In this document: piece after piece, positions 1-32,000 of the stretch | How the letters are laid out: each line of letters opens with the position of its first letter | Position numbering within the stretch: position 1 is the first letter of the stretch | DNA from: Sedimentisphaera cyanobacteriorum | GTDB lineage: Bacteria > Planctomycetota > Phycisphaerae > Sedimentisphaerales > Sedimentisphaeraceae | Assembly (NCBI RefSeq): GCF_001997385.1 | Contig: NZ_CP019633.1 | Coordinates: 2,070,001 to 2,102,000, forward strand | Direction: 5' to 3' | DNA length: 32,000 bases | Notes under the pieces: generated by a model | Seen by the model: the letters and a program-made list of their open reading frames with translations, nothing else | Told to the model about the DNA's origin: nothing | Databases searched by the model: none | Position numbers and translations under genes: made by a program

Positions 1-464
1 CTAACGAGGAAAGGAATGAGTTGCCTGTTGAAATTGACACCAGTAATGAATCTTATCGTCAACATATGAATAACACAATGATGGTAATGGCACATGTAAA
101 AAACAATCCTGACATGCTGGATAGAATGTTTACCGCCCAGGTTTGCAGAGATGAAATGATGGCAGAAAGTCTTTATAAGGCAATCAAATCTTCAGAAAAG
201 CAAAATAGCATAGCTGTTGTCTTGTGCGGCAGTGGCCATTTGATTCATGGTTCGGGAATTCCATCTCGATTGAAGCGAAGGTTGCCGAATTTAAAAGATA
301 GAATTGTTGTTTTAAGCGGGAGCGGAGATGTGGAATTATCTAAAAGCATGCAAGCAATGAGTAGAGATGTTAAAACTTCTCATCAACAATTGAAATGTTT
401 TGAAACACCTGTAGCGGATTATCTACATGTTGTAAACCTTGATGGACAATTGGATAAGTACTAA
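1..464 (+). CDS. ChaN-family (haem-binding/iron-uptake, Tiki/ChaN superfamily) protein, C-terminal part; 5' end lies off the window
   Basis: The frame is open from nt 3 with no upstream stop; the 'M' at nt 21 in the ORF track is a TTG. Motifs AQVCRDEMMAES and VVLCGSGHL..GSGIPSRL resemble the conserved C-terminal half of ChaN/DUF399 proteins. This is recalled from memory, not searched. Confidence 0.55.
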   Translation, partial: NEERNELPVEIDTSNESYRQHMNNTMMVMAHVKNNPDMLDRMFTAQVCRDEMMAESLYKAIKSSEKQNSIAVVLCGSGHLIHGSGIPSRLKRRLPNLKDRIVVLSGSGDVELSKSMQAMSRDVKTSHQQLKCFETPVADYLHVVNLDGQLDKY

Positions 465-594
465 GAATCAAATTAAAATAAAAAGCCTATTTCTATATTA
501 AATGGGGGGACTCGAAAGTGTTATGTTTACACCAGCGAGTTTAGGCTTGCTGGTGCAGACGATTTAGTGAATTTTTATTTAAAATGGAAATAAA

Positions 595-726
595 ATGAAA
601 CCAAAATGTGAAAATTCTAATTGTAACTGTGATGGAAAATGCAAAGTCTGTCAATGCCGTGAAACCGTAGCAATTGCCGTGCAGTCTCAAGTCAAAGAGA
701 AAAAGGCCGAAAGGACTGCAAAATGA
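595..726 (+). CDS. 43-aa cysteine-rich micropeptide (MKPKCENSNCNCDGKCKVCQCRETVAIAVQSQVKEKKAERTAK), below the ORF-track length cutoff
   Basis: Hand translation gives ATG at 595 and TGA at 724-726. That stop overlaps the ATG (723-725) of the radical SAM gene as ATGA. Six Cys lie in residues 5-21. A weak GGAA sits about 7 nt upstream of the ATG. Confidence 0.5.
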   Translation: MKPKCENSNCNCDGKCKVCQCRETVAIAVQSQVKEKKAERTAK

Positions 727-2714
727 ATGCAAAAACTGAAACAATCAATTTTTCCAATAGTAATGGACAAAAGCAGTATCAAACGGAGAAACCCTGTGAA
801 TTTCCTTTTGACTCACGTTTTCGCAGCCACATGGATACTTACGGCTGGAGCCGGGTATCACCAACCGGCAATGAAAAAGAATACCGGCTGAATATCATTA
901 AAAACGGCAGCAGTGAAATGAACAGGCGAACAGCTTACATTCATATTCCGTTTTGCGGTACACTTTGTACGTTCTGTAATTTCATGAGAAAGCCCGGCAC
1001 TGCTGCGATGGCCGCTGATTATGCCCAACTGGTTATACAGGAATTACAATGGTATAAGGGTTCTGGTTACATTTCTCAAGGCGGATTTGAGGCACTGTAT
1101 CTGGGGGGCGGGACACCGTCACTATTACCTGCTGAAGCTATGTCGGAACTGCTGAATACTGCTCGCAAAACACTTGGACTTGACGAAACGGCAGAGATCA
1201 CCATTGAGTCAACGGTACATGACCTTACTCAGGAAAAACTTGATGCAATGGTCCAGTCTGGCGTAACACGCATCAGCCTTGGCGTGCAGACATTTAATTC
1301 TGATATGCGGCGGCAGCTGGGAAGGCTCTCTGATAAGGAAACGATTTACAGCACCATCGAAATGGCGAGAAAGGCCGGAATCAAAACCATTTCTTCTGAC
1401 ATTCTTTATCGCCTGCCGGGTCAAAATCTTCAGGAATTCCAGGCTGATCTTGAATGCGCGGTCGAGTTAAACCTGGATGGTGTATCTTTGTATCCTTTGA
1501 TTGCCATGGGCGGAACACCTTTAGAAAAACGGCTAAAAGAGGGCAAAATTCCTCCATTACCAGATATTTCTATCGAGCTGGAACAATGTAAAGCAACAAA
1601 GAAGTTCCTGATCGATGCTGGCTACCAGCAGGACACGTGCACTCATTTTGTCAAGCCAACAGATCGAAATCTCTATGCGAATATCCGTCTGGATGATGGA
1701 GACTGTCTGCCCATCGGCAGCAGTGCCGGCGGCTATCTTGGCCCGCTTGTTCTTATGAACGCCATGGATAAGCAGATGTATCAGATGCAAATCTCTGGAG
1801 GCAAGTCCGGATATATGGCTTCTGTTCTGCTGCCGTCGAAATCCAGAATGCTAAGGTCGGTTACCGGGCAGCTTCAGCGTGGTTTTCTAAATGTTGAAAC
1901 TGTTTGGCAGGATGGTACGTTGGAACCCAAGACTCTTTTGCAAGATAAGATTGATCAGTACCTTGAAAATGGATTGCTTGAAAAAGATGGACAGCAGTAC
2001 CGATTAACCGATGATGGCTGGTGCTGGTGTTATAACATTGCAGCCGATTTTGCGGATATGGGCAAAAATGAAAGTGCCGCAAGCAGTTCTGTAATGTCAT
2101 TTGCGCAAACAAGCGGCAAAAAGCCGCATCCTCATGCATTAAAATACGGCAGCAAAAAACAAGGTCACTCCATGCGGGGCTTTTCATTAAAAGACATTTC
2201 TGTTCTGGGTGTTATGACTGCGCTGGTGGTTGTTGTCCAATTTATAGCTGCGATGGTTTTACATATGACTGGGATTGCTCTGATCCCCGGCCTGATGCAG
2301 TTTGTAATGGCGTTTGCCTCCTGTATCATTTTGTTTGTCGCCATAAAAAAAGTCCCCAAAGCCGGGGCACTTAGCATTATGACAGCGGTATATTCTCTGG
2401 TAACGATGCTGTTGTCCGGCAGTATTCTGATGGGGTTTGGGCTGGTGATCGGCGGTGTTTTAGGCGACCTGACCGCCAAATGGCTTGGCGGGATTGGGAA
2501 AACGGTTCCGTTGATCATTGCTTTAGTTATCTATCGAACTTCTCAGACAACATTCAGCAAGCTGTATGCATTCATCACTGAGATGACACAGGTGCAATTT
2601 GTATGGTATCTGGTCGTGCTTTCAATCATCGCTTCTGCAATAGGTGCGATTGTCGGAGGATTAGCCGGTATAAAACTAACGGCAAAGATCTCAAAAGCGG
2701 GAGTGATGGCATGA
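723..2714 (+). CDS. HemN/ChuW/HemW-like radical SAM enzyme fused to a C-terminal ECF-transporter S-component-like polytopic membrane domain
   Basis: Carries the CxxxCxxC motif YIHIPFCGTLCTFCNF, the HemN-family blocks LYLGGGTPSLL and RISLGVQTFN. After a Ser/Lys/His-rich linker (about aa 445-490) there are about 170 aa of consecutive hydrophobic helices (VLGVMTALVVVVQFIAAMVL... to the end). An ECF T gene follows with an ATGA overlap. Confidence 0.8.
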   Translation: MNAKTETINFSNSNGQKQYQTEKPCEFPFDSRFRSHMDTYGWSRVSPTGNEKEYRLNIIKNGSSEMNRRTAYIHIPFCGTLCTFCNFMRKPGTAAMAADYAQLVIQELQWYKGSGYISQGGFEALYLGGGTPSLLPAEAMSELLNTARKTLGLDETAEITIESTVHDLTQEKLDAMVQSGVTRISLGVQTFNSDMRRQLGRLSDKETIYSTIEMARKAGIKTISSDILYRLPGQNLQEFQADLECAVELNLDGVSLYPLIAMGGTPLEKRLKEGKIPPLPDISIELEQCKATKKFLIDAGYQQDTCTHFVKPTDRNLYANIRLDDGDCLPIGSSAGGYLGPLVLMNAMDKQMYQMQISGGKSGYMASVLLPSKSRMLRSVTGQLQRGFLNVETVWQDGTLEPKTLLQDKIDQYLENGLLEKDGQQYRLTDDGWCWCYNIAADFADMGKNESAASSSVMSFAQTSGKKPHPHALKYGSKKQGHSMRGFSLKDISVLGVMTALVVVVQFIAAMVLHMTGIALIPGLMQFVMAFASCIILFVAIKKVPKAGALSIMTAVYSLVTMLLSGSILMGFGLVIGGVLGDLTAKWLGGIGKTVPLIIALVIYRTSQTTFSKLYAFITEMTQVQFVWYLVVLSIIASAIGAIVGGLAGIKLTAKISKAGVMA

Positions 2715-3469
2715 TACGCTCATTCATCCAGCGACTGGGACAGCGAAATCCGGATTGTATTTTCGAACAGCTTGATCCAAGATGTAAACTGATCATCCTT
2801 TTTGCTGTTACCATAATGATCATTATAGGCAACAGCGTTTTCTCTGCAGGCCTGTTCATAGCTGCCGGTTTTCTCGCCTTTTATTCGAAGCTGATGAAAT
2901 TGTTTCTCTTTACAACTGTATTGGCGGCCATTTTTTGGGTTATTTTTATGGTGATATTCCAATATGCCCTGGACAAGCCGATGGAAGACCCCAAAGCCAT
3001 GTTTGTTGGAATGGTTTTCAGAGGAACTGCACTGGCAACCACCGGATTATGGTTTGCTGTGACCACTAAATTGCGTGATATGACTATCGCACTTGAAGCC
3101 TGGAGAATCCCCAATATTATTATCCTGCCGCTGACAATTGCGGTTCGGTTTATACCGACACTGCTCAATGAATCCCTGGTCATTCACGATTCCATGCGGC
3201 TTCGACGCTTGGCTCATCGAAAGCGTGACCTGATTACCCAGCCTCATTTGATCGGCCAGAGCTATATATCACTGGTGACAATCCGAAGCCTGAAAATGGC
3301 AGATGAACTGGCCGCCGTTGCTGAGACACGGGGGCTTGCTCGCCCGAACCAAAGACAGTTTCTAAAGCCTGCAAAATTCAGGAAAAACGACTATTGCGCC
3401 CTGAGCATCCTGCTGGCTCTGGCGGCTGTTTTAACCGCAGCGTCATTATATGTAAGGGCCGCTGCATAA
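2711..3469 (+). CDS. ecfT: ECF transporter transmembrane (T) component, EcfT/CbiQ family
   Basis: ATG 2711 overlaps the upstream TGA as ATGA. The protein is polytopic and has a CbiQ-like region (IILPLTIAVRFIPTLLNESLVIHDSMRLR). It lies between an S-like domain and, beyond the island, a tandem ABC ATPase. Confidence 0.75.
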   Translation: MIRSFIQRLGQRNPDCIFEQLDPRCKLIILFAVTIMIIIGNSVFSAGLFIAAGFLAFYSKLMKLFLFTTVLAAIFWVIFMVIFQYALDKPMEDPKAMFVGMVFRGTALATTGLWFAVTTKLRDMTIALEAWRIPNIIILPLTIAVRFIPTLLNESLVIHDSMRLRRLAHRKRDLITQPHLIGQSYISLVTIRSLKMADELAAVAETRGLARPNQRQFLKPAKFRKNDYCALSILLALAAVLTAASLYVRAAA

Positions 3470-3576
3470 ATAATTCGCTCTTTTAAAAGTAAATAATTCC
3501 GGCCTTTCGCACAGGCCATAAGGATGGCTGACCCTGTTTGCGGACGGAATCGAAATCAAAAGTAAAAGCCTTTAGA

Positions 3577-3765
3577 AACGTTTTCGGATGCTCCCGGACG
3601 CTTTTCGCGGCTTCCCGAACGGCATTCGGAGTGTCCCGGACGGCGTTCCAGACTCCCCAAACGCTTTCCGGGGCGTTCCAGAATGCTTTTGGAATGTTCC
3701 AAAACGCTTTCGGGGCGTTCCGGACGCAATCCGGGGCGTTTTGCAACGAATCAAAATGCCGTTAA
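3577..3765. repeat. Nine head-to-tail 21-bp repeats, no indels (consensus about AACGCTTTCGGGGCGTTCCGG)
   Basis: Hand-parsed unit starts are 3577, 3598, 3619, 3640, 3661, 3682, 3703, 3724 and 3745. The best units contain the inverted pair AACGC..GCGTT. Unit junctions carry CC(G/C)G(G/A)ACG. Confidence 0.85.
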
Positions 3766-3828
3766 AACCCTTGACGCCGGACAATATCCGGCTATAATAC
3801 GACTTGTTTTGCCCGGCGGCGTAGCCGG
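3719..3828 (+). repeat. Promoter/junction module, copy 1 (last two 21-bp units + promoter + 5' hairpin)
   Basis: Near-identical to 6275-6387: tccggacgcaatccggggcgttt ... aacgaatcaaaatgccgt ... atatccggctataatacgacttgttttgcccggcggcg.agccgg. Confidence 0.85.
3771..3798 (+). promoter_or_regulatory. Sigma70-type promoter TTGACG-16 nt-TATAAT with an imperfect palindrome CCGGAcaatATCCGG in the spacer
   Basis: The hexamers were read directly from the sequence. Downstream is the hairpin GCCCGGC-ggcgta-GCCGGGgGC, then the Zn-ribbon gene at 3932. Confidence 0.55.
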
Positions 3829-3931
3829 GGGCGATTAATAAGCAAATGCAGGTAAAAATGTATCGACCGCCTTTTAATTATCCGAATAAGAGGAGTCTGT
3901 CCAATCATTGTTGGGCCTTACCGGGGGAAAT

Positions 3932-4462
3932 ATGCCTCTGAGGAAATGTAAGGATTGTGGCAACTCCGTTAGTAGCACTGCGAAAATCTGCCCTCACTGC
4001 GGCAGGCCGATGCAAAGCAGGGATATTATTTCATCTCTCGCTAGATTTTTTGTCATCGGCTTCGTCATAATCCCCATCATCATTTCAATCTTCATGTCGG
4101 TATACCACTCCGGCACAAGCACTGACTCCAACGGCAACCACGCAACTTCATCTGCTAGGGTTCCAAAGACTCCAAAGATCGACAAATCTGAGAAGATGCA
4201 GGCCGATCGCCTTAATCTCATTGAGAGACTTCAAAGGGAGGGCATCTTCGGCGACATCATCCCAAGATCTTCCGGCGCGACAATAGTTGTCAAACCAGCG
4301 TTTTACACGCTCGATTTCAAAGATAAGCAGTCGTTTGTTTCTGTTGTGTATGCGTACTACTTCGATGGTTTGACCCCGTATACGCCAATCCTTTTACGAG
4401 ACTCGCGCACCAACAATAACATCGGTTCCTTTACAGTAGAACTCGGTTTAGATATCAAATGA
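3932..4462 (+). CDS. Zinc-ribbon protein with one TM helix and a C-terminal domain of about 85 aa of unknown function
   Basis: ATG 3932 is preceded by GGGGGAAAT. It has the motif CKDCGNSVSSTAKICPHCG and the TM segment FFVIGFVIIPIIISIFMSVY. A low-complexity S/T/K linker follows, then LNLIERLQREGIF...VELGLDIK. Confidence 0.6.
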   Translation: MPLRKCKDCGNSVSSTAKICPHCGRPMQSRDIISSLARFFVIGFVIIPIIISIFMSVYHSGTSTDSNGNHATSSARVPKTPKIDKSEKMQADRLNLIERLQREGIFGDIIPRSSGATIVVKPAFYTLDFKDKQSFVSVVYAYYFDGLTPYTPILLRDSRTNNNIGSFTVELGLDIK

Positions 4463-4520
4463 CGCAGCCCGAAGGTGTTATGAAGAAACCATATAACTAT
4501 TGTTATGCCATCAAGGAAAC

Positions 4521-5372
4521 ATGATGCGGAATACTAAGCTGTTAAAGAAAGCCTTATTGTTAGTCGTTGCTACTGGTTTGATTGGACTTATTATCTGTGC
4601 CGTCTACATCCACAAAGATACGTCGCTTGATAGTCTTTCAGAAATCCCTGCACGAGCAACATCAAGTGGACTGTCCGGACAACTAAAAATCGGCGTTATT
4701 GGGGACAGCTGGGTTGCACGTCAGAAACTGGACTACGCAATTGAATCAACGGTCGCCGAATCTGGATTCGAGACAGTAGTTCTTAGCTCGGGTCATCCAG
4801 GGGCAAAGAGTCGGCAAATATATCGAAACCTCTTCTTAGAAAGTGGAAACAAAAACTCAAGCAATGCTCTGTTCATGGATGATGATTTGGATTACTTGGT
4901 AGTTGTTGCTGGGGTAAACGATTCTGCTGGGCACATTGGAAAGGCATTTTACTCTCATCATATGCTTCTCATCGTTCAGGCAGCATTAGCTCGTGGAATA
5001 AAACCTGTAATTGTCGAAGTTCCAGAATATGGAATAGAAGATACTCCATCAGTTGGTTTGCTGTCGTGGGTGAAACGGTCAATTTACCTTTGGCTGTTTG
5101 ATGGTGGCAAGGTGGATGTGATAAGAGAATATAGAAAGGCACTTCAAGAAGAACTTCAAGCATCAGGTATCGATGACAAAGTTTTTCTTGTTAGATTCTC
5201 GTCAATCGCTAATGACTACAATGCCAGCAAAGATCTCTACGCAAATTCATCACATCTAAATCACGATGGATACTCGAAATTGGGTAAACTGATAGCCGAT
5301 AGCATAACTGAATGGCATAACAAAGCCATGCACTCGGACGGGAATTCCGCTGCGCTTCATTTCCGCCGGTGA
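4521..5372 (+). CDS. N-terminally membrane-anchored SGNH/GDSL-family hydrolase
   Basis: ATGATG at 4521 follows AAGGAA. The TM segment is ALLLVVATGLIGLIICAVYI. SGNH blocks are GVIGDSWV (I), SSGHPGA (II), VVAGVNDS (III) and SSHLNHDGY (V, with Asn where the DxxH Asp is usual). Confidence 0.7.
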   Translation: MMRNTKLLKKALLLVVATGLIGLIICAVYIHKDTSLDSLSEIPARATSSGLSGQLKIGVIGDSWVARQKLDYAIESTVAESGFETVVLSSGHPGAKSRQIYRNLFLESGNKNSSNALFMDDDLDYLVVVAGVNDSAGHIGKAFYSHHMLLIVQAALARGIKPVIVEVPEYGIEDTPSVGLLSWVKRSIYLWLFDGGKVDVIREYRKALQEELQASGIDDKVFLVRFSSIANDYNASKDLYANSSHLNHDGYSKLGKLIADSITEWHNKAMHSDGNSAALHFRR

Positions 5373-5400
5373 TGGCAAGCGTTAGCATTCGGAGGAAAGT

Positions 5401-6015
5401 ATGGCTTGGTTCGTCATAGCGATAATTGTAGCCGCAGTCATTTATGTATGGGTAAAGCGAAAAATAAGCCGGCCAGACCTCACAATCCTGCCAGAACGCT
5501 TCGTGGTTTTTGATCTTGAAACTACCGGCTTAAAGCCAGATACTCACGAAATCATTGAAATCGGAGCAATCCGAGTGAATCGAGACTCTGGTAAGCACGA
5601 TACATTTCAAGCGTTGGTCCGGCCCACTAAGAAGATTCCAAAAAAGATCACTGGAATTACCGGCATTACCCAAGATATGGTAGAGAAAGACGGTGATTTT
5701 TTAGAGACAGCTCTCCCCCAATTCATTGAATTCGTAAGTGATCTACCACTCGTGTCCTTCAATGCTGAATTTGATATGGCTTTTCTGAATGCCGCAATTA
5801 GTAAAACTCAGGTTGGTGCACTTGCCAATAACCGTGTTTCGTGTGCCCTGAAAATGGCTCGTCGCGCATGGCCCGGCAGGAAGAGCTACCGTCTCAGTGA
5901 TCTTGCAAAAGATGGGAGGTTGTCTTCAGATGATACCCATCGCGCCCTTGGTGACTGCAAACGTGCGATGGTCGTTTATACGGCAGCCGCTGCCAAACTG
6001 CGAAGTGCAACATAG
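5401..6015 (+). CDS. N-terminally membrane-anchored DEDDh 3'-5' exonuclease (DnaQ/epsilon-like domain)
   Basis: The TM segment MAWFVIAIIVAAVIYVWV is followed by KRKISR. Exonuclease motifs are ExoI VVFDLETTGL, ExoII SFNAEFDMAFL and ExoIII THRALGDC. GGAGGAAAGT precedes the ATG. Confidence 0.8.
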   Translation: MAWFVIAIIVAAVIYVWVKRKISRPDLTILPERFVVFDLETTGLKPDTHEIIEIGAIRVNRDSGKHDTFQALVRPTKKIPKKITGITGITQDMVEKDGDFLETALPQFIEFVSDLPLVSFNAEFDMAFLNAAISKTQVGALANNRVSCALKMARRAWPGRKSYRLSDLAKDGRLSSDDTHRALGDCKRAMVVYTAAAAKLRSAT

Positions 6016-6055
6016 ACACAAATTAAAGGTGTCCGGTGCTTTTTTCCTACCTAAT

Positions 6056-6280
6056 GCAGGTCAATTTTTATGCCGCCTTTACTGTAAACCGCTATTGCGG
6101 CGTGTTCTCTACGGCAAAGTCCAAAAACCGATAGCCCTCTTTTAATACACGCTGGCCGGCTACGAGCTGGATGGGATAATTAAAAAGCGGCCCATCTGTT
6201 ACCACCGTGTTCAACTGGCCGGAAGAATTGAAAATAAGAAAAGGTGTCTGGGAAGCAGTCCCGATTTATCGGGCTCCGGA
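6056..6280. repeat. Repeat A, copy 1 (about 225 bp)
   Basis: Aligns by eye along its whole length with 11246-11470, with scattered substitutions and a 1-nt indel. It contains the structured segment GCCGC-cttta-CGGT-aa-ACCG-ctatt-GCGGC and the hairpin CCCGAtttaTCGGG. Confidence 0.85.
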
Positions 6281-6387
6281 CGCAATCCGGGGCGTTTGGG
6301 AACGAATCAAAATGCCGTCAAAAAAACCCTTGCAGCGGGATAATATCCGGCTATAATACGACTTGTTTTGCCCGGCGGCGCAGCCGG
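6275..6387 (+). repeat. Promoter/junction module, copy 2
   Basis: Near-identical to 3719-3828 (see that feature). It is directly fused to the end of Repeat A copy 1. Confidence 0.85.
6330..6357 (+). promoter_or_regulatory. Sigma70-type promoter TTGCAG-16 nt-TATAAT (paralogue of 3771-3798)
   Basis: The hexamers were read directly from the sequence. The spacer is CGGGAtaatATCCGG. It lies upstream of the RM-like trio, which starts at about 6414. Confidence 0.5.
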
Positions 6388-6413
6388 ACAGCCGATATGG
6401 GAAATGGCAGATT

Positions 6414-7076
6414 ATGCCGATGGAAGAACAAGTCAAATCAAAGCAGAGGGTAGCCGATCATGGCGAGGTTTTGACCGGTAAGCGGGAGGTCAATGCCATG
6501 CTGGATCTGGTCAAGCAGGAGACCGAGCGAATCGATTCCCGCTTTCTGGAACCGGCCTGCGGGGCGGGCAACTTTCTGGCGGAGATTCTCGAACGGAAGC
6601 TGCGCGTCGTGGAGAAGCGCTATGCCAAGAGCCAACTGGAATACGAGCGCAACGCGGTGCTCGCCGTCTCCAGTATCTACGGCATCGATATTCTTGAAGA
6701 TAACATCGAGCAGTGCCGACAGCGGCTGTTCGGCATCTTCGACCGGAACTACCTGCGGCTCTTCTCAAGCAAGACGAACGACCAATGCCGCGAAACGGTC
6801 CGCTTCATCCTCGAACGCAACATCGTTCACGGCGACGCGCTGACCCTCAAGACGGTCGGCGAGCAACCGGGCTACATCGTCTTTTCCGAATGGTCGCCGG
6901 TCAACGGCAGTTTCCTCAAACGCCGCGACTTCACCTTTCACGGTCTGCTGGAACATGAGCATATACGGGGACTGCCGCTGTTCTCCGACCTGGGCGAGGA
7001 TGTGTTCATCCCCACGCCGGAGAAGGAATACCCGCTGGCGCATTTCCTGGAGGTGGCCGATGCTGACAAGCAATAA
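6414..7076 (+). CDS. Methyltransferase-fold protein with SAM-binding motif I but no recognisable NPPY/DPPY motif IV (degenerate paralogue of the next gene)
   Basis: [17 protein letters not shown]...[12 protein letters not shown] parallels [17 protein letters not shown]...[12 protein letters not shown] in the downstream methyltransferase. IYGIDI and IVHGDALT are present. Where xxGNPPY is expected the sequence reads [11 protein letters not shown]. The start could be 6414 or 6420. Confidence 0.65.
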
Positions 7077-8628
7077 CTACAACCCCGACGTGCTGACCTG
7101 CATCGCCAACCTGTCGAGCGACGAGGTCTTCACGCCGCCGGGGCTGGTCAACCGGATGCTCGACCTGCTGCCGCCGGAACTCTGGAGCGACCCGCAGGCG
7201 ACCTTTCTCGATCCGGGCTGCAAGTCGGGCGTGTTCCTGCGCGAGATCGCCAAGCGGCTCGACGCCGGGCTGGAGCGGCGCATCCCCAACCGGCAGGAGC
7301 GGATGAACCACATCTTCAAGCACCAGCTCTACGGCCTGGCCATCACGGAACTGACGGCGCTGCTCTCGCGCCGCTCGGTCTATTGCTCCAAGACGGCCAA
7401 CGGCAAGTATTCCGTCTGCGAGACCTTCGACGCCCCCGAGGGCAACATCCGCTTCGGGCGCGTGGAGCATACCTGGGTGAACGGCCGCTGCGTCTTCTGC
7501 GGGGCGAACGAGGAAAACTATAAGCGCGGAGAAGAACTCGAAACCCACGCCTACGAGTTCATCCACACCGAAAAACCGGAGGAGATATTCAATATGAAAT
7601 TCGACGTCATCATCGGCAACCCGCCCTACCAGTTGAGCGACGGGGGCGCTGCCGCCAGCGCCATGCCTCTATACCATCGGTTCATCCAGCAAGCGAAGAA
7701 ACTTAACCCTCGTTATTTGACGATGATCGTTCCAAGCCGCTGGTTTTCAGGCGGGAAGGGGCTGGACGAATTTAGGGCAGAGATGCTTCAAGATAAGCGA
7801 ATGCAACACCTTGTCGACTACCCAGTATCAGCGGAATGCTTCCCCGGAGTTTCTATCAAAGGGGGAGTGTGTTACTTCCTCTGGGTAAGGGACTATACAG
7901 GTCCTTGTTCGGTAACTACAATACGCGGAGGGGTGAGCACATGTTCTATCCGACCATTGCTCGAATCGGGCATTTCTGATTTTATTCGATACAACGAGGC
8001 TATTCCGATTCTAAACAAGGTGCGCAGACATTCAGAGGCTACCTTCGACAAAGAAGTTAGCGCAAGAAAGCCTTTTGGACTACCTACTGATTTCCGACAG
8101 TTCAAGAAGCACCGATTCGAAGCGGCAGTCAAGATATACGCCAACAAGCAATTCGGCTACATTGAGCGAGTAAATATCCCCGAGCGGACTGAGTGGATCA
8201 ACAGATGGAAGATCTATCTGACCCGTGCATATGGTGCTGGGGAAGATTTCCCGCACCAAATTCTTAATAAGCCGTTCTTGGGCGAACCTGGTAGTTGTTG
8301 CACTGAGACATACTTGGTGATTGGGCCATATGCTTCGAAGAAAACTGCACAGGCTGTATTGTCGTACATTAGAACTCGCTTCTTTCGCTTTCTTGTTCTC
8401 CTGAAGAAGAATACACAAGACTCGCCTCGTGGAGTATTCACGTTGGTTCCAATACAAGACTTCTCAAGGCATTGGACCGACGAAAAGCTCTACAAGAAGT
8501 ACGGCCTGACCGCAGACGAAATCGCCTTCATTGAATCGATGGTCCGCCCGATGGAGGCGAACGGGGAGGACCTGTCTGCGTGCGACGCACAGGCAGATGC
8601 GTCAGACGGGGAGGCGGACGATGAGTGA
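7060..8628 (+). CDS. Eco57I-like (gamma-class) N6-adenine DNA methyltransferase
   Basis: ATG 7060 follows GGAGGTGG and overlaps the upstream gene by 17 nt. Motif I is [12 protein letters not shown] and motif IV is VIIGNPPYQ. There is a Cys cluster (C..C...CVFC) between them. The C-terminal block [24 protein letters not shown] is typical of this family as I recall it. Confidence 0.85.
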
Positions 8629-11167
8629 CGGCTTTTTCCCGCCGCGCCCGAAATCGCGGCCCACGATCTACGCCTACGAGGACACCAACCCGCAATACGC
8701 CGGGCTGCTCAAGGTGGGCTATACGACTGTGGACGCGCAGAGCCGCGTGGCGCAGCAGTATCCGACGCTGCGGCCCGGCAAGCCGCCCTACCGAATCGTG
8801 CTCGAAGAACCGGCCATGCGCAACGACGGGACCACCTTCACCGATCATCACGTCCACGGCATGTTGCGGATCAACGGCGTGAAGAACGAGGGCGGCGAGT
8901 GGTTCCGCTGCACGGTGGAGCAGGTCAAGGCGGCGATCATCGCCGTGCGCACCGGCCAACTGAACGAGGAGAACCGGTCGCTGGATTTCGCCCTGCGCCC
9001 CGAGCAGGAAGCGGCGGTCGAGAAGACGGCGGCCTACTTCGCCGCCTGGCGCAGGGACAAGGCCAACGGCGACAAGCCGCCGCATTTCCTGTGGAACGCC
9101 AAGATGCGCTTCGGCAAGACCTTCGCCGCCTATCAACTGGCGAAGCGGATGAACTGGCGCAAGGTGCTGGTGCTGACCTTCAAGCCGGCGGTGCAGAGCG
9201 CGTGGGAAGAGGACCTGAAGCAGCACGTCGCTTTCGCGGGTTGGCAGTTCATCAAGCCCGGCGGCCTGACCTATGAGGAGGCAGACAAGGGGAAGCCCTT
9301 CGTCTGCTTCGGCTCGTTTCAGGACTACCTGGGCAAGAACAAGAGCACGGGCGGCATCAAGACCAAGAACGAATGGGTTCACGCGACGAACTGGGATTGC
9401 GTGATCTTCGACGAATACCACTACGGCGCCTGGCGCGAGAACGCCAAGGAACTGTTCGAGGCAGAGGACAAGAAGGAGATGGCCTTCGCCGAGGGCGAGG
9501 GGCTGGAAGACTTTGACGAAGAGATCATGCCGATCACGACGGAGCACTACCTGTATCTGTCGGGCACGCCGTTCCGCGCCATCGCCTCGGGCGAGTTCAT
9601 CGAGGAGCAAATCTTCAACTGGACCTATTCGGACGAGCAGCGCGCCAAGCGGGACTGGGAGGGCGAGAACAACCCCTACGCCTGCCTGCCGCGCATGGTG
9701 CTCATGACCTATCAGCTGCCCGACGCGATCCGGGAAATCGCCATGCAGGGCGAGTTCGACGAGTTCGACCTGAACGTGTTCTTTTCCGCCGAGGGGGTGG
9801 GCGAACACGCGAAGTTCAAGTATGAGGACGAAGTGCAGAAGTGGCTCGACCTGATCCGCGGCGCGTTTCAGGCGGCGACGGTGGACAACCTGAAGCTGGG
9901 GACGAAGAAGCCGCCGATGCCGTATTCCGATGCGCGGCTGCTGAATCTCCTATCGCATACCTTTTGGTTCCTGCCGAGCGTGGCGGCGTGTCATGCCATG
10001 CGCAACCTGCTGGCGAAGAAGCAGAATCGCTTCTATCAGGACTATAAGATCCTCGTGGCGGCGGGGAGCGCCGCCGGAATCGGCGTCGCCGCGCTGCCGC
10101 CGGTGCTGGACGCCATGGAAGACCCGCTGGAATCGAAGACCATCACCTTGTCATGCGGGAAGTTGACGACCGGCGTGACGGTGCGGCCCTGGACGGGCAT
10201 CTTCATGCTGCGCAACGCTTCCACGCCGGAGACCTACTTTCAGGCGGCCTTTCGGGTGCAATCGCCCTGGACGGTGGCGAACCCCGACGGCGACGCGCCG
10301 AACCGCGAGCAGATCATCAAGGAGGAGTGTTACGTCTTCGACTTTGCGCCGGACCGTGCCTTGCGGCAGATCGCCGATTACAGTTGCCGCTTGAATGTGG
10401 ACGAGGCCAACCCCGAGAAGAAGGTCGAGGAGTTCATCAGCTTCCTCCCGGTGCTGGCCTATGACGGCAGTTCGATGAAGCAGATCGACGCGGCGGGGAT
10501 TCTCGACATGGCGATGAGCGGGACGACGGCGACGCTGCTGGCGCGGCGCTGGGAAAGCGCGCTGCTGGTGAATGTGGACAACGACACGCTGAAGCGGTTG
10601 ATGGCGGACGAAGCGGCGATGAAGGCGCTGATGAGCATCGAGGGATTCCGCAACCTCAATCAGGACATCGAGACGATCATCAACAAGTCGGAAGCCGTGA
10701 AGAAGGCGCGTAAGGAAAAGAACGACGAGGACATGACGAAGGAAGAGAAGAAGGAACTGACCGAGGAAGAGAAGGAATTCAAGAGCAAGCGCAAGCAGAT
10801 ACAGGAGAAGCTCATCAAGTTCGCCACGCGCGTTCCGATCTTCATGTATCTGACCGACTATCGGGAGCGCTGCCTGAAGGACGTGATCACCCAACTGGAG
10901 CCGGGCTTGTTCAAGAAGGTGACGGGCCTGAGTGTGAAGGATTTCGAGTTGCTGGTGAGCCTCGGCGTCTTCAACAGCGCCCTGATGAACGACGCCGTCT
11001 ACAAGTTCAAGCGTTACGAAGACGCCAGTCTGAGTTATACCGGCATCAACCGGCACGAGGGAGAAGACATCGGCCTCTACGATACAGTCCTCACTCCCAA
11101 GGATGCACTGAAGGTTTTCGAGAACGTACAGGCAGGTGCCGGATATGAATTTCAAAGAATGGGCTAA
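8621..11167 (+). CDS. T5orf172/GIY-YIG-like N-terminal domain fused to an SF2 (ResIII/SNF2-like) helicase with a Lys/Glu-rich coiled-coil region
   Basis: ATG 8621 overlaps the methyltransferase stop (ATGAGTGA). The N-terminal motifs are TIYAYED...LLKVGYTT...R...GGEWFRC. Helicase motifs are [19 protein letters not shown] and [12 protein letters not shown]. The late block is [13 protein letters not shown]. Confidence 0.85.
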
Positions 11168-11245
11168 CAAGGCGCTGCACCGGACGACGCTGCGCGCCGC
11201 TGATGCTGGGCGTTGGATAGAAAGGGAACATGGATAACCTTCAAG

Positions 11246-11470
11246 GCAGGTCAATTTCTATGCCGCCTTTACGGTAAACCGCTATTGCGGCGCGTTCTTG
11301 ACGGCAAAGTCCAAAAACCAATAGCCATCTTTTAATACACGTTTGCCCGCTGCGAGTTGGATGGGATAATTAAAAAGCGGCCCCCCGTTACCACCGTGTT
11401 CAACTGGCCGGAAGAATTGAAAATAAGAAAAGGTGTCTGGGAAGCAGTCCCGATTTATCGGGCTCCCGGA
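11246..11470. repeat. Repeat A, copy 2
   Basis: See 6056-6280. Here the - strand reading frame is intact (...FFRPVEHGGNGGPLFNYPIQLAAGKRVLKDGYWFLDFAVKNAPQ*). Copy 1 carries a frameshift but conservative substitutions, which suggests a gene 3'-end relic. Confidence 0.85.
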
Positions 11471-11533
11471 CAGCCGTCGAATCCAGCGGTTGGATTTGAA
11501 AATAATTGTGCAGCAGACTTTTGAGTAATTGTA

Positions 11534-13039
11534 ATGCTGAAAATACAAGACTTAACATTTACATATACCCGGCAGGAGAAACCTGCTTTAAGCAATATCA
11601 ATCTGGATATTTCACCGGGCAAGCTGGTGCTTTTGACCGGGCCTTCCGGCAGCGGAAAATCTACGCTTGTGCATTGCATCAACGGCCTGGCTCCGCAGCA
11701 CTACGGAGGGAAGCTTGATGGAGAAATATGGATTGCCGGACGAGAAACCGCCGGAAAAACACTTTGGCAAATCAGTGAGTTGACAGGCACCGTATTTCAA
11801 AACCCCAATACCCAGTTTTTCCAGCTTACGGTCGAAGATGAAATCGCCTTTGGCCTTGAGCATTCAGGTCTTGACCGGCAGGAAATAAAAAAACGAATAG
11901 ATAAAGCCATAGAAGATATTGAGATCGAGTCTCTTAGAAATCGAGATATTTTCACCCTGTCCTCCGGCGAAAAACAAAAGGTGGCCTTGGCATCTATCAT
12001 TGCGATGGATCAGCCACTGCTTCTTCTGGATGAGCCGACGGCAAATCTCGATATCCCCTCAATTCATGAATTGAAAAAACTGCTGGCCAAATTAAAGAAT
12101 CAAGGCAGGACAATTATCGTTTCCGAACATCGACTGTGGTATTTAAGAGGCCTTGCCGATCAGGTGATCGTAATTAAAGACGGACAACTGATTTATGACG
12201 GAAAACCGGAAATACTGAATTCATCTCAATTCCGCAATGAAATTGGTTTACGCATATGGGCTAAGCCTCCGAAAATTACTGATTCCGAACATAATAATCT
12301 CAGACAGCGGACCGTACTGGATGTAAGCCGTCTTTCAGGGGGAGCAGGAAATAAAAAAGACATTCTCAACAACGTGAACTTTTCATTCAACGCAGGCGAA
12401 TGCATTGCCATTATGGGGCATAATGGAGTTGGTAAGACAATGTTTTCTCGCTTACTGACCGGCTTGCAAAAAGAGAGCCATGGAATCATTAAAATCAACG
12501 GCACTGCTTTAAAGCACAAAAGCCGAATCGGACAGATCGGATGTGTTACCCAGCAGGCTGAACAGCAGTTATTCTCTGATACGGTTCTTGGTGAATTACT
12601 TCTTAATCCAAAAGACAATGCGACGGAGGCCGATAAAGCAAAAGATATTTTAAGGCAATATGGTCTGATTGCCTTGAAAGACCGTCACCCGCAAACCCTC
12701 TCCGGCGGCGAAAAACAGCGTTTGGCAATTGCCGCCTCAATTGCAATGAATAATGAAATAATAATCCTCGACGAACCCACCAGCGGCATGGATATGAAGA
12801 GGATGAAAATGCTCGCTCAGGAAGTTAAGAATCTGTGCAGTCAGGGCATACTTGTCATTATCATTACACATGATATCGAATTGGTCTCGCTATGCTGCGA
12901 CAAGATAGCCTGGATGGAAAATGGAACCGTTGCCAAAACGTTAGAACGCGATCAATATAATGAATTATTTATTAAACTATTGAAATTTGACAGAACAGAA
13001 AGGCATAATGATGAAATGCATGGTTGTTTACTCAAGTAA
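11534..13039 (+). CDS. ecfA: ECF-type ABC transporter ATPase, two fused nucleotide-binding domains (EcfA1-EcfA2-like)
   Basis: Domain 1 has GPSGSGKST / LSSGEKQKV / LLLLDEPT. Domain 2 has GHNGVGKT / LSGGEKQRL / IIILDEPTSG. Confidence 0.85.
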   Translation: MLKIQDLTFTYTRQEKPALSNINLDISPGKLVLLTGPSGSGKSTLVHCINGLAPQHYGGKLDGEIWIAGRETAGKTLWQISELTGTVFQNPNTQFFQLTVEDEIAFGLEHSGLDRQEIKKRIDKAIEDIEIESLRNRDIFTLSSGEKQKVALASIIAMDQPLLLLDEPTANLDIPSIHELKKLLAKLKNQGRTIIVSEHRLWYLRGLADQVIVIKDGQLIYDGKPEILNSSQFRNEIGLRIWAKPPKITDSEHNNLRQRTVLDVSRLSGGAGNKKDILNNVNFSFNAGECIAIMGHNGVGKTMFSRLLTGLQKESHGIIKINGTALKHKSRIGQIGCVTQQAEQQLFSDTVLGELLLNPKDNATEADKAKDILRQYGLIALKDRHPQTLSGGEKQRLAIAASIAMNNEIIILDEPTSGMDMKRMKMLAQEVKNLCSQGILVIIITHDIELVSLCCDKIAWMENGTVAKTLERDQYNELFIKLLKFDRTERHNDEMHGCLLK

Positions 13040-13541
13040 AACCGGAAATACAAAAATAATTGCTGAGGCGATCCATAAGGCATTGCCCCAGGACACGGAG
13101 CTTTATCCTGTGGAAAACGCCCCCTCTTCTGATCATTACGATTTCATTGCAGTTGGCGGTTGGGTTGATAAAGGAATGCCCGATGAGGCAATACAAAACT
13201 ATATGCAGAAAATCCATAAAAAAAGTATTGGAATATTTTTGACACTGGGTGCCTATCCTGATTCTCAACATGCTGCGGAATCTTTGCAGAAAGCATGCGA
13301 ATTATTAAATGACAATACAATTCTCGGATCATTTATTTGTCAGGGCAAGGTTGACCCTAAGCTCATAGAGATGATGGCTAAAATGACAAAAGACAAGCCG
13401 GAACACCCCCATGCCATGAATGATGAAAGAAAGGCCAGGTTAGCCGAAGCTGCCAAACACCCCAACGATCAGGACTGCCGAAATGCCGCAGAGACTTTTA
13501 AAAAAATGATCGAAGAATTAAAGGGGCAATCCAATGCGTAA
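13008..13541 (+). CDS. Flavodoxin-family protein
   Basis: Has VVYSSKTGNTK, an FMN phosphate-binding loop, near the N terminus. The start (ATGATG at 13008) follows AAAGG and overlaps the end of the ATPase gene. Confidence 0.7.
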   Translation: MMKCMVVYSSKTGNTKIIAEAIHKALPQDTELYPVENAPSSDHYDFIAVGGWVDKGMPDEAIQNYMQKIHKKSIGIFLTLGAYPDSQHAAESLQKACELLNDNTILGSFICQGKVDPKLIEMMAKMTKDKPEHPHAMNDERKARLAEAAKHPNDQDCRNAAETFKKMIEELKGQSNA

Positions 13542-13956
13542 AATGACCGAAACGGAAATTAACGAACTCGTAAAGAATTCAAATTGGGCAACCATTTGCA
13601 CGGTTACTCCTGATGGGCTTCCTTACGCAATCGAAGCCACCTATTTTATCGATGGCAAATACATTGGCTTTATGATCAACCCGAGAGGTAGGACAATGCA
13701 AAACCTAAAGCATAATCCGAACCTAATCCTAAAAATAACTCAGGCCAGTGGCGATCTTTCCAAATGGGCAGGAGTGAGCCTCTTTGGAACAGGCCAAAAT
13801 ATAACTGATTCTGATGCAATTCGAAAAGGCTGGGAGCTACTCGGAGAGGTTATGAATACTGATTACACCACAGTTACAGAAAAATGCAATAATACGGAAC
13901 AACGTTCGCCTTATCTCAAATGCACGATCTCTCAGATTACAGGGAGGAGTAGCTGA
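13534..13956 (+). CDS. Pyridoxamine-5'-phosphate-oxidase-like (FMN-binding split-barrel) protein
   Basis: Overlaps the flavodoxin stop by 8 nt. The pattern N.WATICTVTPDGLPYAIEATYF..G.. is typical of the PNPOx/Nim/HugZ-like fold family. Assigned by pattern memory only. Confidence 0.55.
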   Translation: MRKMTETEINELVKNSNWATICTVTPDGLPYAIEATYFIDGKYIGFMINPRGRTMQNLKHNPNLILKITQASGDLSKWAGVSLFGTGQNITDSDAIRKGWELLGEVMNTDYTTVTEKCNNTEQRSPYLKCTISQITGRSS

Positions 13957-14591
13957 GTTAACTACCCGCGTTCAGAAAAAACAATAAAGTGACAAAAAAT
14001 TATTTTTGAAGCATAATTGGCATTTTCTGTCCGTTTTTTATAGGACACCACAAGCCATTAAGATTTGCAGACACTACAACTGTACGGGTTCAGTGTGATT
14101 TGGACAAATCCGTTTCACAGTTAAGACACTTTTTATGCCTTTGGCGGGGCTGTCTTATCAGGTTTTTTTAAGGCATGGCAATGCTCTCAATTGCCCAGTT
14201 TGTAAAATGGGATGGCAGGTGTATGACTGCCACCCCAACGAAAATTCGTCGCCTTGAACTGGCTATCCCTAGCAGATTGCAACCAAGGCCTCATGCCACC
14301 TATATAATTTGCTCCTTGATGATGGTGTCGTCCTCAGATTTTGATTTTGGCGGCACCAAATTACAGTTTTTTCACGAAAATGAGGGGGACGGAGAGGTAT
14401 AGTTATAACTTAAGCTTTAACAGGAGGTTAGGTAACATATGTATAAACGGCGGAGCAAAATTGTCCCACCTGGCGGGCGGTTGAAAGTTGTACCCCTGTA
14501 ACCGAAATACCTGTAATAATAGACTGCAAGCAGAGATTCAAAGGACATTTGCAGTAGGTTATTATGGGAGAAAACAGGAGTGTACACAGAT

Positions 14592-16091
14592 ATGGATCAA
14601 TGGATCGAGTTAAGGCGTCAAATTCGTAATGGAGAGGTTTCCCTCCGTCAGTTGGAGCGGGAGACAGGTATTCACCGGCAGACCCTGCGTAAAATCCGGG
14701 ACAACAGTGAGCCGCCGGGCTACCGGCGTACCAAGCCGGCTGGAAAGACCAAGATTGGTCCGTATCTGGGTCGCATCAAGGAGATCATTGACGCTGACAA
14801 GCAGATGCCTAAAAAGCAGCGTCACACAGCCAAGAAGATTTTAGAGACGCTGGAGTCTGAAGGATTTACCGGCAGTTACACGATCGTCAAAGATGCCGTC
14901 CGCCAGATTAAAAAGACTTCCCGGGAAGTGTTCATGCCACTGAGCCAGCGACCGGGCGAGGCGCAGGTGGATTTCGGCCATGCCCTGACCAGCTTCGACG
15001 GCACCCTGAAAAAAATCGTATTCTTTGTCATGACCATGGTTCATTCGGATGCGATGTTCGTAATGGCGTTTCCCCGTGAATGTACCGAAGCTTTTCTGGA
15101 GGCCCATGTACGGGCGTTTAAGTTCTTCGGCTGTGTTCCCAGGCGGATCATTTATGATAATACCCGTGTAGCTATTACAAAGATACTGAAACATCATAAA
15201 CGCAAATATACCAGTGAGTTTAAGCGACTCATCAGTCATTACCTGTTCGAGCCTCACTTCTGTAACGTTCGAAGACCCAACGAGAAGGGTATTGTCGAAG
15301 GCAGTGTCAAGTATTCCAGGCTCAACTTCATGGTCCCCGTGCCGCAGGTTACCGATTACGATGACCTCAATCGGCTCTTGTATAACTGCTGCCAATCCGA
15401 CCTGAAGCGTATCCTCCGCGGCAAACGTTCTCTCAGTAAAGAACAGTTGCTGGCCGAAGACCGTGTCGCAGCCATCGCGTTGCCGGATGACACGTTTGAC
15501 TACCGCAAATCGGCATCGACATTTGCCAGCAGTGAATCACTTGTCCGTTATGACACCAACGATTATTCAGTCCCGGTAAGTTCAGCTCATCATCAGACGA
15601 CGATCAAGGCGTCAGTCAGCTTTATCGAGGTCTATCAACAGGACCGGCTCATCGCCAGGCACCGTCGCTGCTGGGACCGAGAACGGCAGATATTCGATCC
15701 GATGCACTATTTAGAGCTTTTGGAACGCAAGCCGGGTTCCCTGGATCATGCTCGTCCTCTGGAGGATTGGTCGCTGCCGAGATGTTTTAACACGTATCGC
15801 CGATGTCTTGAGGCGAATCGTGAAAACGGCACCAGGGAATATATCCAGATATTGCTCTTGCTGAACAAATATTCAATCCGACAAATATCGAAAGCCATCT
15901 GCAAGGCCCTCAATCATCGGATCTACTGTTATTGTGCGGTGCAGCAGTTCCTGCTGACGGCTGAAGATTATGCCTTTACGACCTTCAGCCTTGCCGGGCG
16001 GGACCATCTTCGTCACATTGTGGTTCGTCAGACCTCAGTTGCCGATTATCGTTCACTGACACAGGGAGGCTGTCATGTCAAAAGAGCGTAA
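14592..16091 (+). CDS. istA: IS21-family transposase IstA
   Basis: N-terminal HTH (LRQLERETGIHRQTLRKI) followed by a DDE/rve core. ATG 14592 lies 11 nt after AGGAG; the ORF-track start at 14580 is a GTG inside the RBS. The gene overlaps istB in the manner typical of IS21. Confidence 0.85.
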   Translation: MDQWIELRRQIRNGEVSLRQLERETGIHRQTLRKIRDNSEPPGYRRTKPAGKTKIGPYLGRIKEIIDADKQMPKKQRHTAKKILETLESEGFTGSYTIVKDAVRQIKKTSREVFMPLSQRPGEAQVDFGHALTSFDGTLKKIVFFVMTMVHSDAMFVMAFPRECTEAFLEAHVRAFKFFGCVPRRIIYDNTRVAITKILKHHKRKYTSEFKRLISHYLFEPHFCNVRRPNEKGIVEGSVKYSRLNFMVPVPQVTDYDDLNRLLYNCCQSDLKRILRGKRSLSKEQLLAEDRVAAIALPDDTFDYRKSASTFASSESLVRYDTNDYSVPVSSAHHQTTIKASVSFIEVYQQDRLIARHRRCWDRERQIFDPMHYLELLERKPGSLDHARPLEDWSLPRCFNTYRRCLEANRENGTREYIQILLLLNKYSIRQISKAICKALNHRIYCYCAVQQFLLTAEDYAFTTFSLAGRDHLRHIVVRQTSVADYRSLTQGGCHVKRA

Positions 16092-16860
16092 ATCGACCGT
16101 GCTGCTGCAACATCATCTCAAGCAGTTGAAACTTCCGACCATGCTTAAAGAATATCCGCTGCTGGCCAAATCCTGCAGCCGGGAAAAATGTGATTACCCG
16201 ACTTACCTGCTGCGGCTGTGCGAAAAAGAGGTTGCCGACCGGCAGCGGCGTGCGATGGACCGGCGAATCAAGGCAGCGAAGTTCCCGTTGCTCAAAACCA
16301 TTGACAGCTTTGACTTTGCCTCACAGAAGTCCGTCAACGAACCGCTCGTCCGGGAGTTATTACGGTGCGAGTTCATTGATCAATATGAAAATGTATTACT
16401 GATCGGCAACAGCGGAACGGGCAAGACCCATCTGGCCACTGCACTGGGGTTCGCTGCCTGTTGTCAGGGCTGCAAAGTCCGATTCTTCGGATGCACGGCA
16501 TTGGTGACACAGTTACTGGAAGCTCGGGAAGATCGGCAGTTGCAGCGAATGCTGACACAGCTCCAAAAACAGGACCTGCTGATCCTGGATGAACTGGGCT
16601 ATGTGCCATTCAGCAAAGCCGGTTCTGAGTTGCTCTTTGAGGTCGTCAGCCGGGCTTACGAACGGCAGAGCCTGATCGTGACGACCAACCTTCCGTTCGA
16701 GAACTGGACTGAAGTGTGCGGCTCCGAGAGGCTCACCGGGGCGATGTTGGATCGGCTCACGCACCGGGTCCATATCATCGAGGCCAACGGTAGTAGTTAT
16801 CGGCTTGATCAGAGCCGTAAACGCCTGGCAAAACAGCAGAAAAGAGCTGCCGAGAATTGA
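16075..16860 (+). CDS. istB: IS21-family helper ATPase IstB
   Basis: Walker A GNSGTGKTHLA and Walker B LLILDELGY. The size and position immediately after istA fit IstB. Confidence 0.9.
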   Translation: MSKERKSTVLLQHHLKQLKLPTMLKEYPLLAKSCSREKCDYPTYLLRLCEKEVADRQRRAMDRRIKAAKFPLLKTIDSFDFASQKSVNEPLVRELLRCEFIDQYENVLLIGNSGTGKTHLATALGFAACCQGCKVRFFGCTALVTQLLEAREDRQLQRMLTQLQKQDLLILDELGYVPFSKAGSELLFEVVSRAYERQSLIVTTNLPFENWTEVCGSERLTGAMLDRLTHRVHIIEANGSSYRLDQSRKRLAKQQKRAAEN

Positions 16861-17048
16861 AGATTGACAGCCGGGGCGGTCCCGGCTATACAGAAATCAG
16901 GTGGTACAAAATTGCTCCGCCAGGTGGGACAATTTTACTCCGCCGTTTATAAGGCTGACTTCCTTAGATCTAAATAGCAGAACTTTATAGCATGATAAGC
17001 CAAATAACTGTTAAAATATAACACTATTTTGCCTTTTTATTTTTTATA

Positions 17049-17077
17049 TTGACATCCTAAAGTTCAAGGCATATACT
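17049..17077 (+). promoter_or_regulatory. Sigma70-type promoter TTGACA-17 nt-TATACT upstream of the riboswitch
   Basis: The hexamers and spacing were counted directly from the sequence. Confidence 0.5.
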
Positions 17078-17119
17078 TCGACTTTGAGCTCTTTGGAAAA
17101 TTTATCATGGATGGTAAAG

Positions 17120-17290
17120 TGTTTTGAGATAAAATACTTACAGGGAACGCGGTGAAAATCCGCGACGGTCGCGCCGCTGTGATCGTCCGACCCGGCATCA
17201 GCCGGGAACCCTGACAGCTTTATACCACTGTTCAAGTCGAATGGGAAGGTGTTGTCAGGCAGGATGAGAGTCAGAATACCTGTTACGATG
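17120..17290 (+). promoter_or_regulatory. Cobalamin (B12) riboswitch
   Basis: Conserved core elements were read in order: CAGGGAAcgcGGTGAAAATCCgcgaCGGTCGCGCCGCTGTGA, then ACCACTG...GGGAAGG, then the B12-box-like GAGTCAGAATACCTG. The boundaries are approximate. Confidence 0.8.
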
Positions 17291-17377
17291 AATTTAGTAA
17301 AGTTCTCGCGTAAAGAACAGCATTAAGCCGGATTATTGTAAATTAGTACATATAATATGGACAAAAGAAGGTTAAAA

Positions 17378-17416
17378 GCCGTTGCTCCTTACGCAGGAGC
17401 AGCGGCTTTTTTATTT
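17378..17416 (+). terminator. Intrinsic terminator-like hairpin + T-run, possibly the riboswitch expression platform
   Basis: GCCGTTGCTCC-ttacgca-GGAGCAGCGGC (one G.T pair) followed by TTTTTTATTT. Confidence 0.6.
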
Positions 17417-17749
17417 GGAAATTTTGAAAGGTAAAATCGATTAAAACGTGAGAAAAAGTGAAAAATGAGGCGCCGACAGTGAGATGCCGACGCCCCTTGA
17501 GAGAAACCTGAATTGGCTTCCCATTACCAAACGCATTGTAAGTCAAATCAGGTAAAATTGCAATAATCTGCCTTGCGATCACCTCTCTTAGGAAAACTTT
17601 GGAAATCCCAACCAGGTTTTCGGTGCCTCATTACTGATTTCTCTCAACGCTTTGGATTGGAGGTGATGATGATGTAGATGGTCTGGTAATGATACTAAAG
17701 AATGAAAATGTAATTTAATGAACTAAAGAAAGATTAGGAGATGAAAACC

Positions 17750-18382
17750 ATGAAGAAGTTAATTTGTTTAGCAGTTATTAGCTGCTGTTTTGTCACACCA
17801 GCAATTGCGACGCCGTACTATTTTGAAAGCGGTTCCGGCAAGGATGTCTGGGTGGATGTGGAAGGTTGGGCTGGCAGCGGGGCAAACGAGTCGATTCTGG
17901 TCGTGGACTGGAATATCTATTCAGGTCCCTACCAAACTGAATCGCACGCGTTCGGCTACCGCTGGGACGGCACGGCGTACGTATCGGATATGCTTGACGC
18001 ATTGCACGATGACGGCGTATTCACCGTAAGCTCCGGTTATGGCGGGGCGTTCCTCAACGACATCGTTTACAACGACGGTGTCGATAACCATACGCACGCC
18101 GATCAAATAGGAAGCTGGAATCTTGCCAGCACGGACGATCCCTATGCACAGTGGGGTGCGATGAGTGGGGGTTGGACCACATTGGGTGACTGGGAGGCCA
18201 ATCAGGCCGGATATGACCAGGAGTTGCTTGCGGATGGTCAGCTCGAAGGCATCAACGCGATTGATTGGTTCGGCGGGAACCCCAACGCATACTTCCTGGA
18301 TGTGCCGATCGTTCCCGAGCCGGCGACGCTTGCTCTGCTGGGAATGGGCGGACTTTTGCTTAGAAGGAAAAGGCACGCTTAA
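17750..18382 (+). CDS. Secreted protein with a C-terminal PEP-CTERM sorting signal
   Basis: Signal peptide MKKLICLAVISCCFVTPAIA. C-terminal VPEPATLALLGMGGLLLRRKRHA. AGGAG lies 9 nt upstream of ATG 17750; an in-frame alternative ATG is at 17741. Confidence 0.75.
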   Translation: MKKLICLAVISCCFVTPAIATPYYFESGSGKDVWVDVEGWAGSGANESILVVDWNIYSGPYQTESHAFGYRWDGTAYVSDMLDALHDDGVFTVSSGYGGAFLNDIVYNDGVDNHTHADQIGSWNLASTDDPYAQWGAMSGGWTTLGDWEANQAGYDQELLADGQLEGINAIDWFGGNPNAYFLDVPIVPEPATLALLGMGGLLLRRKRHA

Positions 18383-18400
18383 GTTTTTGACGTATTTCTC

Positions 18401-18428
18401 GGCGGCGCAGTTTGAACGCTGCGCCGCC
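18401..18428 (+). other. GC-rich 10-bp stem-loop without a U-tract in the intergenic gap
   Basis: GGCGGCGCAG-tttgaacg-CTGCGCCGCC followed by ATTAAAAAAAA. Confidence 0.4.
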
Positions 18429-18527
18429 ATTAAAAAAAACGGCAAACATATAAAAATGTATTTTTCTTTAACCAAAATAATGTAACAATAATTTAAAGTT
18501 CACAACGATATCGTGAAGGATTTTAAG

Positions 18528-20141
18528 ATGAGATCAATTATATTTTCAGCATTTGCCGTCTTTATGGCGATCGGGCCTGTTGCGGGTACGGCACAGGCGG
18601 CGGATATATGGGCGGATAAGGTTGTCTTTAACTGGGATGGTATAACCGCAACGTACGCACCCGGCAGCGGCGACAATATGACGCACGGGCCTTTTCATTC
18701 CAGTGCGCTCTGGAACAGTCCGCTTGCCGTGCTGGGCAAACCCAATACGCTGGACAGAGATGATACCGTGTGGAACCCGCCGGGCGGCAATTTCCGCGAG
18801 ATCAATATGGTCTGGCCGGCGTGGTCAAAAGGCACCAATGATTACTCACTTGACGGCACACCTTACAATTCGGCTTTGACATCGAATAACGGCTGCGGAC
18901 TCAAAGGCGGAGCGGAGATCGTTGTCGAATTCGAAGAGATCATCGACAACAACTCGAACAATCCCTACGGAATCGATTTTATAGTCCACGGCAATCCATT
19001 TTTCGCAACGGGCATTATGGTCTATGAACATTCCAATATGGATACCTACACACTCTCGGCTTTTGGCGGCGGCGGGCCTTTTCCGGGCAGCGGAGCGGGC
19101 GCGGTCTTTTCGGAACCAGTAACGATCAGCGTCGCCCAGTCGCTCGACGGTCCGTGGTACACCTTTACATGGGCGCCGGGTGACATCGCTATTACAGCGG
19201 ATAATTTCTTTCCCACCCAGCCCTATAAGTGGGACAGCGTTAATCACCAGTGGATTGGCGAGGAACTCGACTGGGCAAAACCGGTCAACCCGTGGATCGT
19301 CGGCTATTTCGGTAATCAGACAGTCGCCGATGCCATCAAACTCTACGCCGGTTCGGCAGGCGGTACGCCATTTGATCTTGACTGGCTGGTGGACGAAGAT
19401 GAAAACCCCGTCTATCTCGAATGGGTAAAATATATCAAATTCAGCGACCCCGACAATTATCAGGGCGAGATCTGCGCCGCCGCCGATGTGGCACCGGTTA
19501 AACTCGGAGACGAGATGTCGGTTGCGTTCTTTAATCTCGAGGTAGGCCTGAGTCAGCTGGATTTCGTCGATCCAAATGATGATTCTAAAGAGCTTGTCAG
19601 GGTTTCGGTTTGGGATATGGACCCCGACAACCCGCTGACATTTCAAACGGGGGCAAGGAGCGATCTGTCGGAGTATCCCGGCGGGCCTGCAAAATTTCTG
19701 GCAGCGTATGATGTCAATGCGGCGGTAATTCTTGATCCGGAAGTTGAGCCTTGGGCTTTGGGAGAATTGAGCCTTTATGTCGGCGATGCCTATACCGGAG
19801 ATGCCAACGATCTGGCGGTCTATCAATGGACCGGCGAGGATTGGGCGGTTCTGACACCATCTGATTACGACGCTTCTGCCAAACTGCTTACTGTTGCCGA
19901 TGTCGAAATTTTCAAGGTTTTTGCTGTCGCTCCACTGCCGCTTGAAGGCGATATCAATCAGGATTTCAGAGTTGATTTTCAGGACTATGCGGTGCTTGCG
20001 AAATTCTGGCTTGATGATATTTCCGCCCAGACCGACGTAATGGCACACAGAGCGGATCTGGAAGAGGATGATTTCATAGATTACCAGGATCTCTTTGTAT
20101 TGGCGGACAACTGGCTTGAATGCACATTTGATTGTGAATAA
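18528..20141 (+). CDS. Large secreted protein of unknown function with C-terminal dockerin-like repeat pair
   Basis: ATG 18528 lies 7 nt after AGGA. Signal peptide MRSIIFSAFAVFMAIGPVAGTAQA. C-terminal GDINQDFRVDFQDYAVLAKFW and DFIDYQDLFVLADNW resemble dockerin/EF-hand-like repeats. Confidence 0.7.
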   Translation: MRSIIFSAFAVFMAIGPVAGTAQAADIWADKVVFNWDGITATYAPGSGDNMTHGPFHSSALWNSPLAVLGKPNTLDRDDTVWNPPGGNFREINMVWPAWSKGTNDYSLDGTPYNSALTSNNGCGLKGGAEIVVEFEEIIDNNSNNPYGIDFIVHGNPFFATGIMVYEHSNMDTYTLSAFGGGGPFPGSGAGAVFSEPVTISVAQSLDGPWYTFTWAPGDIAITADNFFPTQPYKWDSVNHQWIGEELDWAKPVNPWIVGYFGNQTVADAIKLYAGSAGGTPFDLDWLVDEDENPVYLEWVKYIKFSDPDNYQGEICAAADVAPVKLGDEMSVAFFNLEVGLSQLDFVDPNDDSKELVRVSVWDMDPDNPLTFQTGARSDLSEYPGGPAKFLAAYDVNAAVILDPEVEPWALGELSLYVGDAYTGDANDLAVYQWTGEDWAVLTPSDYDASAKLLTVADVEIFKVFAVAPLPLEGDINQDFRVDFQDYAVLAKFWLDDISAQTDVMAHRADLEEDDFIDYQDLFVLADNWLECTFDCE

Positions 20142-20153
20142 GAGAGAAATGTG

Positions 20154-20936
20154 ATGCCTTATAAAAAGAAGGGCTTTACGCTGGTCGAGTTGCTTGTGGT
20201 AATATCGATAATTGCTCTGCTGCTGTCAATTCTCCTGCCGGCGCTTGGTCGAGCAAGGGAAATGACCAGGAGAATTGTATGTCTGAGCAATATGCGTCAG
20301 ATGCTTATTGCGGTTAGCTCGTATCAGACAAACAATAACGATCATTTCCCGCCTGCTCTGCTGGATGTCTATGGCCCCAATGCCAATCCCTATGTACATT
20401 ACGCCTGGGATTTCACTCGCAGATATAATATGGCAACTAACAGTTGGGACTATTCCCCAGGGCTGATCTGGGAAGGCCAGGGCATTGAAAAAATACAGCA
20501 GTGTCCTTCATTTAAGGGGCCGGCCATGTGGGAAGGCGACAGGTATACCGGCTACAACTACAACACCAGCTATCTTGGCTGGGCTGAACCGGTTGGCGGC
20601 TGGTCACCTTCCGAATATATCCCAACAGCGAGGATCACCGATATCCGCCGTCCGGCTGAGTGCGCCGTCTTCGGCGACGGCCAGTACGGCGACAACCAGG
20701 CCAATAAATTCATGCGAGCCCCATTTTCCAACCCGCGTGAAAAGGATATCAGTGATTCAGTACGATATGCCGGAACACAGGGCTTTCGGCACCTGGGGAA
20801 AACAAACGTAGCATTTGCCGATGGCCATTGTGAATCAAGAAAGGAAAGGTATACCAACACGCGTATCAACAGTGAATATATCAGCGACAATTGCGGTTTT
20901 CTTTCGGAAGATAATTCTTTGTACGATCTGGAGTGA
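20154..20936 (+). CDS. Prepilin-type N-terminal cleavage/methylation domain protein of the DUF1559 (H-X9-DG) family
   Basis: KKGFTLVELLVVISIIALLLSILLPAL at the N terminus. HLGKTNVAFADGH fits H-X9-DG near the C terminus. Confidence 0.8.
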   Translation: MPYKKKGFTLVELLVVISIIALLLSILLPALGRAREMTRRIVCLSNMRQMLIAVSSYQTNNNDHFPPALLDVYGPNANPYVHYAWDFTRRYNMATNSWDYSPGLIWEGQGIEKIQQCPSFKGPAMWEGDRYTGYNYNTSYLGWAEPVGGWSPSEYIPTARITDIRRPAECAVFGDGQYGDNQANKFMRAPFSNPREKDISDSVRYAGTQGFRHLGKTNVAFADGHCESRKERYTNTRINSEYISDNCGFLSEDNSLYDLE

Positions 20937-20956
20937 ATAAATATCATGGATGAAAA

Positions 20957-21967
20957 ATGCTCAACATCAAAGAAATACAAACCCACCTTGACAATTTAAC
21001 AAAACCGCCGGGAAGCCTCGGGCGACTTGAAGAAGTTGCAGCAAAGCTATGTTTCTGCCAGCAGACATTAAAGCCGCAAACCAGACCACGTCAAATAGTT
21101 TTGTTTGCCGCTGATCACGGCGTAGTCGAAGAAGGTGTATCTGCATGGCCTGCTGAAGTTACAGAATTGATGATTGATAATATTCTTAGCGGAGGAGCTG
21201 CCAGTAGTGTATTAGCCAAAACAACCCAGACGCAACTGAAACTTGTAGATGTCGGCTCATTATGTCAAAACAAAAAAGACAGTAAATTTTACAGGTGTGT
21301 GCAAATCGCTAAAGGTACAGCCAATCTTGCCAAAGTACCGGCTATGACTAAAGAACAATTTGAAAAATCGATGCAAATCGGCAAAGAAGAAGCAGAAAAT
21401 GCTGTCAAGAATGGAGCAAAAATACTTGCTGCTGGTGAAATGGGAATCGGCAACACAACTGCGGCTTCCTGCCTTTCCGCTATATTGTGTGATGTACCGG
21501 TAGAAAATGTAATCGGCCCAGGAGCCGGAGCTGATGACAAAATATTATCCAGAAAAATTCAGGTTGTTTGTAGTGCAATCAAAAGAATAAGAACGCAAAG
21601 CAATGGTAACCTGGCTGAAGATATTGCATCTGTTTGTGGTTTTGAAATTGCTGCAATGGCTGGATTTTATATCAAAGCCGCTGAGCTAAAAACCGTTATG
21701 GTAATAGATGGATTCATATCCACAGCAGCAGCTCTGATTGCTGAAGTGTTATTTAAAGGCAGCCGCGATTATATGATAGCATCTCATTGTTCAGCTGAAC
21801 CGGGCCATAAAGTATTATTGAAAAAGCTGCAATTAAAGCCGCTTCTGGATTGGTCAATGCGATTAGGAGAAGGAACGGGTGCTTTGTTGGTCATGCCTTT
21901 ATTAGATTCCGCAGCGGATGTTATGGCAAAAATGGCAACATTTGAATCTGCGGGGATTAAGCGATGA
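20957..21967 (+). CDS. cobT: Nicotinate-nucleotide--dimethylbenzimidazole phosphoribosyltransferase
   Basis: Motifs KPPGSLGRLEE and GEMGIGNTT. Size is 336 aa. The neighbouring genes are cob genes. Confidence 0.9.
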   Translation: MLNIKEIQTHLDNLTKPPGSLGRLEEVAAKLCFCQQTLKPQTRPRQIVLFAADHGVVEEGVSAWPAEVTELMIDNILSGGAASSVLAKTTQTQLKLVDVGSLCQNKKDSKFYRCVQIAKGTANLAKVPAMTKEQFEKSMQIGKEEAENAVKNGAKILAAGEMGIGNTTAASCLSAILCDVPVENVIGPGAGADDKILSRKIQVVCSAIKRIRTQSNGNLAEDIASVCGFEIAAMAGFYIKAAELKTVMVIDGFISTAAALIAEVLFKGSRDYMIASHCSAEPGHKVLLKKLQLKPLLDWSMRLGEGTGALLVMPLLDSAADVMAKMATFESAGIKR

Positions 21968-22743
21968 ATAAATACCTGATACTGCCTTTTTTCACTGCTG
22001 TACAATTTCTAACCCGAATTCCCGTTCCGAATGGAAGCAAGCCTTCAGAGCAGAAAGTGTTTCAGCGGGTTGTATTATTTATGCCGCTGGTCGGGATGCT
22101 GATAGGATTGATTACTGCTGGTATTTTTGTTCTATGTCAGTTTGTATTTAATGCTTTGTTGGCCGCTGCAGTTGCAATTACTGTGGAACTATTTGTCACG
22201 GGTGCATTTCATGAAGATGCGGTGGCAGACTACTTTGATGCGTTTGGCGGAGGCTGGACAAAAGATGATATTTTGAGAAAACTAAAGGACAGCAGGATTG
22301 GCAGTTACGGAGCAACAGCATTGATTATAGCTCTTGTCTTACGCATACTGGCAATAGCTTCTCTTGATGGAATTCTGTTTCAAATAGTAGTAATTACTGC
22401 CTCAGCATCTATAGGACGGCTTGCAACCGTTATTTCAGTTGGACTTTTAAAACCTGTAGAGTCCAGAGAAAGCCTTGCCAAAGAAGCCGGTCATAATGCT
22501 AAAATAGCGGATGTCATCATCGCAGTTTTACTGATTTTCCCTGTATTTATTATTTGGGGATATTTAACACCGGCAAAAATGCTGGTTTCACTGGTAGTTA
22601 TTGCTGTTTTACTGGGTGTTATATTACGAAAAATTCATAAGCTTATTGGAGGCATCACAGGCGATTGCCTTGGTATGATTTGCTACATGGCCCAAATAGT
22701 TGTTTTGGTAGTCTCCGCGGCAAGCTGGAGGGGATTAAATTGA
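21964..22743 (+). CDS. cobS: Adenosylcobinamide-GDP ribazoletransferase (cobalamin synthase)
   Basis: Polytopic membrane protein with LTRIPV near the N terminus and GGITGDCLG near the C terminus. Overlaps the cobT stop by 4 nt. Confidence 0.85.
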   Translation: MNKYLILPFFTAVQFLTRIPVPNGSKPSEQKVFQRVVLFMPLVGMLIGLITAGIFVLCQFVFNALLAAAVAITVELFVTGAFHEDAVADYFDAFGGGWTKDDILRKLKDSRIGSYGATALIIALVLRILAIASLDGILFQIVVITASASIGRLATVISVGLLKPVESRESLAKEAGHNAKIADVIIAVLLIFPVFIIWGYLTPAKMLVSLVVIAVLLGVILRKIHKLIGGITGDCLGMICYMAQIVVLVVSAASWRGLN

Positions 22744-23300
22744 AACACACACTTATTCTTATACGTCATGGCCAGGTACATGAAAAATATCAAGGAATCT
22801 GTTATGGTGCAAGCGACATTGAACTAAGCGAACTTGGCCAGAAACAGAGCACCAAGGTTGCCGAACAAGTCGGTAAGTATCTAATCGATGCAATATATCA
22901 CAGCGATCTTAAACGAACGAGCTTTATGGCGAAACTTTTGGCAACTAAATCGAACGCCAAAATCATCACAGACATTCGCCTCAGAGAGAGAAATTTTGGT
23001 ACGTGGGAACTTAAAAAGTGGGACAGCATTTATGCTGAGAACGGAAATCAGATTAACGGTCTGTTTGAAAACCCTGAATCGTTTGCTCCGCCAAACGGCG
23101 AGACAACGTATGCTTTCCGCAACCGAATCATGTCGTGGTACGAAGATATTCCAGAAGAAGGAATTTTCGCGGTAATTGCCCACGGAGGAACCATTGCCGC
23201 TTTGCTGGGAACACTGAAAAAACTCCCTGTTAAACAATGGCTTGATCTGATTCCTGAATATGGAAAATATGTTATTTACAATAATTGTATGGAAATTTAA
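22740..23300 (+). CDS. cobC: Histidine-phosphatase-family protein, likely alpha-ribazole phosphatase
   Basis: LILIRHGQ (RHG motif) lies at the N terminus if the TTG at 22740 (after GGAGGG) is the start. The ORF-track ATG 22665 would overlap cobS by 79 nt. The function is assigned from context. Confidence 0.65.
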   Translation: MKHTLILIRHGQVHEKYQGICYGASDIELSELGQKQSTKVAEQVGKYLIDAIYHSDLKRTSFMAKLLATKSNAKIITDIRLRERNFGTWELKKWDSIYAENGNQINGLFENPESFAPPNGETTYAFRNRIMSWYEDIPEEGIFAVIAHGGTIAALLGTLKKLPVKQWLDLIPEYGKYVIYNNCMEI

Positions 23301-23303
23301 GAG

Positions 23304-24206
23304 ATGAAAAAACACAGTATATTTTTATTAGTTGCCCTATGTCTTGGGGTTTGCTTTGTTGGCGTTTTTATAACTAAGCATAATCAGCCGTCCGCAGAAC
23401 AAAATAATTTTGTCCCCAGCAGGATAATTTCAATCAACCCAGCAGCTACAGAAATCATATTCGAACTTGGCTGCGACAAAAAACTTATTGCTATTAGCGA
23501 TTTTTGTAACTATCCACCGGAAACTGAAAATATTGATAAGGTCGGCGGAGTCATTAATCCCAATTTCGAACGTATCAGTGTTCTCAATCCGGATTTTATA
23601 ATAATTCAAGGTAAATGTGAAGATATAACAGACTTTTGTAACCACAAGAACATCGAATACATAAATATCAACCTCAGAAATATCAGTGAAATATATCAGG
23701 GTATATCTGAGCTAGGTAGTAAACTAGGTTGTCCTGCTGCTGCAGAGAAATTATGCGATAAGATCAATAATGAACTTGAAACTATCAAAATTAAACTTTC
23801 ATCCACGGAAAAGAAAAAAGTATTTTTTTCACTCTACCGAACACCCGGCACCCTTGCAAGCATTACCTCTGTCGGTCCGGATACCTTTTTAGGTGAGCTA
23901 ATTGAGATTGCGGGGGGAGAAAATATTTTCAGTGACATAGGACAGGATTATCCGGTAATTTCCAAAGAGACGATTATGAAGCGTCAGCCCGACATTATTA
24001 TTGAGCCGTATTCCCATTCCGCAGGCGAAAATTGTGACCCAAATGATGCACTTAAAGACTGGTCAAAACTCGGCAAACTCGATGCTGTAATAAACAAAAA
24101 ACTTTATGTCATCGATGGAGATCTGGTTTTAAAACCCGGCCCAAGAGTTGGCCAGGCGGCTCTTAAACTGGCAAGACTGATACATCCGGAGTTATTCGAT
24201 GAGTAA
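23304..24206 (+). CDS. Periplasmic substrate-binding protein of a BtuF/FecB-type (cluster A-2) ABC importer, probably corrinoid-binding
   Basis: Has an N-terminal anchor/signal. IISINPAATEIIFELGCDKKLIAISDFCNYP and the spacing resemble BtuF-like proteins. It lies within a cob operon. Confidence 0.7.
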   Translation: MKKHSIFLLVALCLGVCFVGVFITKHNQPSAEQNNFVPSRIISINPAATEIIFELGCDKKLIAISDFCNYPPETENIDKVGGVINPNFERISVLNPDFIIIQGKCEDITDFCNHKNIEYININLRNISEIYQGISELGSKLGCPAAAEKLCDKINNELETIKIKLSSTEKKKVFFSLYRTPGTLASITSVGPDTFLGELIEIAGGENIFSDIGQDYPVISKETIMKRQPDIIIEPYSHSAGENCDPNDALKDWSKLGKLDAVINKKLYVIDGDLVLKPGPRVGQAALKLARLIHPELFDE

Positions 24207-25002
24207 CTCATTTCTAAATATTGATAATATCAGTTACTCATATTCAGGCTCATCCTGGAGGCTGGATAGTATTAGCCTGGATATAAGTAAAGGTGATTTT
24301 ATAGGTATTGCAGGAGCCAACGGTTCAGGCAAAAGCACTTTATTAAAAATAGCCGCAGGTATATTGAAGCCTGATAATGGCAGGATACTTCTTGAAGATC
24401 AATCCATTACAAAAATCCCAAGAAGAGAACTTGCCCGAAAAATTGGGTACCTGCCTCAACAGGTTAATTCCGCATTTGAGTTCACTGTTAAAGAAGTCGT
24501 TTTAATGGGTCGTTTCTGCCACTCAAAAGGTTTAGGGTTAACTACGGCAGAGGATAGAAAAATAGCAGATCACTGTATGAATGCGACCGAAACATTGACT
24601 TTTAGAGACAGGTCCATCAATGAATTGTCAAGTGGTGAACGCCAGAGAGTTTTACTTGCGTCAGTTTTAGCTCAGCAGCCAGATATCATGTTGCTGGATG
24701 AACCGGTAACAGGGCTGGATCTACATCATCAGATTTCATTTTTTAATTTGCTTGCAGAGTTCAGTAAAAAAGGTATGACCATTATTACAATCACTCATGA
24801 TCTGAATCTGGCGAGTCAATTCTGTGACAAAATTCTTTTATTGGATAAGGGTAAAAAAGAAATTTATGATTCGGTCGAAAAGGCCTTTGAACGTCTCGGC
24901 CAAATGAATGCTTATTCTGATAATATTTCGATTTTCAGACATCCGCACAATCAGAAACCTGCATTATTGCCATATTACAATTTTAGCGAGGAGTCTGCCT
25001 GA
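24199..25002 (+). CDS. ABC importer ATPase (BtuD/FepC-like)
   Basis: Motifs GANGSGKSTLL, LSSGERQRV and MLLDEPV. Confidence 0.85.
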   Translation: MSNSFLNIDNISYSYSGSSWRLDSISLDISKGDFIGIAGANGSGKSTLLKIAAGILKPDNGRILLEDQSITKIPRRELARKIGYLPQQVNSAFEFTVKEVVLMGRFCHSKGLGLTTAEDRKIADHCMNATETLTFRDRSINELSSGERQRVLLASVLAQQPDIMLLDEPVTGLDLHHQISFFNLLAEFSKKGMTIITITHDLNLASQFCDKILLLDKGKKEIYDSVEKAFERLGQMNAYSDNISIFRHPHNQKPALLPYYNFSEESA

Positions 25003-25004
25003 AT

Positions 25005-26015
25005 ATGACAAGGAAAAATATCATAGCAGCAAGTTCCTGCGGTTTTTGCCTATATCTATTATTTGCGATTACTGTAATTCTTTTTTGCCCTTTGGTTGGT
25101 GCCGAATCACTGGATATAAAATTAATTCTTCAGGATATACGAGGTGGAAATATACACCAGATCGACACCGATATTTTTATATATCAAAGACTGCCGCGTG
25201 TGCTTCTCGCATTTATAACAGGAGCAGCCTTAGCTGTTGCAGGCAATACTTTTCAGATAATTCTTCGCAATCCACTGGTTACGCCATATACGCTTGGTGT
25301 AACTGGTGGTTCTGCGGTCGGTGCTTATCTAGCTATTGCATTTCCGGCCATAAGCGGAATACTCGGAAAAGCAGGATCGGTACAACTAATGTCGATGGCT
25401 GGAGCAGGAGTAATCGGTTTGCTTATTTACACTGCTTCACGTCGTAAAGCGGGGCTATCAATGTACACGATGCTTTTAGCCGGTGTTACAATAAGCATCA
25501 TGTGCGGGGCATTTATAATACTCATTCGATACCTGACCAAACCCCATTTGCTCGTTTCACTTGACAGATGGACCATGGGAAGACTTGATATTGTTGGCTT
25601 TGACAATTTTTATTCGATTATTCCGTTGGTTGTGATTGCTCTGGCAATGATAGGATATCATGTCCGAAGTCTTAATCATATTTCACTCGGTGATGAAATG
25701 GCTATGGGGCACGGAGTTGATGTGGCTTGCGTTCAGAAATATTGTTTTATAGGTGGCTCTATTGCTACCGCTGCTGTTGTCTCAGCAGCCGGGCCAATTG
25801 GTTTTATCGGTTTGATCGTTCCCCACGTCACAAGAAAGATATCCGGCTTTGATAATAGAATTGTTATGTTTGGCTGTTTTTGCCTTGGGGGTGCTTTTCT
25901 TGTTTTGTGTGATGCAATAGCCAGAACGCTTATCGCTCCAACCGAAATACCGGTGGGCGTCATCACGGCTCTTATCGGCGGACCATGTTTTATATACTTA
26001 TTGATTAAAAGATAA
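25005..26015 (+). CDS. FecCD-family ABC importer permease (BtuC-like)
   Basis: 336-aa polytopic protein with FecCD-like blocks (RLPRVLLAFITGAALAVAG, GPIGFIGLIVPH). Follows the ATPase with a 2-nt gap. Confidence 0.85.
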   Translation: MTRKNIIAASSCGFCLYLLFAITVILFCPLVGAESLDIKLILQDIRGGNIHQIDTDIFIYQRLPRVLLAFITGAALAVAGNTFQIILRNPLVTPYTLGVTGGSAVGAYLAIAFPAISGILGKAGSVQLMSMAGAGVIGLLIYTASRRKAGLSMYTMLLAGVTISIMCGAFIILIRYLTKPHLLVSLDRWTMGRLDIVGFDNFYSIIPLVVIALAMIGYHVRSLNHISLGDEMAMGHGVDVACVQKYCFIGGSIATAAVVSAAGPIGFIGLIVPHVTRKISGFDNRIVMFGCFCLGGAFLVLCDAIARTLIAPTEIPVGVITALIGGPCFIYLLIKR

Positions 26016-26027
26016 CAGGAGGTTTTT

Positions 26028-26582
26028 ATGGAAGTCCAATTTGAGAAAATAAAATCAAATTCACTTGAGAAAGGATATATTCAGGTTTACACCGGCAATG
26101 GAAAAGGTAAAACAACGGCAGCCATTGGCCTCGCTGTTCGTGCCGCAGGTGCCGGACTGAGAGTTTTTTTTGCCCAATTCATCAAAGGTATGCTTTACAG
26201 TGAAATTGAAGCACTGGAAAGATTTTCTGAACTCATTACCGTAAGGCAATATGGCAGAGGTTGTTTCATTGACAAAAATCCTGGGCAGGAAGACATAGAA
26301 GCTGCCCATCATGGGCTTGAAGATATCGAAATGATAATAAAATTTGAAGAGTATGATGTTATTATTCTCGACGAAGCAAATGTAGCTGTACAATGCAACC
26401 TTATTACTGCTGATGAACTTCTTGAGCTTATCAATGAAAAACCATTTGGTACGGAACTTATTATTACAGGTCGTTATGCAAGGAAAGAAATCCTTGCAGT
26501 TGCCGACCTTATAACTGAAATGAGAGAGGTCAAACACTACTATCAAAATGGAATACAGGCAAGAGCGGGAATTGAAAAATAA
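26028..26582 (+). CDS. cobO: Cob(I)yrinic acid a,c-diamide / corrinoid adenosyltransferase
   Basis: YTGNGKGKTTAAIGLAVRAAG P-loop, typical of CobA/CobO/BtuR. Size is 184 aa. Confidence 0.85.
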   Translation: MEVQFEKIKSNSLEKGYIQVYTGNGKGKTTAAIGLAVRAAGAGLRVFFAQFIKGMLYSEIEALERFSELITVRQYGRGCFIDKNPGQEDIEAAHHGLEDIEMIIKFEEYDVIILDEANVAVQCNLITADELLELINEKPFGTELIITGRYARKEILAVADLITEMREVKHYYQNGIQARAGIEK

Positions 26583-26603
26583 GTTTTCTTTAATGGTATA
26601 GCC

Positions 26604-27140
26604 ATGAATCAAATTATATTTGTAACAGGTGGTGCTCGCAGTGGAAAAAGCAGTTTCGCTCTTGATTGCGCCTCAAAATATAAAAACAGAGTATTTATCG
26701 CCACTGCCAAGGCAATTGATAAGGAGATGTCTGATAGAATCCAAGCACATAAGAATCAGCGAGGCTCAGATTATAAAACAATCGAAAAGCCTGTAAATTT
26801 GTCACAAGCAATATCTGATTTAGAGAATAATGTTGAAATAGCCGTAATAGATTGTCTGACTGTCTGGCTGGGAAATCTTTTTTACAAAATAAAAGAACTG
26901 CATCTTATCCAAAACTACATTGATGAATTTGCCTCAAGTATTCGTAAATGTCCATGTAAGCTTGTTATTGTCAGCAATGAAGTCGGCATGGGCATTGTGC
27001 CCGGAAATGAATTGACAAGACAATTTCGGGATCAGGCCGGAAATCTGAATAAGAAAATAGCTCAAATCGCTGACACAGTAGTTTTAATGGTCAGCGGAAT
27101 ATCTGTGGCAATAAAAGGAAATTATGAAAACGTTTGGTAA
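26604..27140 (+). CDS. cobU: Adenosylcobinamide kinase / adenosylcobinamide-phosphate guanylyltransferase
   Basis: VTGGARSGKSSFA P-loop. Size is 178 aa. The context is cob genes. Confidence 0.85.
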   Translation: MNQIIFVTGGARSGKSSFALDCASKYKNRVFIATAKAIDKEMSDRIQAHKNQRGSDYKTIEKPVNLSQAISDLENNVEIAVIDCLTVWLGNLFYKIKELHLIQNYIDEFASSIRKCPCKLVIVSNEVGMGIVPGNELTRQFRDQAGNLNKKIAQIADTVVLMVSGISVAIKGNYENVW

Positions 27141-28641
27141 AAAGGCAAAATGCATTTCCATATTAGGAACAGGTTCTGATGTCGGTAAAAGTATAGTTGC
27201 TACGACACTGTGTCGTATTTTGAGTGATCGGGGATTAAAGGTTGCTCCATTCAAAGCTCAGAACATGTCAAATAACTCTTTTGTTACAAAGAGCGGACAT
27301 GAGATAGGTCGAGCACAAATCGTCCAGGCACAAGCAGCAAGGGTTGAAGCCACCGCCGATATGAATCCGGTACTGCTTAAACCATGTACTGATACCGGAG
27401 CACAAATTGTTCTTCATGGGAAACCATTCGGTAACTGCCTGGCCTCAGATTATTTTGCTGATACTAATTTTCTTTTTGGTAAAGCCCTTGAAAGTTTAAA
27501 TAGGTTAAAAAGTAAATACGAAGTGGTGGTTATGGAAGGAGCAGGCTCATGTGCTGAAATAAACTTGAGGGAAAAGGATTTTGTTAATTTCAAAATTGCT
27601 CATGCAGCAGAGGCCTCGGTAATTCTTGTTGCTGATATTGACAGAGGTGGTGTTTTTGCACAAATAATTGGCACATTGAACATCATACCTGAAAAAGATC
27701 GTCGAGCAGTCAAAGGAATCATTATCAATCGTTTTCGAGGTGATGCGAGCTTATTTGATGATGGAATACAGTATATCGAAGAAAAAACAAATCTTCCAGT
27801 TCTTGGTCTTGTTCCTTTTTTCTATCATATTGAAATTGACTCGGAAGATGGAATGCCTATCGAAACAATCATTGATCCGAAAACTGGTCCCGTGGGAAAT
27901 AAAATCAATATCGCCTGTATCCGGCTGCCGCATATATCAAATTTTACAGATTTTAATCCACTAATTCGTGAAGATACCGTCAATTTTCATTACCTTACAA
28001 AGCCTCGAAATCTGATTGGCTATGACTTGCTTATTTTGCCAGGCAGCAAAAATGTCAGAAGCGATATGCAATGGCTGATAGATACTGGATGGGTTGATGC
28101 TGTTATACAATACAAAGAAACCAATGGCCTAATTCTTGGAATTTGTGGCGGTTACCAACTGCTTGGATTAGTTATAGATGACCTAGAAGGAATTGAAGGT
28201 CAGCCGGGACAAACCAAGGGCCTTGGACTACTTGATGTTGAAACGAAATTGCATCCCCAAAAAATTACGACCAGAACTACTGGTTACTGGATGGGTTTTG
28301 AGAATATAAATATCGTAGGATATGAAATCCACATGGGGCTAACTAAACCGGTTGGAAGAGGTAAACCGGTAATGATGCTGAGAAGCAGAAATGAAATTGA
28401 TGTTAATATTACCGATGGATGGCAAACAGACAATGAAAAAGTTCAAGGTGTTTATCTACACGGACTTTTCGATGAACCGGTTTTCAGAAAAGCTTATCTG
28501 TCTTTACTGAAACCAGAAATTTTCAATTTTTATGATGAACCATCAAGTGTTTCCTTGCCTGAATTTCGAGAAGAACAATATGACCTGCTGGCGAAACATT
28601 TTCAAAAGTATGCAGACATTAAAAAAATACTTAAAAGTTGA
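27124..28641 (+). CDS. cobQ: Cobyric acid synthase
   Basis: N-terminal GTGSDVGKS and C-terminal glutamine amidotransferase GICGGYQLLG. Size is 505 aa. Confidence 0.9.
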   Translation: MKTFGKKAKCISILGTGSDVGKSIVATTLCRILSDRGLKVAPFKAQNMSNNSFVTKSGHEIGRAQIVQAQAARVEATADMNPVLLKPCTDTGAQIVLHGKPFGNCLASDYFADTNFLFGKALESLNRLKSKYEVVVMEGAGSCAEINLREKDFVNFKIAHAAEASVILVADIDRGGVFAQIIGTLNIIPEKDRRAVKGIIINRFRGDASLFDDGIQYIEEKTNLPVLGLVPFFYHIEIDSEDGMPIETIIDPKTGPVGNKINIACIRLPHISNFTDFNPLIREDTVNFHYLTKPRNLIGYDLLILPGSKNVRSDMQWLIDTGWVDAVIQYKETNGLILGICGGYQLLGLVIDDLEGIEGQPGQTKGLGLLDVETKLHPQKITTRTTGYWMGFENINIVGYEIHMGLTKPVGRGKPVMMLRSRNEIDVNITDGWQTDNEKVQGVYLHGLFDEPVFRKAYLSLLKPEIFNFYDEPSSVSLPEFREEQYDLLAKHFQKYADIKKILKS

Positions 28642-28660
28642 TATGTCAATTGGAGCATAA

Positions 28661-29737
28661 ATGAAAACCAAGCCTTACACGATGCTGTTGATGATGCTTG
28701 CAGGCTGGATCAATCGACAGCAGCAGGAGGCGATAAATTTTCTCATGGAAGAGAACAAAATCTTAAAGCACGAGCTTTTAAAAGCTACGGGCAAAAAGCG
28801 AATCATCTTAAGTAATAAACAAAGACGGAGATTGGCTATTCTTGCCAAGCGAGTTGGAAGGAAGATGCTGTTTGAAATTTCTTGTGTATTTTCGCCAAAT
28901 ACGCTGCTCAAATGGTTTAGAAAACTGGCAGGGAAAAAGTATGATGGCAGCAAGAATCGTAAGAAGTTCGGAAGGCCTCGAATATCTGATGAACTTAAAC
29001 AGCTTATTATAAAAATGGCCAAAGACCACAAACATCTTGGCTGCAGACAGCTTCATGGCTATCTTAAGTACCTTGGCTACAAAGTTTCACCGGCTACTAT
29101 TAGCAGAGTATTAAGGGAGCACGGCATCGAGCCTGCTCCAGACAGACCTATTAAAACAACATGGAACGAATTTATCCGTGCTGAATGGGGCTCACTTATA
29201 GCAATCGATTTCTTCAATATTGAGGTGTTAACCTTAGGGGGCATAATTCGCTATATGGTTCTGTTTGCGATTGACTATAAAACAAGAAGAGTTGAAATTC
29301 TTGGTATCACTCCTCAGGCATACGGTGACTGGATGAAGCAGATAGCAAAGAATCTGACAGATCCTTTCAATGGATTCAGTAAGGGCAAGAGTTTTATTAT
29401 CATGGATCGAGATCCATTATTCACCCAGGAATTTCGTGACATCCTTGATAACTCCGGTGTGAAGCCCATAAGGACAACCGTTGCTTCACCGAATTTGAAT
29501 CCCATGGCTGAGAGATGGGTTCGCAGCATAAAATCCGAATGTCTCAATAAGATGATTATCATGGGTGAGAAGCATCTGAGGTATTGTATCGATCAGTATT
29601 TAATCCATTACCATACGAGCCGTCCGCACACCGGGCTCGGTCATAATATGATTGATCCGCAGCCTCAAGGCAAAGGCAAGATAGTACGCCATGAGAGACT
29701 CGGCGGATTACTGAAATCATGGAGGAGAGCGGCGTAA
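28661..29737 (+). CDS. rve (DDE integrase-core) transposase with an N-terminal coiled-coil/HTH region (IS481/IS3-superfamily-like)
   Basis: Candidate DDE residues lie in AIDFF, IMDRD and NPMAERW. GRPRISDELKQLIIKMAKD is typical of transposase N-terminal regions. Confidence 0.8.
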   Translation: MKTKPYTMLLMMLAGWINRQQQEAINFLMEENKILKHELLKATGKKRIILSNKQRRRLAILAKRVGRKMLFEISCVFSPNTLLKWFRKLAGKKYDGSKNRKKFGRPRISDELKQLIIKMAKDHKHLGCRQLHGYLKYLGYKVSPATISRVLREHGIEPAPDRPIKTTWNEFIRAEWGSLIAIDFFNIEVLTLGGIIRYMVLFAIDYKTRRVEILGITPQAYGDWMKQIAKNLTDPFNGFSKGKSFIIMDRDPLFTQEFRDILDNSGVKPIRTTVASPNLNPMAERWVRSIKSECLNKMIIMGEKHLRYCIDQYLIHYHTSRPHTGLGHNMIDPQPQGKGKIVRHERLGGLLKSWRRAA

Positions 29738-29842
29738 AGTTATTTAACAATTTGGTGTTTTGATTAAGGAGCATATAGAGAAGGTCTATACTCACTATGA
29801 TAAAACTGCATAGTGTCTGAATTGATGGCTATCTGATCTCAG

Positions 29843-29872
29843 GAACAGATGCATTTTAACCAGCATCTGTTC
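29843..29872 (+). terminator. Perfect 10-bp inverted repeat hairpin with a weak T-tail
   Basis: GAACAGATGC-attttaacca-GCATCTGTTC followed by TTTG. Confidence 0.35.
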
Positions 29873-29877
29873 TTTGA

Positions 29878-29917
29878 AAGGCAGGTCTGGCCAATTTGCA
29901 GGATAATACGACTTTTG
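29878..29917 (+). repeat. Collapsed third copy of the island junction element (Repeat A 5' end + promoter-module 3' end)
   Basis: AAGGCAGGTC..CAATTT matches the start of Repeat A (11243-11258). TTGCAG-GATAATACGACTTTTG matches the ends of 6330-6370. The 12-mer ATAATACGACTT is exact at 3795, 6354 and 29903. Confidence 0.6.
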
Positions 29918-30200
29918 AAGCGCTACTGGAACGGTTAATTTTAAATGCTTCAGAGGATGTTTAAGGCCCCTTAAGCTTTGGAAGATTTAGAGAGCATCGT
30001 AAGCCGTTTAGAGGCCTTTGATTTATAACAGATATGGACATTCAATTTTATAATATATCGTGTGAACTAAGGGACGCGTACCAAAACGCGTACCAAATAT
30101 GCACCTTTAGTACTACTTTAGTTTAACTTTGATTCTACCTTGGTTTTCATAAGTCTTTATTGACACTGCATTAACCTCTTTCTGGCAACAACTTACAATC

Positions 30201-30255
30201 ATAGAGCATCGGACTGTCGATCCGAAGGTTGAGGGTTCGAGTCCCTTCGCGTTAG
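30201..30255 (+). tRNA. 3' fragment (about 55 nt) of a tRNA-Asp(GUC) gene; not a complete tRNA
   Basis: Anticodon arm TCGGA-CTGTCGA-TCCGA, T arm GAGGG-TTCGAGT-CCCTT and acceptor 3' strand CGCGTTA. No complementary 5' acceptor strand or D-stem 5' strand lies upstream. Confidence 0.55.
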
Positions 30256-30819
30256 GATAACTTTACCCGACTGGTCATAACTTAAACCTATTGGCAGCGG
30301 TACTTGCAATTCTCCTCGGCTGGCTTTGTTTAGAATGCCTCCTCGAAGACGAGCTCGCAGCATATGGAGTTCAGCTTCGCTCATTGTACCCTTCATCCCA
30401 AGCAGCAGGCGATCATTAAAATGGCTGGGATCATAAAGACCATCTTCATCTAATATCAAAGTGTCCGTTAAAGCACATATCTCAAGAAGACGGTGCCAGT
30501 CACTGGAGTTGCGGGCAAGACGAGAAACTTCCAAGCCTAAAACTATACCTGCCTTGCCCATTCCGACATCAGCAACAAGCTTTTGAAAGCCTTCACGATC
30601 TTTAGCAGATGCACCGGATTGCCCCAGATCACTGTCAATGACAATTACGTTGTCATCGGTCCATCCCAATGCAGTGGCTCGCCTGCGAAGATCATACTGC
30701 CTTCTGGTGCTCTCTGTGTTATGGAATACCTGATGGATTGTTGATTGTCGGATATACAAATAAGCGTCACGCTTGAGATGTTCGGGACGTACTTTTTGAT
30801 GATGAGTATCGCTGATCAT
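30256..30819 (-). pseudogene. Truncated large serine recombinase (catalytic resolvase domain only, about 187 aa)
   Basis: Motifs YLYIRQST (catalytic Ser region) and EVSRLARN. Homology-like sequence ends at ...PIGLSYDQSGKVI, exactly where the tRNA fragment begins. The ORF tail TRRDSNPQPSDRQSDAL is antisense tRNA. A strong GGAGGTGG RBS precedes ATG 30819. Confidence 0.75.
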
Positions 30820-31055
30820 AATGCCACCTCCTGCAATGTCGATAGAACCATCTCTGAGATAGTCATCACCATTCGGCTCCGAATCGTATCAGGTACAGCT
30901 ATATTTGTATCGGGTACAGAGATGGCAGGTACAACCGTTTGCTGCTGAGATGATTCAATTTTTGAGAAGGCATATACCCATGCCAAAAATCCACGATGTA
31001 TCAACAACGACAGCCCCCATCCCTGGCAACAGTAGTCTCTGCCCTCCAGTATCAT
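30816..31055 (-). CDS. Small ORF (79 aa from ATG 31055; possibly longer via a frameshift from the upstream ORF), coupled to the recombinase
   Basis: Its TGA overlaps the recombinase ATG as ATGA. The sequence ...GWGLSLLIHRGFLAWV... is protein-like. There is no in-frame ATG/GTG/TTG between 31055 and the upstream gene's stop. Confidence 0.4.
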   Translation of the reverse strand: MILEGRDYCCQGWGLSLLIHRGFLAWVYAFSKIESSQQQTVVPAISVPDTNIAVPDTIRSRMVMTISEMVLSTLQEVAL

Positions 31056-31117
31056 TTGGCGTAATTGCTCGTAACGTTCAAGGCAATGGTCAAAGCATTC
31101 GCCAGACTCTGATAAAT

Positions 31118-31579
31118 TTACAGCCCTTTTTTTAATTGACGCTGCAGTGCACGTTCGATACTGCGGGGATGTACGCTTAATCCGAAATGTTGTTTTATAC
31201 GAGTTGCTAGATCCGTTGCCTGAAGAGTCGCTTTTTTGTTTTTGCAGGCTGAGATAAATGCCATTACATCTTCGGTTAATTTGTGGGCATGCCTGGGACC
31301 TCGCTGATGCGGCATTAGACCGGCTAATCCGTGCTGGTCGTAAGCATGCTGTATCTGGTAGTATGAAACACGAGAAAAACCAAACTTTTTTGCCACCTTC
31401 GAAACTGATTCTCCATCCTGCCGCACCCGTCGAAGCATTTCGTACTTGACCTGCAGCATATCCCTTGGGTCGAAAAACTCGCTGCCTGAAAATAGATCGT
31501 CCGCAACGTTTTCCGGATGCGCATTTAATGTGCCGTTTTGACCAAGTGCTTCCAGTTTTACATCGCCATAATCTTCCAT
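31118..31579 (-). CDS. Transposase-type helix-turn-helix protein
   Basis: SVSKVAKKFGFSRVSYYQIQHAYDQHGLAGLMPHQRGPR resembles IS OrfA-type HTH domains. Ends 2 codons after an A7G run. Confidence 0.65.
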   Translation of the reverse strand: MEDYGDVKLEALGQNGTLNAHPENVADDLFSGSEFFDPRDMLQVKYEMLRRVRQDGESVSKVAKKFGFSRVSYYQIQHAYDQHGLAGLMPHQRGPRHAHKLTEDVMAFISACKNKKATLQATDLATRIKQHFGLSVHPRSIERALQRQLKKGL

Positions 31580-31801
31580 GATATCGATCTCCTAAACAAG
31601 ACATTTTAACTGTTAGTCTTATTATGCCGGAAATCAGGGAGTTGTCAAGTAAAAAATGTCGTAAATCACTACAGGATAATGCCGTTAAAGCTAATCTAAA
31701 CACAAATAAGGCCTGTTTCGGGAAGCTGATAGCCGGCATAATAAGATTTACACAAAAGGCATAATTTACTTTGCGCTCAATTGGGATTATTGGGCATGTC
31801 A

Positions 31802-32000
31802 TTATTTGCCCTCCACCATGAAATCATCGATTAGCCCAACGAGTTCAAGTAGTTCCCTGAACCGGAAAGCACTGCGGCCTTGAGAGATGAAATTAAATGG
31901 ATGAGGTTCATAAATGCTTGTCCAGCAAGCAGGTATGGATGTCAATCGCCCATCTTCCTGACGATAAAATACTCGATCTTCGCCCCAGGTTTGCTTAAGC
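31802..32000 (-). CDS. 3' end of an unidentified gene (5' end off window)
   Basis: Hand translation of the - strand is open to the window edge: ...WGEDRVFYRQEDGRLTSIPACWTSIYEPHPFNFISQGRSAFRFRELLELVGLIDDFMVEGK*. It vaguely recalls small proteins found beside serine recombinases, but I could not verify this. Confidence 0.35.
   Translation of the reverse strand, partial: LKQTWGEDRVFYRQEDGRLTSIPACWTSIYEPHPFNFISQGRSAFRFRELLELVGLIDDFMVEGK

Follow-up and report, generated by a model that had tools for sequence, protein, structure and literature searches.

Anaerobic heme degradation by radical SAM enzymes has been described for the ChuW/ChuY system of E. coli O157:H7, HutW of V. cholerae and the HmuW/HmuF system of F. 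nucleatum. Ring opening by ChuW, HutW and HmuW releases the iron of heme (PMC10114669), specified as Fe2+ in a further study (PMC10404700), and an acceptor for the iron freed in this way is described in neither paper. Heme import, in turn, is carried out in Staphylococcus lugdunensis by LhaSTA, a heme-specific importer of the ECF type with S, T and A components, for which heme is an iron source (PMC7299338). The locus presented here lies in a 32-kb stretch of DNA (the window) and resembles these systems in several respects. Like the ChuW/HutW/HmuW systems, it has an enzyme with the HemN fold and a best family match to ChuW/HutW, together with a FldH/HmuF-like flavodoxin and heme-binding uptake proteins, and by analogy the expected chemistry would be heme ring opening with release of iron (PMC10114669, PMC10404700). 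Like LhaSTA, with which it is compared by description and not by sequence, it has S, T and A components of the ECF type. Unlike ChuW, HutW and HmuW, however, its enzyme carries a fused ECF S component and is preceded by a gene for a Cys-rich micropeptide, whereas LhaS is a stand-alone S component without degrading enzyme or micropeptide. The genes and domains concerned are the following:

3..464, forward strand: 3' part of a gene for a ChaN-type heme-binding protein, running off the window start (PF04187, Cofac_haem_bdg)
595..726, forward strand: 43-aa Cys-rich micropeptide gene, an unannotated ATG-to-TGA ORF with orthologues in 10 of 10 loci of the 67–100% clade
723..2063, forward strand: ChuW/HutW/HmuW-like class C radical SAM domain (HemN fold) of a 663-aa fusion (TIGR04107, PF04055, AF2 model)
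2184..2714, forward strand: C-terminal ECF-transporter S-component domain of the same fusion, six helices, MptD/Trep_Strep family (PF09605, AF2 model)
2711..3469, forward strand: ECF T component (EcfT) of the CbiQ family, start/stop-coupled to the fusion gene (PF02361, E 1.1e-16; TIGR02454)
11534..13039, forward strand: duplicated ECF ATPase, EcfAA' (TIGR04520/TIGR04521, 343/340 bits, above cutoffs)
12987..13541, forward strand: FldH/HmuF-like heme-associated flavodoxin (PF12641, E 5.6e-53; PDB 8G64, E 4.8e-16; BilS-like in NCBIfam)
13534..13956, forward strand: gene for a PNPOx-like split-barrel protein, closing the operon (PF01243, E 1.5e-13)

The fusion protein has its best NCBIfam match in TIGR04107, at 292.8 bits against a cutoff of 400, followed by HemW at 174.7 bits. 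Since this score lies below the cutoff, which sets the enzyme apart from ChuW, HutW and HmuW, the partner is termed ChuW-like and not a certified equivalog, with heme ring opening as its predicted reaction. The initial annotation had described it as HemN-like, which is right for the fold—the AF2 model of the radical SAM domain matches HemN (1OLT) with a TM score of 0.77 and E 7e-25—but is more exactly put as ChuW/HutW/HmuW-like, in a fusion with an S component and within a heme operon. The CX3CX2C cluster motif (C78/C82/C85) is invariant in the enzyme, and the sequence also matches NocN (9P2U). Its Pfam matches are Radical_SAM (PF04055), HemN_C and Trep_Strep only, none being to PqqD/RRE, and among the 25 NCBIfam models listed the single trace of SPASM is a marginal 22.7-bit model (cutoff 400) in the radical SAM core. 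A disordered linker (residues 451–486) joins the radical SAM domain to the S domain, which shows six long helices in the AF2 model (fusion residues 489–658) and matches PF09605 at 41.1 bits (gathering threshold 28.7) and TIGR02185 at 38.7 bits (cutoff 76.45). Extra Cys at enzyme residues 245, 289, 434 and 534 are enriched in the clade that carries the micropeptide. No description of this fusion architecture was found in the literature searched, and full-text searches returned no paper pairing anaerobilin with anammox, or ChuW with an ECF transporter. The joining of a predicted heme-degrading enzyme to an ECF substrate-capture subunit suggests that import may be directly coupled to destruction.

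From its gene matches, the operon appears to be a unit of heme import and anaerobic heme degradation, and its layout is common to relatives. Across about 15 loci the gene content comprises only PEP-CTERM, unknown, N_methyl, ChaN, fusion, EcfT, EcfAA', flavodoxin and PNPOx genes, with no RRE/PqqD, peptidase or exporter at any of them. The ChaN-type gene at the window start matches PF04187 with E 3.8e-17 over profile positions 137–213 of 213, and full-length ChaN genes occupy the same place at the loci L042, L044, L045 and L007. In the window, an inserted island of about 8 kb separates EcfT from EcfAA', whereas EcfA follows EcfT after 2–20 nt in relatives. The PNPOx-like gene keeps its position in L003, L042 and L044. 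As for the flavodoxin, its structural match 8G64 is the heme-bound FldH of F. nucleatum (PMC10404700).

Within this operon, the micropeptide gene and its surroundings hold three further elements:

529..555, forward strand: hairpin ACACCAGCGAG-TTTAGG-CTTGCTGGTG, present in MFE and centroid folds
622..657, forward strand: conserved metal-binding-like core, codons 10–21, C-N-C-D-G-K-C-K-V-C-Q-C, delimited by column conservation and a pN/pS of 0.18
712..715, forward strand: AGGA Shine-Dalgarno sequence (SD) of the radical SAM gene, within the last codons of the peptide and 7 nt before ATG 723

As the initial annotation had proposed, the ORF from ATG 595 to TGA 726 encodes a peptide of 43 residues, MKPKCENSNCNCDGKCKVCQCRETVAIAVQSQVKEKKAERTAK, with six Cys at residues 5, 10, 12, 16, 19 and 21 in the pattern CX4CXCX3CX2CXC. 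Its stop codon (TGA 724–726) overlaps the start codon (ATG 723–725) of the 663-aa fusion gene (723–2714) as ATGA, and with the conservation seen in relatives this bears out the earlier view that the ORF is real and start/stop-coupled to the radical SAM gene. The basic tail that had been noted is so only mildly, residues 22–43 holding six Lys/Arg but also four Glu; the whole peptide has a net charge of +5 and a pI of 9.1. The core includes CX3CX2C with C-x on either side. Across the window translated in all six frames, segments that begin with Cys and contain at least six Cys make up 3 of 34,063 stop-free 17-residue windows, and the motif C.C.{2,4}C..C.C occurs once. All copies of the peptide are hydrophilic and basic (pI 8.6–10.2, net charge +3 to +12), nearly without His and aromatic residues, and none has a TM or signal segment. 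An AF2 model of the peptide from a two-row alignment is of low confidence and uninformative, with a pLDDT of 55 and no metal, its C-terminal helix being tentative only.

Conservation was assessed over 10 loci with partner enzymes 67–100% identical, column conservation being taken from 11 peptide copies. The small ORF lies directly upstream of the fusion gene in all 10, a position kept whether a ChaN or an N_methyl gene precedes it. At the orthologous position the motif C.C.{2,4}C..C.C is exact in nine loci, the exception being L002 with Tyr for the third Cys. The consensus core reads C-x-C-x3-C-[KR]-V-C-x-C, in which C10, C12, V18, C19 and C21 are invariant and C16 is found in 10 of the 11 copies (again Tyr in L002). 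The first Cys is variable, Thr or Tyr replacing Cys5 in two orthologues, as is the tail, which nonetheless is always rich in K, R and E. The six-Cys pattern first reported therefore stands in the family for five Cys, with Cys5 not conserved. Of the six frames, only +0 has no stop in any of the ten loci; here pN/pS comes to 0.32 over codons 1–22, 0.18 over the Cys core and 0.76 over the tail, and the other five frames give 0.46–1.31. In the core, pS is ~0.8 and pN 0.14, with many synonymous TGT/TGC changes, and the persistence of the core despite saturation of silent sites argues against a chance or decaying ORF. The ATGA/GTGA overlap is present in seven of the ten loci, and two more regain it with a 1-nt change in an A-run; as assembled, two loci carry frameshifts and one a read-through, the frame changes in A-runs concerning L045, L002 and L044. 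Start codon, SD and the length of 43 aa are likewise kept as assembled in seven loci, down to 67% partner identity, and in eight once a 1-nt correction is made in L002. On this comparative evidence, ORF 595–726 is very probably a functional coding gene.

The SD of the micropeptide is weak in the window (GGAA, −3.3 kcal/mol) and reaches −4.2 to −8.7 kcal/mol in eight of nine relatives, with −3.1 kcal/mol in L043. That of the radical SAM gene, purine-rich and conserved in nine of the 10 loci at −4.5 to −5.9 kcal/mol, overlaps the C-terminal end of the peptide and thus partly explains the conservation of this end. The hairpin at 529..555, a single copy in the window, sits in a 130-nt spacer between ChaN and the small ORF that is present in the window only, and a promoter-like site lies ahead of the small ORF at 451–479; where relatives have a called upstream gene (eight of nine), the small ORF follows it after 9–34 nt or overlaps it. 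No Fur box was found near 400–800 within three mismatches. An RNA element instead of a peptide was considered and rejected, as no Rfam family covers the small ORF, a permissive scan of 400–800 giving chance-level matches only, and the fold of 465–760 is not unusual (z = −1.4).

The micropeptide is restricted to one planctomycete lineage, its loci being monophyletic. This lineage is related to the anammox bacteria, which are very heme-rich, and one relative carries the label Ca. Kuenenia. The ORF and its Cys core, looked for upstream of orthologous enzymes as the initial annotation had suggested, are present at the 10 nearest loci but absent at five basal orthologous ones (four distinct proteins, ~57% identical) and upstream of one basal unfused relative (50% identical). 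A survey of 24 unfused ChuW/HemN-like loci gave no convincing small Cys-rich ORF upstream, and in a six-frame scan of 46 loci the only occurrences of the motif besides the expected site were in L043, as a truncated duplicate, and in L005/L008, where the Cys run is unrelated. Among 124 retrieved proteins no Cys-rich domain was fused to other ChuW-like enzymes, and scanning metagenomes with the family alignment yielded no fusion loci beyond two already known from the set. As the basal orthologues and the characterised ChuW, HutW and HmuW do without the peptide, it would be dispensable for the core chemistry.

In database searches the micropeptide behaves as an orphan without known family. Four orthologous peptides gave no Pfam family at E ≤ 10, a zinc ribbon or knuckle and HemP/HmuP (PF10636) included, NCBIfam at E ≤ 1 was empty, and so was a profile search of the PDB at E ≤ 10. 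The window peptide was absent from a set of 5.8 billion proteins in a word-indexed search with this single query; with phmmer, 1.84 billion representatives yielded the L002 orthologue alone, apart from one spurious repeat protein, and a profile of the 11 copies run against the 5.8 billion proteins again had the L002 orthologue as sole match. Of the ten orthologous loci, all in public assemblies, this is the one copy found in protein collections, which shows that such micro-ORFs are systematically missed. The locus L007 has a separate hemP gene of its own.

Two groups of small Cys-rich proteins invite comparison. Metallothionein-like proteins (SmtA/BmtA, PF02069; MymT) are also small and hydrophilic, with dense CxC/CxxC and Lys/Arg and hardly any His or aromatic residues, and Lys/Arg placed between CxC and CxxC pairs is a composition of metallothionein type, used here as a lead only. 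Unlike metallothioneins, the micropeptide shows no HMM similarity at E ≤ 10, has five to six Cys and then a tail of 22 residues with none, and is encoded in an enzyme/transporter operon, with translational coupling, and not in a metal-stress locus. With SCIFF it shares a length near 45 aa, six Cys and an adjoining radical SAM gene. The earlier judgement that it is not SCIFF-like is nevertheless upheld by the lack of any NCBIfam match at E ≤ 1 in a library expected to include the SCIFF model, by a Cys cluster that is N-terminal where that of SCIFF is C-terminal, by a HemN-like partner without SPASM domain and by its confinement to one narrow clade.

The explanation preferred here, if tentatively, is that the micropeptide may be a metallothionein-like accessory subunit handling iron or Fe-S. 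It would be a small cytoplasmic protein, translated as 43 residues and of single origin in one planctomycete lineage, in which the 12-residue N-terminal core C-x-C-x3-C-[KR]-V-C-x-C would wrap a metal-thiolate centre as metallothioneins do, built from Fe(II)/Fe(III) or as a small Fe-S cluster, and the variable basic C-terminal half might serve as a docking arm. The ATGA overlap, itself observed, would tie synthesis of the peptide to that of the fusion protein. The membrane-embedded S-component domain of the fusion, with EcfT and EcfAA', would import heme; the cytoplasmic ChuW/HmuW-like radical SAM domain would open the porphyrin ring and free the iron; and the peptide, at the cytoplasmic face, would take up this iron from the ring-opened tetrapyrrole or, less likely, provide the radical SAM domain with an Fe-S centre or relay one to it. 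Since iron is released on ring opening, there would be clear work for an iron acceptor, and a conserved mini-protein that is rich in thiolates and would be co-produced with the enzyme offers a concrete candidate that can be tested. Of the two options offered in the initial annotation, a metal, haem or Fe-S handling partner seems to fit better than a new radical SAM substrate. A dedicated metallo-subunit of a heme import-and-degrade machine, acting in trans, is an unlikely proposal; its iron-thiolate or [4Fe-4S] loop of ~12 residues, with CX3CX2C in it, would dock on the ChuW-like domain and either draw Fe(II) from the ring-opened tetrapyrrole and hand it on or itself be an auxiliary cluster given in trans to a HemN-family enzyme. 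If true, either role would reveal the iron-acceptor or electron-relay step still missing from anaerobic heme catabolism, and the peptide would rank with the smallest iron carriers or Fe-S proteins found in nature.

Against a role in iron handling stands the fact that structural zinc and iron are not separable in silico for Cys clusters of this kind, and structural zinc is the commonest ligand of small Cys4-5 clusters. The lack of homology to any metal-binding family, the Tyr for Cys16 in L002, the unconserved Cys5, the weak SD in the window and the systems that do without the peptide also count against it. The micropeptide could be a small protein, basic or of the structural zinc-knuckle type, that serves something other than iron hand-off, either stabilising the fusion or the ECF complex or acting as a metal-dependent, nucleic-acid-binding regulator of the operon. 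The strongly basic character of every copy and the tail that is always K/R/E-rich agree with such a protein, but the absence of zinc-ribbon or knuckle matches in Pfam and a CxCx3CxxCxC packed into 12 residues, tighter than in typical ribbons and knuckles, make it improbable; for the regulator variant, a position and translation tied so strictly to the enzyme gene point instead to a stoichiometric partner. Just as improbable is a thiol peptide directed at the tetrapyrrole, be it a heme chaperone working through Cys thiolate or a trap for anaerobilin through thioether adducts. The operon context is wholly one of heme handling, anaerobilin is cytotoxic, and heme is trafficked between partners in HmuW/HmuF (PMC10404700), yet the peptide has no Cys-Pro heme-regulatory motif, CXXCH or hydrophobic pocket-forming residues, its five clustered invariant Cys resemble a metal site and not a single axial ligand, and the operon already includes a FldH-like heme-trafficking flavodoxin.

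Other readings deny the peptide a role of its own or make it a substrate. As a regulatory uORF, a leader rich in Cys codons would adjust how strongly the radical SAM gene is translated, by termination-reinitiation or by sensing Cys-tRNA, its product being functionless, and the ATGA overlap, the location of the enzyme gene's SD inside the small ORF and, in the window, the promoter-like site and the 130-nt spacer ahead of it could be read in this way. Conservation of non-Cys core residues (Val18, K/R17) at the amino-acid level, the mid-operon position close behind the preceding gene in most relatives, the lack of an Rfam family or of a terminator/antiterminator-like structure in a fold of ordinary stability and the missing link of the operon to cysteine supply all argue otherwise, so that this reading is rather doubtful. 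A RiPP-like precursor that the radical SAM methyltransferase domain, of class C, would methylate or cross-link, as suggested earlier, is very unlikely. Small Cys-rich ORFs beside radical SAM genes are often substrates, and the class C enzymes NosN and TbtI reportedly act in RiPP pathways; the partner at hand, however, best matches heme-degrading ChuW/HutW, is fused to the S component of an importer and stands in a heme uptake operon, which together render a substrate role unlikely. The ~15 loci hold no RRE/PqqD, peptidase or exporter, the orthologous enzymes of ~57% identity have no peptide, and a conserved N-terminus with a variable C-terminus is the reverse of the usual leader/core layout. 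Least probable of all is a chance or decaying ORF without function, conserved through recent ancestry or overlapping nucleotide signals. Its confinement to one clade, the little constrained tail, the two frameshifted loci and the one with read-through, and its near-total neglect by gene callers would suit this reading, but they are outweighed by a Cys core kept where silent sites are saturated, by the sole frame open in all ten loci and by the retention of start codon, SD and length in most of them.

Elsewhere in the window, the sole Rfam match at the gathering threshold is a cobalamin riboswitch at 17098–17301.

The micropeptide gene and the overlapping gene of its partner enzyme lie at the following sites:

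595-726, + strand, micropeptide gene, an ATG-to-TGA ORF with the product MKPKCENSNCNCDGKCKVCQCRETVAIAVQSQVKEKKAERTAK
712-715, + strand, Shine-Dalgarno sequence of the enzyme gene (AGGA), within the end of the peptide tail
723-2714, + strand, gene for the 663-aa enzyme, a ChuW-like radical SAM domain joined to an ECF S component

Both the ORF and its ATGA overlap with the radical SAM start, as proposed in the initial annotation, are borne out in the sequence, the TGA of the peptide gene having two bases in common with the enzyme-gene ATG at 723, and the translation places the six cysteines exactly where they had been described (residues 5, 10, 12, 16, 19 and 21). The basic character ascribed there to the tail belongs to the hydrophilic peptide as a whole (net charge +5, pI 9.1), the tail by itself being just mildly basic. 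Histidine and aromatic residues are nearly absent, and there is no transmembrane or signal segment. Such cysteine density is rare by chance: translating the 32 kb in six frames gives 34,063 stop-free windows of 17 residues, of which only 3 start with cysteine and have at least six cysteines. The core includes CX3CX2C, the spacing with which radical SAM enzymes ligate their [4Fe-4S] cluster.

Across the window and the related loci retrieved for comparison (L001-L046), a small ORF lies immediately 5' of the enzyme gene in all ten in which the enzyme is 67-100% identical. The preceding gene is ChaN in the window, L002, L042, L044 and L045, and an N_methyl gene in L001, L039, L040, L041 and L043. 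Across the peptide copies M1, C10, C12, V18, C19 and C21 are invariant, C16 is kept in 10 of 11 and C5 is replaced by Thr or Tyr in two, the conserved core being C-x-C-x3-C-[KR]-V-C-x-C.

Coding constraint on the small ORF
Codons 1-22, frame +0 (ten sequences): pS 0.69, pN 0.22, pN/pS 0.32, 0 stops
Core, codons 10-21, frame +0 (ten sequences): pS 0.81, pN 0.14, pN/pS 0.18, 0 stops
Other five frames (ten sequences): pN/pS 0.46-1.31, 1-35 stops
Tail, codons 22-42: pN/pS 0.76

Cysteine codons exchange freely between TGT and TGC among orthologues. The tail is under little constraint, and conservation at its end arises in part because the enzyme-gene Shine-Dalgarno sequence overlaps there. Most loci carry a Shine-Dalgarno-like sequence 5' of the peptide start (-4.2 to -8.7 kcal/mol), that of the window itself being weak (-3.3 kcal/mol). 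The length of 43 aa is found in 7/10 loci as assembled, and an ATGA or GTGA overlap likewise in seven. On this evidence the ORF is very probably a functional protein-coding gene.

Three orthologues are off-frame in the Lys-rich tail. That of L045 (3869-4004) stops early at an A9 run and that of L002 (5874-6017) shifts at an A6 run, a one-nucleotide correction in the run restoring a 44-aa or 43-aa ORF, respectively, that ends in ATGA; that of L044 (3871-4044) has two extra nucleotides and runs on for 14 codons within the enzyme gene. Such deviations may reflect errors of assembly, genuine decay or slippage. L043 also holds a truncated second copy (743-862, MKDKYDNSNCKCSGRCRVCKCSKDAK...), diverging past residue 26, which lies 3' of a duplicated N_methyl gene and 3 kb 5' of the intact copy, the next gene downstream not being a radical SAM gene. 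Only in the window is the small ORF preceded by a 130-nt spacer (465-594; at most 34 nt in relatives with a called upstream gene). It holds a strong hairpin (529-555) and, at 451-479, a promoter-like site, together with a mini-ORF of four codons (584-598, ATGGAAATAAAATGA), the stop of which overlaps the peptide ATG.

The fusion family comprises about 20 proteins 50-100% identical to the query among 5.8 billion, identity falling beyond it to at most 32% (unfused ChuW-like enzymes), and DNA was recovered for 16 fusion-family loci. Two relatives bear a taxon label, Ca. Kuenenia and Pirellulales, respectively, which points to Planctomycetota, probably with a tie to anammox bacteria. At the five fusion loci that are basal (encoding four different proteins, ~57% identical) the gap between upstream gene and enzyme gene is only -1 to 29 nt, so there is no room for the small ORF; none was found at a 50%-identical unfused relative (L046), where ECF genes are not adjacent, or in 24 loci of unfused ChuW/HemN-like genes. 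The conserved Cys-rich ORF which the initial annotation had suggested looking for 5' of homologous enzymes is present at the ten nearest loci and missing from the basal loci and the unfused relative. In a neighbour-joining tree built on the enzyme domain the loci with the peptide group together as a single clade, implying that the peptide gene was gained once. The peptide family has zero matches in Pfam, NCBIfam and PDB, and the L002 orthologue was the sole true match both when 1.84 billion representatives were searched exhaustively with phmmer and when a profile was run against 5.8 billion proteins; the window's own peptide is not in the latter collection and so was never called as a gene. 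Sequence comparison assigns the peptide to none of the known families. It was tried against SCIFF, metallothionein and HemP and fitted none of them, in agreement with the earlier view that it is not SCIFF-like.

The partner had been described as HemN-like, which holds for the fold, its AF2 model (17 homologues, pLDDT 78) superposing on HemN 1OLT (TM 0.77, E 7e-25). A generic HemN is ruled out by the best family match and the S-component fusion: the top NCBIfam model is the ChuW/HutW heme-degrading methyltransferase (TIGR04107, 292.8 bits), followed by HemW (174.7 bits). Set against ChuW/HutW equivalogs, whose cutoff of 400 bits it does not reach, the enzyme is best classed as ChuW-like. The C-terminal domain scores 41.1 bits against PF09605 (MptD/Trep_Strep ECF S component), over the gathering score, and falls below cutoff for TIGR02185. 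The AF2 model places two features in this part of the protein:

Residues 451-486, disordered linker
Residues 489-658, predicted S-component domain, six long helices

The same fusion is encoded at L001-L007 and L039-L045. A literature search found no description of a ChuW-type enzyme that carries an S component, and the fusion looks undescribed; it suggests that heme import is directly coupled to degradation.

The surrounding operon comprises, besides the peptide and fusion genes:

5' of the peptide gene, ChaN heme-binding gene, 3' part (PF04187)
2711-3469, EcfT, downstream of the fusion
11534-13039, EcfAA', past an island, where the operon resumes
12987-13541, flavodoxin
13534-13956, PNPOx-like protein

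In relatives the uninterrupted order is PEP-CTERM, unknown, N_methyl, ChaN (some loci), fusion, EcfT, EcfAA', flavodoxin and PNPOx. The flavodoxin matches PDB 8G64 (E 4.8e-16), a structure of Fusobacterium nucleatum FldH with heme bound. The FldH paralogue HmuF delivers heme to HmuW, the anaerobilin synthase, and reduces the compound that HmuW forms (PMC10404700). Heme-specific ECF transporters have a precedent in LhaSTA (PMC7299338). Given the gene set of ChaN, ChuW-like fusion, Ecf and FldH-like flavodoxin, the operon is predicted to be a unit for heme import and anaerobic degradation, and would function like the ChuW/HutW/HmuW-HmuF degradation systems and an LhaSTA-like importer combined. 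This anaerobic heme-utilisation module has two apparently undescribed features, the enzyme-S-component fusion and the lineage-specific Cys-rich micropeptide.

The ~8-kb island (3470-11533) is inserted precisely between EcfT and EcfAA', which in relatives are 2-20 nt apart. Through this insertion the genes for the ATPase, the flavodoxin and the PNPOx-like protein may have lost their coupling to the operon's upstream half. The island contains:

3719-3828 and 6275-6387, nested direct repeat (92-94%)
3908-4462, Zn-ribbon protein
4500-5372, GDSL hydrolase
5401-6015, RNase T-like exonuclease
6053-6277 and 11243-11466, nested direct repeat (91-93%)
6363-8628, MmeI/Eco57I-type methylase genes
8531-11167, T5orf172+ResIII helicase

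The operon of the peptide-negative locus L003 (features at 8386-8520 and 10358-11153) carries a 44-aa ORF akin to a flavodoxin N-terminus (MKVPAVYSNKTGNIEKQ...), an ACT-domain gene and, just 3', a SAM synthetase gene. The locus may encode a source of the SAM that its enzyme consumes.

Bearing on function are five tightly spaced, near-invariant cysteines (C16 being Tyr in L002) with Lys/Arg between them, the scarcity of histidine and aromatic residues, the lack of a transmembrane or signal segment and a variable basic tail. Together they resemble a metallothionein-type metal-thiolate site with a docking arm, a likeness of features rather than of homology. The peptide gene is stoichiometrically coupled to the enzyme gene. 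Characterised relatives of the enzyme open the heme ring with release of iron (PMC10114669), as Fe2+ (PMC10404700). We tentatively propose that the peptide may be a cytoplasmic accessory subunit for the handling of iron or Fe-S, which would take over the iron that the ChuW-like domain sets free or, with lower likelihood, would relay or supply a cluster. A weak lead for such a subunit is the enrichment of Cys245, Cys289, Cys434 and Cys534 in enzymes of the peptide-positive clade (8-10/10, versus 0-1/4 in the basal ones). These are possibly contact or ligand partners of the peptide, or merely phylogenetic signal, and carry little weight because the sequences are few and related.

A structural zinc site or a basic regulator, inseparable in silico from iron binding, is an unlikely alternative. 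A thiol peptide that binds heme or traps anaerobilin would agree with the operon context. Heme motifs are missing from the peptide, however, and the operon already encodes an FldH-like chaperone, which makes this reading improbable too. A regulatory uORF is quite unlikely, as non-Cys residues are kept, the position is mid-operon in most loci and no RNA switch was found.

That the peptide is a RiPP substrate is very unlikely in a heme operon whose radical SAM enzyme is fused to an importer component: RRE, peptidase and exporter were not found at about 15 loci, some orthologous enzymes have no peptide, and the conservation pattern is reversed relative to a leader/core layout. A non-functional ORF is the least credible reading, given codon-level constraint despite saturated silent sites. 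With a well-supported gene of narrow distribution and a function that we infer, the micropeptide is a candidate component of the iron-acceptor step that lends itself to testing.

Further along the window, a cobalamin riboswitch (17098-17301, 71.8 bits) precedes an operon (17741-28641) for two unknown proteins, a pseudopilin-like N_methyl protein (20151-20936), CobT, CobS, a BtuF-like protein, an ABC ATPase, a FecCD permease, CobU and CobQ. The window's two operons for tetrapyrrole uptake thus both start with unknown secreted proteins and an N_methyl protein, a hint of an envelope module for uptake that is specific to planctomycetes. The operons are flanked by genes of mobile elements (14580-16860 and 28661-29737), a Mu-transposase-C/IstB (IS21-like) pair separating the heme operon from the riboswitch and an rve-integrase gene lying 3' of CobQ.

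Follow-up and report, generated by a model that had tools for sequence, protein, structure and literature searches.

A conserved fusion of a HemN-like radical SAM enzyme to an ECF-transporter S component suggests haem import tethered to anaerobic haem cleavage

Can an ECF-transporter S component share one polypeptide with a radical SAM (rSAM) enzyme, and what would such an arrangement do for the cell? S components are usually regarded as small membrane proteins that stand alone and topple. A first-pass annotation of a 32,000-nucleotide window of Sedimentisphaera cyanobacteriorum (contig NZ_CP019633.1, positions 2,070,001 to 2,102,000) had proposed that one 663-residue ORF joins a HemN/ChuW-like core through a flexible linker to consecutive C-terminal transmembrane (TM) helices. 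The ORF is present exactly as claimed (Table 1), and the two-domain protein is a genuine single gene product. All of the proposed HemN-family blocks were found, namely PFCGTLCTFC (cysteines C78, C82 and C85, encoded at nt 954-977), GGGTP (residues 128-132) and LGVQTF. AlphaFold2 modelled the rSAM domain with confidence (pLDDT about 90) and placed six helices across residues 489-658 in an S-component fold, with the intervening residues 451-486 disordered (pLDDT 30-38), as expected of a flexible linker. Poorly conserved otherwise, the linker carries a semi-conserved HPHxLKYG motif just ahead of TM1, whose HPH is retained by most fusion members, including P0018 at 56% identity.

Table 1. Features of the fusion locus, in window coordinates
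Feature	Position	Strand	Evidence
ChaN-like (Cofac_haem_bdg) haem-binding lipoprotein gene, 3' part; start precedes window	21..464	+	Pfam PF04187 E 3.8e-17, profile 137-213 of 213
Small Cys-rich ORF, 43 aa, MKPKCENSNCNCDGKCKVCQC...; TGA overlaps fusion ATG	595..726	+	Read from sequence
Fusion gene, HemN-like/ChuW-like radical SAM :: ECF S component, 663 aa	723..2714	+	Pfam, NCBIfam, alignment, AlphaFold2
Radical-SAM domain (class C, ChuW/HutW-like), aa 29-447	807..2063	+	TIGR04107 292.8 bits, Foldseek
Linker, aa 448-488, variable, predicted disordered	2064..2186	+	AlphaFold2 pLDDT, alignment
ECF S-component domain, aa 489-663, six TM helices, Trep_Strep/MptD family	2187..2711	+	Pfam PF09605, AlphaFold2, Foldseek
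EcfT (CbiQ family)	2711..3469	+	Pfam CbiQ E 2e-16; ATGA-coupled to fusion gene
Inserted island between ecfT and ecfAA', not part of the system	3480..11500	.	ORF/domain calls, GC, absence from relatives
EcfA-A' tandem ATPase, 501 aa, two ABC_tran domains	11534..13039	+	Pfam
HmuF/FldH-type flavodoxin-like protein (Flavodoxin_3), candidate haem carrier/anaerobilin reductase	13008..13541	+	Pfam PF12641 E 5.6e-53
PNPOx-like split-barrel protein, co-conserved with the module	13534..13956	+	Pfam PNPOx_N E 1.5e-13

A survey of NCBI, JGI, ENA and Logan assemblies for the same fusion returned 17 protein clusters at 56-90% identity, all of 641-665 aa. Both domains are called in 16 of the 17 by precomputed Pfam annotation; the remaining cluster, P0018, is annotated with Radical_SAM alone, though the S-domain profile scores 277 bits on its last 180 residues. 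The linker differs in sequence and length among the clusters, and the ORF runs uninterrupted in every one. The labels on two related MAGs are Ca. Kuenenia and Pirellulales (Planctomycetota). The first-pass annotation had itself warned that a sequencing or assembly indel might have joined adjacent rSAM and S genes. Unfused arrangements are known from other lineages, and a one-base difference can make such fusions, as in L002, a single MAG in which the flavodoxin gene of the operon is in frame with ecfAA' through an unconfirmed single-base difference (no more EcfAA'::flavodoxin fusions of this kind were found among the 120 best flavodoxin homologues). Yet the rSAM::S architecture recurs across four independent data sources, down to the lowest identity sampled and as one ORF through differing linkers, and most assemblies would need independent errors at different linker sequences. 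Because the fusion is kept across 17 independent clusters, a frameshift artefact is vanishingly improbable. Residues aligned with HemN C62, C66 and C69, and with Y56, H58, E145, Q172, R184 and D209, which we take from the HemN literature to be SAM-binding positions, are invariant in the family, as is GGGTP; together with the 17 full-length clusters, this alignment argues that the fusion is real and under selection. The architecture had been thought undescribed, and the literature searched indeed yielded no earlier description of an rSAM::S-component fusion; within that literature, an S component wired covalently to a putative haem-processing rSAM enzyme has no precedent.

What kind of enzyme is the N-terminal domain? 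Pfam Radical_SAM matched clearly (residues 72-244, E 1.7e-22), and the proposed HemN_C-like region gave a weak match (residues 402-433, 18.8 bits, under the cut-off of 24). The best NCBIfam model, TIGR04107 (ChuW/HutW), aligned end to end (residues 42-444, model positions 16-415 of 419) and led the next-best profile by 118 bits, with a score of 292.8 bits against a curated cut-off of 400. The HemW profile TIGR00539 reached 174.7 bits (cut-off 205.4) over model positions 2-269 of 361, and the HemN profile TIGR00538 reached 142.5 bits (cut-off 324.95). Foldseek returned HemN 1OLT as the top match (TM 0.77, 443 columns). NocN was the second-best PDB match. The fourth HemN cysteine (C71 of CxxxCxxCxC) is replaced by F87 at the aligned position, and the site that reads HNxxYW in HemW reads DRNLY in the fusion clade and ERNLY in canonical ChuW/HutW. 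In a crude neighbour-joining (NJ) tree, from which the characterised ChuW, HutW and HmuW sequences are absent, the fusions and two unfused relatives, P0020 and the L011 rSAM protein, formed a separate clade (196 of 200 bootstraps), apart from HemW and from the clade of eight proteins that score above the ChuW/HutW cut-off (198 of 200). The fusion clade lies about equally far from canonical ChuW/HutW (28% identity) and HemW (27%), and most of its closest relatives outside the group score higher than the ChuW/HutW cut-off. No characterised member of this clade was found in the literature searched. By profile and motif, the domain is a HemN-like class C rSAM enzyme closest to ChuW/HutW/HmuW, and its clade defines a third one among ChuW-like enzymes.

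ChuW of E. coli O157:H7, HutW of V. cholerae and HmuW of F. nucleatum are class C radical SAM methyltransferases that degrade haem anaerobically, and the fusion appears to share with them a HemN-like fold, the CxxxCxxC cluster, the residues of two SAM sites, placement in a haem-uptake operon and a flavoprotein partner of the HmuF type (PMC10404700; PMC10114718), as well as the C-terminal domain, to judge from the end-to-end ChuW/HutW profile match, and an ERNLY-type motif. It departs from canonical ChuW/HutW in its identity of ~28%, its sub-cut-off score and its separate clade. Whereas the described enzymes are soluble, stand-alone and supplied by haem importers that depend on binding proteins (type II ABC), the enzyme here is covalently joined to the S subunit of an importer. 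HemW, which binds haem, is likewise HemN-like, keeps the cluster and is missing the fourth HemN cysteine (PMC10114718); unlike HemW, the fusion is without HNxxYW, and the HemW profile matches in its N-terminal two thirds only, below the cut-off.

The C-terminal region does resemble S components, as the first-pass annotation had supposed. Pfam Trep_Strep (PF09605) matched residues 490-609 at 41.1 bits (gathering score 28.7); NCBIfam TIGR02185 (MptD, a family itself described as a 'putative' S component) gave 38.7 bits against a cut-off of 76.45. Residues 489-663 have the size (about 160-220 aa) and the six TM helices of an S component. Modelled alone, the domain again formed six helices (pLDDT 88.9), and in a Foldseek search of the PDB only 5EDL, 4HZU_S and RibU 5KBW, all solved S components, exceeded both a probability of 0.9 and a TM-score of 0.5, with modest E-values (best 8.6e-3). 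Stand-alone relatives of 180-193 aa align with it end to end; these were gathered by exhaustive profile search, a word-indexed search with the S domain alone giving 1 match. TM1 carries G496-x3-A500, a candidate counterpart of the small-residue (AxxxA-type) motif by which S components dock on EcfT; across 24 members, fused and stand-alone, A500 is at least 90% conserved. The six helices place both ends of the domain on one side of the membrane, and the K/R-rich flank before TM1, TM2-3 loop and C-tail mark that side as the cytoplasm, a predicted topology compatible with where an Fe-S/SAM enzyme must be. No characterised member of the Trep_Strep family was found in the literature searched.

The remaining transporter genes are where the first-pass annotation had placed them. 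The start codon of ecfT (2711-2713) and the stop codon of the fusion gene (2712-2714) overlap as ATGA at 2711-2714, EcfT orthologues of 249-252 aa occupy the same position in L003, L006, L015 and L016, and the proposed tandem EcfA, with its two ABC_tran domains, follows the island. With ecfT coupled and a tandem ATPase in the operon of all relatives, the system has the linkage of a dedicated (group I) ECF transporter. Upstream, full-length ChaN-like orthologues (L006, L015, L002) are about 300-330 aa long with a lipoprotein-type N-terminus (LxGC). The small Cys-rich ORF, with a core of CxCxxK[C/Y]KVCxC, is kept in L001, L002, L006, L015 and L016 and absent from L003 (P0015 branch); its Cys and Gly codons vary synonymously among relatives, and no Pfam or NCBIfam family matched it. 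Downstream, the sole PDB sequence match of the flavodoxin was 8G64, FldH of F. nucleatum (E 4.8e-16, 31% identity), in an alignment that spans the cap region, and NCBIfam called it BilS-like (108.5 bits). The two proteins seem to share a flavodoxin core and the helical-cap haem ligand His134, which is invariant in eight orthologues of the operon flavodoxin. Members of the HmuF/FldH family carry haem to HmuW and reduce anaerobilin (PMC10404700). The PNPOx-like protein gave weak PDB matches to Rv2991 and to the haem-binding MSMEG_6519.

Unfused versions of the module exist in two sets of uncharacterised metagenomic operons with a matching gene set. L017 encodes, in order, a ChuW/HutW protein (511 bits, above the cut-off), a TonB receptor, a Trep_Strep S component, EcfT, EcfAA', a Flavodoxin_3 protein and a PNPOx protein; identity to the counterparts in the window is 38% for the ATPase, 51% for the flavodoxin and 52% for the PNPOx protein, whose gene occupies the same position. 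In L011/L012, an rSAM protein 38% identical to the N-terminal domain of the fusion is clustered with orthologous stand-alone S, EcfT and EcfAA' genes. The rSAM and S genes are separated by the TonB-receptor gene in L017 and by four genes in L011. Unfused loci provide TonB/ExbBD or HmuY for the outer-membrane step, and the fusion loci have planctomycete PEP-CTERM/DUF1559 genes instead. Such genes are typical of Planctomycetota; two trios of PEP-CTERM, middle and DUF1559 proteins, one beside the B12 genes and one beside the haem operon, are homologous in the DUF1559 protein only.

We next consider the cargo, for which the first-pass annotation had suggested a tetrapyrrole that is imported and then processed or chaperoned by the rSAM domain. 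Gene context strengthens this coupling and narrows it to haem over corrinoid. We infer haem as the substrate of the S domain because a ChaN-like gene lies upstream, because DtxR, FeoAB and hemP adjoin the operon in L001, L015 and L016, and because the genes of the nearest stand-alone S components (P0126, P0127) immediately follow those for HmuY hemophores; in the P0127 loci a TonB receptor is also encoded upstream. A further reason is that no riboswitch was found ahead of the fusion gene, while the B12 genes of the window have a riboswitch and BtuFCD of their own. With ChaN, hemP, DtxR/Feo and a predicted HmuF/FldH-type flavodoxin that has the ligand His, the surroundings are those of ChuW/HutW haem utilisation. 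Degradation is favoured over chaperoning because TIGR04107 is the best profile, the closest outside relatives are mostly ChuW/HutW proteins, the motif reads DRNLY and the adjacent flavodoxin belongs with HmuF/FldH. Our best reading, which we consider fairly probable, is an ECF haem importer tethered to an enzyme that opens the haem ring anaerobically.

Under this model, the importer would consist of the S domain, EcfT and EcfAA' as a dedicated ECF-type ABC transporter, with the rSAM domain tied to the N-terminus of S by a flexible linker of ~40 residues. Haem would be caught outside the inner membrane, where the ChaN-like lipoprotein encoded upstream may act; the S domain would bind it and topple inward, driven by EcfAA', and let it go beside the tethered rSAM domain, so that haem would probably pass straight from transporter to iron-extracting enzyme. 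Using two SAM molecules, the rSAM domain would methylate and open the porphyrin without O2, freeing the iron, and the co-transcribed HmuF/FldH-like flavoprotein, perhaps with the PNPOx-like protein, would hold haem and convert the reactive linear tetrapyrrole to a reduced form. Joining importer and enzyme in one chain would fix a 1:1 stoichiometry and stop toxic haem from diffusing freely. A bolder extension, against which the odds stand somewhat, is a membrane-bound 'haem degradosome' built around the fusion and acting as a group-translocation device. Haem would never be free in the cytoplasm; it would move from the toppled S domain into the rSAM active site, possibly via the HPH motif of the tether, and be ring-opened before leaving the transporter. 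The HmuF-like flavoprotein, whose in-frame reading with EcfAA' in L002 would fit such an arrangement, would dock on the complex. If true, ECF transport and chemistry would be mechanically coupled, for which the literature searched holds no precedent.

The tethered domain might instead act as a HemW-like chaperone that takes intact haem from the S domain and gives it to haem-requiring proteins or cytochrome maturation, with no cleavage. We judge this unlikely. In its favour, the ChuW/HutW score of the rSAM domain falls short of the cut-off, and the separate clade to which the domain belongs in the NJ tree is roughly as far from HemW as from canonical ChuW/HutW. Such a role would be attractive in a haem-hungry anammox-type planctomycete, as suggested by the two related MAGs labelled Ca. 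Kuenenia and Pirellulales; anammox bacteria produce haem proteins in very large amounts. HemW, too, keeps the cluster and the SAM sites (PMC10114718). The HemW profile, however, scores below its own cut-off (174.7 against 205.4 bits) and covers only positions 2-269 of 361, a ChuW-type DRNLY stands in place of HNxxYW, and the conserved partner resembles the HmuF/FldH-type anaerobilin reductases. The neighbours, moreover, are iron-starvation genes (DtxR, FeoAB, hemP) and not cytochrome-maturation genes, and L017 pairs the same accessory genes with a bona fide ChuW/HutW.

A cargo other than haem is more improbable still, whether another tetrapyrrole (corrinoid, haem precursor or porphyrin) modified on entry or, in a RiPP-like role, the 43-residue Cys-rich peptide as substrate of the rSAM domain. 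B12 salvage and transport genes do lie 7 kb downstream in the window, but an IS21 element separates them from the operon, and we rejected corrinoid because these genes come with a riboswitch and BtuFCD of their own and because the five relatives examined have iron and haem genes as neighbours, not cob genes. For a peptide substrate speak the translational coupling of the conserved Cys-rich ORF to the fusion gene, the NocN match and the activity of class C rSAM methyltransferases in RiPP and natural-product pathways (PMC10114718). We give the RiPP-like role less weight because ECF systems import, whereas the transporters of RiPP clusters are exporters, and because the small ORF is not universal, being missing in L003 and not among the called genes of the unfused loci L005, L011 and L017.

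Returning to tethered haem import and ring-opening, close parallels on the transporter side are the dedicated ECF haem importers LhaSTA of S. lugdunensis, SiaFGH of S. pyogenes and Lsa1836-1840 of L. sakei (PMC7299338; bioRxiv 10.1101/864751), which, like the fusion system, combine dedicated S, T and A/A' components in iron/haem loci. Their S components are stand-alone, come from Firmicutes and have little mutual sequence similarity (PMC7299338), and none has been reported as enzyme-fused, unlike the one described here. In our preferred reading, one polypeptide would bring together ECF-type haem import and O2-independent haem cleavage, both of them recent discoveries, and each would extend from host-associated pathogens to environmental anaerobes in Planctomycetota. 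Anammox bacteria, which handle iron and haem on a large scale and in ways still poorly understood, are possibly among them. Ring-opening, direct hand-off and the order of the steps are what we infer from family and context. Conserved fusion of an S component to a 50-kDa cytoplasmic Fe-S enzyme limits models of how far S subunits travel and where cargo is released, and it supplies a ready-made 1:1 complex for structural study of substrate hand-off. The locus also gives a functional context to families for which the literature searched holds no characterised member, namely Trep_Strep/MptD S components, Flavodoxin_3 proteins outside Fusobacterium and the PNPOx-like partner.

Finally, the window differs from its relatives in the ~8-kb island between ecfT and ecfAA', where GC climbs to 0.62 and the cargo comprises a Zn-ribbon protein, a GDSL hydrolase, an RNase T-like exonuclease, an MmeI/Eco57I-type methylase and a T5orf172+ResIII protein. 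It is missing in L001, L003, L006, L015 and L016, in which ecfT abuts, overlaps or sits at most ~20 nt from ecfA. Because the insertion splits the operon in this genome, the ecfAA', flavodoxin and PNPOx genes may no longer be co-expressed with the fusion gene here.

The 663-aa ORF carries a Radical_SAM domain (Pfam; aa 72-244, E 1.7e-22) and a weak HemN_C match (aa 402-433), followed by a Trep_Strep domain (PF09605) at aa 490-609 that, at 41.1 bits, exceeded its gathering score (28.7). Its stop codon overlaps the start of a CbiQ/EcfT gene in an ATGA at 2711-2714, and the tandem EcfA gene lies beyond a large insert; both placements, like the HemN-family radical SAM (rSAM) core and the linker followed by transmembrane helices, bear out the first-pass annotation, which had also raised the possibility that an assembly frameshift joined two genes. 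A survey for the same fusion elsewhere (5.8 billion proteins) recovered 17 other clusters with 56-90% identity from NCBI, JGI, ENA and Logan assemblies, all 641-665 aa long. Both Pfam domains are on record in 16 of the 17; the last 180 residues of the exception, P0018 (56% identity), match the S-domain profile at 277 bits. Across the fusion alignment, the rSAM and S domains are highly conserved, and the linker (aa ~448-488) is variable in sequence and slightly variable in length, with a stop codon in no member. The single ORF is kept in 17 clusters with uninterrupted but differing linkers, which rules out a frameshift artefact. Two relatives in the genome collection come from MAGs: one, 87% identical, from 'uncultured Candidatus Kuenenia sp.' and the other, 84% identical, from 'uncultured Pirellulales bacterium'. 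Genes close by for PEP-CTERM and N-methyl/DUF1559 proteins are consistent with Planctomycetota.

Among NCBIfam models, the N-terminal domain ranks first with TIGR04107 ('heme anaerobic degradation radical SAM methyltransferase ChuW/HutW'; 292.8 bits, aa 42-444, model positions 16-415 of 419). The AlphaFold2 model (pLDDT ~90) has HemN 1OLT as its top PDB match (Foldseek TM-score 0.77, 443 columns), and HMMER alignment equates HemN Y56, H58, C62, C66, C69, E145, Q172, R184 and D209 with fusion Y72, H74, C78, C82, C85, E162, Q189, R201 and D226. All nine residues, which serve in cluster and SAM binding in HemN, are invariant across the fusion family; the fourth HemN cysteine, C71, is replaced by Phe. 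Most of the nearest relatives outside the clade exceed the curated ChuW/HutW cut-off (8 of 10 tested, 443-523 bits), the exceptions being P0022 and P0028. A rough neighbour-joining (NJ) tree groups the fusions in their own clade (196/200 bootstraps) with two unfused rSAM proteins, planctomycete P0020 (49% identity) and one from locus L011 of another lineage (38-39%).

The main rival reading is that a HemW-like chaperone has been fused to the importer. The HemW model comes second (174.7 bits), and the clade shares 27% identity with HemW and ~28% with canonical ChuW/HutW. At the site of the HemW motif HNxxYW (PMC10114718), the sequence is ERN[L/I]Y in canonical ChuW/HutW proteins and DRNLY in the fusion clade. 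On the grounds of this site, the profile ranking and the separate clade, we call the domain ChuW/HutW-like, outside the curated equivalog.

The C-terminus also matches, below the model's cut-off, TIGR02185 (MptD family putative ECF S component; NCBIfam). A model of this domain by itself, built with both fused and stand-alone relatives, has six helices (pLDDT 88.9, pTM 0.84), and its PDB matches with probability >0.9 and TM-score >0.5 are ECF S components only (5EDL, 4HZU chain S and RibU 5KBW), in agreement with the initial assignment. When 1.84 billion representatives were searched exhaustively with a profile, only 36 relatives emerged. The closest of them are stand-alone, 180-193 aa long, and can be aligned to the fused domain from one end to the other, so the C-terminus constitutes a complete S-component unit. 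With six helices, both termini lie on the same side, and the K/R-rich flank before TM1, TM2-3 loop (KKVPK) and C-tail, seen in sequence and model, indicate that this side would be the cytoplasm, the required location of an Fe-S/SAM enzyme. H514, at the outer end of TM1, is invariant in the fusion alignment; the tether motif HPHxLKYG is semi-conserved, being present in most members including P0018 and lost in P0015-P0017. Both are candidate haem contacts, and the motif might serve as a haem hand-off site or docking motif.

Unfused counterparts of the two halves occur at other loci. Locus L017 encodes, in order, ExbB, ExbD, the ChuW/HutW protein P0025 (511 bits, above the curated cut-off), a TonB-dependent receptor, a Trep_Strep S component, EcfT, EcfAA', Flavodoxin_3, PNPOx and TonB; its PNPOx, flavodoxin and ATPase are 52%, 51% and 38% identical to those of the window, and its S component only ~24% to the fused ones. 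L011 and L012 hold an rSAM protein with 38% identity to the fusion N-domain, flavodoxins, an orthologous stand-alone S component, EcfT and EcfAA', and in L005 the unfused planctomycete rSAM gene adjoins a Flavodoxin_3 gene without ECF genes. The pairing thus recurs in several distinct contexts (TonB/ExbBD, T9SS-type and planctomycete-type neighbours), with the fusion as its covalent form, and this recurrence is the strongest argument that both halves act on the same molecule. Trep_Strep ECF and ChuW-like loci of different lineages also repeatedly contain DUF2325, DUF2023 and a classical flavodoxin; the two DUF families may belong to the anaerobic haem-utilisation pathway. L018 shows a further version of this iron- and haem-associated gene setting: its ChuW-like rSAM P0028 (323 bits, below threshold), which the NJ tree places as sister to the fusion clade, lies behind DtxR-FeoA, FeoB and hemP. 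Next come an N-methyl protein, a chelatase-like protein of the CbiX type, Flavodoxin_5 and DUF454, without ECF genes.

Neighbouring genes consistently favour haem, taken up for its iron, as the cargo. The window retains the 3' part of a gene for a ChaN-like haem-binding protein upstream of the fusion, orthologues of which carry lipoprotein signals, and in relatives the operon follows DtxR-family regulators, FeoAB and hemP. P0126 and P0127, which are the closest S components of the stand-alone kind, are encoded directly 3' of HmuY hemophore genes, with EcfT and EcfAA' genes downstream and, in the P0127 loci, a TonB-dependent receptor gene before HmuY. The window Flavodoxin_3 protein has a single PDB sequence match, FldH of Fusobacterium nucleatum (8G64, E 4.8e-16), whose haem-ligating His134 is invariant in eight orthologues of the window protein; HmuF/FldH delivers haem to HmuW and then reduces anaerobilin (PMC10404700). 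Corrinoids are an unlikely cargo, as the sole riboswitch in the window, a cobalamin riboswitch, precedes a B12 locus that lies apart, on the far side of IS21, and has a BtuFCD of its own.

From the observed architecture, conservation, family assignments and context, we infer the cargo, chemistry and hand-off of the fusion system. Haem captured in the periplasm would bind the S domain, be moved inward by ATP-driven toppling and be let go beside the tethered rSAM domain, where SAM-dependent methylation would open the ring and free the iron; HmuF-like, and perhaps PNPOx-like, proteins would handle haem and reduce the product. ECF haem importers (PMC7299338; bioRxiv 10.1101/864751) and anaerobic haem degradation (PMC10404700, PMC10114718) are each already known. 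Full-text searches, whose coverage excludes most subscription journals so that absence is not proof, found no mention of an rSAM::S fusion and no paper on Trep_Strep function or on anaerobilin/ChuW together with ECF transporters; two fusion members carry the automated JGI annotation 'anaerobilin synthase'.

Coordinates of features in the window and in compared loci (L numbers)
Feature	Position	Strand	Remark
Cys-rich small ORF	595-726	+	immediately 5' of fusion gene
Fusion ORF, 663 aa	723-2714	+	read from window
Tether	2064-2186 (aa 448-488)		otherwise variable, disordered; HPHxLKYG just before TM1
Insert	~3480-11500 (~8 kb)		exactly between ecfT and ecfAA'; two cassettes, repeat-flanked
Left repeat	3594-3828; 6275-6387		flanks insert cassettes
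Right repeat	6053-6277; 11243-11466		flanks insert cassettes
Inverted arms	3862-3883 vs 6174-6195; 3867-3883 vs 11364-11380		in insert
EcfAA' tandem ABC ATPase	11534-13039		then Flavodoxin_3, then PNPOx-like protein
Mobile-element genes	14580-16860, 28661-29737, 30199-31802 (-)		
Cobalamin riboswitch	17098-17301	+	71.8 bits; only riboswitch in window
B12-linked genes	17741-28641		3' of cobalamin riboswitch
Cys-rich small ORF in relatives	L001 9873-10004; L002 9874-10017; L006 7869-7943; L015 7873-8004; L016 7880-8023		
DUF2325/DUF2023/classical flavodoxin recurrences	L008 10735-11865; L011 2042-2693; L006 3086-3445		
P0028 neighbourhood	L018 8001-13032		
EcfAA'-flavodoxin ORF	L002 12672-14747		691 aa

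The insert has a higher GC content and holds restriction-modification and other unrelated genes: cassette A encodes a Zn-ribbon protein, a GDSL hydrolase and an RNase T-like exonuclease, and cassette B an MmeI/Eco57I-type methylase and a T5orf172+ResIII protein. Its cassette repeats (91-94% identical) and inverted arms suggest a TIR-bounded mobile element with two tandem insertions. All operon ORFs are intact, but with ecfT and ecfAA' so separated, expression of the downstream half is uncertain in this genome. Mobile-element genes surround the locus, namely istA/istB of IS21 (directly 3' of the PNPOx gene), a transposase of the rve family and a serine resolvase beside a further ORF, and the region is heavily rearranged relative to relatives.

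In L002, EcfAA' and the HmuF-like flavodoxin share one ORF through a single-base difference from the window; none of the 120 best flavodoxin homologues has a further such ORF, and it represents a second transporter-enzyme fusion, specific to that lineage, or else an indel error in the MAG. The Cys-rich small ORF (24-47 aa, conserved core CxCxxK[C/Y]KVCxC) is coupled to the fusion gene by an ATGA overlap in the window, L001 and L015, and is absent from the P0015 branch of fusions (L003). Its Cys and Gly codons vary synonymously, marking it as a coding gene; it has no family match, and could encode a regulatory leader, a peptide substrate or a mini-protein that binds iron or other metals. At the B12 locus, a PEP-CTERM protein, a 542-aa protein annotated without function and an N-methyl/DUF1559 pseudopilin-like protein precede CobT, CobS, CobC, BtuF, BtuD, BtuC, CobO, CobU and CobQ. 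In L001, L003, L006, L015 and L016, a trio with matching organisation lies ahead of the haem ECF operon, and only the DUF1559 proteins are homologous between the two sides (32% identity); the trio may be a planctomycete-specific outer-envelope module for tetrapyrrole capture that replaces TonB receptors.

Follow-up and report, generated by a model that had tools for sequence, protein, structure and literature searches.

Deletion and amplification by RecA-type recombination at long direct repeats are well established. The elements e14 and phage 21 integrate at the 3' end of icd in Escherichia coli and supply a substitute 3' end, and integron gene cassettes are normally promoterless. For restriction-modification (RM) genes, "insertion with long target duplication" has been described (Nobusato 2000, Gene 259:99; Furuta, Abe and Kobayashi 2010, NAR 38:2428, PMC2853133), and the published duplications reach 417/423 and 384/412 bp (Nobusato 2000; Furuta 2010, PMC2853133). 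A class termed "chance insertion between repeated sequences", in which the repeat would be older than the insertion, has also been defined, and the same work notes direct repeats as places where RecA-type recombination can delete or amplify DNA (Furuta et al. 2010, PMC2853133).

The 32-kb stretch of DNA analysed here (the window) contains an RM-like unit bracketed by two copies of the tail of a dead gene. This layout is a fresh example of the pattern already described for mobile RM genes, not a new cassette system, and we lean, with confidence a little above even, towards reading the repeats as the footprint of the unit's entry and not as working parts of a dedicated cassette system. The features on which the argument depends are collected in Table 1.

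Table 1. Features of the island and its junctions, with coordinates counted from the first letter of the window.
Feature	Coordinates	Strand	Basis and remarks
Mosaic island, 8.07 kb	3456..11526	.	inserted precisely at the boundary of cbiQ (stop) and the ECF ATPase gene (ATG)
Degenerate array, 21-22-bp units on palindrome CCGGA-N5-TCCGG	3583..3720	+	upstream of promoter module 1
Promoter module, copy 1	3719..3828	+	TTGACG-16-TATAAT; CCGGA-N5-TCCGG palindrome in spacer
Three host-GC genes: zinc-ribbon membrane protein, SGNH hydrolase, DEDDh exonuclease	3908..6015	+	Pfam
Native 3' flank of relic gene	6021..6052	-	beside left copy only; L004 homology
Repeat A, left copy	6053..6281	.	repeat search, local alignment
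Relic: last 42 codons and stop of PF01902 gene	6092..6220	-	ancestral frame retained; homology search, alignment
61-bp non-coding stretch	6221..6281	.	joined to relic at identical nucleotide in both copies; terminates in CCGGAC (6276-6281)
108-bp indel with promoter module copy 2	6282..6389	+	TTGCAG-16-TATAAT; left junction only; CCGGAC at 6276-6281 and 6384-6389
AGCCG	6390..6394	.	recurs after right copy (11472-11476); last bases of duplicated target
Non-duplicated insert, RM-like unit, 4848 bp	6395..11242	+	GC 59-65% except variable part of MTase gene
orf4, 220-aa methyltransferase-like protein, N-terminal SAM-binding motif	6414..7076	+	PF20473 partial match; conserved first gene of unit
Eco57I-type N6-adenine DNA methyltransferase (predicted)	7060..8628	+	PF07669 at 8e-38; PADLOC MTase_II / REase_MTase_IIG
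T5orf172 (GIY-YIG-like) and ResIII helicase protein, putative restriction component	8621..11167	+	Pfam, PADLOC
Repeat A, right copy	11243..11471	.	relic at 11282-11409 on - strand, derived 1-nt deletion near 11384-11386
Right junction without promoter module	11466..11476	.	CCGGACAGCCG
Island tail, 50 bp	11477..11526	.	precedes host ATPase gene (ATG at 11534)

Results

The unit lies within an island that splits an ECF transporter operon; relocated and foreign genes form an 8-kb mosaic between cbiQ and the ATPase gene. In L001 and L003 the operon sequences found here on either side (604-3455 and 11525-13943) run together uninterrupted, at 81-85% nucleotide identity, and cbiQ abuts the ATPase gene in six of six readable relatives (L001/L002, L003, L085, L086/L087 and L088), all of which are without the island and present an empty site for the whole of it. 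The SGNH gene of the island has 85-88% nucleotide identity to relatives that carry an SGNH gene in other contexts. The terminal inverted repeats of the island were not significant (score 17, against 15.3 +/- 2.3 for shuffles), no integrase, transposase or recombinase domain was found in any ORF of 3456-11526, and the window's sole mobility genes are those of an IS21-family element that lies at a distance of 3 kb and has its own inverted repeats. There are no tRNA genes in the window, and exact look-ups of its ATPase, helicase and exonuclease returned no other strain. A cobalamin riboswitch at 17098-17301 was the sole Rfam match above the gathering score in the window. The ATPase, flavodoxin and PNPOx genes downstream of the island would now depend on read-through or on promoters that the island supplies.

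Between the repeats are 4848-4961 bp that contain orf4, the methyltransferase gene and the helicase-nuclease gene only, with homologues of both R and M genes and no mobility gene. The sequence-only reading had called this an RM-like cassette, and domain searches agreed: the unit is real and intact, made of a small methyltransferase-like ORF, an Eco57I-type methyltransferase and a T5orf172 and helicase protein, the last of which matches a Type IIG REase-MTase model. The middle part of the methyltransferase gene (about 7773-8440) is variable and low in GC. Two candidates in this interval were tried and dropped: orf4 as the truncated relic of an earlier methyltransferase, since it is a conserved first gene with a homologue in 62 of 80 loci (near full length in 58), and a 30-codon ORF overlapping the helicase stop (11145-11237), which had no convincing homologue downstream of the other copies.

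Relatives of the helicase were found in at least 550 genome stretches, the best 80 of them at 77-93% amino acid identity and spread over many bacterial phyla and some archaeal bins. Because its GC content is 59-65%, against about 43% in the flanks, and its closest copies are in other phyla, the RM unit is recognisable as foreign, horizontally acquired DNA. DNA homology to the other copies is confined essentially to the three genes, beginning at 6416 and mostly ending by 11170 (L008 alone reaches 11217), and no flanking gene family was common to more than three of the compared RM loci. Three unrelated genomes have the unit tightly bracketed by perfect direct repeats of differing length: 57 bp in L033, with a spacing of 4941 and beginning in the 3' end of a tRNA-Glu gene, 25 bp in L039, with a spacing of 4965, and 51-73 bp in L013. 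The insert ends of the repeat-flanked copies have no conserved sequence in common, and about 50 of about 60 loci with flanks carry no flanking repeat.

Direct repeats around the unit, a promoter module beside the left copy, and a right junction equal to the left one less 6281-6388 between two CCGGA motifs had all been proposed from inspection of the DNA. All three were recovered here: the module is a second repeat family, and the right junction is the left one less 108 bp between two CCGGAC hexamers. Repeat search and local alignment give a length of 229 bp for Repeat A and a copy spacing of 5190 bp, with 213 of 228 aligned positions identical; the two copies, the only ones in the window, differ by 15 mismatches and two 1-nt indels (an additional base at 6194 on the left and an additional C at 11465 on the right). 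This is far above chance, the next direct repeats in the window, promoter module aside, being 31-36 nt at 72-75%. All 15 mismatches fall in 6055-6197 (about 145 bp) and none in 6198-6281 (84 bp; Fisher p = 0.0013), where the left copy equals the right at all aligned bases save the one additional C. Over the 145 bp the divergence is 7-10%, with derived changes on both copies.

Each copy begins with the remains of a decayed Dph6-like (PF01902) gene on the minus strand, its 3' UTR and final 42 codons, and closes with the 61-bp non-coding stretch. A protein-coding gene, of which another organism has an 88% identical homologue, supplied 168 of the 229 bp through its 3' end and UTR. That the repeat was the relic of a gene 3' end had been suspected, and the search for the ancestral gene that had been recommended identified the peptide, by phmmer and profile match, as belonging to the Dph6-like PP-loop ATPase family PF01902. 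The phmmer matches were P0121 (91% identity), P0124 and P0125, all PF01902 (Diphthami_syn_2) proteins with E-values of 1.9e-7 to 3.8e-12 against that profile; P0121 and P0124 cover its C-terminal part (profile positions 160-215 of 219), and the left relic has 76% identity to residues 65-109 of P0121. The 45-aa relic alone meets the PF01902 model at an E-value of only 0.19, and a word-indexed protein search with a 60-aa relic gave no match, the relatives surfacing only in the full phmmer scan.

Two details of the relic turned out differently from the sequence-only reading, which had called the right copy intact and the left frameshifted. Against L004 and P0121 the situation is reversed: the left copy retains the ancestral frame, aligning in a single frame across 45 residues (6235-6101), and the right copy, with a derived 1-nt deletion, aligns across 31 residues only (11383-11291). 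The replacements between copies had been described as conservative, but the 34 shared codons hold 10 substitutions, at codon positions 4/1/5, that give six replacement codons and three synonymous changes, and they do not support purifying selection.

The relic is cut at the identical nucleotide in both copies, homology to L004 ending at 6220 and at 11409; this identical cut point and the identical 61-bp extension indicate that both copies descend from one already-truncated sequence. At their other end the two copies have different neighbours. Positions 381-578 of L004 align with 6220-6021 of the window at 88%, and the left copy thus runs on into the relic gene's native 3' flank, while the right copy matches L004 only as far as 11242 and adjoins RM-unit DNA at 11242/11243, a novel joint. 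L004 itself is a 966-bp contig with one homologous relic (88%) that aligns with both copies of Repeat A in a different context. The body of the PF01902 gene is absent from the window, and neither repeat copy completes an intact target gene.

Within the data searched, Repeat A flanks the RM unit only. It had no match as an exact 24-mer in viral, metagenome and genome contigs, or as a degenerate 28-mer in metagenome contigs, a scan that missed even L004, so this collection probably holds no very short contigs. There was no blastn match for 6021-6414 in plasmid and phage collections, neither Repeat A nor the promoter module was found in the other fetched loci, and Rfam has no family at either. 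When folded as RNA, neither the 61-bp stretch nor the leader of the module, the tail of the island or the T-rich tract downstream of the exonuclease gene did better than shuffles; 6021-6045 was dropped as a candidate terminator for the same reason.

The left junction reads GGGCT-CCGGAC (6276-6281), the module, CCGGAC (6384-6389), AGCCG (6390-6394) and ATATGG, and the right junction reads GGGCTC-CCGGAC-AGCCG (11466-11476) followed by TCGAATCC. The additional 5-nt AGCCG match at both junctions has a chance expectation of about 1 in 1000. In the repeat search the promoter module occurs twice (3719-3828 and 6275-6387, 92-94% identity), both times inside the 8-kb island, and its core had no exact-pattern match in viral contigs. 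Tandem Repeats Finder gave a period of 21 at 3659-3721, and the palindrome CCGGA-N5-TCCGG has five matches where 0.55 are expected.

Discussion

If the repeats are the footprint of an entry, the older mosaic island would already have split the ECF operon, and its right end would have consisted of the tail of the dead Dph6-like gene, the 61-bp stretch, CCGGAC, perhaps the promoter module, and AGCCG. The next arrival would have been the three-gene RM unit of 4.85 kb (6395-11242), one of a family that seems to spread between phyla without a mobility gene of its own, after which roughly 235-340 bp of target stood on both sides. The route may have been insertion with long target duplication (Nobusato 2000; Furuta 2010), or a circular molecule, with a diverged copy beside the RM unit, may have recombined with the resident copy in a single homologous crossover. 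The promoter module is now present on the left only, which would reflect either the loss of 108 bp lying between two CCGGAC hexamers of the right copy or insertion of the module into the left copy at the CCGGAC hexamer. The two copies would at present be passive 229-bp homology at which RecA-type recombination could delete or amplify the unit.

Several observations sit uneasily with this history. Repeat A differs by 7-10% between its copies over the 145 bp, and the L033 and L039 repeats are perfect, which points either to an old event or to a right copy derived from a diverged lineage. The clustering of the mismatches is not predicted by simple duplication followed by drift, and most copies of the unit elsewhere have no flanking repeat. 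No genome with a single copy of Repeat A at the position of the island was found; such an empty site for the RM step would be the comparison that defines a long target duplication.

It is also conceivable that the relic and 61-bp segment were duplicated first, through segmental duplication or the assembly of the island from related pieces, and that the RM unit came in afterwards, either between the copies or in place of the DNA that they then enclosed. This would account for copies that have diverged on both lineages around a unit that is intact and compositionally unameliorated, and it suits an island that is a mosaic of gene-sized pieces with differing affinities and in which the promoter module is duplicated as well. 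We nevertheless think it unlikely. Two separate events would have had to strike within a few hundred bases of sequence, and the RM insert occupies precisely the space that the copies leave between them: RM-unit DNA meets the right copy at 11242/11243, and the RM leader comes immediately after AGCCG. The same RM family, moreover, has repeat-flanked insertions elsewhere. A happenstance of another kind, that Repeat A is a dispersed short repeat such as a MITE or REP, gains some room from the fact that the inspected DNA is 32 kb of a roughly 2.95-Mb contig, yet we hold it to be the least probable of the readings considered. Its derivation largely from a protein-coding gene with a homologue in another organism argues against it, as do the two copies in the window, the absence of inverted-repeat pairs involving Repeat A in the repeat search of the window, an inner 70 nt (6221-6290) that folds no better than shuffles, and the absence of the exact 24- and 28-mers from three large collections.

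The remaining readings give the repeats a function in recombination. Repeat A and the CCGGA-containing module might be sites for the capture, excision and exchange of cassettes that thereby gain a reusable promoter, a proposal to which the module at the head of both gene groups, CCGGAC at both edges of the module indel, the palindrome array upstream of module 1 and the 84 bp adjoining the module that are identical between copies apart from one additional C all lend colour. We consider it very unlikely: the island has no recombinase, the IS21-family genes being 3 kb away, the site is empty in all six relatives, and module and repeat are absent from the other fetched loci and all collections searched. 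One palindrome occupies the promoter spacer that separates the -35 from the -10 hexamer, a better fit to an operator than to a crossover site, and a 6-bp repeat at the 108-bp indel is the expected product of microhomology-mediated deletion. A variant in which the 61-bp stretch and module form a portable, promoter-bearing junction, with which a recombinase or DNA-binding protein whose gene lies elsewhere in the genome would repeatedly capture gene groups and bring them under common control, we find harder still to credit; if it were true, the 84-bp identity block would mark the crossover site of a promoter-donating gene-capture platform unlike integrons. Between these two in plausibility we would place an element that entered a live Dph6-like gene at its 3' end by site-specific integration and replaced that end with one of its own, the gene body and integrase being lost later. 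The geometry is right, with the left copy in its native 3' context, a diverged right copy adjoining element DNA and the identity block at the inner end, but neither copy is joined to a gene body, no integrase is present, the substitution pattern is neutral-like, and the identical cut with the same 61 bp in both copies places the duplication after the gene was already dead.

For the idea of a cassette hotspot the result is mostly deflationary. The sequence-only reading had held that the unit could be excised or exchanged by homologous or site-specific recombination. The homologous half stands as a possibility, for a 229-bp direct repeat is a legitimate RecA-type substrate, and with no recombinase and no recurrence of repeat or module elsewhere, excision or exchange of the unit, if it happens, may proceed by ordinary homologous recombination. 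The site-specific half found no support in an 8-kb island that encodes neither integrase nor transposase. A recurrent hotspot is likewise unsupported, cbiQ abutting the ATPase gene in all six operon relatives, and the junction and promoter modules that were thought to be reused were found nowhere outside the island in viral, metagenome, genome, plasmid and phage collections or in the fetched loci. What the locus may offer instead is a comparative model: the three-gene unit is very widespread, has no mobility gene and, in four genomes that are not related, is flanked by apparent target duplications (25, 57, 51-73 and 229 bp), and for these reasons could serve in the study of how insertion with long target duplication comes about.

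Compared with known systems, the locus resembles integron gene cassettes in having co-oriented gene groups in tandem at one site, but the recurrent element is a promoter 5' of each group and not an attC at the 3' side, and there is no intI. As with e14 and phage 21 at icd, the inserted DNA lies between direct copies of a gene 3' end that have diverged by a few per cent; here, unlike there, the target gene is dead on both sides and no integrase is present. Campbell-type integration of circular DNA by a single crossover would also leave two direct copies of a shared segment around the incoming DNA, one with its outer side in the resident context and the other adjoining incoming DNA, and it predicts a stretch of identity around the crossover. 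Its donor would need the relic and 61-bp sequence, which was absent from all collections searched, and neither a circular form nor a donor locus was seen. From published cases of long target duplication the locus departs in that Repeat A is more diverged (93%), and unevenly so, that one copy is without the 108-bp promoter module, and that the duplicated target is non-native, the tail of a dead gene in an older island and not the end of a host gene. It shares with them R and M homologues in a short insert (<20 kb) without a mobility gene, direct repeats much longer than the target duplications of transposons (229 bp, the class being defined by >30 bp), a repeat that spans a gene end, and insert ends without conservation from one independent insertion of the unit to the next; since published repeats extend to 417/423 and 384/412 bp, the imperfect 229-bp Repeat A lies within their range.

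Direct repeats and the relic gene

Two direct copies of Repeat A do bracket the restriction-modification-like (RM) unit, as the sequence-only reading had proposed. In a repeat search of the window, no direct repeats were longer than 6053-6193/11243-11383 (91%) and 6183-6277/11372-11466 (93%), and a gapped local alignment merged both pairs into 6053-6281 versus 11243-11471, which agree at 213 of 228 aligned positions and differ by 15 mismatches and two 1-nt indels. All 15 mismatches fall within 6055-6197, leaving 6198-6281 free of them (Fisher p = 0.0013); this clustering could be the mark of a gene-conversion or crossover tract, or of constraint on the 61-bp stretch of the repeat outside the relic gene, acting within the regulatory module. 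The promoter module forms another repeat family, with two copies that match at 92-94%. Reading of the junctions agreed with the earlier description of the right junction as the left one without the 108 bp between two CCGGAC hexamers.

Also borne out was the proposal that the repeat is the relic of a gene 3' end, and the ancestral family was identified. A word-level protein search with the minus-strand relic peptide gave no match; a full phmmer scan returned a 110-aa protein (P0121) at 91% identity and two more distant proteins, all three of which match PF01902, the Dph6-like PP-loop ATPase family. The matches of P0121 and of the homologue P0124 are to the C-terminal end of PF01902. The locus encoding P0121 (L004, 966 bp, from a JGI metagenome) has 88% DNA identity to 6220-6021 and 11409-11242, and in this alignment the truncation point of the relic is identical in the two repeat copies. 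Homology of the left copy to L004 extends 32 bp past the repeat (6021-6052), so the left copy lies in the native 3' context of the relic gene; the outer boundary of the right copy, at 11242/11243, is a new joint with RM-unit DNA.

With L004 as outgroup, the right copy has about nine derived differences and the left about seven. The left relic aligns to 45 residues of P0121 in a single reading frame; the right relic aligns over only 31 and carries a 1-nt deletion. Because comparison with L004 and P0121 places this deletion as derived in the right copy, the earlier account of an intact right peptide and an indel-bearing left one is reversed. Substitutions in the 34 shared relic codons fall at codon positions 4/1/5 and replace the amino acid in 6 codons, with 3 changes being synonymous, a pattern that looks neutral. 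Downstream of promoter module 1, a stretch of 24 nt (3862-3885) matches the relic gene (L004 406-429) at 22 of 24 positions, in the opposite orientation to both repeat copies; with E = 6e-4 in a small search, this match may be due to chance.

Features of the island and its surroundings (window positions)
Feature	Position	Remarks
Palindromic 21-22-bp array	3583-3720	Island piece together with promoter module 1; array is a degenerate tandem of CCGGA-N5-TCCGG, upstream of module 1
Promoter module 1	3719-3828	
Three genes, host-like GC		Island piece; includes SGNH hydrolase (4499-5384)
Relic + 61 bp, promoter module 2, RM unit, second relic copy, 50-bp tail		Remaining island pieces
Relic, 42 codons + stop	6092-6220	Minus strand; Repeat A also holds its 3' UTR; from L004 alignment
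61 bp of Repeat A outside relic gene	6221-6281	From L004 alignment
Promoter module 2	6275-6387	
Left copy end, CCGGAC	6276-6281	Directly before promoter module
Second CCGGAC, closing promoter module	6384-6389	Left junction
AGCCG	6390-6394	Left junction, then RM leader ATATGG
orf4, 220-aa MTase-like protein	6414-7076	
Eco57I-type methyltransferase	7060-8628	PF07669, 8e-38
T5orf172 + ResIII helicase protein	8621-11167	Match to helicase part of Type IIG REase-MTase model
Right copy end, CCGGACAGCCG	11466-11476	Unrelated sequence beyond
IS21-family element	14442-16951	IstA-like 503 aa, IstB 261 aa; just downstream of PNPOx gene
Cobalamin riboswitch	17098-17301	RF00174, 71.8 bits

Promoters and palindromes

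One CCGGA-N5-TCCGG palindrome (3777-3791) lies in the spacer that separates the -35 hexamer of module 1 from its -10 hexamer, and is therefore a candidate operator rather than a crossover site. In module 2 a palindrome with one mismatch takes the equivalent place; around this module the palindrome positions are 6276-6290 and 6336-6350. As a group, the palindromes suggest a putative operator set for some regulator. A promoter-like TTGCCC-16-GATAAT preceded by TG, at 11343-11370 in the right repeat copy, faces the ATPase gene that the island severed from its operon; it arises from substitutions specific to the right copy, and its -35 hexamer is absent from the left copy and from L004.

The restriction-modification-like unit

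The three genes between the repeats are co-oriented, and their methyltransferase, T5orf172 and ResIII matches uphold the earlier assignment to an RM-like unit. Their GC content is 59-65%, compared with about 43% in the flanks, with a variable low-GC stretch inside the methyltransferase gene. In a scan with a single genome for each species, relatives of the helicase protein turned up in at least 550 stretches, and the best 80 of these, at 77-93% identity, came from many bacterial phyla and some archaeal bins, including Thermodesulfobacteriota, Planctomycetota, Acidobacteriota, Verrucomicrobiota, Chloroflexota, Actinomycetota, Gammaproteobacteria and others. The methyltransferase reaches only 51-68% identity in full-length alignments, and homology to other copies at the DNA level usually lapses over about 7773-8440, where GC is low.

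Since orf4 was found in 62 of these 80 loci, near full length in 58, it belongs regularly to the unit and is not a relic. DNA homology to the other copies begins at 6416 and is usually over by 11170, extending in one locus (L008) to 11217; among the best 80 loci it never takes in the promoter module, Repeat A or the 61-bp stretch. No flanking gene family was found to be common to more than three RM-unit loci, and no mobility gene accompanies the unit. A 30-codon ORF (11145-11237) starts shortly before the helicase gene ends and terminates 5 bp short of the right copy of Repeat A; no convincing counterpart was found downstream of other RM-unit copies.

An island in the ECF transporter operon

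The RM unit and its repeats are part of a larger interruption. Relatives carry 604-3455 and 11525-13943 as one uninterrupted stretch, at 81-85% nucleotide identity; there the conserved gene order is radical-SAM/Trep_Strep fusion, CbiQ, double ABC ATPase and flavodoxin, followed in most by PNPOx, and cbiQ abuts or overlaps the ATPase gene in all six readable relatives. The operon being contiguous in these six, 3456-11526 is a lineage-specific insertion of 8.07 kb. It runs exactly from the cbiQ stop to the ATPase start codon, the last few cbiQ codons having been replaced by island sequence. The GTAA at each of its ends may reflect either a target duplication of 4 bp or microhomology.

The island is a mosaic of several pieces. 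Its SGNH hydrolase gene has 85-88% DNA identity to relatives (L089-L094) in which it stands in two other neighbourhoods, with homology ending at the gene boundaries, and the island therefore also holds relocated lineage-native genes. Domain searches found no recombinase domain in any island ORF, and mobility genes in the window are confined to the IS21-family element, which has its own 35-nt terminal inverted repeats (97%). The riboswitch precedes a gene cluster for cobalamin salvage and transport.

Nothing points to a site-specific cassette platform or a recurrent hotspot, and the site is empty in the six relatives read. Repeat A and the promoter module were absent from every collection and locus searched, and look-ups returned no near-identical strain. 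The earlier interpretation is upheld in part: for the gene relic, the RM-like unit and a junction that looks like a deletion, but not for the platform and the hotspot.

Origin of the repeats

One possible route to this arrangement is insertion of the RM unit with a long target duplication. The duplicated target would run from 6053 through AGCCG (6394), leaving a non-duplicated insert of 4848 bp (6395-11242), and the promoter module would be an indel between 6-bp repeats, produced by microhomology deletion in the right copy or by insertion in the left. A Campbell-type single crossover between a resident copy and a circle carrying a diverged relic, the 61 bp, the module and the RM unit would yield the same product, and would also account for the diverged right copy and the identical inner 84 bp.

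At the family level, insertion with long target duplication is supported by three other RM-unit copies enclosed by repeats: L033, with perfect 57-bp repeats (7633-7689/12574-12630) 4941 bp apart, L039, with perfect 25-bp repeats (7546-7570/12511-12535) 4965 bp apart, and L013, with repeats of 51-73 bp (6020-6092/13375-13447). In L033 the repeat overlaps a tRNA-Glu gene, starting in its 3' end, and takes in the terminator hairpin of that gene. Sequences immediately inside the repeats are unrelated across the window and these three loci, a pattern that fits variable, end-independent insertion and not a transposon; a flanking repeat is absent from most other copies of the unit. As they now stand, the repeats offer 229 bp of homology through which ordinary RecA-type recombination could delete or amplify the unit. 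If the system is active, post-segregational killing would be expected to counter such loss.

The layout of Repeat A and the RM unit matches the class that Kobayashi's group termed "insertion with long target duplication", in which an RM unit without a mobility gene lies between long direct repeats of the target sequence, with published repeats of up to 417/423 and 384/412 bp (PMC2853133). The window locus is a new example of this known phenomenon, and its added value is modest: a very widespread RM unit with target duplications of variable length in four unrelated genomes.

Follow-up and report, generated by a model that had tools for sequence, protein, structure and literature searches.

The three overlapping genes described here from Sedimentisphaera cyanobacteriorum (hereafter g1, g2, and g3) probably belong to a very widespread family of three-component, ATP-dependent restriction-modification (R-M) modules that resemble Type ISP and Type III systems and would pair a GIY-YIG nuclease with a two-protein methyltransferase. 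An earlier note on this DNA had proposed an ATP-dependent, R-M-like module in which an N-terminal GIY-YIG-type domain, joined to an SF2 ATPase, acts as the nuclease, and homology and genomic context now support this prediction. In current annotation libraries, g1, g2, and g3 have neither a family nor a system name of their own, and no description of the three-gene architecture was found in the literature searched.

The trio consists of three plus-strand ORFs in the window (the whole 32,000-nt stretch of DNA analyzed; Table 1). Their reading frames overlap by 17 nt (g1/g2) and 8 nt (g2/g3), as first reported, and homologous loci repeat the identical overlaps. GC content within the trio is 57–65% in 500-nt windows, except between positions 7500 and 8500, where it drops to 46–52%, and GC3 follows the same division (0.76 for g1, 0.81 for the N-part of g2, 0.54 for its C-part, and 0.87 for g3). 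The surrounding backbone has a mean GC of 44–45% (range 36–55%), and not the 35–40% given earlier, but the trio still stands out from it as high in GC. Homology and context, including this composition, support the view that the trio is foreign to this genome and was horizontally acquired as an operon. Nucleotide homology to a related locus, L103, starts at position 6418. The island is also flanked on both sides by an imperfect direct repeat of ~225 nt that the earlier note had missed; its two copies, the only ones in the window, are 91–93% identical.

Table 1. Features of the g1-g2-g3 island (positions are those of the window).
Feature	Position	Strand	Remarks
Left direct-repeat copy, ~225 nt	6053–6277	.	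GC 48%, host-like
Unique leader 5' of g1, 136 nt	6278–6413	+	Counterpart absent in closest relative
g1, half-methyltransferase, 220 aa (218 aa from alternative start at 6420)	6414–7076	+	Pfam, motifs, AF2, Foldseek, dN/dS
g2, Eco57I-family N6-adenine methyltransferase, 522 aa	7060–8628	+	Conserved N-part, NPPY, variable C-terminal recognition domain
g2 Cys/His cluster (C109, C120, H137, C144, C147)	7384–7500	+	Conserved; inserted between motifs II and IV
g2 motif IV, NPPY (N187–Y190)	7618–7629	+	Invariant in 21 homologues
g2 hypervariable target-recognition segment	7803–8472	+	Coincides with GC dip
g3, T5orf172(GIY-YIG)-SF2 ATPase fusion, 848 aa	8621–11167	+	Long helical C-terminal region
g3 T5orf172/MUG113 (GIY-YIG-clan) domain, residues 14–107	8660–8941	+	Y17, K31, G33, T35, R42, D69, D75, E93, W94 conserved
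g3 SF2 ATPase/translocase core, ~residues 123–575	8987–10345	+	Motifs invariant (see text)
Right direct-repeat copy	11243–11466	.	Directly 5' of ECF-type ABC ATPase gene (11534–13039)

The first gene encodes only half of a methyltransferase. It matches the Pfam family MmeI_Mtase (E 1.6e-7) and carries the cofactor-side motifs expected of gamma-class N6-adenine methyltransferases, namely motif X (GEVLT), motif I ([13 protein letters not shown]), motif II (YGID), and motif III (HGDAL). All four AdoMet-binding motifs are invariant or nearly so in 41 diverse homologues (GEV[FYL]T, ExACGxGNFL, YG[IV][DE], and G[DN]AL). At the spacing after GDAL where NPPY would lie, g1 instead reads SEWSP (family pattern [S]EW[S][P/F]), with E159 mostly conserved and W160 nearly invariant, and the protein stops 58 residues later, leaving out motifs V–VIII, the C-terminal half of the fold, and the recognition domain. 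This agrees with the original description of g1 as ending soon after a missing NPPY, and the SEWSP replacement rules out a functional motif IV. The AF2 model (pLDDT 89.7) is a confident half-Rossmann fold comprising a half-sheet plus a hairpin, and its best Foldseek matches are the adenine methyltransferases CamA, BsaXI, MmeI, and, among the weak ones, LlaGI. As the earlier note had noticed, g1 repeats the N-terminal architecture of g2, and the two are paralogous there (37% identity over 79 aa, E 7e-8; hhalign probability 97%).

Homology confined to other methyltransferases and the g2 N-terminus, combined with an early end, is also what a non-functional 5' duplication remnant of a methyltransferase gene would display. 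The conservation data refute this reading, to which we assign almost no probability. Same-length g1 homologues number in the thousands, dN/dS is ~0.1 (0.06–0.14) with dS saturated (>1), the AF2 fold is confident, and at least 539 species-level genomes, drawn from many phyla, contain a g1 relative (g1-profile scan, one genome per species), with g2 and g3 nearly always next. Such wide conservation equally disposes of the idea that g1 is a duplication fragment not found elsewhere: g1 is a conserved subunit and not a gene fragment. Judged by its motifs, homology, and context, it is probably an AdoMet-binding, non-catalytic protein, as had been suspected. A specificity role, which had also been suggested for g1, is unsupported because g1 remains 56–91% identical across phyla while specificity variation lies in the C-terminal domain of g2. 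Motif I is degenerate in the g1 homologue of a remote plasmid form, suggesting that AdoMet binding may not be a universal role of g1.

The second gene matches the Pfam family Eco57I (E 7e-38) and resembles gamma-class (Eco57I-type) enzymes in its GNPPY motif and variable C-terminal domain, but lacks a canonical motif I and the motif II acid. Its motif I ([12 protein letters not shown]) contains CKSG, with Lys where GxG has its first Gly; at the acid position of motif II, g2 has Ala where BrxX/PglX and g1 have Asp in the alignment; and a search of g2 for a GDAL-type motif III found none. The earlier statement that motifs I and IV of g2 are canonical thus holds for NPPY but not for motif I. Likewise, the earlier view took g1 to be degenerate and its paralogue g2 canonical, and the reverse is seen for the cofactor half, which is canonical in g1 and deviant in g2. 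The conserved Cys/His cluster of g2 looks like a zinc ribbon. Between homologues, the C-terminal region of g2 is only 15–47% identical while the remainder is 70–93% identical, and in the closest relative the nucleotide sequences flanking the recognition segment are 86–91% identical whereas the segment itself has no similarity. The recognition domain has been replaced wholesale in this relative.

What g1 does for g2 can be read in several ways. One possibility, less likely than not, is that the methyltransferase is naturally split, with g1 providing the sole competent AdoMet pocket and g2 the NPPY loop and recognition domain. Were this true, modification, and possibly the licensing of g3, would depend on g1–g2 assembly and on cellular AdoMet; the module could then have a built-in means of sensing AdoMet-depleting phage enzymes, a new wiring of self-protection to restriction. 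Another reading, which we consider rather unlikely, is that g2 is a complete, autonomous methyltransferase and that g1 has an accessory, regulatory role, either sensing AdoMet/AdoHcy or acting as an adaptor to license g3; it might, for instance, turn the complex from modifying to restricting, or trigger it upon phage AdoMet depletion. Type I and Type III enzymes do use AdoMet as an allosteric cofactor, and g1 has a self-contained fold predicted at high confidence and has kept its cofactor motifs while replacing NPPY with a conserved E-W motif. Moreover, g2 retains motif X and a motif I-like loop besides NPPY and could be self-sufficient in spite of its odd motifs; M.TaqI is an active enzyme that also lacks the first Gly of motif I. 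Autonomy of g2 nevertheless leaves the motif I and II deviations and the missing GDAL unexplained. It also sits poorly with three natural proteins in which a g1-like N-half is fused to a g2-like NPPY half, in the place where the g2 N-half would be, one of them encoded directly upstream of a g3 homologue. These fusions suggest that g1 can take the part of the catalytic domain's cofactor half. Finally, essentially every intact locus contains g1, as would be expected more of a core subunit than of an optional regulator.

The third gene joins a GIY-YIG-like T5orf172 domain to SF2 helicase motifs, an assignment made previously and now backed by Pfam matches to T5orf172 (E 7e-10), MUG113 (E 1.6e-6), and ResIII. 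The helicase motifs I (GKT), II (DEYH), III (SGT), V (TTG), and VI (QAAFRVQ) are invariant in 44 sequences, as expected of an SF2 protein. The conserved residues at the N-terminus are those expected of the T5orf172 branch of the GIY-YIG superfamily, namely a Tyr in strand 1, a G-Y/x-T pattern in strand 2, an Arg in helix 1, and a metal-binding Glu, with the second GIY-YIG tyrosine being Gln in 26 of the 44 sequences. T5orf172 was originally described as a DNA-binding domain. Elsewhere, a T5orf172 nuclease, ICP1 Odn, is experimentally active (PMC8263062). The AF2 model of g3 is poor overall (pLDDT 58), with local pLDDT of 72–88 in the T5orf172 domain, and the Foldseek matches from this low-confidence model are generic SF2 proteins (Snf2 family, SauUSI, XPB); no solved structure related to g3 was detectable by sequence. 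Purifying selection on g3 is as strong as on g1 (dN/dS within 0.03–0.14, the joint range of the two genes, with dS >1).

The gene set and its order are conserved well beyond S. cyanobacteriorum. Among 47 sufficiently long homologous loci, the complete g1-g2-g3 order was present in 39, or in 42 when split alignments were allowed; the earlier note had proposed a survey of whether the short paralogue always lies upstream of the methyltransferase/helicase pair. The same order recurs in unrelated metagenome contigs, in plasmids, and in one phage genome; the latter makes roles besides host defense possible. A remote g1 homologue is also found upstream of a fused helicase-methyltransferase form, and a plasmid-borne relative combines T5orf172, helicase, and methyltransferase in a single chain. 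One homologous locus adjoins GmrSD and McrBC genes. Inserted Bro-N, DUF1016-like, PDDEXK_3-like, PIN, or RhuM-like genes often break up homologous loci, and genes of such kinds are also embedded in Type I loci (PMC9881135).

The distribution across phyla is both broad and patchy, and no mobility genes linked to the homologous loci were found. This pattern, along with the foreign GC and bracketing direct repeats in S. cyanobacteriorum, could fit a selfish or addictive mobile cassette, or a relic, in which the methyltransferase is an orphan epigenetic enzyme and g3 an inactive restriction nuclease here, a proposal already made for DnmA of B. subtilis. Three loci (L036, L048, and L101) have decayed, an orphan g3 lies beside transposons on a Corynebacterium plasmid, and the nearest studied analogue, DnmA-YeeB-YeeC of B. 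subtilis, did not restrict transformation or phage (PMC9973331). Yet the three ORFs are intact here, their catalytic and ATPase motifs are invariant, g3 is under purifying selection equal to that on g1, and the turnover of the recognition domain is typical of diversifying pressure from invaders. Deleting the DnmA and YeeB homologues of Vibrio crassostreae is also reported to have increased phage sensitivity (PMC9973331). We therefore regard a selfish cassette or relic as very unlikely.

For the preferred reading, an R-M module with a two-protein methyltransferase, we infer the following subunit assembly, activities, and role for g1 from homology and architecture. The exchangeable C-terminal domain of g2 would recognize an asymmetric DNA site, and its NPPY half would methylate adenine. 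As an obligatory, non-catalytic partner with a canonical AdoMet-binding half-fold, g1 may supply or gate cofactor binding for g2, in which the corresponding motifs have drifted, or may couple g2 to g3. The restriction subunit would be g3, with its SF2 ATPase translocating on DNA from unmethylated sites and its N-terminal T5orf172/GIY-YIG domain cutting the DNA. Such a scheme would parallel those of Type ISP and Type III enzymes, with the nuclease fold differing.

The family is abundant, with thousands of protein clusters and carriers in most bacterial phyla, and the conservation of g1 and g3 is unusually high for defense genes. If active, it would extend the R-M repertoire by an ATP-dependent class armed with a GIY-YIG nuclease, and its naturally modular recognition domain, exchangeable between highly conserved flanks, would help in predicting or engineering specificity. 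Its adenine methyltransferase would also be a two-protein enzyme, with cofactor binding and catalysis perhaps divided between different chains.

Parts of the trio resemble several known systems. The closest solved structure to the N-part of g2 is BREX PglX/BrxX, also of the Eco57I-type family (profile search; 8c45, 9ewz; E 1e-5), but PglX is ~1200 aa long, has canonical GSG and GLDID motifs, and functions together with BREX partners that the trio lacks. Type ISP enzymes such as LlaGI and LlaBIII, which translocate from asymmetric sites using ATP and cleave upon collision, similarly combine a nuclease and an SF2 ATPase with an Eco57I-like adenine methyltransferase and a recognition domain in one unit. 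A link to them is provided by the single-chain g3-plus-g2 relative on Lactobacillales plasmids, covered by the PADLOC profile REase_MTase_IIG, a single profile that spans g3 and then g2. In Type ISP, however, the nuclease is of the Mrr/PD-(D/E)xK type and everything lies on one polypeptide, whereas the trio has a GIY-YIG-type nuclease, three genes (M-half, M, and R), and the extra g1, placing it outside this architecture; the LlaGI and LlaBIII chains in the PDB were not detected by sequence with g3 or a g3 profile.

The DnmA(YeeA)-YeeB-YeeC operon likewise encodes an N6-adenine methyltransferase that includes a recognition domain, together with an SF2 helicase and a protein of the T5orf172/GIY-YIG type; Type I-like ATP-dependent restriction was proposed for this cluster in 2009 (PMC2731913). 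DnmA is a long (~880-aa) MmeI-like protein, in contrast to the ~500-aa Eco57I-type methyltransferase with a KSG motif I found here, and the helicase and T5orf172 protein, separate in the YeeB/YeeC cluster, are fused in g3. The trio also has a 218-aa half-methyltransferase for which the DnmA cluster has no equivalent, and its architecture is not that of the three-protein DnmA cluster. Type III systems (EcoP15I-like Mod/Res) match the trio in having a separate methyltransferase with a recognition domain and a separate helicase-nuclease, whose ResIII domain matches g3. They are built on a beta-class Mod homodimer and a Res with a C-terminal PD-(D/E)xK nuclease, while the trio has an Eco57I/gamma-type methyltransferase, an N-terminal T5orf172 domain, and a different gene and domain order; at the sequence level, none of the solved Type III proteins was matched. 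The Type III Mod dimer has only one catalytic protomer, a possible analogy for g1 plus g2.

Three overlapping genes form the trio: a half-methyltransferase (g1), an Eco57I-type methyltransferase (g2) and a T5orf172-SF2 fusion (g3), with 17 nt shared between g1 and g2 and 8 nt between g2 and g3. An alternative g1 start at 6420 gives 218 aa, the form used by most homologues, and L21SP3_01683 of Sedimentisphaera cyanobacteriorum (Planctomycetota) is 100% identical to g1. Across the trio, GC content is 57-65% in 500-nt windows and GC3 is 0.76-0.87. The earlier note's observation of a foreign, GC-rich trio was confirmed with two corrections: the backbone, put there at 35-40% GC, has a measured mean of 44-45%, and motif I of g2, described as canonical, is the non-canonical FLDPxCKSGVFL. 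Pfam assigned g1 to MmeI_Mtase over its N-terminal part only (E 1.6e-7), g2 to Eco57I (E 7e-38), and g3 to T5orf172, MUG113 and ResIII. For the trio, PADLOC matches were limited to generic methyltransferase profiles, of Type II and Type IIG, besides a weak one to PDC-S57, and neither PADLOC nor NCBIfam has a dedicated model for it. Of the 1359 residues of the PADLOC REase_MTase_IIG profile, g3 aligned with 153-801 and g2 with 976-1359; single-chain relatives therefore exist.

Coordinates of the trio and of the features around it
Feature	Position	Strand	Details
ECF-transporter components Trep_Strep and CbiQ	723-3469		
Direct repeat, imperfect, ~225 nt, left copy	6053-6277		91-93% identity to right copy
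g1	6414-7076	+	ORF, 220 aa
g2	7060-8628	+	ORF, 522 aa
g3	8621-11167	+	ORF, 848 aa
Direct repeat, right copy	11243-11466		91-93% identity to left copy
ECF-transporter double ATPase	11534-13039		
IS21-family element, IstA (Mu-transposase C-terminal domain) and IstB	14580-16860		
Cobalamin riboswitch	17098-17301	+	Rfam RF00174, 71.8 bits

g1 and g2 have paralogous N-termini, which share 37% identity over 79 residues (E 7e-8) and align in hhalign with a probability of 97%. We aligned 41 g1 homologues, 40-91% identical to the g1 studied here, and found that they keep motif X (GEV[FYL]T), an invariant motif I (ExACGxGNFL), motif II (YG[IV][DE]) and motif III (G[DN]AL). Where the spacing would call for the catalytic NPPY, they read [S]E-W-[S][P/F], in which W160 hardly varies, and this bears out the earlier claim that g1 has lost motif IV. 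A confident AF2 model of g1 (pLDDT 89.7) comprises strands 1-3 of a Rossmann-like fold, a fourth strand, a hairpin and a flexible tail, and its best structural matches, all of partial coverage, were the adenine methyltransferases CamA, BsaXI, MmeI and LlaGI. In g2, beyond the altered motif I, the motif II Asp is replaced by Ala when aligned to BrxX/PglX (8c45, 9ewz) and to g1, and the GDAL-type motif III is missing, with a Cys/His insertion in its place. Motifs I-III, intact in g1, thus deviate in g2, giving a complementary pattern by which g1 is the predicted canonical AdoMet half and g2 the predicted catalytic half, with the recognition domain.

Natural fusions join the same two halves. In three natural proteins (P0298, P0320 and P0348, the last from locus L104), a g1-like N-half is fused, at a junction that differs in each, to a g2-like '[11 protein letters not shown]...' NPPY half without the N-terminal part of g2. 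P0320 (L015 4592-6043) lies directly 5' of a g3 homologue, which it overlaps by the customary 8 nt, so that L015 is a two-gene form consisting of a fusion methyltransferase and a g3 homologue. Alternatively, g2 may be sufficient by itself, and g1 would then serve as a regulator or an adaptor.

To assess selection on the trio, we compared five trios at the codon level. Synonymous divergence was saturated (dS >1 for most pairs), and dN/dS was 0.06-0.14 for g1 and 0.03-0.09 for g3. Strong purifying selection therefore explains the high protein identity seen between phyla, and g1 must be functional; its conservation and dN/dS rule out a pseudogene or duplication remnant. Very recent spread is likewise rejected by the saturated dS, except for the closest relative, locus L103 (86-91% nucleotide identity).

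Variation is concentrated in g2. Its conserved part, residues 1-280, contains NPPY and a cluster of Cys and His residues (C109, C120, H137, C144, C147), and residues ~281-460 are hypervariable. Nucleotide identity between the trio and L103 is 86% over 6418-7802 and 91% over 8473-11215, and nucleotide similarity is absent between 7802 and 8473; at the amino-acid level, g1 is 91%, g3 94% and g2 59% identical. This pattern shows that the recognition domain was exchanged between conserved flanks, an exchange that accounts for the dip in GC within g2 (GC3 0.54 over 7855-8628). The siting of this variability places specificity in g2 rather than g1. A specificity role for g1, raised as one option in the earlier note, did not hold up, as g1 is too highly conserved and the variable part lies in g2.

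In an alignment of 44 g3 sequences (57-94% identity), the T5orf172 domain, which falls in the GIY-YIG clan, has conserved residues Y17, K31-x-G33-x-T35, R42, D69, D75 and E93-W94; conservation does not extend to the second tyrosine of GIY-YIG. SF2 motifs I (GKT), II (DEYH), III (SGT), V (TTG) and VI (QAAFRVQ) are invariant in 44/44. The AF2 model of g3 was poor (pLDDT 58 overall, 72-88 for the N-terminal domain), and Foldseek matched it to generic SF2 translocases, namely the Snf2 family, XPB and SauUSI, an ATP-dependent restriction enzyme. Given the low confidence of the model, these matches show SF2 membership only. Single-sequence searches with g2 or g3 against solved structures gave no match, and a g3 profile gave only noise. 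Nuclease activity has been demonstrated for the T5orf172 domain of phage ICP1 Odn (PMC8263062).

One relative carries these parts in a single chain. In locus L018, on a Lactiplantibacillus plantarum plasmid (NZ_CP058734, 1-5191), one reading frame, broken at 4187 and cut off by an IS30, runs from T5orf172 through a helicase into the start of a KSG-type methyltransferase, with 34% identity to g3 over g3 residues 14-649. Motif X of its methyltransferase lines up with the very end of g3 and marks the site at which the fused form carries its methyltransferase. The aligned part of g3 is 11080-11164 (residues ~818-848; [16 protein letters not shown]), and the g3 C-terminus resembles a remnant of the point where a methyltransferase was once joined on. 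Ahead of the L018 fusion comes a 295-aa 'restriction endonuclease' that is remotely homologous to g1 (hhalign probability 94%, E 9e-8) and has a degenerate motif I. There were also 32 Enterococcus and 9 Lactococcus plasmid matches, which may have the same form as L018.

Database searches with g1 and g3 each gave at least 8000 matches. The best 120 of these, at 80-95% identity, belonged to Thermodesulfobacteriota, Nitrospirota, Acidobacteriota, Chlamydiota, Hydrogenedentota and other phyla. Among 50%-identity representatives there were 3436 g1 relatives, 458 of them at E <1e-30 and nearly all of these 210-290 aa long. The order g1-g2-g3, with the same overlaps, recurs on unrelated metagenome contigs, on plasmids of Rhizobium, Variovorax, Mycolicibacterium and Legionella, and in a human-gut phage; the small upstream gene at these sites is a g1 homologue, with identity as low as 26%. 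On the Rhizobium phaseoli plasmid pRphaN671a, the trio consists of WP_064832673, WP_064832672 and WP_064832671. When a single genome of each species was scanned with the g1 profile, at least 539 proved to be carriers. We surveyed 47 loci with at least 6.5 kb 3' of g1, and a complete trio was present in 39, and in 3 more once split alignments were allowed; the remaining loci looked decayed or had no g2 or g3. The short paralogue upstream of the pair, whose generality the earlier note had left to a survey, is thus conserved. The phage is NatCom_35866 (PV036449.1; L022), and at L012/L013 the trio sits inside an integrase-bearing element and adjoins Rad52 and HNH genes; the trio therefore travels on mobile elements as well as being chromosomal. 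On the Corynebacterium crudilactis plasmid pCRULAC2 (L016), a solitary g3 homologue (58% identity), with g1 and g2 not annotated, adjoins Tn3/IS1133 and aminoglycoside-resistance genes.

The trio lies in an island bracketed by an imperfect direct repeat, present in only two copies within the window. The repeat had no Rfam match that would point to a riboswitch; the cobalamin riboswitch was the sole Rfam match in the window at the gathering threshold. Nor was there a sign of a multicopy element, with no third copy in the window and no exact match in genome or metagenome collections. Flanking repeats are absent from two homologous loci, L001 and L005, and neither a further copy of the duplication nor an empty site was found in the scanned collections. 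The genes flanking the trio are housekeeping rather than defence genes, and include a GDSL hydrolase, an RNase T-like exonuclease and a flavodoxin. ECF-transporter genes appear to lie ~8 kb apart, with a radical-SAM/Trep_Strep fusion and CbiQ upstream and a double ATPase downstream; three unrelated genes and the trio lie between these parts, and insertions may therefore have divided the operon. The IS21 element has a GC content of 49-53%, above most of the backbone.

Elsewhere, the gene context suggests defence. GmrSD and McrBC genes adjoin one trio homologue, and extra genes lie between g2 and g3 in 20/39 complete trios and between g1 and g2 in 6/39. The inserts, noted in one gap or the other at L025, L026, L029, L032, L034, L047, L051, L070, L079, L083, L094, L096 and L099, include PDDEXK_3/GxxExxY-like genes and a PIN toxin pair in the g1-g2 gap, and Bro-N, DUF1016/YhcG-like and RhuM-like genes and insertion sequences in the g2-g3 gap, some assignments being signatures read from translations rather than Pfam matches. 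The same kinds of embedded gene occur within Type I loci (PMC9881135). Together, these neighbours, the cargo and the Type I parallel suggest a defence function for the trio.

The trio is a widespread, strongly conserved module, whose activity we infer from homology and context. The best-supported reading is a predicted ATP-dependent restriction-modification module with three subunits, in which g1 plus g2, or g2 helped by g1, would form the methyltransferase, the recognition domain would sit in g2, and g3 would be a GIY-YIG nuclease-translocase. The interpretation in the earlier note is thus supported in part, without the specificity role for g1. Such a module would work similarly to Type ISP and Type III systems, but differs from their defining features in nuclease fold, polypeptide organisation and methyltransferase class. 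Literature searches found no named system with this architecture and no description of the conserved half-methyltransferase subunit. Among systems already described, the closest analogue is the DnmA(YeeA)-YeeB-YeeC cluster, which was suggested in 2009 to be Type I-like and to use a GIY-YIG nuclease (PMC2731913). Neither restriction nor phage defence was found for B. subtilis DnmA-YeeB-YeeC, and the same study reports that Vibrio crassostreae became more sensitive to phage when its DnmA and YeeB homologues were deleted (PMC9973331). That cluster differs from the trio in architecture and is without g1.
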